Source: Candidatus Woesearchaeota archaeon (GTDB lineage Archaea; Nanobdellota; Nanobdellia; Woesearchaeales; UBA10107). Taken from it: DNA of 40,618 nucleotides. A program made the position numbers and the translations under genes. How positions within the stretch are numbered: the stretch's first letter is position 1; each line of letters begins with the position of its first letter. Below, in pieces: positions 1-40,618 of this stretch. Under the pieces are notes generated by a model that was not told the origin of the DNA, made no database searches, and saw only the letters and a list, made by a program, of their open reading frames with translations. Where the stretch lies: contig JAFGRQ010000013.1 of assembly GCA_016935155.1 (NCBI GenBank), positions 1-40,618 of the forward strand, in the 5' to 3' direction.

Positions 1-6799: not shown

Positions 6800-8455
6800 A
6801 TGATGGATTTGGGGGCTTGTTTAAGATATTATAAGAGGACGGATATACAGAAGGCCATGCTCCAAGCCGCCCAAGACAGGGAAGTTTCAGTAAGATATTT
6901 GGACGGCGGATTTGGAAAAAGACCCGATATTTTAGAAAATAATTCTGATGTTATTGAAAATGTAAAGCAAAAAGCAAGCTCATTTCATTGTTCTGAAGAA
7001 ATTTGGGTAAATCCTATGCAAATTTCAACAGGAATGAAAAAAGATGAGTTAATCAAGCTCAGAAAAGGATGGGATTTGGTTTTGGATATTGACTGTCCAA
7101 TCTGGGAATTATCAAAAATAACAACTTGGCTTTTTATTGAAGCATTAAAAGCTCACGGCATCAAATCGATAAGCCTAAAATTCTCGGGAAACAAAGGATT
7201 TCATATTGGAGTTCCATTCAAATCATTCCCAAGCATCGTTCCTGGAAAAGATATTCCAATCAAAGATTATTTTCCGGATGGACCGAGAAGAATTGCGGCA
7301 TATTTAGTCAATTACATCGAAAAAAATCTTATCAAAACAGACGACAACACAATTACATTCGGAAACAAAGTAAAATATACATTTGACGAACTCATGAAAA
7401 TTACAGGTAAAAGCCTTTCTGAACTTACTCACCTTGAAAGAAACGGAAAAAGAGTAAAGTCAGAAAAAGTTATTGAAAAAAACAAATATGAATACATGTG
7501 CAATCTGTGCGGGCATTCTGAAACAAAAACAGAATACAGAGAATATATTCCGTGTTCAAAATGCAGCAACACGTTTGTAAAACCTCTTCAGACAAATCAA
7601 ATCAATTCCAAAAAAGAAGCAGGAATTATTGAAAGAAAGTTTGATGCACTTTCTGTTGTTGAGGTTGACACAATTTTGATTGCTCCGAGGCATTTGTACA
7701 GAATGGTTTATTCATTGCATGAAAAATCAGGATTAGCAAGCATTCCTATTGACCCATCAAGAATATTGCTGTTTGAAAAAACAGAAGCTAACCCCGATAC
7801 ACTTCAACTGTCAAATCTTGTTTTCCTGGATGATTCTAAAACACTGCATGGAGAAGCAGAAAACCTCCTTGTTAAAGCTTTTGATTTTAATCCAATTATT
7901 GAAAATGAGGAGGAAGAAAGAAGGATTAAAGGGGCATTCAGCAAAGAATTAACAGAACAAATTACCCAAAAAATACCTGAAGAATTATTCCCTCCGTGCA
8001 TAAAACTTCTTTTGCAGCCATTGACTGACGGAAAGAAAAGAGCAATGTTCATTCTTCTCAATTTCATGCAGTCTGTTGGATGGAATTATGATGAAATGAA
8101 GGAAAGAATTGAAGCATGGAATAAAACACACCCAGAACCTTTGCGTGAAAATCTGATTTACACTCATTTGAATTATCACAAGGTGCAAAACAAAGTTCTT
8201 CCTCCGAACTGTCCTAATTTTGCGACAGCACAGTATTACAAAGACATGGGGGTTTGTCGCCCAGATGGGCTTTGTGCGAGAATTAAAAATCCTGTTCAAT
8301 ACGCCAAGAAAAGAGCTTGGATATTGAATCAAGAACTTAATAACAGCAAAAAAGGAAGGAAAAAAGAAGACAAGAAACAACAAGGAAACAGAAAGGAAAA
8401 AACAAGCAAAGAACAGCAAAATGGAATTTCAGATAAACTCGATTCAAGAGCTTGA
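6800..8455 (+). CDS. priS: fused archaeo-eukaryotic DNA primase: PriS catalytic domain plus PriL-CTD-like Fe-S domain
   Basis: AEP motifs LVLDIDC (DxD) and FSGNKGFHIGVPF (SGxxGxH). Internal zinc knuckle CNLCGHSE...CSKCSN. C-terminal helical domain with PPCIKLL...PPNCPNF...GVCRPDGLCARIKNP (4 Cys, PriL-CTD-like). K-rich tail. Confidence 0.85.
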   Translation: MMDLGACLRYYKRTDIQKAMLQAAQDREVSVRYLDGGFGKRPDILENNSDVIENVKQKASSFHCSEEIWVNPMQISTGMKKDELIKLRKGWDLVLDIDCPIWELSKITTWLFIEALKAHGIKSISLKFSGNKGFHIGVPFKSFPSIVPGKDIPIKDYFPDGPRRIAAYLVNYIEKNLIKTDDNTITFGNKVKYTFDELMKITGKSLSELTHLERNGKRVKSEKVIEKNKYEYMCNLCGHSETKTEYREYIPCSKCSNTFVKPLQTNQINSKKEAGIIERKFDALSVVEVDTILIAPRHLYRMVYSLHEKSGLASIPIDPSRILLFEKTEANPDTLQLSNLVFLDDSKTLHGEAENLLVKAFDFNPIIENEEEERRIKGAFSKELTEQITQKIPEELFPPCIKLLLQPLTDGKKRAMFILLNFMQSVGWNYDEMKERIEAWNKTHPEPLRENLIYTHLNYHKVQNKVLPPNCPNFATAQYYKDMGVCRPDGLCARIKNPVQYAKKRAWILNQELNNSKKGRKKEDKKQQGNRKEKTSKEQQNGISDKLDSRA

Positions 8456-8831
8456 ACAGCTCAGCGAAAAAGTAACTTGGCAGTATTTTGAGAAGCTGGT
8501 TGCTTATGTTTTTGAAGAAAATGGTTTTGAAGCAGAGCAAAACAAAGTTATTGTTTTTAACAATGACAGAAGGCAGTTTGATGTTATTGCAAGGAAAAAT
8601 GGTGAAACTTATTTGATTGAGTGCAAGAGATGGAAGTCGAGAGCTGATTCTATGTCTGCATTAAAAAGAGCTGTTGAAACTCATCTTGAAAGATGTTCAT
8701 TTTATTCTGAAGCAACCGGCGAAAAAGCAATTCCTTTGCTTGTTTCTCCATTAAAAGGAATGCCAGAACAGCACGAGGACGTGTTTATTGTTCCTTTACT
8801 GAGTTTGAATTGGTTCTTGAATAATCAATAG
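8421..8831 (+). CDS. small Mrr-cat / restriction-endonuclease-fold (PD-(D/E)xK) protein
   Basis: WQYFEKLVAYVFEENGF...FDVIARKNGETYLIECKRW matches the Mrr-type D...ExK core. It overlaps the primase 3' end by 35 nt. Confidence 0.6.
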   Translation: MEFQINSIQELEQLSEKVTWQYFEKLVAYVFEENGFEAEQNKVIVFNNDRRQFDVIARKNGETYLIECKRWKSRADSMSALKRAVETHLERCSFYSEATGEKAIPLLVSPLKGMPEQHEDVFIVPLLSLNWFLNNQ

Positions 8832-8850
8832 AAACAACAGAATGAAAAGA

Positions 8851-8858
8851 TTTATATA
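8851..8858 (+). promoter_or_regulatory. TATA box of the arsR-nifS-iscU operon
   Basis: tttatata lies 23 nt upstream of ATG 8881. Confidence 0.5.
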
Positions 8859-8861
8859 CAA

Positions 8862-8883
8862 CATATGAATTTCAATTCATATG
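8862..8883 (+). promoter_or_regulatory. 10-2-10 perfect palindromic operator candidate
   Basis: catatgaatt-tc-aattcatatg sits between the TATA box and the ArsR start codon, and includes that codon. Confidence 0.55.
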
Positions 8884-9180
8884 AAATGCTATGCATATGA
8901 TGCTTTTTTTGAAACTATAGCCAATAAAACCAGGCTTGAGATGATCGATGCTCTAAAAGACAAGTCCATGTCTGTGAGCGAGCTCTGCAATACGCTGAAT
9001 CAGGAACAGAGCAAAATATCTCACAATCTAAAAATACTTACTGATTGCAGAGTTCTCTATGTGAAGAAAAAAGGAAAGCAAAGAATTTACTCCGTAAATA
9101 AAGAAACAATTCTTCCGCTAATTAAATTAGTTGAAGAACACGTAAGAAAAAACTGCAAAACTTGCAGCAAAAGAAAATGA
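8881..9180 (+). CDS. ArsR/SmtB-family winged-HTH transcriptional regulator
   Basis: ETIANKTRLEMIDALKDKSMSVSELCNTLNQEQSKISHNLKILTDCRVLYVKKKGKQRIYSVN. C-terminal CKTC motif. Confidence 0.85.
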   Translation: MKCYAYDAFFETIANKTRLEMIDALKDKSMSVSELCNTLNQEQSKISHNLKILTDCRVLYVKKKGKQRIYSVNKETILPLIKLVEEHVRKNCKTCSKRK

Positions 9181-10328
9181 TTTATCTTGATAATGCAGCA
9201 ACAACTAAAGTAGATTCTAAAGTAGTTAAGAAAATGCTTCCTTATTTTGAGAAAGAGTTCGGAAATTCTTCCTCAATTCATGAAAGAGGTCTTAAAGCAA
9301 AAGAAGCTCTTGAAAATTCGAGAAGAATTATTGCAAATTCTATAAATGCAAATCCAAAAGAGATTTATTTCACTTCTGGAGGAACTGAATCAAATAATTT
9401 AGCGATAAAAGGGATTGCTTTTGCAAGCAGAGATGCAAATAAAGAAAACAATCACATAATTACAACAAAAATAGAGCACAAATGCGTAATGGATGCTTGC
9501 AAATGGCTTGAAACACAAGGATTCAGAGTCACTTATTTGAACGTAAATCAAGAAGGATTTATTGATTTAAAACAACTAGAGGGCTCAATAACAAAGAACA
9601 CAATTCTTGTTTCAGTTATTCACGGGAACAATGAAATAGGAACAATACAAGACATTGAAGCAATTGGAAAAATATGCAAGAAACATGGTGTTTTATTCCA
9701 TTCGGATGCGTGTCAAAGCTTTACAAAAACAGAAATTAATGTTGTAAATCAAGGTGTTGATTTATTGACAATTAATGCTCACAAAATACACGGACCAAAA
9801 GGAATTGGAGCTTTGTATATTAAAGAAGGAATAAAAATAACCCCCTTGAATCATGGCGGTGGCCAAGAAAGAAATATTCGTTCTGGAACAGAGAATGTTC
9901 CAGGAATTGTTGGATTTGCTGAAGCTGTAAAAATTGCAGACAAGAAAAACATTCCAAAAATGGAAAAACTAAGAGATGAGTTGATTGACGAATTGTTAAA
10001 AATAAAAGGAACAAAGCTAAATGGCCCAAGAAATAACAGATTGTGCAATAATGTTAATATATCGTTCAAAGGAATTGAGGGAGAAGCAATTGGAGGAGAT
10101 TTGAATGACAATGGAATTGCATCTTCAACTGGTTCTGCTTGTGCTGAAAGAAATTTAGATGTAAGTTATGTTTTGACAGCAATTGGATGTTCTCACGAAG
10201 AAGGAAATGGTAGCTTAAGATTAAGTTTAAGCAAATACACAACAGAAAAAGAAATTCAAACTATTTTGAAGGTCATGCCAAAAGTTGTACAGAGATTAAG
10301 AAGCATATCTCCGTACGGGAAGGTGTAA
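9177..10328 (+). CDS. iscS: cysteine desulfurase (NifS/IscS class V aminotransferase)
   Basis: MIYLDNAATT, SGGTESNN, the PLP-lysine context NAHKIHGPKGIGALY, and the active-site loop SSTGSACAE. ATGA overlap with the arsR stop; the track start 9162 is 15 nt upstream. Confidence 0.9.
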   Translation: MIYLDNAATTKVDSKVVKKMLPYFEKEFGNSSSIHERGLKAKEALENSRRIIANSINANPKEIYFTSGGTESNNLAIKGIAFASRDANKENNHIITTKIEHKCVMDACKWLETQGFRVTYLNVNQEGFIDLKQLEGSITKNTILVSVIHGNNEIGTIQDIEAIGKICKKHGVLFHSDACQSFTKTEINVVNQGVDLLTINAHKIHGPKGIGALYIKEGIKITPLNHGGGQERNIRSGTENVPGIVGFAEAVKIADKKNIPKMEKLRDELIDELLKIKGTKLNGPRNNRLCNNVNISFKGIEGEAIGGDLNDNGIASSTGSACAERNLDVSYVLTAIGCSHEEGNGSLRLSLSKYTTEKEIQTILKVMPKVVQRLRSISPYGKV

Positions 10329-10329
10329 A

Positions 10330-10704
10330 ATGTATTCAGAAAAAACATTAAACAGATTCAGAAAACCGAAGTTTTCAGGAGAAATGAAGAAAGCAGATGC
10401 TGTTGGAGAAGTTGGAAACTTCAAATGCGGAGACATAATGAGGATTTATTTGAAAGTTAAAAATAACATAATTACAGACATTAAATTCAAAACATACGGC
10501 TGTGTTGCTGCAATTGCTTCAACAGACATGATTTGCGAGTTAATTAAAGGAAAAACGATTGATGAAGCCAACAAATTAACATCAAAAGAAGTTGTTAAGA
10601 AACTTGGAGACATGCCTGCGGTTAAAATACACTGTTCTGTTCTTGGATTGAATGCACTGAAGGAAGCGATTGGGAATTACAAGAAAAAACACAAGAAAAA
10701 TTAG
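10330..10704 (+). CDS. iscU: IscU/NifU-like Fe-S cluster scaffold
   Basis: Three ligand cysteines in canonical contexts: FKCGDIMRIY, YGCVAAIAS and HCSVLG. Confidence 0.9.
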   Translation: MYSEKTLNRFRKPKFSGEMKKADAVGEVGNFKCGDIMRIYLKVKNNIITDIKFKTYGCVAAIASTDMICELIKGKTIDEANKLTSKEVVKKLGDMPAVKIHCSVLGLNALKEAIGNYKKKHKKN

Positions 10705-11369
10705 TTATTCAGTATTGCCGTAGCTGCAATCGCTGCAGTCTCAATCCTTAACGTATTTTTACCAACAGATGCTTTGACAAATCCTTCTTTTTCAGCCAAA
10801 ACAATCTCTTCTGAAGTAAATCCGCCTTCCGGGCCAATTAAAATCAAAGTTTTTCCTGATTTTTGTGTTAATTTTTCCTCTCCGTGCATCAAAATTATTT
10901 TATTTTCGTATTTTTCTTTAATTACAGAATCAAAATTAGTTAATTCTTTTATTTTAGGAATAAAAGCTCTTTTGCTTTGTTTGCAAGCTTCCAAAACAAT
11001 TCTTTTCATTCTCTCAATCTTATTCTCTCCCGGTAAAACAACAGAATGTTTTGTTTTCATTAAAATAATCTCAGAAACATTCAATTCCGTTAATTTCTGC
11101 AGTAAAAAATCAAATCTGTCTCCTTTTGGAACGGCTGTTGCAACAATTAAATTAGAATCATCTGCAACTTCTTCTATTTTCTCAATCTTTATTTTGTTTT
11201 TATCAACGATATTTCCAACACCAATTGTTCCTTTCCCATCAAAAACAACAATTTTTTCGTCAGAATAATGCCGTTTAACTTTCAAATGCCTTGATTCATC
11301 ATCGCTCAATTTAATTACTCCTAAAGAAACATTCTCTGAATAAAACCAATCTAGTTTTTGAAAGTCCAT
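10701..11369 (-). CDS. rsmE: RsmE-family 16S rRNA m3U methyltransferase (SPOUT)
   Basis: LIGPEGGFTSEEI and LGKNTLRIETAAIAA C-terminal signature; N-terminal PUA-like RHLKVKR. Confidence 0.75.
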   Translation of the reverse strand: MDFQKLDWFYSENVSLGVIKLSDDESRHLKVKRHYSDEKIVVFDGKGTIGVGNIVDKNKIKIEKIEEVADDSNLIVATAVPKGDRFDFLLQKLTELNVSEIILMKTKHSVVLPGENKIERMKRIVLEACKQSKRAFIPKIKELTNFDSVIKEKYENKIILMHGEEKLTQKSGKTLILIGPEGGFTSEEIVLAEKEGFVKASVGKNTLRIETAAIAATAILNN

Positions 11370-11405
11370 GTTAAACTAAAATGAATCATCAATTAAAAAC
11401 CTTTC

Positions 11406-11990
11406 TTAGAACGAATCTCTTGGAAAACGGACATCCTGAACAATTCTTCCTCCGTATATTGAGTACATTATTCCGTTAACCATTGCAAGCTTGTGTCTGC
11501 TATGCAGCAAAGGTTTATTGTCAAATCCGAGAATAGTGTACTGCACCGGTTCTTTTGTTTTTACAATTTTAAGTCCAGACTTAGTCAAGTGAGCCTCGAC
11601 AAAGCCGTTTCTTCCGAGAATGTTTTTCATTTCCTCTTCGTTCAGCATCTTAATTAGGTCAAATCCTTTTACAGCATATGACTTGAATGTTTTATTATTG
11701 TGGCCGTGAATGGCAACTAAATCTCCGTTTTCATCAACAAATGTTGCATTGCCATGTTCAATCTCTTCCCTAAGCTTTTTTCTTCTGTCACAGAAAGCAC
11801 CATGAACCTCAACAACATATCTTGTGCCGTCTTTGTGATGGATTTCTGGCTTGTAATTTTCTTCATATTTTAGATTCCACAGATGCCGAAGTCTCTGTGT
11901 CAAATCTCCCTTGAACAGAAGTTCCATTGAGTTTATTATCTCATTATTTGTAGGTTCTCTTGCCATTGTTTGTACATCTTCGAGGGCCAT
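11406..11990 (-). CDS. hypothetical protein, 194 aa, no recognisable motif
   Basis: Clean ORF with protein-like composition. The palindromic TATA tttataaa (12016-12023) lies 26 nt upstream of ATG 11990. Confidence 0.6.
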   Translation of the reverse strand: MALEDVQTMAREPTNNEIINSMELLFKGDLTQRLRHLWNLKYEENYKPEIHHKDGTRYVVEVHGAFCDRRKKLREEIEHGNATFVDENGDLVAIHGHNNKTFKSYAVKGFDLIKMLNEEEMKNILGRNGFVEAHLTKSGLKIVKTKEPVQYTILGFDNKPLLHSRHKLAMVNGIMYSIYGGRIVQDVRFPRDSF

Positions 11991-12104
11991 GCAGTATTTT
12001 TGGCCTTCTGACTCCTTTATAAACCTTCCTATTATGTTCTACAACATATATATTACAGCCCACAAGTCCTGTTTCTACTAGATAGAACTCCTCGAAACAC
12101 AACG

Positions 12105-12112
12105 TTTATAAA
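12105..12112 (+). promoter_or_regulatory. TATA box of the ribosomal-protein supercluster
   Basis: tttataaa lies ~124 nt upstream of the rpl3 ATG. A second TATA-like ctataaat is at 12133-12140. Confidence 0.45.
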
Positions 12113-12141
12113 TCACCCCTTGCGCAAATTTACTATAAATG

Positions 12142-12220
12142 GCATTTGAAGCGATTCAAATGCATCAGAGCCTGGAGATGGACTTCTTCAGTACGAACAA
12201 AATATGTTCTGCAAGAAGTC
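12142..12220 (+). promoter_or_regulatory. structured 5' leader of rpl3 (two hairpins)
   Basis: Perfect 9-bp stem gcatttgaa/ttcaaatgc with a GCGA (GNRA) loop at 12142-12163. An 8-bp stem gacttctt/aagaagtc (12181-12188/12213-12220) has an inner gaac/gttc helix. Confidence 0.45.
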
Positions 12221-12235
12221 GTTGGCTCGTTAAAA

Positions 12236-13222
12236 ATGCCGAACAAAAGACAACCAAGACACGGATCCATGCAAGTGTGGCCTAGAAAAAGGGCTGCAAG
12301 GGCTTATCCGAGGATTAGGGGCTGGGCAAATTCATCTGAGAAAAAGGCTCTCGGTTTCGCAGGATACAAAGTTGGAATGACTCACGTTCTTATCGTTAAC
12401 AACGTCAAGGCATCAAGAACAAAGGGAGAAGAGATTTCTGCTCCGGTCACAATCATCGAATGTCCGCCATTGAAAGTTGCCGGCATAAAAGTTTACACAA
12501 ATACATCTTATGGTTTAAAACCAAAGACTCAAATAAATGCAAAAAATGTTGACAAAGAACTTGTCGAAAGAAAAATTTCAAACCCAAAAAAACACAATGA
12601 AGAAAATCTGGCAAAACTAACAGAAAAAGATTTTGATTCCCTTTCTCTTGTTGTTTATACGCAGCCAAAACTTATCAATCTGAAAAAGAAGCCCGAAATT
12701 TTTGAAATTTCGATAGGCGGTTCTAAAGAAGACCAGCTCAGCTATGCAAAAGAAAAATTAGGGAAAGAAATTGCTGTCAGCGATGTATTTGCTGAAGGAA
12801 ATCAAGTCGACATACATTCAGTAACAAAAGGCCACGGATTCCAGGGTCCGATGAGGAGATTTGGAATTACAAAAAGAAGGCACAAGTCGGAAAAATCAAT
12901 CAGAAACCCGGGTTCTCTCGGTTCCTGGTGCGGTCAGGGGCATTACATGTATAGAATTGCGCACGCCGGCCAGCACGGATATCATACAAGAACAGAATAT
13001 AATAAGCAAATTCTCAAAATCGGAGATAAACCTGATGAAGTAAATGTAAGCGGAGGATATCTCCATTATGGAAACGTAAAAAATCACTTCATTATGCTAA
13101 GAGGTTCTGTTGGCGGAACTGCAAAAAGATTAATTAGATTCAACACAGCAACAAGACCCAATCACAAAATAACAAAAGAAGCTCCTCAAATCACATTCAT
13201 TAGCACAGGTTCGAAACAATGA
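12236..13222 (+). CDS. rpl3: 50S ribosomal protein L3 (uL3)
   Basis: MPNKRQPRHGSMQVWPRKRA..GYKVGMTHV..GHGFQGPMRRFG. The track start 12146 (TTG) adds a non-homologous extension. Confidence 0.93.
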   Translation: MPNKRQPRHGSMQVWPRKRAARAYPRIRGWANSSEKKALGFAGYKVGMTHVLIVNNVKASRTKGEEISAPVTIIECPPLKVAGIKVYTNTSYGLKPKTQINAKNVDKELVERKISNPKKHNEENLAKLTEKDFDSLSLVVYTQPKLINLKKKPEIFEISIGGSKEDQLSYAKEKLGKEIAVSDVFAEGNQVDIHSVTKGHGFQGPMRRFGITKRRHKSEKSIRNPGSLGSWCGQGHYMYRIAHAGQHGYHTRTEYNKQILKIGDKPDEVNVSGGYLHYGNVKNHFIMLRGSVGGTAKRLIRFNTATRPNHKITKEAPQITFISTGSKQ

Positions 13223-14172
13223 AACTGAAAATTGTTGATACACACAAAATAGAGAAAGGTTCTAAGGAACTTCCTATCCAGTTTTACGAACCGGTAAGAG
13301 ATGATGTAATCAGAAAAGCAGTTTTAGCAATTGAATCTCTGGAAAGACAGCCGTATGGTGTTAGCCCGAGAGCAGGAAAAAGACATACAGTCTGGGTTTC
13401 GAAAAGAAGAAGAGACTACAAAGGAAGTTACGGACATGGAATTTCCAGAGTTCCAAGAAAAGTCATGAGCAGATCTGGAACACAGTTCAACTGGGTTGGT
13501 GCAGAAATGCCTGGAACTGTTGGAGGAAGAACTGCTCATCCGCCTAAAGCAGGAAAAATCGTTGCACAGAAAATAAACGAAACAGAAAACAGAAGAGCAA
13601 TAAGAAGTGCAATCGCTGCAACAGTTCAGCCGGACTACATAAAATCACGAGGTCACAAAATACCGAAAGAATTCCCATTTTTAGTTGACAGCAAAATCGA
13701 AGGAACCGTAAAAACAAAAGATGCTGCCCGAATTCTTTCAACTCTTGGATTTTCTGAAGAACTTGAAAGAGCTTCAAACAGAACAATAAGAGCCGGAAAA
13801 GGAAAAAACAGAGGAAGAAGATACATAAAAAAGGTTGGACCGTTGCTTGTTGTTTCTAAGAATTGTTCACTCATCAAAGCGGCAAGAAACATTCCGGGGG
13901 TTAAAATAGTTCCTGTAAATGCATTGAATGCAAAGGTTCTTGCTCCAGGAACTCATCCTGGAAGATTGACTTTGTGGAGCGAAGCTGCTGTAGACGAACT
14001 CGCAAATCAAAATCTTTTCATGGAAAATTACAAAGGAGAAACCCAAATAAGAGAAAGTAAATTTGAAATCAACAAAAAAAAGAAAGAAGCTCCTAAAAAA
14101 GAAGTTAAAAAAGAAACAAAAGCAAAACCTACAGTAAAAAAAGCAGAAAAAGCTGTTAAGAAGGCGCAATAA
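13219..14172 (+). CDS. rpl4: 50S ribosomal protein L4 (uL4) with K-rich C-terminal tail
   Basis: PRAGKRHTVWVSKRRRDYKGSYGHGISRVPR. Operon position and ATGA overlap with rpl3. Confidence 0.92.
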   Translation: MKLKIVDTHKIEKGSKELPIQFYEPVRDDVIRKAVLAIESLERQPYGVSPRAGKRHTVWVSKRRRDYKGSYGHGISRVPRKVMSRSGTQFNWVGAEMPGTVGGRTAHPPKAGKIVAQKINETENRRAIRSAIAATVQPDYIKSRGHKIPKEFPFLVDSKIEGTVKTKDAARILSTLGFSEELERASNRTIRAGKGKNRGRRYIKKVGPLLVVSKNCSLIKAARNIPGVKIVPVNALNAKVLAPGTHPGRLTLWSEAAVDELANQNLFMENYKGETQIRESKFEINKKKKEAPKKEVKKETKAKPTVKKAEKAVKKAQ

Positions 14173-14432
14173 TGGAAATACAAGAAGTAATCAAAAGACC
14201 GGTATCGAGCGAAAAATCAATCAGAGCCATGGAATCGGAAAACAAACTTGTATTTGCTGTGCACTTGAAAGCTACAAAAGCACAAATAAAGAAAGCCATG
14301 GAAAGCTTGTTCAAAGTAAAAATAGAAAAAATCACAACACACATAACTCCACAGGGAGAGAAGAGAGCATATGTAAAGTTCGGAGCAGAAACTCCTGCAA
14401 TAGATATTGCTACTCAATTAGGATTGATGTAA
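14172..14432 (+). CDS. rpl23: 50S ribosomal protein L23 (uL23)
   Basis: IKRPVSSEKSIRAMESENKLVFAVHLKATKAQIKKAMESLF; operon position. Confidence 0.92.
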   Translation: MEIQEVIKRPVSSEKSIRAMESENKLVFAVHLKATKAQIKKAMESLFKVKIEKITTHITPQGEKRAYVKFGAETPAIDIATQLGLM

Positions 14433-14433
14433 A

Positions 14434-15147
14434 ATGGGAAAAGATATCATTGCACAAAGACGCGGAAAAGGTTCCCCCAGATACACGGCTCTTAGTTTCA
14501 AATTTGTTGGAGAAGCTGCACATAGAAAAATAAGCAAACAACCAGTTTCTGGAAAAGTTGCTGATATTGTGCACTGCCCTGGACACAGCGCTCCTCTTGG
14601 AATGATAAAATATGATGATGGAGAAGACTCAATCATGATTGCCCCCGATGGATTAAAAGTGGGAGATGAAATTGTTTCTGGAAAAGAAGCTCCTGTTTCA
14701 TTGGGAAATGTTCTTTCGCTCAGAAATATTCCGGAAGGAACAATAATCAGCAATGTTGAGAGCTGCCCTGGAGACGGCGGAAAATTCGCAAGAAGCTCGG
14801 GAACATTTGCAAAAGTTGTTGCAAGAACTGAAAAATCTGTAAAAGTCCTTATGCCTTCTGGAAAAGAAAAAGAATTAAATCCGGACTGCAGAGCTCAAAT
14901 AGGAACTGTTGCTGGTTCTGGAAGAACTGAAAAACCATTCACAAAAGCTGGTGCAAAATACCACGCAAGACATGCTAGAAATAAAATGTATCCTACTGTT
15001 TGCGGAGTTTCAATGAACGCAGTTGACCATCCATATGGAGGAAAATCATCACACCATAAAGGAAGACCAACTATTGCAGACAAGAACGCTCCGGCAGGAA
15101 GAAAAGTCGGTAAGATTAGACCGAGAAGAACAGGATTCAGGAGATAA
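14434..15147 (+). CDS. rpl2: 50S ribosomal protein L2 (uL2)
   Basis: [33 protein letters not shown]. Confidence 0.95.
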
Positions 15148-15154
15148 AGATAAA

Positions 15155-15538
15155 ATGGCTAAAAAAGAATTCACATACAGAGGAAAAACAACAGATGAAC
15201 TGAAGAAGCTTAGTATTCAGGAATTCATGAATCTTATTCCTTCGAGAGAAAGAAGAAAAATCAAGAGAGGTTTCACAGACCAGGAAAAAATCCTGCTCAA
15301 AGATATCAGAACTGGAAAGAATGATGTAGAAACTCACTGCAGAGACATGATAATACTTCCTGAAATGATTGGATTGACAATCAAAGTTCATACGGGAAAA
15401 GAATTTTTCCCCGTGTTAATCGCTGAAGACATGATTGGACACAAATTAGGAGAATTCGCAATGACAAGAAAGAACGTGCATCACGGAGCAGCAGGAATAG
15501 GAGCAACTAAATCAAGTGCCCATGCTTCAGTGCATTAA
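15155..15538 (+). CDS. rps19: 30S ribosomal protein S19 (uS19)
   Basis: [42 protein letters not shown]. The track start 15023 lies inside rpl2. Confidence 0.93.
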
Positions 15539-15546
15539 GGATCAAA

Positions 15547-16029
15547 ATGACTCAATACAGATATGCATACCAAGGATATGATGCCAAGAAAATGGCGAGA
15601 GCAGTAGGCATCGGTATAAACATATCTTTCAAACAGGCAATGGAAATCTGCAAGCACATAAAACACAGAAGTTTAGAATCAGCAAGAACCATTCTTAATT
15701 CGGTTCTTGAAATGAAGCAAGCCATTCCTTACAAGGCTCACAACAAAGACGTTCCTCACAGAGCAGGAATGATGGCCGGAAGATATCCTCAAAATGCATC
15801 AAAAGAAATATTGAAGCTGCTTGATTCTGTTGAAGCAAACGCCAACAGCAAAGGATTAAGCAATCTATACATAACACACATAATCGCAAATATTGCTCCC
15901 GCAATAAGAAGGGGCGGAAGAAATGCCGGAGAAGGAAAAAGAGCTCATGTTGAAATTGTTGTTGAGGAAAAAAAGGTGGAGAAGAAAAAATACACCCCAA
16001 TAAAAGACAGAAAAGGTAAAACAAAATGA
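15547..16029 (+). CDS. rpl22: 50S ribosomal protein L22 (uL22)
   Basis: ARAVGIGINISFKQAMEICKHIKHRSLESA..PHRAGMMAGRYP. Confidence 0.92.
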   Translation: MTQYRYAYQGYDAKKMARAVGIGINISFKQAMEICKHIKHRSLESARTILNSVLEMKQAIPYKAHNKDVPHRAGMMAGRYPQNASKEILKLLDSVEANANSKGLSNLYITHIIANIAPAIRRGGRNAGEGKRAHVEIVVEEKKVEKKKYTPIKDRKGKTK

Positions 16030-16856
16030 TAGAAAGGCAATTCATATCGCAAAACATGAAGGAATATCTTGTTCAGGAGTATATAGCTCAAAACTTAAAG
16101 AATGTTGGCTTGAGCCACACTAAACTTGTGAAAACTCCTGCCGGAATAAAAATAATAATTTATGCTTCGAGACCCGGTCTTATTGTTGGAAGAAAGGGCG
16201 CAAACATAAAGGAATTGACATTGACAATGAAAAACAAATTTAAGCTTGAAAATCCCCAGATAGAAATCGCTGAGGTTCCTAACATAAATCTTGACCCATT
16301 CATTGTTGCAGAGAAAATTGCATCAACAATAGAAAGGTTCGGTACGCAGAGATTCAAAGGAATTGCACACAAAATTATGAGCGATGTTCTTGGAGCGGGA
16401 GCCAGAGGAATTGAACTTTTGATTTCGGGAAAAATTCCGAGTGCAAGAGCAAAATCGTGGAGATTTTCGGCAGGATACTTGAAAAAGTGCGGGGATATCG
16501 CTGTAAGCGGCGTAAAGAAAGCAATAAGCTCCGCAAAATTGAAAACAGGGACAATTGGTGTGCAGGTTAAAATAATGCCTCCAGATATTAAGCTTCCTGA
16601 TGATATTACGATTTATGATGAAAAAACAATAGAAGAAAATTCAGCTGCTGAAAAGAAGGCAGAAGAAATCGCTGATGAAAAGAAGAGGTCAAGAAAATCA
16701 AAGAAACCTCGGCAGGAACATAAAGAACACAAGAAGGAAAAGAAATCGGCGCCCAAACAAATCCATATTCAAAAGGAAGAACACAAAGAAGAAGTTCAGA
16801 AAAAACAGGAAATCAAGCAGGAAAATAAAACTGAACATCAGGGTGGTGCTCAATGA
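16026..16856 (+). CDS. rps3: 30S ribosomal protein S3 (uS3) with ~70-aa K/E-rich tail
   Basis: KH-domain core IIIYASRPGLIVGRKGANIKEL. ATGA overlaps at both ends. Confidence 0.93.
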   Translation: MIERQFISQNMKEYLVQEYIAQNLKNVGLSHTKLVKTPAGIKIIIYASRPGLIVGRKGANIKELTLTMKNKFKLENPQIEIAEVPNINLDPFIVAEKIASTIERFGTQRFKGIAHKIMSDVLGAGARGIELLISGKIPSARAKSWRFSAGYLKKCGDIAVSGVKKAISSAKLKTGTIGVQVKIMPPDIKLPDDITIYDEKTIEENSAAEKKAEEIADEKKRSRKSKKPRQEHKEHKKEKKSAPKQIHIQKEEHKEEVQKKQEIKQENKTEHQGGAQ

Positions 16857-17062
16857 AAAGAAAAGACGTGCTCTCATTAGAAACGGGAGACTACGAAACA
16901 AAACTTGCAGAATTCAGAAAAGAGCTGATAAAATTAAATGCTCAGGCAAGTACTGGAACAGCAGCAAAAAATCCCGGACTGCTAAGGCAGACAAAAAAGA
17001 ATGTTGCGAGGATGCTCACGCTGATAAATCAAAAAAATGAAAGGAGGATTGCGAAAAAGTAA
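16853..17062 (+). CDS. rpl29: 50S ribosomal protein L29 (uL29)
   Basis: LAEFRKELIKLNAQASTGTAAKNPGLLRQTKKNVARMLT. Confidence 0.9.
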   Translation: MKRKDVLSLETGDYETKLAEFRKELIKLNAQASTGTAAKNPGLLRQTKKNVARMLTLINQKNERRIAKK

Positions 17063-17370
17063 TGAGTAATGTCTGCCAAACATGCGGATTGCCAAAGGAA
17101 TTGTGCGTTTGCGAATCAATAGCGCAAGAAAGCCAAAAAATCGTGGTGTATACCGTTGAAAAAAAGTTCGGAAAGATATATACTGTCATCGAAGGGATTG
17201 GCGACAAGCAAATCAGCCTGAAAGAACTGATAAAAAAGCTGAAAAACAAACTTGCATGCGGCGGAACAATAGAAAAAAACAACATAGAACTGCAGGGAAA
17301 TCACAAAAACAAAATAATGAATGCGCTTGTCGAGGCGGGATTTTCCCCTGAAACGATAGAAATCAAATGA
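17062..17370 (+). CDS. sui1: translation initiation factor SUI1/aIF1
   Basis: N-terminal zinc knuckle CQTCGLPKELCVCE and the SUI1 core LKNKLACGGTIEKNNIELQGNH. Confidence 0.9.
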   Translation: MSNVCQTCGLPKELCVCESIAQESQKIVVYTVEKKFGKIYTVIEGIGDKQISLKELIKKLKNKLACGGTIEKNNIELQGNHKNKIMNALVEAGFSPETIEIK

Positions 17371-17603
17371 AAGGAAAGCAAATTGTGCTGATTGGCAAAA
17401 AAATCACAATCACAGAATCAAACAACAAAAGTCTCGAAGGAATTCGGGGAGTCGTTGTTGATGAAACAAAAAACACAATTTCCATCGAATGCGATGGAAA
17501 AACAAGAAAGGTGGTCAAGGAGCAATGCATCTTTGATGTTGAAGGAGAAACAATAGATGGGGCAGAGATTGCAAAAAGTCCCGAAGAGAGAGTAAAACAA
17601 TGA
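17367..17603 (+). CDS. rnp1: RNase P protein component 1 (Rpp29/Pop4)
   Basis: [34 protein letters not shown]. Canonical position between SUI1/rpl29 and rps17. Confidence 0.85.
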
Positions 17604-17938
17604 CAGCAAAAGAAACAAAGAAAGAAGAAAAAACTGAAAAATCGAAAGCATCTGCTCAGTGTGCAGACCCTCACTGCCCATTCCACGGAATGCTCAGCAC
17701 CAGAGGAAGAACATTCATCGGAAAGGTAATTTCTGACAGAATGTCAAAAAGTGTTACTGTACGATGGGACAGATCAATTTACGTTCCGAAATATGAAAGA
17801 TTTGAAAAAAAATGGTCGAAGGCAAAGGCGCACAATCCGGACTGTCTAAATGTGAAAATGGGCGATACTGTCAAGATTGTTGAGTGCAGGCCGATAAGCA
17901 AAACAAAACATTTTGTTGTTGTGGAGAAGATTAAGTAA
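17600..17938 (+). CDS. rps17: 30S ribosomal protein S17 (uS17)
   Basis: [40 protein letters not shown]. Confidence 0.93.
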
Positions 17939-17939
17939 A

Positions 17940-18341
17940 ATGCAGGCAATAAAAGCAAAAATAAGCAAAGGATTGAATCAAGGCTCCTATATTGAGACCT
18001 GCGATAATTCTGGAGCTAAAGTTGTAAAGATTGTTTCAATCATAAACAGAAAAACAAGAAAAGGACAAAAACCGAGCTGCGGAATTGGAGACTTGCTGCT
18101 TGTCGCTGTAAAAAAAGGAACTCCAGAAATGAGGAAAACCGTTACTTATGCCACAATTGTCAGGCAAAAAAAAGAATACAGAAGACCGGACGGAACAAGA
18201 ATAAAATTTGAAGACAATGCTGCTGTTGTCCTAAAAGACGAGGATGGAAATCCTAAAGGAACTATATTCAAGGGACCAATAGCGAAAGAGGCCGCCGACA
18301 GGTGGCCAGGGGTAATGAAAATTGCGAGGATAATAATCTAA
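17940..18341 (+). CDS. rpl14: 50S ribosomal protein L14 (uL14)
   Basis: MQAIKAKISKGLNQGSYIETCDNSGAK..NAAVVL. The track start 17913 overlaps rps17. Confidence 0.93.
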   Translation: MQAIKAKISKGLNQGSYIETCDNSGAKVVKIVSIINRKTRKGQKPSCGIGDLLLVAVKKGTPEMRKTVTYATIVRQKKEYRRPDGTRIKFEDNAAVVLKDEDGNPKGTIFKGPIAKEAADRWPGVMKIARIII

Positions 18342-18342
18342 A

Positions 18343-18729
18343 ATGAAATCTGAATTTACAAACAGCTGGAAGAGAAGCAGGCAGACAAGAAAGCAGAGAA
18401 AATATCTGGCAAATGCTCCGCTTCACACTAAAAGAAAATTCATTTCGGCAAGACTTTCGAAGGAACTTACTCAAAAACACAAAACGAGAAGCATGCAGCT
18501 TAGAAAAGGAGATAAAGTAAAAATTGTAGTTGGAAACTACAAAAATCATTCGGGAAAAATAGATCTCATTGAAACTAAATACGGCAGAATATATGTTGAA
18601 GGAACAGCAAGAACAAAAACGGACGGGACAAAATCGCTATATCCGGTCCACCCTTCAAATGTAATAATCCAAGAACTAAATCTCGAGGACAAGAAAAGAA
18701 AAGCAATACTCGAGAGGAAGCAGAAATAA
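18343..18729 (+). CDS. rpl24: 50S ribosomal protein L24 (uL24)
   Basis: KOW motif LRKGDKVKIVVGNYKNHSGKI. Confidence 0.92.
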   Translation: MKSEFTNSWKRSRQTRKQRKYLANAPLHTKRKFISARLSKELTQKHKTRSMQLRKGDKVKIVVGNYKNHSGKIDLIETKYGRIYVEGTARTKTDGTKSLYPVHPSNVIIQELNLEDKKRKAILERKQK

Positions 18730-18730
18730 A

Positions 18731-19417
18731 ATGGTAAAAAACCACTTAAAAAGAATTGCCATGCCAAAAACATGGACCACTGCAGACAAGAAAGGCATAG
18801 TATGGGCGCCGAAAGTAAATCCGGGAGCCCATTCAATGAATGAAGGCCTGCCTTTAGTTATATTGATGAGAGAACTGCTGAAACTTGCAAATACCAAAAG
18901 AGAAGTCAGGAATATCTTGAACCACAAAAAAATACTTATTGACGGCAAACAAAGAAAAGACCACAAATTCAATGTCGGACTAATGGACATTATTTCAATA
19001 GAAGAAACAAAAGAGAATTTCAGGATGTCTTTCAACAAATATGGAAAACTTGTTCCTGTTGCAATAGACCAAAAAGAAGCGAAAGAAAAAATTTGCAAAA
19101 TAAAAGGGAAGGGATTCTACGAAGGAAAATCCCAATTAAGATTAAGCGATGGAAGAATTATTTTGATAGAAAAAGGAAATTACAAAACATCAGACAGTAT
19201 AATCATAACTGTCCCCGAACAGAAGATTGTTCAGCATCTTCCATTTGAGAAGGGAGCCGCAATAATGCTTACCGGAGGAAAAAAAATCGGAGTAATCGGA
19301 GTAATCGAGGAAATAAAGAAAGACGTGATAAGAATTAAATCGCACAATGACGTTTTCGAAACAGACAAGAAGCACTGCTTCGTTGTTGGAAAAGGGAAAC
19401 CGTCTTTGACGGTGTAA
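18731..19417 (+). CDS. rps4e: 30S ribosomal protein S4e
   Basis: HLKRIAMPKTW..HKFNVGLMDIISI. Confidence 0.92.
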   Translation: MVKNHLKRIAMPKTWTTADKKGIVWAPKVNPGAHSMNEGLPLVILMRELLKLANTKREVRNILNHKKILIDGKQRKDHKFNVGLMDIISIEETKENFRMSFNKYGKLVPVAIDQKEAKEKICKIKGKGFYEGKSQLRLSDGRIILIEKGNYKTSDSIIITVPEQKIVQHLPFEKGAAIMLTGGKKIGVIGVIEEIKKDVIRIKSHNDVFETDKKHCFVVGKGKPSLTV

Positions 19418-19426
19418 AAATTGAAA

Positions 19427-19945
19427 ATGGAATCAGAAGCAAGACAAATCAGGATGGAGAAACTCACGCTCAACATAGGTGCAGGAAAAAATGCTGCTCT
19501 GTTGGACAAAGGAGTTAAGCTCTTGAAAACCATAAGCAATGTCAATCCTGTCAAAACGATAACTCAAAAAAGAATTCCTGGATGGGGATTGAGGCCCGGT
19601 CTTCCGATTGGATGCAAAGTAACGCTGAGAAAAAAAGCGGCAGAAGAAGTACTGAAAAAATTGCTGGTTGCAAAGAACTTTGTGCTTAAAGAAAGCCAAT
19701 TTGATGACAATGGGAATGTCGCTTTTGGAATTCATGAATATATAGATATTCCATCCGTAAAATATGACCCGGAAATAGGAATTATCGGACTGGAGGTCTG
19801 TGTCACTCTCGAAAGGCCCGGATTCAGAATCAAAAAAAGAAAAGTTCAGCAGAAGAAAATCCCAAATAGGCACAAGATAACGAGAACCGATGCAATTGTG
19901 TTCATGAAAAACGCTTTTGGCGTGAAAGTAGGTGAAGAAGAATGA
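19427..19945 (+). CDS. rpl5: 50S ribosomal protein L5 (uL5)
   Basis: MEKLTLNIGAGKN..FGIHEYIDIP. The track start 19421 is TTG, two codons upstream. Confidence 0.92.
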   Translation: MESEARQIRMEKLTLNIGAGKNAALLDKGVKLLKTISNVNPVKTITQKRIPGWGLRPGLPIGCKVTLRKKAAEEVLKKLLVAKNFVLKESQFDDNGNVAFGIHEYIDIPSVKYDPEIGIIGLEVCVTLERPGFRIKKRKVQQKKIPNRHKITRTDAIVFMKNAFGVKVGEEE

Positions 19946-20172
19946 CCGTAAGTGATTACAAAAAAATATTGAAAGTTATAAAAAACAAGAATGGCAAGAT
20001 AGCCAAATACAATAAATACAATGTTCCTAAAGCCAGAAAATGCGGCACATCGACGCATAAATGCTGTATTTGCCTGAGAACGGGCGGCCATGTCGGAAAA
20101 TACGGCCTGAGTTTGTGCAGACACTGCTTTAGAGAAAACGCACAGAGACTTGGATTCAAGAAATTCAATTGA
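19942..20172 (+). CDS. rps14: 30S ribosomal protein S14 (uS14), zinc-binding type
   Basis: CCICLRTGGHVGKYGLSLCRHCFRE (CxxC...CxxC). Confidence 0.9.
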   Translation: MTVSDYKKILKVIKNKNGKIAKYNKYNVPKARKCGTSTHKCCICLRTGGHVGKYGLSLCRHCFRENAQRLGFKKFN

Positions 20173-20180
20173 GGATAAAA

Positions 20181-20573
20181 ATGGTTATGAATGACACACT
20201 GTCGGCAGCGATGTCGAACATATACAATGGAGAAAAAATCAGCAAGAAAGAAGTAATCATATTTCCTGTTTCGGGTATCATCAAAAAAACACTTGACGTT
20301 ATGAAAAACAATTATTATATTGGAGATTATGGAGAGAATAAGGACAGCAAAGGAAACTCTTTGAAAATAAATCTGCTTGGCAAGATAAACAAGTGCGGAG
20401 CGATAAAACCTAGGTTCTCTGTCGCACTTGGTGAATACGAAAAGTTCGAAAAAAGATTCCTTCCGGCCAAGGATTTTGGAATTTTGATTGTTTCAACCAA
20501 CAAAGGAATGATGACCCATATGCAGGCAAAAGAAAAAAAATTGGGAGGAAAGCTTATTGCTTACTGCTACTAA
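20181..20573 (+). CDS. rps8: 30S ribosomal protein S8 (uS8)
   Basis: MVMNDTLSAAMSNIYNGE. gagg lies 7 nt upstream of ATG 20181. The track start 20169 is TTG. Confidence 0.92.
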   Translation: MVMNDTLSAAMSNIYNGEKISKKEVIIFPVSGIIKKTLDVMKNNYYIGDYGENKDSKGNSLKINLLGKINKCGAIKPRFSVALGEYEKFEKRFLPAKDFGILIVSTNKGMMTHMQAKEKKLGGKLIAYCY

Positions 20574-20574
20574 A

Positions 20575-21120
20575 ATGAAACTTGACGAATTGAAAAATAC
20601 GGTCGTAATTCCCGAAGGTGTTTCAATTATTATAAACGGCAATACAATAAATGCAAAGGGGCCGCACGGAGAAGTTTCAAGAAAATGGAACAATCCAAGA
20701 ATATTTGTCAAAGTTGATGGAAACAATGCAGTAATAATTGCTAAGAATGCGTCAAAAAAAGAAAAAAGGATGCTTGTTACGGTGAAGGCCCATATTAAAA
20801 ACATGATTGATGGAGTAAATAAGAATAATGAGTGTAAACTGAAGATTTGTTCAAGTCACTTTCCGATGCAGGTAGCTATGGAAGGAAATACTCTTGTTGT
20901 TAAAAACTTCCTGGGAGAAAAAGTTGCGAGAAAGACCACACTGCCAAAAGACGTTCAAGTCAAGATTCAAGGAGATAAAATTTCATTAACCGGGCCTGAC
21001 ATCGAAACTGTTGGAATGTCAGTATCAAAAATAGAGCAGCTTTGCAGAATTACGAACAGAGACAGAAGGATTTTTCAGGACGGGATATATTTGATAGAAA
21101 AAAACGGAAGGGCGCTTTAA
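20575..21120 (+). CDS. rpl6: 50S ribosomal protein L6 (uL6)
   Basis: MKLDELKNTVVIPEGVSIIINGNTINAKGPHGE. ATG follows directly after the rps8 stop. The track start 20557 is TTG inside rps8. Confidence 0.92.
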   Translation: MKLDELKNTVVIPEGVSIIINGNTINAKGPHGEVSRKWNNPRIFVKVDGNNAVIIAKNASKKEKRMLVTVKAHIKNMIDGVNKNNECKLKICSSHFPMQVAMEGNTLVVKNFLGEKVARKTTLPKDVQVKIQGDKISLTGPDIETVGMSVSKIEQLCRITNRDRRIFQDGIYLIEKNGRAL

Positions 21121-21121
21121 A

Positions 21122-21700
21122 ATGACAGATATAAAAGAATTGATAAAAATTAAGAAGGCCTTGGACAGAAAAAGACCCGGATTCAAAAGAGACGGCTACG
21201 GAAAAAGAATGAGGATAACTGCTGAGTGGAGGAAACCGCGCGGACTTCACAACAAAATGAAGAACAAAAAAGCCGGCCACAGAAGAATGCCTATGCCTGG
21301 CTTCAGAACTAACAGACTAGTGAGAGGACTTCATATGACTGGACTGATGCCTGTAAAGGTAAGCTCACTCGTTGATATCGCTATGATGGATAAAGGAACG
21401 CAAGGGGCAATAATTGCAAATGGTGTTGGAAACAGAAAAAGAGTCATATTGATAGAAGCACTGAAGAAAGCGGGAATTCATATTTTGAATCTCAAGGAAA
21501 ATCATTCTCAAAAAATAAAAGAGGCCTTAGAAATCAGGAAAAAGGCCAGAGAAAACAAACTTCTTGAAAAAAAAGAGAAAAGCAAAAAAGCAGAGAAAAA
21601 AGGAGAGAAGAAAGAAATTAAAGAAGAATTGACTCCAGAGCAGAAAGCAGAAGAAGAAAAGAAAGAAAAAGACAAAATACTGACGAAGGCTGAAAAATGA
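21122..21700 (+). CDS. rpl32e: 50S ribosomal protein L32e with ~60-aa K/E-rich tail
   Basis: RPGFKRDGYGKRMRITAEWRKPRGLHNKMK. Confidence 0.9.
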   Translation: MTDIKELIKIKKALDRKRPGFKRDGYGKRMRITAEWRKPRGLHNKMKNKKAGHRRMPMPGFRTNRLVRGLHMTGLMPVKVSSLVDIAMMDKGTQGAIIANGVGNRKRVILIEALKKAGIHILNLKENHSQKIKEALEIRKKARENKLLEKKEKSKKAEKKGEKKEIKEELTPEQKAEEEKKEKDKILTKAEK

Positions 21701-22167
21701 AACTCCAAAGAAGACTAGCATCGCAAATACTGAACTGTTCGCCAAAGAAAATTGTTTTTGATGACAGCAGAATGGAAGAAATTGGAGAAGCCATTACAAA
21801 CTCTGACGTTAGAAGGCTGATAGGTACCGGTGCAATTATCCAGCTTCAGAAATTTGGAGTTTCAAGAAGCATAGCAAGGAAAAGAAAATCTCAGAAGGCA
21901 AAAGGAAGATTAAGAGGGCAGGGTTCAAGAAAGGGTTTGGCCACGGCGAGAGGGGAAACTCAAAAAAGACTGTGGATTAACAAGGTCAGACTCCAGAGGT
22001 CGCTCATCAAGAAACTCAAAAAAAGCAGCCACGTAAATCAAGAAACATACCGTGACCTGTACAACAAAATTAAAGGCGGCTTTTTCAGAAGCAAAAGACA
22101 CGTCCTGTTGTTTTTAGAAGAAAAAGACATATTGAAGTCAAAAGATAAAACCGGGGAGAAGAAATAA
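21697..22167 (+). CDS. rpl19e: 50S ribosomal protein L19e
   Basis: MKLQRRLASQILNCSPKKIVFD..RKRKSQKAKGRLRGQGSRKG. Confidence 0.92.
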   Translation: MKLQRRLASQILNCSPKKIVFDDSRMEEIGEAITNSDVRRLIGTGAIIQLQKFGVSRSIARKRKSQKAKGRLRGQGSRKGLATARGETQKRLWINKVRLQRSLIKKLKKSSHVNQETYRDLYNKIKGGFFRSKRHVLLFLEEKDILKSKDKTGEKK

Positions 22168-22171
22168 CAAA

Positions 22172-22684
22172 ATGAAAAATAAAAGACAGGTAATACCTTT
22201 TAGAAGAAAGAGAGAAGGTAAAACTAATTACAAGAAGAGGATTGCATATTTGACATCCGGTCTTCCAAGGCTGGTTATCAGAAGATCTTTGAAAAATGTT
22301 GTTGTTCAAATAATTACGTACGAGCCGCAGGGAGACAGAGTGGTTGCAAGCGCTAATTCAAAAGACATTAAAAAACTCGGATGGAAGGGCTCGGGAAGCA
22401 ATATTCCGTGTGCATATCTCGTCGGATTCCTTGCAGGAGTCAAGGCCAAAGGCGCAAAGATAAACGAGGCAATAGCAGACTTAGGTCTTTATCAGCAAAT
22501 AAAAGGCTCGAAGATTTATGCCGCCTTAAAGGGTGCTTTCGATGCAGGACTCAAAATTCCTCTCGATGAATCTGTTGTTCCAAATGCTGAAAGACTAAGA
22601 GGAAAGCACATATCAGAACACAGAAAAGTTGATGCTGAAAAGGACTTCGAAGAAGTGCTATCAAAAATCAAAGGTGCAAAATGA
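22172..22684 (+). CDS. rpl18: 50S ribosomal protein L18 (uL18)
   Basis: PFRRKREGKTNYKKRIAYL..RLVIRRSLKNVVVQI. Confidence 0.92.
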   Translation: MKNKRQVIPFRRKREGKTNYKKRIAYLTSGLPRLVIRRSLKNVVVQIITYEPQGDRVVASANSKDIKKLGWKGSGSNIPCAYLVGFLAGVKAKGAKINEAIADLGLYQQIKGSKIYAALKGAFDAGLKIPLDESVVPNAERLRGKHISEHRKVDAEKDFEEVLSKIKGAK

Positions 22685-23469
22685 GCGAAGAAGAAATAAA
22701 AATCCAAAATGCTGTTGAGCCCGCTGAAGAAGTAATCGTACCGATTGACGAGGCGAAAATTGAAAAAACAAGAGAAGATGTTGATATGTGGAAGCCTGTG
22801 TCAGATTTGGGAAGAAAAGTAAAAAGCGGAGAAATAACTGATTTGAATATCATCTTTGACAGAGGACTCAAAATAAAAGAATCCAAAATTGTTGACGCAC
22901 TGCTTGACAATGCTGAATCTGACTTGATTAATATTGGACAGTCAAAAGGAAAGTTTGGAGGCGGAAAAAGAAAAGCATTCAAGCAAACACAGAAAAAAAC
23001 AAATGAAGGCAACAAACCAAAATTTGCTACTTTTGCTATCGTCGGAAATAGAAATGGATTTGTTGGATTGGGATACGGAAAAACAAAGGAAACTGTCCCG
23101 GCAAGAGAAAAGGCGCTGAGAAATGCAAAATTAAATCTTATGAGAATCAGAAGAGGCTGCGGTTCATGGCAATGCGGATGCAAGACGCCGCACAGCATCC
23201 CTTATCAAGTTGAAGGGGCGTGCGGTTCAGTAAGAATTGTCCTCAGACCGGCACCAAAAGGCACTGGCTTGAAAATTGAAAAAGAATGCCAGAAAATACT
23301 TTCGCTTGCAGGAATAAAGGATGTCTGGGCAAAAAGATACGGCCAGGCGAGGAACAAAATAAATCTTGTTAAGGCATGTGAACAGGCACTCAAAAAATTA
23401 AGTACAACGAAAGTCCAGGAGAAATTTTCAGAATCCCTCGGGATTGTTGATGGGAGCAAGGTAAAGTAA
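22681..23469 (+). CDS. rps5: 30S ribosomal protein S5 (uS5)
   Basis: FAIVGNRNGFVGLGYGKTKETVPAREKA..LRPAPKGTGL. Confidence 0.93.
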   Translation: MSEEEIKIQNAVEPAEEVIVPIDEAKIEKTREDVDMWKPVSDLGRKVKSGEITDLNIIFDRGLKIKESKIVDALLDNAESDLINIGQSKGKFGGGKRKAFKQTQKKTNEGNKPKFATFAIVGNRNGFVGLGYGKTKETVPAREKALRNAKLNLMRIRRGCGSWQCGCKTPHSIPYQVEGACGSVRIVLRPAPKGTGLKIEKECQKILSLAGIKDVWAKRYGQARNKINLVKACEQALKKLSTTKVQEKFSESLGIVDGSKVK

Positions 23470-23470
23470 A

Positions 23471-23830
23471 ATGAAGGCAGAAAAAATAGCGGTGGTTGCT
23501 GTGAGAGGATTTCACGATTTGAATGAAGACGTTAAAAAAACATTGAAGCTTCTTAACATGCATAGGAGAAATGTTTGTGTCGTTGTTCCAAACACACCTA
23601 ACGTGCTTGGGATGGTTTCAAAAATAAAGAAATATGTAACATATGGAGAAATTGACGATGAAACTCTGGCCCTTCTGAAAAAGAAGAAAGGAGATTACAA
23701 ATATTACAATTTGAACAGCCCAAGAAAAGGCTATGGAAGAAAAGGAATCAAGAAAGATTTTGTTTGCGGAGGAGCTTTGGGGTACAGGGGCGCTGCAATA
23801 AATGATTTAATCAAGAGGATGCTGCAATGA
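23471..23830 (+). CDS. rpl30: 50S ribosomal protein L30 (uL30)
   Basis: IAVVAVRGFHDLNEDVKKTLKLLNMHRRNVCVVV. Confidence 0.9.
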   Translation: MKAEKIAVVAVRGFHDLNEDVKKTLKLLNMHRRNVCVVVPNTPNVLGMVSKIKKYVTYGEIDDETLALLKKKKGDYKYYNLNSPRKGYGRKGIKKDFVCGGALGYRGAAINDLIKRMLQ

Positions 23831-24255
23831 CATTCAGAAAAAGAAAGAAGAACAGCAGGCAAAGAGGAAGTCACACCCATGGATGGGGAGAAAAGAAAAA
23901 ACACAGAAAGGCAGGACATAGAGGAGGAAAAGGCAGAGCAGGCTCTGGAAAAAGAGCAGACCAGAAAAAACCAATGTACTGGCTCGAAGGAAGAACTTCA
24001 AAATCAGGATTTAAATCAAAAAACCAAGCCGAATCTAATGCAATAAATGTTGGAGACCTTTCTTTAATGATAGACAACAAGAAGTTTGAGAAAAAAGGCA
24101 ATTCCTTCGATATCGACCTTTCTGCTCTTGGATATACAAAACTTTTAAGTAAGGGAGCAGCAAAATATCCTATGAACATCGCCGTTTTGGCTGCGACTGA
24201 AAAAGCTGTTGAAAAAGTAAAATCAAAGGGCGGAAACGTAGTTCTGCCTCAGTAA
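23827..24255 (+). CDS. rpl15: 50S ribosomal protein L15 (uL15)
   Basis: RKRKKNSRQRGSHTHGWGEKKKHRKAGHRGGKGRAGSGKR. Confidence 0.92.
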   Translation: MTFRKRKKNSRQRGSHTHGWGEKKKHRKAGHRGGKGRAGSGKRADQKKPMYWLEGRTSKSGFKSKNQAESNAINVGDLSLMIDNKKFEKKGNSFDIDLSALGYTKLLSKGAAKYPMNIAVLAATEKAVEKVKSKGGNVVLPQ

Positions 24256-24263
24256 AGGGGAAT

Positions 24264-25664
24264 ATGTCTTTATACGACAAAATACTGGACAATCTGCCAG
24301 AGGTTGTGAAGCCTCAGGAAAAGCTTACTTTCAATAAGAAGCTAATATGGACTTTGCTCATTCTTGTAATATTTTTCGCGCTTCAGCTGATTCCTCTTTA
24401 TGGTCTCGGACAAAATACTTTGCAGACATTCGAACTGCTTTCGATTTTATTCGGTTCTGAGTTTGGTTCTTTGATATCTCTTGGAATCGGTCCATTAGTT
24501 ACTGCGTCTATTGTGCTTCAGCTCTTGAATGGTTCGGGAATTGTTAAATTTAATTTGCAAAGCCCTGAAGGAAAAGCAAAGTTTCATGGAACACAGAAAC
24601 TTCTGTCCATCTTCTTTATTTTATTTGAAGCTGCGATTTACGTCTTTTTCGGCGGACTCGCTCCGGCTCCGGAATTGGCTGGTACTTCAGCTTATTTAAT
24701 TCTGCAGATTGTTCTAATTGCCCAGATTTTCCTTGGAGGAATAGTAATTATGATGATGGATGATGTTGTTATGAAATGGGGATTTGGTTCTGGAATTTCT
24801 TTGTTTATCGCTGCAGGAGTTTCAAAAAGCGTATTTGTCAGAGCTCTTTCTTGGCTTCCATCTCCCAACAATCCCGAAATTTCTACGGGAGCTCTTCCTG
24901 CATTATTCCAAAGTTTAACTGCAGGAGATCCTACAACCGCCATGCTCATGTTTTCAGCAATAGTTGCAACAATTGTTGTCTTCTGCGTTGCTGTTTATAC
25001 GCAGGCAATGAAAGTTGAACTTCCTTTAAGTTTCGGAAGAGTAAGGGGATATGGAATAAGGTGGCCTCTGAATTTCATGTACACTTCGAATATTCCTGTT
25101 ATTTTAGTTGCGGCGTTGTTTGCAAACATCCAGTTATTTGCAAGACTGCTTCAAAACATCGGATTCCCTATTCTTGGAACGTTTGTTGGAAATACTCCCG
25201 CTACCGGCTTGATTTCAATGATTAGCGGACAGAATATTGTCGGCTCCATCATAAGACAGGGTTCGTTCTTGATAGGTTGGAAGCCGTATCTTTCTGCATT
25301 GGTTTATGTCTTATTGATGATGATTGGTGTAGTCATATTTGCATTATTGTGGGTTCAAACAAGCGGAACAGACGCAAGAAGCCAGGCAAAACAAATAATA
25401 AATTCAGGACTCCAAATTCCTGGTTTCAGAAAAGATGAAAGAATTCTCGAAGCAATACTAAAGAGATATATTACGCCGCTCACAGTCATGGGTGCTTTAG
25501 CCGTTGGATTTTTAGCTGCTCTTGCTGACTTAGCCGGAGCCCTAACAAATGGAACTGGACTGTTGTTGACAGTCGGTATAATTTACAAAATGTATGAAGA
25601 CATTGCAAGACAGCACATGATGGATATGAATCCTGCAATGAGAAAATTCATGGGTGGAGAATAA
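24264..25664 (+). CDS. secY: preprotein translocase subunit SecY
   Basis: Ten-TM profile, GIGPLVTASIVLQLL plug/TM2 region, and canonical position after rpl15. Confidence 0.95.
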   Translation: MSLYDKILDNLPEVVKPQEKLTFNKKLIWTLLILVIFFALQLIPLYGLGQNTLQTFELLSILFGSEFGSLISLGIGPLVTASIVLQLLNGSGIVKFNLQSPEGKAKFHGTQKLLSIFFILFEAAIYVFFGGLAPAPELAGTSAYLILQIVLIAQIFLGGIVIMMMDDVVMKWGFGSGISLFIAAGVSKSVFVRALSWLPSPNNPEISTGALPALFQSLTAGDPTTAMLMFSAIVATIVVFCVAVYTQAMKVELPLSFGRVRGYGIRWPLNFMYTSNIPVILVAALFANIQLFARLLQNIGFPILGTFVGNTPATGLISMISGQNIVGSIIRQGSFLIGWKPYLSALVYVLLMMIGVVIFALLWVQTSGTDARSQAKQIINSGLQIPGFRKDERILEAILKRYITPLTVMGALAVGFLAALADLAGALTNGTGLLLTVGIIYKMYEDIARQHMMDMNPAMRKFMGGE

Positions 25665-25666
25665 AA

Positions 25667-26410
25667 ATGGGTTTTGGAGATTCGTTGCTGAATAAATTAC
25701 TGCCCTTGATTGATTCTGTTGGTATTTTTTGGTTTGTTGTTATAGTTTCTTTTGCCGTTTCTCTGCTTACTGTTGTAATTTACAAGTTTGCAACAAATCA
25801 AATGATGATGAAAAGTTTGCGAGAAGAACTTAAAAAAATGCAGGCGGAAATCAAGAAGCATTCCGGCAATCCTCAGAAAATGATGCAGTTGAACAAAGAA
25901 ATGATGAGCAAGAACATGAAATTGATGTCTCATTCGATGAAACCGACAATCATCACGATGATTCCGCTCTTGATATTGTTTGTTTGGTTGAACACCACAT
26001 TAACTTATGCTCCACTCACGGAAGATGTTCAATTTATCGTAACGGTTAATTTCGATGATTATGTTGGAAATGCTGAACTGCTTGTTCCAAAAGGAATGAC
26101 GATTGTTGATGATGCTATGAAAGAAATTCAATCAAAAGTTGACTGGAGATTATCTGGAAAACCAGGAGAATATTTACTAGAATGGAAAGTAGGAGATAAA
26201 AGCTACACAAAAGATGTTGTTATTGCGAATGGACAAAAATATGCTGAAAAAACAAAGAACATCAATGATGGTGTTGTTAAATCAATCGACATTAATTACA
26301 AAAAGAATGTTGTTCTTCCGTTCTGGCCTTATTGGGGTTGGTTGGGAACTTACATCTTGTTTTCATTGGTATTTTCAATCTTTTTGAGAAAGCTTCTAAA
26401 AGTTTATTAA
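25667..26410 (+). CDS. archaeal YidC/Oxa1-like insertase (DUF106/EMC3 family) with a ~120-aa inserted beta-rich domain
   Basis: TM1, then a basic coiled coil MKSLREELKKMQAEIKKHSGNPQKMMQLNKEMMSKNMKLMSHSMKP, then TM2. A hydrophilic domain follows (aa ~110-215), then a C-terminal TM. Confidence 0.7.
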   Translation: MGFGDSLLNKLLPLIDSVGIFWFVVIVSFAVSLLTVVIYKFATNQMMMKSLREELKKMQAEIKKHSGNPQKMMQLNKEMMSKNMKLMSHSMKPTIITMIPLLILFVWLNTTLTYAPLTEDVQFIVTVNFDDYVGNAELLVPKGMTIVDDAMKEIQSKVDWRLSGKPGEYLLEWKVGDKSYTKDVVIANGQKYAEKTKNINDGVVKSIDINYKKNVVLPFWPYWGWLGTYILFSLVFSIFLRKLLKVY

Positions 26411-26779
26411 ATCATTAAATGAAAGTCCTTTTCTTTGGGCAATCTCTCCCGTGATTGAGTAATTCAATTCTGTTTCATTGATGTCTTCTGGATTGAGAAA
26501 GAACCACTCATCGAACTTTACTGCAATCCAAGGTTCTGCTCCGAACATTGTTGAGAACTGTTTAAGTTCATCGATTTCTTTTTTTGTCAGATGTTGGTAC
26601 TCTTTTCCTGAAATTTTGACTTCTATAGCCAATTTTCTTATGTTATTACCAACAATCAAGTCAGGACAGGGGTATTTTGTGCTTCCGGAACCTGCTGCCC
26701 TGAAACAGGCGAAATTTGCCTTCCAGAACATATGAACCAGTTCTCTTTCGGCATTTGTTCCTTTCGCTTTTGTGTTCAT
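26396..26779 (-). CDS. hjc: Holliday junction resolvase Hjc
   Basis: KGTNAERELVHMFWKANFACFRAAGSG..PDLIVGNNIRKLAIEVK (E, D, ExK nuclease core). Its 3' end overlaps the convergent insertase gene by 15 nt. Confidence 0.88.
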   Translation of the reverse strand: MNTKAKGTNAERELVHMFWKANFACFRAAGSGSTKYPCPDLIVGNNIRKLAIEVKISGKEYQHLTKKEIDELKQFSTMFGAEPWIAVKFDEWFFLNPEDINETELNYSITGEIAQRKGLSFNDLINF

Positions 26780-26819
26780 AACTGATTAGAAAGATGATTT
26801 AGTTTAAAAGGATTTGTCG

Positions 26820-26845
26820 GAGTTGTCTTGTGCTGCCTAGTAAAA
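26820..26845 (-). promoter_or_regulatory. weaker copy C of the 26-nt motif
   Basis: gagttgtcttgtgctgcctagtaaaa: 14 of the first 16 nt and 17/26 overall match copy B. It lies just upstream of the hjc TATA-like ttttaaac. Confidence 0.3.
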
Positions 26846-26876
26846 ACGAAGAGAAGCCCCACAAGGCAAAGAAAAT

Positions 26877-27023
26877 TCATCTAATCTTGAAATCCCCTAA
26901 AGAACTTTGCCCAGATTCAATCATTTTTTTGGCCTGAAGGTAAGTTACGTTCTTTTTCAGAACTATTTCCATTATTTTTTCATCCAAAATTTTTCTAGAA
27001 TCGTCCTGTTTGTGGAATATCAT
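26877..27023 (-). CDS. 48-aa hypothetical protein (below the track cut-off)
   Basis: Translates MIFHKQDDSRKILDEKIMEIVLKKNVTYLQAKKMIESGQSSLGDFKIR. The TATA tttatataaaa (27044-27054) lies 21 nt upstream of ATG 27023. Confidence 0.35.
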   Translation of the reverse strand: MIFHKQDDSRKILDEKIMEIVLKKNVTYLQAKKMIESGQSSLGDFKIR

Positions 27024-27194
27024 GGGTGTTTTGAAATAAGCAGTTTATATAAAATGTTGTTGTCATTATAAAAGTGAAAAATCTGTTTGAAAAAAATTAG
27101 AGAAATTTTGAGAGGTTTAAAAAAATTATAATCATCATTTAACAATGATGAAAGGCATATTGAAAATAATTTGCCGTGTATTTTTTACGAGGCA

Positions 27195-27233
27195 AAATAA
27201 AAAAACTGCAAAAAAACTGCAAAAATTTAAAAA
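27195..27233 (-). terminator. oligo-T terminator region downstream of rnz
   Basis: The minus strand reads ttttaaatttttgcagtttttttgcagtttttttatt. It has T5, T7 and T7 runs and a direct repeat tgcagttttttt x2, starting right after the rnz stop. Confidence 0.5.
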
Positions 27234-28133
27234 TCACAATTCAATCTTCATTAAGTCATAAGCTGCCTTTGTATTTGGAAAGATTGTCCGGGCTTCATCG
27301 ACTAATTCCGTTATGTCTTTGTATCTCTGAGAGAAGTGAGACAGTATCAACTGCTTGACGCCTGCCTGAGAAGCTAGCTGTGCCGCATCTTTTGCAGACA
27401 TGTGCTTGTAATCTTCGGCTTTGTCCTGGTGTTTGCTTTCATATGTTGATTCAGAGAACAGCAAATCAGCATTTTTTGCCAGGGCAATTGCATTTTTTGT
27501 GTAAGAGGTATCTGTAACATAGGCTATCTTCTTTCCTTTAACCAGATAAGTTGCTTCCTTGAACTTTATTTTCTTCCCTTCAAACAAAACGTCCTTTCCC
27601 TGCCTTAACCTTTCCAAATGCGGACCATCTTTTATCTTGTTTTTTTTTAAAAACCCAATATCAACATTTCTCCTGTCTTTCTCAATAAAAGCAAATCCCA
27701 AACAAGGAATAGTATGATCCAGTGAAACACACTGCAATTCGTAATCTTCTGTTTCAAAGAAAGTTTCGACGCCCTCTGGCTTCAGTTCATGAACATTTAT
27801 TTCAATTTTGGCATCAAAATAACACATCTTTGTTACATATTTCAAATATTCCTTTGAACCTGCCGGACCGTATATTTCCACTTTTGCATTTTTGTCTTCA
27901 TGACCGACTGTCTGCAGCAAACCGATGAGCCCGGCAACATGGTCGCCATGCCAATGTGAAATTAATATCTTTCTTGCCTTGTTTCTTTTGAGCCCGGCAA
28001 TTGCCATCTGCCTCTGTGTTCCTTCTGCGCAGTCAAACAATATCCCTTCCCCCTTGTAGCTAAGAAAAATGCTCGAAGGGTTCCTTTCTTTTGTCGGAAC
28101 CATTGATGAAGTTCCCAAAATAATTATTTCCAT
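27234..28133 (-). CDS. rnz: ribonuclease Z (tRNA 3' endonuclease, metallo-beta-lactamase)
   Basis: HxHxDH motif ISHWHGDHVAGL. ~300 aa short-form RNase Z, with C-terminal LILSHFSQRY. Confidence 0.88.
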   Translation of the reverse strand: MEIIILGTSSMVPTKERNPSSIFLSYKGEGILFDCAEGTQRQMAIAGLKRNKARKILISHWHGDHVAGLIGLLQTVGHEDKNAKVEIYGPAGSKEYLKYVTKMCYFDAKIEINVHELKPEGVETFFETEDYELQCVSLDHTIPCLGFAFIEKDRRNVDIGFLKKNKIKDGPHLERLRQGKDVLFEGKKIKFKEATYLVKGKKIAYVTDTSYTKNAIALAKNADLLFSESTYESKHQDKAEDYKHMSAKDAAQLASQAGVKQLILSHFSQRYKDITELVDEARTIFPNTKAAYDLMKIEL

Positions 28134-28207
28134 AAGAGCAACAACAAAAACATAGCTATTTAATAATATTTATTTACTATATTGAAAGAAAAATAACAAT
28201 AAATACG

Positions 28208-28215
28208 TTTAAATA
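28208..28215 (+). promoter_or_regulatory. TATA box of endA
   Basis: tttaaata lies 23 nt upstream of ATG 28238. Confidence 0.5.
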
Positions 28216-28237
28216 AGTGCCGAAACAAGGTTCAATT

Positions 28238-28762
28238 ATGATTGGAATGATTAAGGCAAAGCTTGGCGAAGGAAGTGTTGTTACAGAGTCTTCGAATGAA
28301 GCAAGAGAACTGTTCAACAAAGGAAGATTTGGAGCGATTAAAAAATCCCGCGTAGTTTTATCTCTGTTTGAGGCCCTTTTCTTGATTGAAAAAGGAAAAC
28401 TTGATGTGTTTTTGGGGAAAAAATCGCTAAGTGAAGATTCTTTTGCGACGAGAGCGAATAAAAAAATAAAACACTTTATTACAAAATACGTCGTTTTCAG
28501 AGACTTGAGGGACAGAGGATACATTGTAAAGACGGCTCTTAAGTTTGGGGCCGATTTCAGAGTTTATGATAAAGGAATCAACCCGGGAGATGACCATGCA
28601 AAATGGATTGTTTTTCCCGTTCACGAATCTGAACATCTTACGTGGCATGAATTTGCATCAAAAAACAGGGTTGCACATTCAACAAAGAAAAGGCTGCTCA
28701 TCGGCATAGTTGATGATGAAGAAGACGTCACATATTATGAAATTGCTTGGAAGAGGCCATGA
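28238..28762 (+). CDS. endA: tRNA-splicing (BHB) endonuclease EndA, short homotetramer-type length
   Basis: LSLFEALFLIEKGKLDV N-domain. Catalytic domain YVVFRDLRDRGYIVKTALKFGADFRVY..HAKWIVFPV..STKKRLLIG (Y/H/K triad context). The track start 28217 is GTG. Confidence 0.88.
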   Translation: MIGMIKAKLGEGSVVTESSNEARELFNKGRFGAIKKSRVVLSLFEALFLIEKGKLDVFLGKKSLSEDSFATRANKKIKHFITKYVVFRDLRDRGYIVKTALKFGADFRVYDKGINPGDDHAKWIVFPVHESEHLTWHEFASKNRVAHSTKKRLLIGIVDDEEDVTYYEIAWKRP

Positions 28763-29835
28763 TGTTTGACGAAAAGTCGAGACAGACAACAAACACAGTT
28801 CTCAGTATAAAAGAAAAGGCTGTCGAGATAGTCAGGGGCAGAGGACCACTTCTTCCGGTTCAAATCACAAAAGAACTCGGGATAAACATTATGTTTGCCA
28901 GTGCTCTTCTTTCTGAATTAGTTGATAATGGAACAATTAAAATATCTCACACAAAAATTGGAGGAAGTCCCGTTTATTTTGTTAGCGGACAGGAGGGAAA
29001 ACTCCAGGCGCTTAGAGATAAATTAAACGACAAGCAGCAAAAAGCATTTGACATGCTTAAGCAGTCTAAAATTTTGAGAGACTCTGAGATAGATCCGGTA
29101 ATCAGAGTTGCTCTTAGAGATATAAAAGATTTTGCTCATCCATTGCGGGTCACATCCGGCTCTTTGCAAGAAATTTTTTGGAAATGGTACTTAATTCCAG
29201 ATTCAGAAGCAGAACCGATTGTGAAAGAAAAAATGAGTGCACTCGAAAAATGTGAACAGAAAGAAAAACCCAAGGCTGTTGATGACGAACTCGGACAGAT
29301 TGAAAGCGAACTGAAAAAACTGGAAGAAAAAAGGAAGGCTCTTCTTCCTATTGAGCAAAAAATCAAACAAGAAATAATCACCGAAACAATGGCTGAAACT
29401 AAAGAGGAAAAATCTGTTGAACGTCCTAAAGATGTAAAAGAAAAACCCGCAAAATCAAGAAAAAGTTCTGTGAAAGATGAAATTCAAACTAGAATAATTC
29501 CGTCTCCTTTGCAGATAGATGAATCTGACTCTTTTATGAAAACCGTTCTCGATTATTTCAAACAAAACAATATTGAGGCAACCGAGATGAAGCAGATAAG
29601 GAAGGAAAGCGACTTCGAAGGCGTTGTAAAAATTCCTTCATCGGTGGGAATTATGAACTATGCTTTGAGGGCAAAGAACAAGAAAAAGATTACAGATTCC
29701 GATTTGAGCCTTTTATTTGTGCATTCCCAGATGAAAAAGATGCCGATTTTACTCATCACAACGGGCGGCCTGACGAAAAAGGCCCAGGAACTGCTCAACA
29801 AAGAGTTTAAAAACATAACAATCAAACAGATATAG
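28759..29835 (+). CDS. winged-helix + coiled-coil + degenerate Mrr-like (REase-fold) C-terminal domain protein, function unknown
   Basis: wH-like GPLLPVQITKELGINIMFASALLSELVDNGTIKISHTKIGGSPVYF. K/E coiled coil (aa ~165-240). C-terminus FEGVVKIPSSVG..YALRAKNKKKITDSDLS..PILLITTGGLTKKAQELL resembles Mrr_cat but lacks a clear ExK. ATG 28759 overlaps the endA TGA (ATGA). Confidence 0.6.
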   Translation: MMFDEKSRQTTNTVLSIKEKAVEIVRGRGPLLPVQITKELGINIMFASALLSELVDNGTIKISHTKIGGSPVYFVSGQEGKLQALRDKLNDKQQKAFDMLKQSKILRDSEIDPVIRVALRDIKDFAHPLRVTSGSLQEIFWKWYLIPDSEAEPIVKEKMSALEKCEQKEKPKAVDDELGQIESELKKLEEKRKALLPIEQKIKQEIITETMAETKEEKSVERPKDVKEKPAKSRKSSVKDEIQTRIIPSPLQIDESDSFMKTVLDYFKQNNIEATEMKQIRKESDFEGVVKIPSSVGIMNYALRAKNKKKITDSDLSLLFVHSQMKKMPILLITTGGLTKKAQELLNKEFKNITIKQI

Positions 29836-29851
29836 GAAACTGGGGGTTACC

Positions 29852-30448
29852 ATGAAAAAAGGAATGATATTGCTTATTGCGGCTTTGGTAGTGCTTGTTG
29901 CATGTTCCAGCGCTAAAACAATTTATCCGACACAGACAGAGGAATCAACAAACGGCAGAGCTCCTGTTGAAGCAAGAGTTCAATATTCGGGAACAGACTA
30001 TGAGAAAATTCTTCAAGATACAAAGACAGAAACTGAAGCGAAGAATGACAAAACTCAGGAACTGAATGTTCCAATGAATTTCAAAAAAGGAAATCCTGGT
30101 GAAACTGTTGTTTTTGGATTTAATCTCAATTCAATAAATCAACGAGAGGGAACTTATTTCTACAAAGTGACGTTCATAAAGGCAACGGATACAACGAGCA
30201 ACCCAATTGAAGTTGATAAGAATATTGTCACAAACTGGCTTGCTGAATCTGTTGGAAGCGAAACTGTCCTGGAAAAAGGAGGCAGCTTATATTTCCCAGT
30301 AATCTTTACAATTGGAAAAGAGGTAAAATCGGGGGTGCCTACTGTTTCTGGCCAGTATACGTTTGAAGTACAAATATACAAGAGAGACGGCTCATTTGAA
30401 GACAAGATTGATAACCTTGTGAAAACAATATACTTGAGGGTTGAGTAA
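29852..30448 (+). CDS. secreted lipobox protein, beta-rich, function unknown
   Basis: Signal MKKGMILLIAALVVLVAC|SS (L-V-A-C lipobox-like); no other Cys. Confidence 0.65.
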   Translation: MKKGMILLIAALVVLVACSSAKTIYPTQTEESTNGRAPVEARVQYSGTDYEKILQDTKTETEAKNDKTQELNVPMNFKKGNPGETVVFGFNLNSINQREGTYFYKVTFIKATDTTSNPIEVDKNIVTNWLAESVGSETVLEKGGSLYFPVIFTIGKEVKSGVPTVSGQYTFEVQIYKRDGSFEDKIDNLVKTIYLRVE

Positions 30449-30481
30449 GAAATATAACGAAAATTCGCATGAATTTTCAGG

Positions 30482-30525
30482 ATATAAATTTCGGACGAAC
30501 TGAATTTGAAACCCGAAATTTATAT
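30482..30525. promoter_or_regulatory. 13-bp perfect inverted repeat embedding the fen1 TATA box
   Basis: atataaatttcgg (30482-30494) pairs with ccgaaatttatat (30513-30525) across an 18-nt spacer. The right arm contains tttatata (30519-30526), 25 nt upstream of ATG 30551. Confidence 0.45.
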
Positions 30526-30550
30526 AAACCCTCTTTTTTCTTTTCTTATA

Positions 30551-31585
30551 ATGGGAACCAATCTTAAAGATGTAGTAAAAGGAAAGGAACTTGAATTTTC
30601 TGAGCTTGAAGGAAAGAAACTTGTTGTTGACTCCATGAATGTTATTTATCAGTTTTTGAGCTCCATTAGGCAGCAGGATGGCTCTCTTCTTACTGATTCG
30701 AAAGGAAGACCCACATCACATCTGGTTGGTTTATTCAGCAGAATGATTAAACTCAAAAAAATTGGCGTACTTCTTGCTTTTGTTTTTGATGGAAAAAAAC
30801 CGGAGCTGAAAAAAAAAGAAGTTGAAAGAAGAGTTGAATTAAAAAAACAAGCTCAAGCAGAATATGAAATTGCGAAAGAAAGGGAAGATGTTGCTGCGAT
30901 GAGAAAATACGCTGCAAGAACGTCTCTGCTCACAAAAGAGATGATTGAAGAAAGCAAGGAACTTCTTGATGCACTTGGATTTCCAATAATCCAGGCACCG
31001 AGCGAAGGAGAGGCGCAGGCCGCATTCATGGTTAAACAAGGAGAATTTTATGCTGAAGTAAGCCAAGACTATGATTGCTTAATGTTTGGTGTTCCCAGAT
31101 TAATTCAAAATCTAACCTTGAGCGAGCGAAAGAAAAGCAAGAACAAACTAAGCTATGAAAAAATAAAACCGATTCTTGTTGATTTGAAGGAAACTCTTTC
31201 CGCAAACAAATTGACACAAGACCAATTGATTGTATTGGGAATTTTGGTTGGAACGGATTTCAATATTGGCGGAATAAAAGGAATTGGACCTCAAAAAGGA
31301 CTAAAACTTGTTGAAAAATACGGAAATGACTTTGATTCATTGTTTAAGGAAGCAAAATGGGAGGAAAATTTTGATTTTTCATGGAAAGATGTTTTTGATA
31401 CGATAAAAAACATGCCCGTGACAAAAGATTACGAGCTAAAATGGAAGAAAATTGACAGAGACAGAGTAATTAAAATTCTTGTTGAAGAACACGAATTCAG
31501 CAGGGAAAGAGTCGAAAGAAACATTGATGAGATGGAAGACTTGGAAACAAAGGGAAAACAAAAAGGATTGGGTGATTTCTTTTGA
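30551..31585 (+). CDS. fen: flap endonuclease FEN-1
   Basis: MGTNLKDVV..GKKLVVDSMNVIYQFLSSIRQQDGSLLTDSKGRPTSHLVGLF..FVFDGKKPELK..PSEGEAQAA..LVGTDFN. The track start 30506 (TTG) lies upstream of the TATA. Confidence 0.92.
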   Translation: MGTNLKDVVKGKELEFSELEGKKLVVDSMNVIYQFLSSIRQQDGSLLTDSKGRPTSHLVGLFSRMIKLKKIGVLLAFVFDGKKPELKKKEVERRVELKKQAQAEYEIAKEREDVAAMRKYAARTSLLTKEMIEESKELLDALGFPIIQAPSEGEAQAAFMVKQGEFYAEVSQDYDCLMFGVPRLIQNLTLSERKKSKNKLSYEKIKPILVDLKETLSANKLTQDQLIVLGILVGTDFNIGGIKGIGPQKGLKLVEKYGNDFDSLFKEAKWEENFDFSWKDVFDTIKNMPVTKDYELKWKKIDRDRVIKILVEEHEFSRERVERNIDEMEDLETKGKQKGLGDFF

Positions 31586-32409
31586 AATTAAAGGAGATTT
31601 TGAGGGGAAAGCTTACTAGCAGCGAAATTAAGCACGTTCCAAGTTCATTTGAAATAGTTGGAGATATCGCGATTTTTGCAGATTTCCCGAGAGAACTGAG
31701 GAGAAAGGAGAAAATCGTTGCAAAATCTCTCATGAATGTTCACAAAAACATCAAAGTTGTTTGTAAAAAGAGCAGAAAGTATTCTGGAAAATACAGAACC
31801 GCCAAACTATCTATACTTGCCGGAGAGAAAAGAAAAGACACCATGCACAGTGAAAACGGATGTAAATTTCTCCTAGATGCAGAAAAAGTTTATTTCTCAG
31901 CAAGATCTGGAACAGAAAGAGCAAGGATTTCAAACCTTATTAAACCAAATGAAAATGTTCTGGTCATGTTCTCTGGGTGCGGTCCATTTACAGTTCAAGC
32001 TGCAAAAAAAGCCAAAAAAGTTGTCTCGGTCGAAGCAAATCCTGTTGGCCATAAATACGAGATGATTAACATTGAATTAAATAAAATAAAAAATGCATCT
32101 GCTCTTAAAGGAGATGTTAAAAGAATAATTCCGAGATTAAAAGCTAAAAAAATATTTTTTGACAGAATAATTATGCCCCTTCCGAAAGATGCGACATCGT
32201 TCCTAAAAGAAGCTCTCTCTGTTTCTAAAAAAGGAACAAAAATACATCTTTACACTTTTGCAAACAAGGATGAAATCGAGGCGAGAAAAGCAATAATAAC
32301 GGAGATGTGCAAAAAATACAAAAAAAACTGCAGAATTCTTGATGTGATTAAAGCTGGAGAATATGCGCCTTATGTTCACAGGCTGTGTGTTGATTTTATC
32401 ATAATTTAA
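31582..32409 (+). CDS. trm5: Trm5/Taw2-family (Met-10+) tRNA methyltransferase
   Basis: FEIVGDIAIF, the SAM-binding motif VLVMFSGCGPFTVQAA, and DRIIMPLP. The TTG start overlaps the fen stop, and there is no in-frame ATG before the conserved core. Confidence 0.75.
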   Translation: MKLKEILRGKLTSSEIKHVPSSFEIVGDIAIFADFPRELRRKEKIVAKSLMNVHKNIKVVCKKSRKYSGKYRTAKLSILAGEKRKDTMHSENGCKFLLDAEKVYFSARSGTERARISNLIKPNENVLVMFSGCGPFTVQAAKKAKKVVSVEANPVGHKYEMINIELNKIKNASALKGDVKRIIPRLKAKKIFFDRIIMPLPKDATSFLKEALSVSKKGTKIHLYTFANKDEIEARKAIITEMCKKYKKNCRILDVIKAGEYAPYVHRLCVDFIII

Positions 32410-32449
32410 TTCTTAAAGGTTGTGCACGCTCAGCAGTTACTACCGTTCT

Positions 32450-33541
32450 TCATCGCCTTACGGCTAAGTGGGTGTTCACTTCGTTCATTGCGTTTTGCAC
32501 CAAGCAGGACAAAATATCCTGCTTTTCTGAAGCATATCTAAATGAGAACAGCTTATAAAACTTTTGAATGTCTTCTTTCCCTTTTATGTAAAACCTCCCG
32601 TTAAAATTCCTCTTTTCTTGCTTGCGGAGCTGGATATGCGATGTTTTAATTCCGAAATGGAACAGCATCGCCCTTATTTGATTTAGAAAAATAAGGAGAT
32701 TTTTTATGTGTTTTTTTCTTTTTGAATAAACAAACTGAATTCTCCATTTATTTTTACTTGGAGCAGAACCTTCATTTCCAATAACTGTGCTTAAAAATAC
32801 TGACTTTATGTTATTGTTTCCGTTTAAAATCCAAGTTGGAATTTCATATGTTTGATTTATTTTTCTTCCAAACGGTGCGCCCAATTTAACAAGAAGATTT
32901 GAAAAATCAGGATTACACACATAAACACTGCAAGAAGACTGCTTTGATTTGTATTTTGCTAAAGAAAGCGATAAATGCTGTTTTGGAAAGACTTTGCTGA
33001 AATCTGCCATGAACTTTCTTGCATCTGATTCATACCTAAAGCAAAAACCTGCTCTTTTTTTATTTTTTGAAACAAATCCGTCACACATACAAAATCCAAC
33101 TAAGACTGCCAAAAACTTCTTTGTTTCAATTTTCTCAAAATGATTTATCCTGTATTTTGCAATGAAATTATCATTAAATAATGAATTGATGTTCAATTCT
33201 TCGTTTGTTTTTAAGTGATCGAAGTTATTTTTTGTAATTAATTCTTTTTTCTCTTCTATTCTGTTTGTAATGTAATTAGGAACGAGATGTTTTGAATAAA
33301 TGGCTCTGATTTTCTCAAGATTGTTTAGGGAATATAAATATCCGTTTGAAAGTTGTGTTGGCGTTCTGATTATTTTTGATTTTTTGTGCAGCCTTGATAA
33401 AATTGTGCTTATTAAAATGTGTTTATCTAAAGATGTCTGTCTTAATGAGTCTGCTACGTCTTTTACAAAATACACTTTGCTTGGATTCTTCTCTAAAACC
33501 GAGCAGACCTGTCTTGCCAGCGAAGGTTTATTTGCCACCAT
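32450..33541 (-). CDS. LAGLIDADG homing-endonuclease-family protein with N-terminal winged-helix-like domain
   Basis: Two LAGLIDADG-type motifs: LAVLVGFCMCDGFV and VFLSTVIGNEGSAP. N-terminal ~80 aa are wHTH-like. The TATA tttataaa (33563-33570) lies 22 nt upstream of ATG 33541. Confidence 0.75.
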   Translation of the reverse strand: MVANKPSLARQVCSVLEKNPSKVYFVKDVADSLRQTSLDKHILISTILSRLHKKSKIIRTPTQLSNGYLYSLNNLEKIRAIYSKHLVPNYITNRIEEKKELITKNNFDHLKTNEELNINSLFNDNFIAKYRINHFEKIETKKFLAVLVGFCMCDGFVSKNKKRAGFCFRYESDARKFMADFSKVFPKQHLSLSLAKYKSKQSSCSVYVCNPDFSNLLVKLGAPFGRKINQTYEIPTWILNGNNNIKSVFLSTVIGNEGSAPSKNKWRIQFVYSKRKKHIKNLLIFLNQIRAMLFHFGIKTSHIQLRKQEKRNFNGRFYIKGKEDIQKFYKLFSFRYASEKQDILSCLVQNAMNEVNTHLAVRR

Positions 33542-33579
33542 GATTAATTTTAAGAAGATTGATTTATAAATCTCACGCG

Positions 33580-33605
33580 TAGTTGTCCTGTGCTGTCGGG
33601 AGAAT
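33580..33605 (-). promoter_or_regulatory. copy B of the conserved 26-nt intergenic motif
   Basis: tagttgtcctgtgctgtcgggagaat lies ~10 nt upstream of the LAGLIDADG-gene TATA, inside the right inverted-repeat arm. Confidence 0.5.
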
Positions 33606-33627
33606 ACTACAACTGCTGAGCGGGCAA

Positions 33628-34104
33628 TTACTTTTTCTTTGAATATTCAATACAGTCATTCAAGAAGGATGTTGCTTGTTTGATTCCATCAACAAATGCT
33701 GGCTTTGACTTAAATCCGAAATAATCTAAAATCAACTTTCTCTCTTCTCCATTTATTTCTGAAAAAGCATTAATCTCAATTGATCCGTCCGTTGCCAATA
33801 TCTTGTGGTCTCCATCTTCTCTTGTTATCATGCCAAATACTTCAATTTTGACCTTGTCTCCTGTTTTATATTTTTTTGAAGAAAAAACTAGAACATCTAC
33901 ATCGTCATCTTCATCTTCATCTTTATTTTTTATGTTTTCAAAATAACCATAATTAACTGGCATAATTCCATCATTTATTGGAATTCGGTCTTTAATTGGA
34001 CCAAGATCAATAAATCCACTTTTATCAGTAGACATATGAATTCTTCTGTCACAACCTTTCGGAATTTCAATTACTGCAATAAATTTCATTTTATCCTTAA
34101 CCAA
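33628..34104 (-). CDS. ppa: family I inorganic pyrophosphatase
   Basis: IEIPKG..PVNYGYFENI..DVDVLVF..DGDHKILA; acidic insertion DEDEDDD. Confidence 0.85.
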   Translation of the reverse strand: MVKDKMKFIAVIEIPKGCDRRIHMSTDKSGFIDLGPIKDRIPINDGIMPVNYGYFENIKNKDEDEDDDVDVLVFSSKKYKTGDKVKIEVFGMITREDGDHKILATDGSIEINAFSEINGEERKLILDYFGFKSKPAFVDGIKQATSFLNDCIEYSKKK

Positions 34105-35263
34105 ACATTCCCATAAAATCCTTTCCTTCCTGCTTTTCAGAAGAAAGAACTTTCTTTACCGCGCTGTCAAAATCTTTTTTAGAAATGGTATTTCTGTTTG
34201 CTCTGATTGCAAAGTATCCTGCTTCTGTACAGACCGCCTTTATCTCTGCTCCAGACATTCCATCCATTTTCTTGACCAGAGAATCAACATCAACCTTGTT
34301 TAACTTCATTCTTGATGTATGTATTTTGAATATTTGTTTTATCCCTTCTGCATTCGGAATTGGAACATGAATTAGCCTATCCAGTCTTCCGGGTCTTAAT
34401 ATTGCTGAATCTAGGATGTCCTTTCTGTTTGTACATCCAACAACCTTGACATTATCCAGTGGCTTGAATCCGTCCAATTCAGCAAGAAACTGCATGAATG
34501 TTCTTTGGACTTCCCTTTCTCCTGATGTTCCGAGCTCTATTCTTTTTGCAGCAAGTGCATCTATCTCGTCAATAAATATTATGCTTGGAGCTCTTGCCTT
34601 TGCCAGCTGAAAGATTTCCTTGATTAATTTTGCTCCTTCTCCTATAAACTTTTGAACCAATTCGGAACCGACAACTTCGATGAATGTCGAGTTTGTTGAA
34701 GAAGCAACTGCCTTTGCCAGCAGTGTTTTTCCTGTTCCGGGCGGACCATAAAGCAAGATTCCTTTGGGCGGCTGTATTCCGATTTTCTTGAACAGCTCTG
34801 GTTTTTTTAACGGCAGCTCTATTACTTCCTGAATTTCGAGCGCCTGTTTGCCGAGTCCTCCAACGTCATTCCAGTTAATGGTTGGTTTCTCAATAATCAC
34901 AAATTTTTCAACGTTGAAAACAGACGATGAGTTTATTTTTTTTACAATCGTGAGATTTTTCTGCTCTACCAAGACGGTATCTCCAGGGGATAATGCTTCT
35001 ATGTTTGCGGCACAGCTGACGCAGAATTCATTTCCATTATTAAGCCTGATTATGTAGTTATCACCCAGCGATTCTTTTACTTCCGAAACCATGAAGGGGG
35101 GGTTCTGGAATTTCTTTAGCTCCTGTTTCATGTGCTCCAGTGTTTGCTTCAGAATTTTATTTTCTTCTTCCAACTGAGAAGTTTCTGTTGAATAGCCGTA
35201 CATTATTTTTTCAATTACTTCATCCTTTTCGTTTTCGCTTACTTCGCCGTTCTTCTTTGCCAT
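34097..35263 (-). CDS. pan: proteasome-activating nucleotidase (PAN, AAA+ Rpt-like)
   Basis: N-terminal coiled coil, OB segment, Walker A GPPGTGKTLLAKAVA, Walker B IIFIDEIDA. Confidence 0.9.
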   Translation of the reverse strand: MAKKNGEVSENEKDEVIEKIMYGYSTETSQLEEENKILKQTLEHMKQELKKFQNPPFMVSEVKESLGDNYIIRLNNGNEFCVSCAANIEALSPGDTVLVEQKNLTIVKKINSSSVFNVEKFVIIEKPTINWNDVGGLGKQALEIQEVIELPLKKPELFKKIGIQPPKGILLYGPPGTGKTLLAKAVASSTNSTFIEVVGSELVQKFIGEGAKLIKEIFQLAKARAPSIIFIDEIDALAAKRIELGTSGEREVQRTFMQFLAELDGFKPLDNVKVVGCTNRKDILDSAILRPGRLDRLIHVPIPNAEGIKQIFKIHTSRMKLNKVDVDSLVKKMDGMSGAEIKAVCTEAGYFAIRANRNTISKKDFDSAVKKVLSSEKQEGKDFMGMFG

Positions 35264-35299
35264 GGTGAAAACTTAATTAATCTGTGAAGGTTTATAAAA

Positions 35300-36370
35300 C
35301 TATCCCGTTGTTGAAAACGATTTTACCTTTTCCATAAGTTGTTTTGCTTTTCCGGACGAAAAATGCTTTCTAATGGGTTCAAGCAACTTGTTTATTTCAT
35401 TCGCGATTGCTTTTTTCAAATCCATCGGATGAAGTTTTCCGGACCTGTAAATATTTTCTAGTTCTTCATATGATTTTATAAGAATATTTCCGCCGAACTT
35501 TTCTGCTCTTTCTATTTTTAATTTATCAACATTTTCAAAAACAATATACTTTGCATATTCCATTATTGGATTTTCTTCTATGACTGAAGTCGGACAATAT
35601 GCCTTCCCAATTTTCCTTTCAACATCTTCTTTTGTATCGTCCATGAAAATTGCAGTGTCTGGTTTTGACTTTGACATCTTCATAACCATTGCTCTTTCTG
35701 CTCCCGTCAAATCTTTTGGCGGTTCGGACAGTCCAGCAAGCATATGATGACTTACAACAATTGGTTTCTTACGTCCGAGTTTTTCTGCAATTTCTCTTGC
35801 AAGAACATTTACTTTTCTTTGGTCCATTCCCAGCTGGACAATATCTGCATTCAGATAAAATATGTCTGCTACCTGCATGCAGGGATAAATTATTTGTGCA
35901 GCAGAGAGAGATTCAGATTCTGATCTTCCCATGATTTGGGAACATCTGGTTATTCTTTGCACTGAATTCATCGTTGCAATCTTCATAACCAATTCCCAAT
36001 ATTTCTGGTCTTTGATTAGTTGAGATGTTTTTATGATTTCAATATTTTTTGAATCTAATCCGCAAGCCTTCCACATCTCAACGAAATAGTCTCCGGCGAT
36101 GTTTATTTTTTCCATGTCTCCGCCGTATTTGCCATTTAGAAAAGCGAACCAGTCTGCAATCAACATTTTGAACCTGACCCCTGCCTTGATTAGTTTATTA
36201 ATATTTTTTGCCCTCATCAATCCCTGCGCCAAATGCATTCTTCCGCTTGGTTCGAATCCATCATAAGCGGTTGGCTGTTTTTTTGATTTTAGAAGCTCTT
36301 TAAGCTCGTCTTCTGTTATTATTTCTTGACCGACTTCTTTTATCAAAGAAAAACTGGTGTTTGAATCCAT
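35300..36370 (-). CDS. tyrS: tyrosyl-tRNA synthetase (archaeal type)
   Basis: AYDGFEPSGRMHLAQG (HIGH-equivalent), KMSKSKP, and C-terminal KLHPMDLKKAIANEINKLLEPIRKHF. From memory it aligns along its length with M. jannaschii TyrRS. ATG 36370 lies 23 nt downstream of the TATA tttaaata (36393-36400). The track start 36451 is upstream of that TATA. Confidence 0.88.
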   Translation of the reverse strand: MDSNTSFSLIKEVGQEIITEDELKELLKSKKQPTAYDGFEPSGRMHLAQGLMRAKNINKLIKAGVRFKMLIADWFAFLNGKYGGDMEKINIAGDYFVEMWKACGLDSKNIEIIKTSQLIKDQKYWELVMKIATMNSVQRITRCSQIMGRSESESLSAAQIIYPCMQVADIFYLNADIVQLGMDQRKVNVLAREIAEKLGRKKPIVVSHHMLAGLSEPPKDLTGAERAMVMKMSKSKPDTAIFMDDTKEDVERKIGKAYCPTSVIEENPIMEYAKYIVFENVDKLKIERAEKFGGNILIKSYEELENIYRSGKLHPMDLKKAIANEINKLLEPIRKHFSSGKAKQLMEKVKSFSTTG

Positions 36371-36486
36371 ATTAAAAAAGAGTTCTAAAGCATATTTAAA
36401 CCTTCCTCTGGGCATTCTAGAGGTATTTAAAAACAAAAGCTTTAAATACAAGATTAGCTTGAATTTTTATAAGCAAAGGCTAAAAG

Positions 36487-36750
36487 ATGGCAGAAGACGA
36501 CAAGAGACTTTCTAGGGAATTGATAGGTAAATTAGTTGTATCGAAAACTGGAAAGAAATTCGGAGTTGTCGGGGATTTAACTTTCGAATGTAAATCGGGG
36601 GAATTAATTCACCTTGTCTTGACGAATCCGACTCCTTATTCGACGAAACTTGAGCTTGAAAAGGATGGAGAAGGAAATATTCTAATTCCTTACAGCGCCG
36701 TTCAGGCTGTTGGAGATTTCTTAGTTATTGCTGAAGAAGAAGTTGTTTAG
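36487..36750 (+). CDS. PRC-barrel domain protein
   Basis: LIGKLVVSKTGKKFGVVGDLTFECKSGELIHLVL..ILIPYSAVQAVGDFLVI. Confidence 0.75.
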   Translation: MAEDDKRLSRELIGKLVVSKTGKKFGVVGDLTFECKSGELIHLVLTNPTPYSTKLELEKDGEGNILIPYSAVQAVGDFLVIAEEEVV

Positions 36751-36804
36751 GTTTTATGCTTATTTAGCAAACTTTTTTATATCAAATGCATATTTTCTTA
36801 ACAT

Positions 36805-37770
36805 ATGGGGATGGCAGAACATACAATTTGGACTGAGAAGTACCGACCTAAAACTTTTTCAGAAGTAAAAGGGCAAAAAGAAGCTATTTCTAAAGTACGG
36901 GCATTCATAAAACAAAAAAACATGCCCCACTTAATGTTTTCCGGACCGGCCGGAGTTGGAAAAACAACCCTTTCTCTTGTTGTTGCCCATGAATTGTTTG
37001 GAGAAAACTGGAGAGACAATTTTTTAGAGCTAAATGCGAGCGATGAGAGAGGAATTGATGTAATTAGAAATAAAGTCAAGGATTTTGCAAGAACAAAAGC
37101 GATTGGCGATGTTCCATTCAAGATAATTTATTTGGACGAGTGCGATGCACTGACGAGTGAAGCTCAGCAGGCTCTGCGTAGAACTATGGAGAACTACACT
37201 CAAACTTGCAGATTTATTCTTTCTTGCAACTATTCTTCAAAAATAATTGACCCAATACAATCGAGGTGCGCTATTTTTAGATTTAAGCCTCTGGAAAAAG
37301 ACCAGCTAATGCAAATTCTTGATAAAATAGAATCAAATGAAAAATTAAAAATTAAAGATTCTGCAAAGCAGGCCTTGATTATAATCTGCGAAGGGGATGT
37401 GAGAAGAATGGAAAACATACTGCAGAGCTGTGCTGCCTTATCGAAAGATGTTGACGACGAACTCGTTTATTCTTTAGCGTCTGTTGCAAAGCCAAAGGAA
37501 ATAAAGAAAGTTATTGAATCTGCTCTTTCCGGAAAATTCATAGATGCAAGAAATGAACTTCTCAACGTTATGACTAATTATGGTTTATCGGGACTTGATG
37601 TGATAAAACAAATGCAGAAAGAATTGATGGATTTGAAAATTGATTCAAGACAGCAAATGCTCTTGATTGAAAAATGCGGAGAAGCGGAGTTTAGAATTTC
37701 TGAAGGAAGCGATGAATTTATTCAGTTAGAAGCCTTCTTGGCAAGTATTGGCTTGGTTGGAAACAAATAA
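36805..37770 (+). CDS. rfcS: replication factor C small subunit
   Basis: WTEKYRPKTFSEVKGQ, Walker A GPAGVGKTT, DECD, and the SRC motif QSRCAIFRF. Confidence 0.92.
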   Translation: MGMAEHTIWTEKYRPKTFSEVKGQKEAISKVRAFIKQKNMPHLMFSGPAGVGKTTLSLVVAHELFGENWRDNFLELNASDERGIDVIRNKVKDFARTKAIGDVPFKIIYLDECDALTSEAQQALRRTMENYTQTCRFILSCNYSSKIIDPIQSRCAIFRFKPLEKDQLMQILDKIESNEKLKIKDSAKQALIIICEGDVRRMENILQSCAALSKDVDDELVYSLASVAKPKEIKKVIESALSGKFIDARNELLNVMTNYGLSGLDVIKQMQKELMDLKIDSRQQMLLIEKCGEAEFRISEGSDEFIQLEAFLASIGLVGNK

Positions 37771-37938
37771 TTAAGGAAGAGGAGTTCCGCTTCTGAAAAA
37801 TGATCTAACCAACGATAAAACTAATTGAAGAACAAAAATAATAATTGTCGCCCAACCAATAACAAATATACTCTTATCAAACCAATTTTCTAGAACCCAA
37901 CTAAACCCACTGCCTTTAATTCTCTGAATGCGTTTCAT
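37771..37938 (-). CDS. 55-aa single-pass membrane protein, last gene of the paralog operon (below the track cut-off)
   Basis: Translates MKRIQRIKGSGFSWVLENWFDKSIFVIGWATIIIFVLQLVLSLVRSFFRSGTPLP. ATG 37938 is 6 nt downstream of the stop of 37944..38897. Its stop abuts the rfcS stop. Confidence 0.5.
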   Translation of the reverse strand: MKRIQRIKGSGFSWVLENWFDKSIFVIGWATIIIFVLQLVLSLVRSFFRSGTPLP

Positions 37939-37943
37939 ATCAA

Positions 37944-38897
37944 TCAGCTTGCGTGTTTTACAATAAGCTGTGTATCGACATATTGTTTGTAGCCGTACTT
38001 AACGTCAATTGAAAGAGGAACTTCTGCATCAATCATGTTCGATTCGTCAATTACTTGTGTACATCTTACTTCTCTGGCGTCGCTGTAGAGAGTTACATAA
38101 CCTGCTGTTGCTGTTCCTCCTGTTAGTCCTGAGCAAGTCAATGTTCCAAGCCTCGTGTCCTCAACATCGATGTAAACTACATCTCTGCTTGAAACTTCTG
38201 TTCCGCACACAGTTCCTGTTTTATGCAGGGAATCTGATGCACTTCCGACTTTCTTGATTGTGAAGAAGAAATCAATCTTGTTCGAGCCCGCAACATTCTG
38301 CTCCATATTTGTAATTTGAACAGGAGCTCCTGAATTTTCTATTGGAACGATTCTGTCTGGATTGCAAACTCCTGCCTCTCCCGTTGTTCCTCTCAAATCT
38401 TCCTTTATGCAAAGCTTTGCCTGCGCCTTTGTTCCGTATTCATAGCAGGCATTTGCTCTTACAGTAAAGTCAACAGAACCCTGTATCTCAGAAAAGTAAT
38501 TCATTTCTGGGAAATCAACAACAACATCATCTCCGCTTATTTTATTTCCGGAAGAGTCAATTCTAACTCCATCAAGCGGGTCTGGAGATTGCTTTGTAAG
38601 CTGAGAAGATGAGACTCCAAAATTAGATGGATTCACACCGGTTATCGAAACAATCACATTGCCTGCACTTTCTATATCGTATTCTCCCCTATTTTCCAGT
38701 CTAACAGCTATCTGGAAAGGATTATCCGTGTCAAATACTTCTGAAGGGGGCTGTCCTGGAAGGAAACTTAAAGCGAGGCCTTCACTTCCGCCAACGAATG
38801 CTTTTCCCTTGAATGTTGCTGTCTCTTCAGTCTCTGAACATCCAACAACAACTAATAAAAGAATGACTGCAAATAGCAATTGTGTCTTTTTTGTCAT
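37944..38897 (-). CDS. secreted lipobox protein, paralog 1 of a Cys-rich two-domain family
   Basis: Signal MTKKTQLLFAVILLLVVVGC|SE. Shared family motifs: ACYEY..KLCI..GVC, GAPVQIT, and terminal KYGY. Confidence 0.75.
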   Translation of the reverse strand: MTKKTQLLFAVILLLVVVGCSETEETATFKGKAFVGGSEGLALSFLPGQPPSEVFDTDNPFQIAVRLENRGEYDIESAGNVIVSITGVNPSNFGVSSSQLTKQSPDPLDGVRIDSSGNKISGDDVVVDFPEMNYFSEIQGSVDFTVRANACYEYGTKAQAKLCIKEDLRGTTGEAGVCNPDRIVPIENSGAPVQITNMEQNVAGSNKIDFFFTIKKVGSASDSLHKTGTVCGTEVSSRDVVYIDVEDTRLGTLTCSGLTGGTATAGYVTLYSDAREVRCTQVIDESNMIDAEVPLSIDVKYGYKQYVDTQLIVKHAS

Positions 38898-38952
38898 ACT
38901 GCCTCTCGATTTTCCTATGAAGGGGCCAATATAAATGTTTCTATTGTTTTTA

Positions 38953-39873
38953 TCAGCCCATGCTCTTTATATTCACTCTCTTTGTGACTTGGCTAAGATA
39001 TCCATAATCCAAATTAATTGCCAAAATTGATTTGTAGGCGGGAGATGTTGCATCCACTAAACTAAACTTGCAGTACATTGTTCCCTGTCCATTCGCCATT
39101 CGAACTTTATTTTTTGGACTGCAATCAACGTAGCTTGCAGGAACATCTCCTAAACTAACATCATAATAAACAGCATCAATACTGTCAAATGTCAAAGGGG
39201 TCGGACATTTTGCTAGAGAATACTTGTCAACGACAATTCCTCCTCCCTGATTTGTAAACGTAATCTGGAATCCTACTTCTCCCGGTCTTGCATCCTCTCT
39301 TACAGCAGTAACTGCGATTGGTGCTCCCTGCCCTCCAGATACAGTTGGGCTCGTGGTTTTGCAAACTTCATTTTCCAGAATTGAAGAAGGATCGGGGTCT
39401 ATGCAAACAGGAATTCTCGCTTCTGTTTTGTAATTGTAACAGGCACTTGCCTGAAAATCGACTGGGTATGTGTCCGTTCCAGAAGGTAGAACCAAATCTT
39501 GAGAAACGAAAGACACCGCTTCATATCCTCCGAATGCAAATTTTGTTTTTCCGTCCAGTTGGCTGAAAGTTTTTGTGTTCGGACTTATTCGCACAAGTCT
39601 TGGATCATGTCCGGTTAAATATAAAGTTCCGCTTGAGGTGTACGCTCCTTCATTCTTTAATTCGACAACGAGGTTCAGCTTGCTTCCTTCATACGCAACA
39701 TCCGGCGGGTTATTCTTTATGAAATTCACAGTCACTCCTTTTACTCCGATATGAGCATCCTGAACCGTTGCTGCTTCCTCTTTTGATTTTCCATACTGCA
39801 CACCAGTACATGCTGTCAAGAGAATAGAAAATACAAGCAGGATTACAACCCCTCTTTTCATGATATTTGTCAT
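38953..39873 (-). CDS. secreted lipobox protein, paralog 2
   Basis: Signal (MTNI)MKRGVVILLVFSILLTAC|TG. Motifs ACYNYKTEARIPVCIDP..EVC, QGAPIAVT, LDYGY. The second ATG at 39861 fits the TATA gtttaaata spacing better. Confidence 0.75.
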   Translation of the reverse strand: MTNIMKRGVVILLVFSILLTACTGVQYGKSKEEAATVQDAHIGVKGVTVNFIKNNPPDVAYEGSKLNLVVELKNEGAYTSSGTLYLTGHDPRLVRISPNTKTFSQLDGKTKFAFGGYEAVSFVSQDLVLPSGTDTYPVDFQASACYNYKTEARIPVCIDPDPSSILENEVCKTTSPTVSGGQGAPIAVTAVREDARPGEVGFQITFTNQGGGIVVDKYSLAKCPTPLTFDSIDAVYYDVSLGDVPASYVDCSPKNKVRMANGQGTMYCKFSLVDATSPAYKSILAINLDYGYLSQVTKRVNIKSMG

Positions 39874-39917
39874 TTTTTCTTTTTATTTAAACCTTTTGAG
39901 GCCGGTTTTCTGGGAGA

Positions 39918-40618
39918 CTATCCCACAAAAGATGGATTTTTTATAGTTAATTGGAATGTTTTTCCTGATGCATATCCATATGTCAAATAAACTGACAGCG
40001 GGGTTGTATATGCCGGTTTGTTCGTTTCTATTGACGCCTTGCACCTTGCTGCATAAGTGTCCCCCTGTGTTGAAATTGTAAATGTTTCTGAAATTTCATC
40101 TGATGTTGCAGAGTAACATCTTAGTTTTTCCCCGCTCAAATATGCTTCCATCATTACTGTTCCTTGGTCTCCTTCTTCTAAAGAAACTGAACCTAAACAT
40201 GGTTTTGCATAAGCCGATGGTGCTAAAACAACACCCTTTCCTGAAACGTCCTTAACAAAAATATCAAACTGAACTTCTTTTCTGCTTTCAAAATATGATG
40301 TCACGACTCTGCTCACAGCAACTGGAGCTCCCTGTGAAGAAGTTATCTGTGCTTCGCTGAAGTGGCATCCTTGAGTTGAACCTGAATAAGCCCACTGCGG
40401 ATTTATGCAAACTAATGGTGAGGCCTCCGTTTTATACTGATAACAAGCAAGAATATTGAAAACCTGCAGTTTTTCCTTTGCATTCGGAAGAGCAATTTTT
40501 CCAATTGTGAAAATTTCTGTTGTTTTTTCTCCGATAGGAACAAATTCAGTTCTTCCCTCTAAGTTTATTCCTTCATATTTTGTCGGCGAACTGAACATTA
40601 TGTTTTCCTCGTCATAAC
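39918..40618 (-). CDS. paralog 3, 5'-partial (N-terminus outside the window)
   Basis: Motifs ACYQYKTEASPLVCINP..QGC, QGAPVAVS, LTYGY. The frame stays open upstream of the track's ATG 40598 to the window end (..YDEENIMFSS). The ACY motif sits ~100 aa closer to the listed start than in paralogs 1 and 2. Confidence 0.75.
   Translation of the reverse strand, partial: YDEENIMFSSPTKYEGINLEGRTEFVPIGEKTTEIFTIGKIALPNAKEKLQVFNILACYQYKTEASPLVCINPQWAYSGSTQGCHFSEAQITSSQGAPVAVSRVVTSYFESRKEVQFDIFVKDVSGKGVVLAPSAYAKPCLGSVSLEEGDQGTVMMEAYLSGEKLRCYSATSDEISETFTISTQGDTYAARCKASIETNKPAYTTPLSVYLTYGYASGKTFQLTIKNPSFVG

What the first reader, a model, noticed from the sequence alone, without database searches (positions are those of the whole stretch)
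32427..33622. wHTH-LAGLIDADG ORF in a 1.2-kb cassette bounded by a perfect 12-bp inverted repeat, wedged between convergent trm5 and ppa
LAGLIDADG enzymes in archaea normally sit inside BHB introns of rRNA/tRNA genes or inside inteins. Here the ORF is flanked only by protein genes and has its own TATA box.
- The cassette ends, cgctcagcagtt (32427-32438) and aactgctgagcg (33611-33622), are exact reverse complements.
- The helix can extend by 3 further pairs after one mismatch.
- The cassette begins 17 nt after the trm5 stop and ends 5 nt before the ppa stop, as expected for an insertion into a minimal convergent spacer.

In a minus-strand transcript the ends would form a >=12-bp helix enclosing the ORF. 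That geometry is reminiscent of archaeal processing stems and BHB substrates that EndA (encoded 4 kb away) cleaves and that get circularised. Two alternatives are open: a free-standing mobile homing-endonuclease cassette with terminal inverted repeats, or a domesticated DNA-binding LAGLIDADG regulator.
Basis: partly seen in the sequence, partly recalled or inferred. Interest (0 to 1): 0.65.

Follow-up and report, generated by a model that had tools for sequence, protein, structure and literature searches.

The report
Endonuclease gene riding a guide-RNA gene
The inverted repeat is real: one arm is the end of a previously unnoticed small guide-RNA gene and the other a stray copy of that end. 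The enclosed gene is a rare, probably selfish DNA-cutting enzyme gene that always sits directly in front of this RNA gene in a group of tiny archaea.

Summary
The 12-bp inverted repeat (16 bp with one mismatch) is confirmed and is not chance.

**The arms.** They are neither transposon ends nor an RNA processing stem.
Its D' guide matches the 23S rRNA A loop perfectly over 11 nt, predicting Um2552.
- Arm 33611-33626 is an orphan copy of the same sRNA end plus terminator flank. It lies where, and in the orientation in which, all five ORF-less congeners carry this sRNA (trm5 -> sRNA -> <- PAN).

**The ORF.** It is a wHTH plus monomeric double-LAGLIDADG protein.
- It is closest to RtcB-intein endonuclease domains, and both catalytic acids are invariant.
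- It occurs in 11 of 401 genomes of the order, in 11 different families. The sRNA occurs in 51 of 61.
- In all 18 loci examined it lies directly next to this sRNA, upstream and co-oriented in 17, and its frame often ends in a UGA of the sRNA's box motifs.
- Decayed copies exist.

**Best reading (about 0.6).** It is a free-standing homing-endonuclease gene that colonised the 5' flank of the sRNA gene, and the repeat is a rearrangement scar. The main rival is a domesticated DNA-binding protein. Cleavage, target site and transcripts remain untested.

The parts
31582..32409 (+). trm5 (tRNA m1G37 methyltransferase Trm5/Tyw2 type), conserved left neighbour
   Evidence: Pfam PF02475 E=9e-40 and PF25133. 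It is 61-65% identical to the congeners' copies.
32422..32498 (-). 77-nt C/D box sRNA. Elements: K-turn/C box (gcAAUGA) 32485-32489; D' guide GUGAACACCC 32470-32479; degenerate D' box 32465-32468; internal hairpin 32455-32464; C' box GAUGA 32450-32454 (its UGA is the ORF stop codon); D guide 32434-32449; D box CUGA 32430-32433; 3' stem strand 32422-32429.
   Evidence: Covariance model R1 scores 83.6 bits, E=2e-19. The terminal stem covaries with no broken pairs. The D' guide matches the 23S A loop perfectly over 11 nt. The same sRNA is found in 51 of 61 relatives. Weak Rfam hits to archaeal C/D families sR1 and sR49 fall at the same place.
32427..32438 (.). Inverted-repeat arm 1: the last 5 nt of the D guide, the D box and the first 3 nt of the terminal stem of the functional sRNA.
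32450..33541 (-). 363-aa wHTH + double-LAGLIDADG protein. The wHTH covers about aa 1-90 (33272-33541). The nuclease core covers about aa 138-350 (32492-33130). The catalytic residues are D154 and E257.
   Evidence: It is single copy in its own genome.
33561..33592 (-). Promoter of the ORF: upstream motif CACAGGACAAC (33582-33592), a spacer, then TATA tttataaa (33561-33570). The mRNA is leaderless, with the ATG at 33541.
   Evidence: The same motif-TATA-ATG spacing occurs at 10 or more other genes of this genome and in ORF-less congeners.
33601..33636 (+). Orphan remnant of the resident sRNA: its 3' end (arm 2 = 33611-33622, identical through 33626) plus the T-rich terminator flank. It lies in the orientation and position the sRNA has in congeners.
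   Evidence: It aligns with the sRNA 3' end and flank of congener G003. The 16-nt AACTGCTGAGCGGGCA is identical to G003.
33628..34104 (-). ppa (inorganic pyrophosphatase), a single-gene islet between the sRNA terminator remnant and PAN.
   Evidence: Pfam PF00719. It was not found in any of the five congeners. The same slot holds an SDR gene in G003 and an EEP-type gene in G001.
34097..35263 (-). PAN (proteasome-activating AAA ATPase), conserved right neighbour.
   Evidence: 80-84% identical in congeners, where it converges directly on the sRNA.

Best explanation
**Shown**
- The spacer between the convergent genes trm5 and PAN ancestrally holds a C/D box sRNA with its own promoter. Its D' guide targets the A loop of 23S rRNA and predicts 2'-O-methylation of U2552 (E. 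coli numbering).
- In this genome a promoter-ORF unit sits immediately upstream of that sRNA. The ORF's stop codon is the UGA of the sRNA's C' box.
- The ORF-sRNA unit points the opposite way to the sRNA of all five congeners.
- A 16-nt (about 36 nt including the flank) orphan copy of the sRNA's 3' end and terminator remains at the original place. Together with the functional sRNA's 3' end it forms the inverted repeat.
- The ORF is a monomeric double-LAGLIDADG enzyme related to RtcB-intein endonuclease domains. It has lost the splicing domain and gained an N-terminal winged helix. Both catalytic acids are invariant.

**Inferred**
- The ORF is a free-standing homing-endonuclease gene whose niche is the 5' flank of this highly conserved sRNA gene.
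- C/D sRNAs are trimmed out of longer transcripts, so a gene inserted between promoter and sRNA leaves the sRNA functional, much as an intron or intein spares its host gene.
- The enzyme is proposed to cut ORF-less alleles in or beside the sRNA gene and to be copied in during repair.
- Breaks and repair at this site would also produce the partial duplications and flips of the sRNA end, of which this inverted repeat is one.
For: **sRNA identity**
- A conserved element follows the ORF in all 17 homologous loci, and it stands alone after trm5 in all five congeners.
- The terminal stem covaries: pair 7-76 is GC 14 / AU 7 / CG 2, and pair 8-75 is CG 12 / UA 7 / UG 4, with none broken.
- The guide has an 11-nt perfect match to the A loop.
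- Nop5 and fibrillarin are encoded in the genome.
- The sRNA is found in 51 of 61 relatives, mostly in the order trm5 -> sRNA -> <- PAN.
- There is only one copy in the window's own genome.

**Orphan arm**
- It is identical to the congener's sRNA 3' end, and the flank is homologous as well.

**Endonuclease**
- The AlphaFold2 model has pLDDT 93.8.
- Foldseek matches the TliVMA intein, PI-SceI, I-Tsp061I and I-DmoI.
- NCBIfam's RtcB-intein model matches residues 96-347 at E=3e-23.
- BLASTP aligns the ORF with a congener's RtcB intein across both motifs.
- D154-G155 and E257-G258 are invariant in 40 sequences.

**Selfish-element pattern**
- The ORF is in 11 of 401 genomes of the order, in 11 different families, one genome each. 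It is in 0 of 5 congeners.
- It lies directly next to the sRNA in all 18 loci examined and is co-oriented with it in 17 of them.
- There is a decay series: an in-frame stop in L040, only the C-terminal 150 aa in L050, and only the last 35 aa or so in L051 and L052.
- Extra partial sRNA 3' ends occur in 6 of 18 ORF-bearing loci against 2 of 29 ORF-less loci (Fisher p=0.03).
- The orientation of the unit changed at least twice on the ORF tree. The two loci with an inverted repeat (the window and L037) sit in different well-supported clades.
Against: - No cleavage activity, target site or transcript has been observed.
- Pairwise ORF identity tracks trm5 identity (r=0.73), and the ORF diverges about as slowly as trm5. 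This window's ORF is only 36-50% identical to any relative, against 40-50% for trm5. There is therefore no sign of recent horizontal transfer, and long vertical descent with many losses also fits.
- The ORF uses a host-typical promoter motif shared with DNA-repair genes and present in ORF-less congeners. This suggests integration into host regulation.
- The functional sRNA here has the same core sequence as the ORF-less congener's. A target lying wholly inside the sRNA core would make the enzyme cut its own genome, so the proposed target must include flanking sequence.
- Related genomes are not independent samples, so the counts overstate significance.
Confidence: 0.6

Rival explanations
1. 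The ORF is a domesticated, vertically inherited DNA-binding protein, such as a regulator or repair factor derived from an intein endonuclease. It has been lost in most lineages. The inverted repeat is an incidental scar of local rearrangement in a recombination-prone spacer.
For: - ORF divergence tracks trm5 (r=0.73) and is as slow as a housekeeping gene.
- The ORF carries a host promoter motif shared with Hef and a Cas4/Dna2-like nuclease, and the motif is present in ORF-less congeners.
- It has an extra wHTH, as in WhiA-type domesticated LAGLIDADG proteins, and WhiA is among the fold matches.
- sRNA flips also occur without the ORF.
Against: - Both catalytic acids and many basic or polar residues of the nuclease core are invariant. 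WhiA-type proteins have lost them (established knowledge).
- Presence in about 3% of genomes scattered over 11 families would need very many independent losses.
- Decaying copies exist.
- The strict position directly in front of one conserved RNA gene is unexplained by a general regulator role.
Confidence: 0.28
2. The two arms pair in a minus-strand transcript to form a processing stem, possibly a BHB-like EndA substrate. The stem excises or circularises the ORF-containing RNA.
For: - The arms are perfectly complementary over 12 nt.
- ppa lies upstream on the same strand with no obvious T-run, so read-through is conceivable.
- C/D sRNAs are known to be circularised in some archaea (established knowledge).
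Against: - There are no bulges, so this is not a bulge-helix-bulge.
- The ORF's own TATA lies between the 5' arm and the ATG.
- The 3' arm is needed for the sRNA's own K-turn and terminal stem, which covaries.
- Only 2 of 18 ORF-bearing loci have an inverted copy. Four have direct copies and 12 have none.
Confidence: 0.03
3. The 1.2-kb segment is a transposon-like cassette with terminal inverted repeats that inserted between trm5 and ppa.
For: A perfect inverted repeat lies at both ends of a segment that is absent from congeners.
Against: - There is no transposase and no target-site duplication.
- Both the ORF and the 12-mer are single copy in the genome.
- One arm belongs to a conserved host sRNA, and the other is homologous, flank included, to the host's ancestral sRNA end.
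- In other genomes the unit sits at the same locus without inverted repeats.
Confidence: 0.03
4. The inverted repeat is a chance match.
For: The repeat is short (12 bp).
Against: - Shuffles expect 0.14 matches.
- The arms fall exactly in the two intergenic gaps.
- A 15-nt equivalent occurs at the same two positions in L037.
Confidence: 0.02

Closest known systems
Archaeal C/D box sRNAs (2'-O-methylation guides bound by L7Ae, Nop5 and fibrillarin)
   Same: - It has C/D and C'/D' box architecture, about 75 nt in length, and a covarying terminal stem.
- A 10-11-nt guide lies upstream of D' and is complementary to rRNA. The N+5 rule lands on the conserved A-loop U.
- It overlaps or is co-transcribed with the 3' end of an upstream ORF, which is known for other archaeal C/D sRNAs.
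   Different: - The C box is a shortened AAUGA/GAUGA variant here, and the D' box is degenerate.
- No Rfam family reaches threshold.
- No convincing target was found for the second (D) guide.
Free-standing homing endonuclease genes that sit beside their target, such as phage T4 seg/mob genes or I-TevIII-type intronless homing
   Same: - A sporadically present endonuclease gene occupies a fixed intergenic position between conserved genes.
- Empty sites occur in close relatives, and decayed copies exist.
   Different: - Those are GIY-YIG or HNH enzymes in phages. This is a LAGLIDADG enzyme in a cellular archaeal chromosome.
- It is fused to the 5' side of a small RNA gene.
- Cleavage has not been shown.
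Yeast HO endonuclease / VDE (PI-SceI)
   Same: - It is a LAGLIDADG nuclease core of intein ancestry that has become a free-standing gene with an added DNA-binding domain.
- PI-SceI is among the best fold matches.
   Different: - HO keeps remnants of the Hint domain and has C-terminal zinc fingers. This protein has no Hint domain and an N-terminal winged helix.
- HO has a host function (mating-type switching). The function here is unknown.
RtcB-intein LAGLIDADG domains (NCBIfam NF038162)
   Same: - This is the best sequence-profile match (E=3e-23 over residues 96-347).
- Both motifs align with a congener's RtcB intein.
   Different: - There is no splicing domain.
- It is not inserted in RtcB or in any other protein.
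WhiA (bacterial domesticated LAGLIDADG + HTH regulator)
   Same: A double-LAGLIDADG fold combined with a helix-turn-helix domain, encoded by a chromosomal free-standing gene.
   Different: - WhiA lacks the catalytic acids, has its HTH at the C-terminus, and is universally conserved in its clade.
- Here the acids are invariant, the wHTH is N-terminal, and the distribution is sporadic.

Membership tests
C/D box sRNA | C box (RUGAUGA) near the 5' end and D box (CUGA) near the 3' end, able to form a K-turn | tested here: met
   The D box CUGA is at 32430-32433. The C box is the variant gcAAUGA (a 3-nt bulge plus GA). Congeners have the canonical GAUGAUGA...CUGA.
C/D box sRNA | Internal C' and D' boxes | tested here: inconclusive
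   The C' box GAUGA is clear. The D' box is CUUA here but CUGA in several relatives.
C/D box sRNA | Short terminal stem joining the 5' and 3' ends, kept by compensatory change | tested here: met
   RNAalifold finds 5 pairs, 3 of them with double changes. The two variable inner pairs are never broken in 23 sequences.
C/D box sRNA | Guide of 9 nt or more complementary to rRNA or tRNA, with the target nucleotide opposite the fifth position upstream of D or D' | tested here: met
   The D' guide has 11 consecutive Watson-Crick pairs with the 23S A loop of congeners G003 and G005, and position 5 pairs with the U2552 equivalent. The D guide's best match is only 7+3 pairs. The genome's own rRNA is not assembled.
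C/D box sRNA | sRNP proteins encoded in the genome | tested here: met
   Nop5 and fibrillarin are adjacent on contig C41. L7Ae was not searched.
C/D box sRNA | Expressed as a stable small RNA that methylates the target | not testable with these tools
LAGLIDADG homing endonuclease | Two LAGLIDADG helices, each ending in a catalytic Asp or Glu | tested here: met
   The motifs are ..VGFCMCDG (D154) and ..STVIGNEG (E257), invariant in 40 sequences. They end helices 138-152 and 243-257 of the model.
LAGLIDADG homing endonuclease | Alpha-beta-beta-alpha-beta-beta-alpha double-domain fold | tested here: met
   Foldseek gives probability 1.0 for I-DmoI, I-Tsp061I, PI-SceI and the TliVMA intein, with TM (target) up to 0.74.
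LAGLIDADG homing endonuclease | Site-specific double-strand cleavage of an allele lacking the gene | not testable with these tools
   This needs a biochemical assay. The target was not identified.
LAGLIDADG homing endonuclease | Sporadic distribution with empty sites and decayed copies at one homologous locus | tested here: met
   The ORF is in 11 of 401 genomes and 11 families. Empty sites occur in 5 of 5 congeners. Decay is seen in L040, L050, L051 and L052.
LAGLIDADG homing endonuclease | Evidence of horizontal movement (gene tree conflicting with host tree) | tested here: inconclusive
   ORF identity correlates with trm5 (r=0.73) but only weakly with PAN (r=0.26). No pair has a clearly younger ORF except L042/L045, at 92% against 79%.
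Intein | Hint splicing domain embedded in a host protein | tested here: not met
   There is no Intein_splicing hit. The N-terminus folds as a winged helix. The ORF has its own start, stop and promoter.
Archaeal BHB intron / EndA processing stem | Two 3-nt bulges separated by a 4-bp helix | tested here: not met
   The arms form a continuous 12 bp, one mismatch and 3 bp, with no bulges. No exon sequence flanks them.
TIR-bounded transposable element | Transposase, target-site duplication and multiple copies | tested here: not met
   The ORF and the 12-mer are each single copy. The flanks are not direct repeats. The arms are host sRNA sequence.
WhiA-like domesticated LAGLIDADG regulator | Catalytic acids lost, and uniform presence in the clade | tested here: not met
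   The acids are invariant. The ORF is present in about 3% of genomes.

The most novel reading that the evidence does not exclude
This is a third kind of safe harbour for homing endonuclease genes, besides introns and inteins. An intein-derived LAGLIDADG gene homes into the transcription unit of an important C/D box guide RNA. The guide is still released from the endonuclease mRNA's 3' end by ordinary sRNA trimming. Repeated cutting at the sRNA gene drives the flips and partial duplications seen, so that the inverted-repeat-flanked unit may still be invertible.
Probability: 0.4. Interest if true: 0.78.

Novelty: new variant of a known kind. Interest (0 to 1): 0.64.

Why it matters
- Homing endonuclease genes are thought to persist by hiding in self-splicing introns or inteins, or, in phages, beside their targets. 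A cellular, chromosomal LAGLIDADG gene that consistently rides on a small guide-RNA gene would show another way for a selfish gene to avoid harming its host. It would also extend the known targets of such elements from rRNA, tRNA and protein genes to sRNA genes.
- The work uncovers an unannotated C/D box sRNA, widespread in the order (51 of 61 genomes searched), that is predicted to guide the universally conserved A-loop methylation in genome-reduced DPANN archaea.
- If active, the enzyme is a compact nuclease with a long, conserved recognition site and an extra DNA-binding domain.
- For annotation, the result warns that GC-rich ends around an ORF in AT-rich archaeal genomes can be small RNA genes rather than element termini.

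Tried and rejected
- **Rfam at gathering thresholds:** nothing in the window. At a permissive threshold there were only weak C/D hits, sR1 and sR49 at 12-17 bits, which nonetheless pointed to the right spot.
- **ARAGORN:** no tRNA in the window, so a split or intron-containing tRNA was rejected.
- **BHB or processing stem, TIR transposon, chance:** all rejected (see rival explanations).
- **Promoter motif as the ORF's own operator or regulon:** rejected, because ORF-less congeners carry 7-13 copies.
- **Target of the second guide:** no convincing rRNA or tRNA match.
- **Own rRNA genes:** not assembled, so congeners' rRNA was used.
- **FtsJ/RrmJ-type protein methyltransferase:** only a borderline 26.7-bit hit. 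Whether the sRNA is the sole route to Um2552 is undecided.
- **Exact-sequence look-ups of trm5 and the ORF for population variants:** nothing on record.
- **PHROGs:** no match.
- **Earlier notes of this scan:** nothing related by sequence or words.
- **Literature:** no paper linking homing endonucleases with C/D box sRNA genes.
- **Exact order of events** (insertion in inverted orientation, or later inversion between the arms): could not be resolved from the sequences.
Full report
**1. The observation**

The 12-mer at 32427-32438 and its exact reverse complement at 33611-33622 are present. With one mismatch the complementarity extends to 16 nt, 32423-32438 against 33611-33626. The 12-mer has no other perfect copy in the window. 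With up to one mismatch there are 3 matches where dinucleotide shuffles give 0.14.

The gaps of 17 nt after the trm5 stop and 5 nt before the ppa stop are as stated. The ORF (32450-33541, minus strand, 363 aa) has a TATA element about 22 nt upstream of its ATG.

One description needs correcting. ppa (33628-34104) is on the same strand as the ORF, directly upstream of it. Only trm5 is convergent.

**2.

The two ends of the segment are GC-rich islands in a genome of about 30% GC. I collected 17 homologous ORF loci from public genomes.

- A conserved nucleotide element follows each ORF or overlaps its end. The variable C-terminal tails of the proteins are the same DNA read in different frames.
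- The element has the layout of an archaeal C/D box sRNA. It has a K-turn-forming C box, a guide containing GUGAACACC, internal D'/C' boxes often closed by a small hairpin, a second guide ending in GUAACU, a D box and a terminal stem.
- The terminal stem covaries. The two variable pairs are GC 14 / AU 7 / CG 2 and CG 12 / UA 7 / UG 4, and neither is ever broken.
- In the window the sRNA is 32422-32498 on the minus strand (83.6 bits with model R1). Weak Rfam hits to the archaeal C/D families sR1 and sR49 fall on exactly this stretch.
- The genome encodes Nop5 and fibrillarin.
- The D' guide forms 11 consecutive Watson-Crick pairs with the A loop (helix 92) of the 23S rRNA of two congeners. By the N+5 rule the target is the U equivalent to E. 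coli U2552. This assignment rests on my alignment to the known E. coli A-loop sequence.
- The second guide has no convincing target.

**3. Identity of the two arms**

Arm 32427-32438 is the last five nucleotides of the D guide, the D box CUGA and the first three stem nucleotides of this sRNA.

All five same-genus genomes lack the ORF. They have the gene order fen1, trm5, then PAN converging. In each, the spacer of about 120 bp after trm5 holds a canonical version of the same sRNA. It has its own TTTAAAAA promoter and points the same way as trm5.

The window's second arm, read on the plus strand, is identical over 16 nt to the 3' end of congener G003's sRNA. The similarity continues into the T-rich terminator flank, covering window 33601-33636. 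This arm is therefore an orphan remnant of the resident sRNA in its ancestral place and orientation. The functional sRNA, with the ORF in front of it, now points the other way.

The inverted repeat is thus two copies of one sRNA end. It is not a pair of element termini.

ppa was not found in any of the five congeners. It occupies a slot between the sRNA terminator and PAN that holds unrelated single genes in G003 and G001.

**4. The protein**

- A confident AlphaFold2 model (pLDDT 93.8, pTM 0.89) shows an N-terminal winged helix, a helical linker and a monomeric double-LAGLIDADG core.
- Foldseek finds intein and intron homing endonucleases: the TliVMA intein, PI-SceI, I-Tsp061I and I-DmoI, with TM up to 0.74 on the target. 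It also finds WhiA.
- The best profile match is the intein part of intein-containing RtcB (E=3e-23, residues 96-347).
- The weak hits in congeners are RtcB inteins, and both motifs align.
- There is no splicing domain.
- D154-G155 and E257-G258, at the ends of the two LAGLIDADG helices, are invariant in 40 family members of 40-50% identity. Many basic and polar residues of the second half are invariant too.

**5. Distribution and context**

- The family is small: about 100 clusters at 90% identity and about 15 full-length clusters at 50% identity.
- It is single copy in this genome.
- In the order, 11 of 401 sampled genomes have it, in 11 different families with one genome each. The sRNA was found in 51 of 61 genomes.
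- In all 18 loci examined the ORF lies directly next to this sRNA, between fen1-trm5 and PAN. It is upstream of the sRNA and co-oriented with it in 17 of them. In L048 the sRNA lies just downstream of the ORF but points the other way.
- The ORF often ends in a UGA of an sRNA box motif.
- The unit occurs in both orientations relative to trm5. On the ORF tree the orientation changed at least twice.
- Decayed copies exist. L040 has an in-frame stop. L050 keeps only the C-terminal 150 aa. L051 and L052 keep only the last 35 codons or so directly before the sRNA.
- Extra partial copies of the sRNA 3' end occur in 6 of 18 ORF-bearing loci. Four are direct, and two are inverted (the window and L037). 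This compares with 2 of 29 ORF-less loci (Fisher p=0.03, with the caveat that relatives are not independent).
- The window and L037 lie in different well-supported clades. The inverted-repeat architecture is therefore recurrent, or ancient and mostly lost.

**6. Mechanism proposed**

Shown: the anatomy above.

Inferred:
- The ORF is a free-standing homing-endonuclease gene of intein ancestry that occupies the 5' flank of a highly conserved sRNA gene.
- C/D sRNAs are matured by trimming to the protein-protected K-turn core, and many archaeal C/D sRNAs are made from transcripts of upstream genes (established knowledge of the family). The insertion therefore need not destroy the sRNA. Here the ORF-linked sRNA is the only copy in the genome.
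- The stronger conservation of the second nuclease half fits a target with one conserved half in the sRNA and one variable half in the flank.
- Breaks at this locus would explain the duplications and flips.

**7. Evidence pulling the other way**

- ORF identity tracks trm5 identity (r=0.73), and the ORF is no more similar between genomes than trm5 is. There is no sign of recent transfer.
- The ORF's promoter carries the motif CCAC(A/T)GGACAAC at a fixed distance from the TATA element. The same motif precedes Hef, a Cas4/Dna2-like nuclease and three other free-standing LAGLIDADG genes in this genome. It is equally frequent in ORF-less congeners. The ORF therefore looks integrated into host regulation.
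- A domesticated DNA-binding or repair role with frequent loss remains a serious rival (about 0.28).

**8. The RNA-helix idea**

- The arms have no bulge-helix-bulge.
- The ORF's own promoter lies inside the arms.
- One arm is committed to the sRNA's own covarying stem.
- 16 of 18 related loci lack an inverted copy.

**9. Novelty**

I rate it a new variant of a known kind: a free-standing LAGLIDADG gene in a new host context. An unannotated, order-wide A-loop guide sRNA is a by-product.

Noticed in passing
window 33582-33592 (-) and 5660-5690 (-); own genome contigs C2, C18, C20, C21, C33, C34, C52: The motif CCAC(A/T)GGACAAC lies about 10 nt before a TATA box and about 51 nt before an ATG, giving leaderless mRNAs. 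It recurs 10 or more times in this genome and 7-13 times in each of four congeners, with 0 matches for the reversed control pattern. It precedes Hef (helicase + ERCC4), a Cas4/Dna2-like PD-(D/E)XK nuclease, a 150-aa unknown protein and four LAGLIDADG genes. This looks like a DNA-repair/nuclease regulon.
   Followed up: partly
own genome C34:3643-4617 (-), C52:17422-18246 (-), C20:8884-9726 (-) (loci L099, L100, L102): There are three more free-standing LAGLIDADG-type genes (324, 274 and 280 aa), too divergent to match the ORF by sequence, all with the same promoter motif. The C20 gene is followed about 80 nt downstream by two co-oriented tRNA genes, which is another endonuclease gene just upstream of stable-RNA genes.
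   Followed up: partly
L102 (own genome C20, about 9727-9903) and upstream of ORF homologues in L034, L036, L037, L042, L044, L045, L050: A leader of about 190 nt lies between the TATA box and a Shine-Dalgarno-like GGAGGTGA. It has a long-range stem (AAAGAGAAU...AUUCUCUUU) and a second hairpin ending at the SD. It is shared by different LAGLIDADG genes in different genomes. The window's ORF lacks it and is leaderless.
   Followed up: no
window 33628-34104 (ppa); L025 7422-8084; L029 678-1412; L037 4773-5585: The short gap between the sRNA terminator and the PAN stop is a recurrent single-gene insertion slot. It holds ppa here (not found in the five congeners), an SDR-type gene in G003, an EEP-type gene in G001 and an unrelated gene in L037.
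   Followed up: partly
L060, L066, L076, L077 (ORF-less relatives): The sRNA is flipped relative to trm5 in several genomes that have no ORF, so the spacer rearranges even without the endonuclease gene.
   Followed up: no
L085 (G042) about 1749-1764; G057 C26:21315-21541: Partial or tandem duplications of the sRNA also occur in two ORF-less genomes.
   Followed up: no
L051 about 5975-5995 and L052 about 5985-6090: In both loci the ORF remnant starts at the same codon (..KENLHKFY..), right after a trm5-type C-terminal coding end and stop. In L051 the real trm5 ends about 1.2 kb upstream, so the trm5 end seems duplicated there. The retained 100 nt or so contain TATA-like codons (AAR TTT TAT AA) that might serve the sRNA.
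   Followed up: no
L007, L009, L012 (congeners G002, G001, G003): The congeners' RtcB genes carry a LAGLIDADG intein (975-aa RtcB in G003). No intein-type match to the ORF was seen elsewhere in the window's own, 90%-complete genome.
   Followed up: partly
window 21217-21228 (-): A one-mismatch copy of the 12-mer (CACTCAGCAGTT) lies in the ribosomal-protein region. It is probably chance.
   Followed up: no

What the first reader, a model, noticed from the sequence alone, without database searches (positions are those of the whole stretch)
37771..40618. Operon of three tandem paralogous Cys-rich secreted proteins plus an untracked 55-aa membrane protein
Three consecutive minus-strand genes (39918..>40618, 38953..39873, 37944..38897) encode clearly paralogous ~300-aa proteins.
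- Each has two beta-sandwich-like halves. The first half resembles CARDB-type wording, e.g. LNLVVELKNEGAY..GTLYLTG.
- They share a block ACYxYxTxAxxxxCI(x)P...C...(Q)GAP(V/I)xVT and a C-terminal (D/K/T)YGY.
- Six positionally conserved cysteines imply three disulfides, hence extracytoplasmic folding.
- The two complete copies start with lipobox-like signals (VVGC, LTAC).
- A 55-aa single-TM ORF (37771..37938), missed by the 60-aa track cut-off, starts 6 nt after the last paralog.

I recognise no characterised family. The combination looks like a dedicated cell-surface module (envelope, attachment or appendage subunits plus a membrane anchor or assembly factor) in an organism that also encodes a giant adhesin.
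Basis: partly seen in the sequence, partly recalled or inferred. Interest (0 to 1): 0.75.

Follow-up and report, generated by a model that had tools for sequence, protein, structure and literature searches.

The report
Conserved DPANN surface lipoprotein trio
Three neighbouring genes of a tiny symbiotic-type archaeon encode ancient sister copies of an uncharacterised, lipid-anchored, disulfide-rich surface protein; they belong to a five-gene cell-surface module conserved across this archaeal group, whereas the small 55-aa gene next to them is not part of it.

Summary
Three real, paralogous minus-strand genes (g3 partial, g4, g5) encode ~300-aa proteins. Each has a Sec signal ending in a lipobox, six conserved cysteines, and the shared CYxYxTxA…C…GQGAP…YGY blocks. 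AlphaFold gives two Ig-like beta-sandwich domains (pLDDT 90).

No Pfam, NCBIfam, PHROG, PADLOC or PDB family matches. Foldseek finds only generic tandem Ig-like folds. The family is large (3,441 50%-identity clusters) and was seen only in DPANN archaea (Woesearchaeota/Nanoarchaeota).

The three copies are distinct orthogroups kept in fixed order. They form the tail of a five-gene cluster whose first two genes lie beyond the window end:
- g1: a prepilin-like K-R-G-Q N-terminus plus three jelly-roll domains.
- g2: a fast-evolving polytopic membrane protein whose C-terminal domain looks like a fourth copy.

The cluster always sits between pelota and RFC.

New finding: the lipoproteins almost completely avoid N-glycosylation sequons (32 observed against 478 expected). 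A giant surface protein in the same window is sequon-enriched.

The 55-aa ORF is absent from every orthologous locus and has no relatives, so it is not a module component.

Best reading: a constitutive hetero-oligomeric envelope complex of unknown precise role. This is a new variant of a known kind (archaeal Ig-like surface lipoproteins).

The parts
39918..40618 (-). g3: first paralog, a lipoprotein of the family. The N-terminal ~75 residues run off the window end; 232 aa are visible, with six Cys.
   Evidence: Translation. Ortholog of L001 g3 at 49% identity, E 9e-80. Orthogroup bit-score matrix. dN/dS 0.14 against L004.
38953..39873 (-). g4: second paralog, 306 aa (302 aa from M5 at 39861). 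Sec signal plus lipobox LTAC (Cys22, 39808..39810), a flexible tether of ~20 aa, then two Ig-like beta-sandwich domains joined by long strands 135-158 and 280-303.
   Evidence: pLDDT 90. Foldseek gives generic Ig-like hits only. dN/dS 0.07. Zero N-x-S/T sequons.
37944..38897 (-). g5: third paralog, 317 aa. Signal plus lipobox VVGC (Cys20, 38838..38840) and six further Cys.
   Evidence: dN/dS 0.13. Zero sequons.
39361..39444 (-). Family signature block in g4 (residues 144-171): A-C-Y-x-Y-x-T-x-A...V-C-I-D-P...C. It lies on the long inter-domain strand and the following loop.
   Evidence: Invariant or near-invariant columns of A2. Secondary structure from the model.
37771..37938 (-). 55-aa ORF with one hydrophobic helix. 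It is a lineage-specific insertion between the convergent g5 and RFC genes. It is NOT a conserved component of the module, and its coding status is unresolved.

Best explanation
The three genes are the distal part of a five-gene cell-envelope module conserved in the Woesearchaeota/Nanoarchaeota-type DPANN loci examined.

The three window genes (g3, g4, g5):
- Each is exported by Sec. This follows from the n-region plus hydrophobic signal, with no twin-arginine (shown from sequence).
- Each is tethered to the outer face of the membrane through the lipobox cysteine. This is inferred from the motif and from published evidence that DPANN are rich in lipobox proteins and carry AliA.
- Each projects a rigid rod of two Ig-like beta-sandwich domains on a ~20-residue flexible tether (model).
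- The rod is stapled by up to three disulfides (inferred from six conserved Cys).

Why a mixed complex is likely:
- The three copies are ancient, distinct orthogroups kept 1:1:1 in fixed order (shown).
- The upstream polytopic membrane protein g2 ends in a domain homologous to their second domain (moderate evidence).
- They therefore most likely assemble into one hetero-oligomeric complex anchored by g2. This complex would be associated with g1, a prepilin-like protein with three lectin-like jelly-roll domains (inferred).

What the sequon avoidance adds:
- The near-total avoidance of N-glycosylation sequons shows that the proteins face the oligosaccharyltransferase.
- It also shows that they are selected to stay glycan-free.
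- I read this as tight protein-protein or protein-membrane packing close to the membrane, beneath the glycosylated outer coat.

I commit to a constitutive structural or organising role in the envelope rather than a variable adhesin. The precise activity is unknown. The 55-aa ORF is a lineage-specific addition or a chance ORF, not part of the machine.
For: Paralogy and family:
- Paralogy and signature motifs.
- Lipobox in 172 of 211 relatives; six Cys in 132 of 155.
- AF2 two-domain model, pLDDT 90.
- Large family: 3,441 clusters at E<=1e-3 and 1,754 at E<=1e-30, nearly all 300-330 aa.
- Named hits are only Woesearchaeota, Nanoarchaeota and Aenigmarchaeota.

Synteny and orthology:
- The order pelota | g1 g2 g3 g4 g5 | RFC PRC holds in L001, L005, L006 and L007 (g4 identity to the window 25-55%); g1-g5 in the same order also occur in L009, L010 and L017 and g1-g4 in the short contig L011.
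- The orthogroup matrix shows g3-g3, g4-g4 and g5-g5 as best hits across loci.
- g2 C-terminal residues 440-541 align to family domain 2 with motifs in register: hhalign Prob 65%, E 6e-5.

g1:
- Invariant Q in the K-R-G-Q motif before the hydrophobic helix.
- Three jelly-roll domains.

Selection and sequons:
- dN/dS 0.07-0.14.
- Sequons 32 observed against 478 expected, with control motifs at 0.87-1.10.
- All 15 g3/g4/g5 proteins of five loci have none, while the giant surface ORF has 70 against 25 expected.

Literature:
- Lipoproteins are prevalent in DPANN and AliA is present there (PMC12462473).
Against: - No experimental data exist. Complex formation, lipidation and disulfides are all inferred.
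- g1 and g2 are not in the window. Their presence in this organism is extrapolated from relatives at 52-55% g4 identity (the closest relative, L004 at 79%, is cut at the same point as the window).
- Some lineages (L012-L016) keep only g4+g5 next to RFC. The five-gene form is therefore not universal, and g1-g3 may be dispensable or encoded elsewhere.
- The g2 homology is only 65% probability.
- Sequon avoidance may be general to lipoproteins of these organisms rather than specific to this family. Four unrelated lipobox ORFs in the fetched loci and the window also have no sequons, against ~6 expected.
- Surface proteins evolving faster than RFC (45-79% identity against 85-91%) are also compatible with a host-interaction role.
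Confidence: 0.5

Rival explanations
1. Host-attachment complex. The Ig-like rods and the lectin-like g1 bind the surface of the host cell (an archaeon or a bacterium), and the module mediates episymbiotic contact.
For: - DPANN are inferred symbionts, and many of their lineage-specific families are extracellular (PMC8204110).
- The g1 domains resemble carbohydrate-binding jelly rolls such as BcsB and beta-galactosidase C-terminal domains.
- g2 evolves very fast: only 5 word-search hits and barely detectable similarity across loci.
- Foldseek hits include adhesin- and pilin-like Ig tandems.
Against: - g3-g5 and especially g1 are well conserved, at a fixed position among housekeeping genes, with dN/dS of 0.14 or less.
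- Adhesins are usually large, variable, repeat-rich and glycosylated, like the giant ORF in the same window.
- A ~20-residue tether plus a ~300-aa rod reaches only a short distance from the membrane.
Confidence: 0.2
2. S-layer or lattice proteins. The three paralogs co-assemble into the two-dimensional surface layer of these archaea, lipid-anchored instead of stalk-anchored.
For: - Archaeal S-layer proteins are built from Ig-like domains (my own knowledge).
- The module is constitutive and conserved.
- The family is abundant in metagenomes.
- Three paralogs could form a pseudo-symmetric unit.
Against: - Sequons are depleted 14-fold, the opposite of known archaeal S-layer glycoproteins.
- Foldseek did not return solved archaeal S-layer proteins among its top 50 hits.
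- Woesearchaeota transcriptomes already list separately annotated S-layer protein genes among top-expressed genes (PMC11606122).
- The proteins are small.
Confidence: 0.12
3. Binding and uptake apparatus. g1, with its class III signal like the bindosome binding proteins, and the lipoproteins capture polysaccharide or another substrate at the surface for uptake.
For: - g1 has a prepilin-like K-R-G-Q N-terminus with an invariant Q and CBM-like domains.
- Class III-signal binding proteins are reported as widespread in archaea (bioRxiv 10.64898/2026.04.22.720090).
- Lipoproteins are the usual archaeal substrate-binding proteins (my own knowledge).
Against: - There is no transporter permease, ATPase, TFF ATPase or platform gene in or beside the cluster.
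- The lipoproteins are all-beta Ig-like, not the alpha/beta substrate-binding fold.
- The g2 membrane domain is poorly conserved, which is unlike a transporter.
Confidence: 0.1
4. The 55-aa ORF is a genuine small membrane subunit of the module.
For: - It fills the whole 173-nt gap, on the same strand and 5 nt after the g5 stop.
- The chance of a 55-codon open frame at this composition is about 2% per frame (my estimate).
- Its codon score is above all off-frame windows.
Against: - It is absent from all orthologous loci, including the 79%-identity relative L004.
- The exact sequence is not in the protein collection.
- There is no relative in the fetched loci or in JGI metagenomes.
- Its codon score is below 97% of true coding windows.
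- T-rich strands give hydrophobic ORFs by chance.
Confidence: 0.05

Closest known systems
CARDB / DUF11-type Ig-like cell-surface domains (Pfam PF07705, PF01345)
   Same: - All-beta Ig-like sandwich domains in tandem on prokaryotic surface proteins, with an 'L-x-N-x-G' strand motif.
- Two of 53 members give weak CARDB hits.
- A DUF11 protein is the top BFVD Foldseek hit.
   Different: - No member reaches the Pfam gathering score.
- The CYxYxTxA / GQGAP / YGY signature, the six-Cys pattern and the lipobox architecture are specific to this family.
Archaeal lipobox lipoproteins (AliA/AliB-dependent, studied in Haloferax volcanii; PMC12462473)
   Same: - Sec-type signal ending in [LVI][ASTVI][GAS]C.
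- Predicted to be prevalent in DPANN, and AliA (arCOG02177) is found in DPANN.
   Different: - The known examples are mostly substrate-binding or redox proteins.
- This family has no assigned function, forms a conserved paralog triad, and avoids N-glycosylation sequons.
Archaeal S-layer proteins built of Ig-like domains (e.g. Haloferax csg, Sulfolobus SlaA/SlaB; my own knowledge)
   Same: Constitutive, conserved envelope proteins made of Ig-like beta-sandwiches and held at the membrane by a lipid or a partner.
   Different: - S-layer proteins are large and heavily N-glycosylated. Here the proteins are 30 kDa, with sequons depleted 14-fold.
- There was no Foldseek match to solved S-layer proteins in the top 50.
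WxL-interacting protein (WxLIP) cell-surface complex clusters of Gram-positive bacteria (PDB 9i25, 9i1y)
   Same: - Operon-encoded sets of surface proteins.
- WxLIP is a two-Ig-like-domain, membrane-tethered protein. Foldseek E 2.6e-5 to 4e-5, probability 0.98-0.99.
   Different: - Bacterial, with a C-terminal TM anchor, no lipobox and no Cys pattern.
- TM-score is only ~0.22-0.26 at 8% identity. This is a fold-level analogy, not a demonstrated relationship.
BcsB-like / CBM jelly-roll ectodomains, and class III-signal (prepilin-like) surface proteins: these compare with g1 only
   Same: - g1 has a single N-terminal hydrophobic helix preceded by K-R-G-Q (invariant Q), followed by tandem jelly rolls.
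- These resemble carbohydrate-binding domains.
   Different: - No type IV filament ATPase or platform genes are adjacent.
- There are no Pfam pilin hits.
- Foldseek TM-scores are 0.26 or lower.

Membership tests
CARDB (PF07705) | Match to the Pfam HMM at or above the gathering score | tested here: not met
   The three window proteins give no hit even at E<=10. Of 53 family members, 2 give sub-threshold hits, best E 0.0012.
Prokaryotic lipobox lipoproteins | N-terminal signal peptide (positive n-region, hydrophobic core) ending in [LVI][ASTVI][GAS]-C | tested here: met
   g4 has LTAC (Cys22) and g5 has VVGC (Cys20). The Cys is at least 90% conserved in A2. 172 of 211 relatives carry the motif. 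L001 g3 hits PF08139 LPAM_1 at 21.3 bits against a cut-off of 20.
Prokaryotic lipobox lipoproteins | Covalent lipid on the Cys and cleavage before it | not testable with these tools
   This needs mass spectrometry or radiolabelling. The only indirect support is that AliA is present in DPANN (PMC12462473).
Archaeal S-layer glycoproteins | Abundant N-glycosylation sequons or glycosylation | tested here: not met
   32 sequons against 478 expected in 212 members. 184 members have none.
Archaeal S-layer glycoproteins | Self-assembly into a 2-D lattice covering the cell | not testable with these tools
   This requires cryo-ET or in vitro assembly.
Type IV pilin-like (class III signal) proteins: g1 of relatives only | [KR]-[GA]-cleavage motif followed by a ~20-residue hydrophobic helix | tested here: met
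   K-R-G-Q is followed by A-rich and hydrophobic residues, and Q7 is invariant in 26 sequences. The model shows a helix at 9-28. Cleavage itself was not tested.
Type IV filament (TFF) systems | Secretion ATPase plus platform protein encoded in the cluster | tested here: not met
   The neighbours are pelota, TrmB, RFC, PRC, TyrRS and PAN. No ATPase or platform Pfam domains occur in g1-g5.
ABC-type substrate-binding lipoproteins | Alpha/beta two-lobe binding fold, with adjacent permease and ATPase genes | tested here: not met
   The model is all-beta. No transporter genes lie in the cluster.
Viral or mobile-element structural proteins | Match to phage or virus families, or presence on viral contigs | tested here: not met
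   PHROGs gives none. The IMG/VR scan gives none. BFVD gives only generic Ig-like hits. The chromosomal synteny is fixed.
Anti-phage defence systems | Match to PADLOC models | tested here: not met
   There is no hit for g3-g5 or g1, and only a meaningless 8-bit SspH hit for g2.

The most novel reading that the evidence does not exclude
The g1-g5 module is a previously undescribed, DPANN-specific membrane-surface machine. It would be a hetero-oligomer of three glycan-free, disulfide-stapled Ig-rod lipoproteins around a polytopic fourth paralog, with a prepilin-like lectin subunit. In this reading it builds or gates the contact zone through which these metabolically dependent cells obtain material from a partner, or otherwise performs an envelope function with no counterpart in studied archaea. 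The family-wide purge of N-glycosylation sequons would be a signature of that function.
Probability: 0.2. Interest if true: 0.8.

Novelty: new variant of a known kind. Interest (0 to 1): 0.55.

Why it matters
Woesearchaeota and Nanoarchaeota-type DPANN are among the most widespread uncultured archaea, and most of their lineage-specific genes have no annotation. This module has several features that mark it as a prime candidate for a core envelope component of these cells:
- It is conserved and sits in a housekeeping neighbourhood.
- It is purely extracytoplasmic.
- It represents thousands of sequence clusters.
- It has no Pfam coverage.

It offers a concrete target for a new family definition, for multimer modelling, and for metaproteomics and cryo-ET.

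The strong, family-wide avoidance of N-glycosylation sequons is an unusual and easily testable signal. It stands next to a sequon-enriched giant surface protein in the same genome. It could be used to separate glycan-free, membrane-proximal proteins from the glycosylated outer coat in uncultured archaea.

Tried and rejected
- Pfam, NCBIfam, PHROGs and PADLOC scans of all three paralogs, the micro-ORF, and g1/g2 of a relative gave nothing above threshold.
- PDB sequence searches with the family profile and the g1 profile gave nothing.
- Foldseek of the g4 model against PDB and BFVD, and of the g1 model against PDB, gave only generic Ig-like and jelly-roll hits. TM-scores were ~0.2 because domain orientations differ.
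- An Rfam scan of the whole window found no RNA family, so the unique insertion is not a known RNA.
- The bacterial-type promoter and terminator scan was uninformative for an archaeon.
- The micro-ORF as a module part was rejected. A weak tblastn echo at window 4878..4967 (E 0.03) led nowhere.
- A viral or mobile origin was rejected.
- g1 as a further paralog of the lipoproteins was rejected: hhalign probability 1.6%.
- The word-based search for g2 relatives returned only 5 proteins. I therefore folded g1 instead of g2, and the structure of the g2 membrane domain remains unexamined.
- Literature searches found no description of this family or cluster. The library is limited to open-access text.
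Full report
**1. Observation**

- 37944..38897, 317 aa, called g5 here.
- 38953..39873, 306 aa, called g4. Gene callers use Met5, giving 302 aa (P0001).
- 39918..>40618, called g3. 232 aa are visible and the N-terminus runs off the window.

Pairwise BLASTP shows real paralogy: g5-g4 E 3e-11, g4-g3 E 9e-16, g5-g3 E 5e-7, at 23-31% identity.

The shared signature is confirmed in a 53-sequence family alignment (A2).
- Invariant positions (g4 numbering): Y146, Y148, T150, C157, C171, G183, P185, C251, C268, Y290, Y292.
- At least 90% conserved: C145, C223, the lipobox Cys22, and the VCIDP and GQG residues.

Each window copy has exactly six Cys after the lipobox Cys. So do 132 of 155 full-length relatives. 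A lipobox [LVI..][AST..][GAS]C lies within the first 45 residues in 172 of 211 relatives, at a median Cys position of 19.

Against the closest relative (L004), dN/dS is 0.14, 0.07 and 0.13 for g3, g4 and g5. RFC gives 0.03. dS is near saturation, so the ratios are rough. These are real genes under purifying selection.

**2. Fold and family**

AlphaFold2 on g4 with the 53-sequence alignment gives pLDDT 90 and pTM 0.81. The model has:
- a signal helix at residues 5-21;
- a low-confidence tether at about residues 22-45;
- two beta-sandwich domains linked by two unusually long strands (135-158 and 280-303).

The long strands carry the CYxYxTxA and DYGY motifs. The conserved tyrosines therefore lie on the two long strands that link the domains.

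Foldseek against PDB and BFVD returns only generic tandem Ig-like folds, at TM-scores of ~0.2 and 8-12% identity. These include integrin alpha leg domains, transglutaminase C-terminal barrels, WxLIP, CEP192 SPD-2 and DUF11.

No sequence family matches:
- Pfam and NCBIfam give no hit for the window proteins even at E<=10.
- Across 53 members only 2 touch CARDB, best E 0.0012, below the cut-off.
- The PDB profile search finds nothing.
- PHROGs and PADLOC find nothing.

The family is nevertheless very large. A profile search of 1.84 billion cluster representatives finds 3,441 proteins at E<=1e-3 and 1,754 at E<=1e-30, almost all 300-330 aa. Every named hit is Woesearchaeota, Nanoarchaeota/Nanoarchaeia or Aenigmarchaeota. 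Some MAGs are labelled 'uncultured Methanosarcinales', including a 774-kb chromosome. From its size and gene content I take this to be a default label for a DPANN genome.

**3. Context: a five-gene module**

Related loci show the same arrangement.
- Full flanked order, pelota(-) | g1 | g2 | g3 | g4 | g5 | RFC small subunit(-) | PRC-barrel: L001 (OZ246410.1), L005, L006 and L007, which span g4 identities to the window of 25-55%.
- g1-g5 in the same order: also L009, L010 and L017. The short contig L011 carries g1-g4.

The window shows the distal end of this arrangement: g3, g4, g5, then RFC at 36805..37770, PRC at 36487..36750 and TyrRS at 35300..36451.

A bit-score matrix shows that g3, g4 and g5 are three separate orthogroups. 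Each is most similar to its positional counterpart in other genomes. The triplication is therefore ancient and the copies are not redundant.

g1 (~390-410 aa) is the best-conserved member.
- Its N-terminus reads K-R-G-Q followed by an Ala-rich hydrophobic helix. The Q is invariant in 26 sequences, down to 28% identity.
- This is the pattern of an archaeal class III (prepilin-type) signal. Cleavage was not tested.
- Its model (pLDDT 85) shows three jelly-roll domains.
- Foldseek relates these to carbohydrate-binding-type jelly rolls: beta-galactosidase C-terminal domains, BcsB and reelin repeats.

g2 (493-1054 aa) has a charged cytoplasmic N-terminus, about five hydrophobic segments and a Cys-containing ectodomain.
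- It evolves very fast.
- Its last ~100 residues align to domain 2 of the lipoprotein family, with the N-x-G-x-G, Cys and Y-x-Y motifs in register. hhalign gives Prob 65% and E 6e-5 for the single comparison.
- I treat g2 as a probable membrane-integral fourth paralog.

g1 is unrelated to the family.

A second group of genomes (L012-L016) has only g4+g5 next to RFC. The five-gene form is therefore not universal.

**4. The micro-ORF**

The 55-aa ORF exists at 37771..37938. It fills the whole gap between the g5 stop and the convergent RFC stop. Several results speak against it as a module component.
- The gap is only ~10-50 nt in every orthologous locus, including the 79%-identity relative L004. 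Alignment shows a ~120-nt insertion unique to this genome.
- The exact sequence is not in the 15-billion-protein collection.
- It has no tblastn relative in the fetched loci or in JGI metagenome contigs.
- Rfam finds no RNA there.
- Its codon-usage score is intermediate: below 97% of true in-frame windows and above all off-frame windows.

It may still be a young lineage-specific small gene.

**5. A new observation: avoidance of N-glycosylation sequons**

Across 212 family members, N-x-S/T (x not Pro) occurs 32 times against 478 expected from per-protein shuffles, a ratio of 0.07. 184 members have none.

| Motif or protein set | Observed/expected |
|---|---|
| Family, N-x-S/T | 0.07 (32 vs 478) |
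| Control Q-x-S/T | 1.06 |
| Control D-x-S/T | 0.96 |
| Control S/T-x-N | 0.87 |
| Control N-x-D/E | 1.10 |
| g1 family | no depletion (143 vs 150) |
| g2 | ~0.4 (13 vs 32) |
| Giant surface ORF (minus strand 1..4608, at least 1536 aa) | 2.8-fold enriched (70 vs 25) |

All 15 g3/g4/g5 proteins from the window and four other loci have zero sequons. Cytoplasmic neighbours in the window are near expectation.

Two inferences follow.
- The lipoproteins are exposed to the oligosaccharyltransferase, which is independent support for export.
- Glycans on them are selected against.

Caveat: four unrelated lipobox ORFs in the available DNA also lack sequons, against ~6 expected. The rule may therefore apply to lipoproteins of these organisms in general. 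A genome-wide test is needed.

**6. Mechanism**

Shown:
- Sec-type lipobox signals.
- A two-domain Ig-like model.
- Six conserved Cys.
- Three conserved orthogroups in fixed order.
- Conserved neighbours g1 and g2.
- Sequon avoidance.
- Purifying selection.

Inferred:
- Lipid anchoring. Lipoproteins are prevalent in DPANN, and AliA/arCOG02177 is present there (PMC12462473).
- Up to three disulfides.
- Assembly of g3-g5 with the g2 ectodomain into one hetero-oligomer close to the membrane.
- Association with the lectin-like g1.
- A glycan-free surface because of tight packing.

I favour a constitutive envelope-organising role. The cluster's position among housekeeping genes is fixed, orthology is 1:1:1, and the proteins are small and conserved. 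The sequon-rich, repeat-rich giant protein in the same window looks like the typical adhesin or outer coat.

Rivals are host attachment, an S-layer lattice, and a binding or uptake apparatus. None can be excluded without experiments. The S-layer reading is weakened by the sequon depletion. The uptake reading is weakened by the lack of any transporter, ATPase or platform gene. A viral or defence origin is rejected.

Upstream of g4 there is a TTTAAATA box at 39884..39891, about 23 nt before Met5. Upstream of g5 there is a TTTATAT box at 38929..38935. These may be individual archaeal promoters. This is unverified reading of the sequence.

**7. Comparison with what is known, and novelty**

The closest known kinds are:
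- CARDB/DUF11-type Ig-like surface domains. The fold class is shared and sequence similarity is faint, but membership is not met.
- Archaeal lipobox lipoproteins. The motif is met and the lipid is untested.
- Ig-like S-layer proteins. The glycosylation feature is not met.
- Gram-positive WxLIP surface complexes, which are a fold-level analogy only.

I found no description of this family or cluster in the searchable literature. General surveys only state that most DPANN lineage-specific families are unannotated and predicted to be membrane-bound or extracellular (PMC8204110).

I classify it as a new variant of a known kind: an archaeal Ig-like surface lipoprotein module. There is a moderate chance that the whole g1-g5 assembly is a distinct machine.

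**8. Verdict**

- The interpretation as a dedicated surface module is supported.
- The micro-ORF component is not supported.
- The real partners lie beyond the window end.
- Interest is moderate (0.55). This is a large, conserved, unannotated envelope family of a major uncultured archaeal group, with an unusual glycosylation-avoidance signature. Its fold is generic and no function has been demonstrated.

Noticed in passing
window 37944..40618 and relatives (P0001-P0212): There is family-wide, ~14-fold depletion of N-x-S/T glycosylation sequons (32 against 478 expected), with control motifs near 1.0. The partner g1 shows no depletion, and a giant surface protein in the same window shows 2.8-fold enrichment.
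   Followed up: partly
window 40618 (contig end) and L004 position 1: This contig and the contig of an independent relative (SRR27370455, ~87% nucleotide identity here) end at exactly the same homologous base inside g3. This suggests a repeat or a population-hypervariable region just upstream (the g3 N-terminus or the fast-evolving g2) that breaks assemblies.
   Followed up: partly
window 1..4608 (minus strand; runs off the window start): A giant ORF of at least 1536 aa has an N-terminal hydrophobic segment, tandem ~262-nt repeats at the window start (1, 529, 791), weak HYR and Pur_ac_phosph_N (Ig/FN3-like) hits, and 70 sequons against 25 expected. It is probably a glycosylated adhesin or outer-coat protein.
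   Followed up: partly
window 29852..30448 (+): A 198-aa ORF has a clear lipobox (LVAC) and no Pfam hit, and is conserved in L001 and L004. It and its orthologs also contain no N-x-S/T sequons, which hints that sequon avoidance may be general to lipoproteins in these genomes.
   Followed up: partly
L005 9842..12727: The RFC small-subunit gene next to the module in this relative encodes 961 aa and carries an intein (PF14890), unlike the 321-aa RFC of the window.
   Followed up: no
L012-L016: A second lineage keeps only g4+g5 beside RFC. Nop56/fibrillarin and ribosomal protein genes lie upstream instead of g1-g3. In L014 about 1.1 kb is inserted between g4 and g5.
   Followed up: no
L010 (DUFL01000005.1) 3673..6623: In the Woesearchaeota MAG UBA10107, g2 is split into two ORFs and g4 is reduced to a 101-aa fragment. 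This reflects either assembly or frameshift errors or decay of the module in that genome.
   Followed up: no
window 12146..25664: A long plus-strand run of short, tightly packed ORFs with strong AT and GC skew lies here. A run of ribosomal-protein genes lies upstream of g4 in the relative L012. I take the window run to be the archaeal ribosomal-protein operon, but I did not annotate it. It would place the module in a housekeeping neighbourhood.
   Followed up: no
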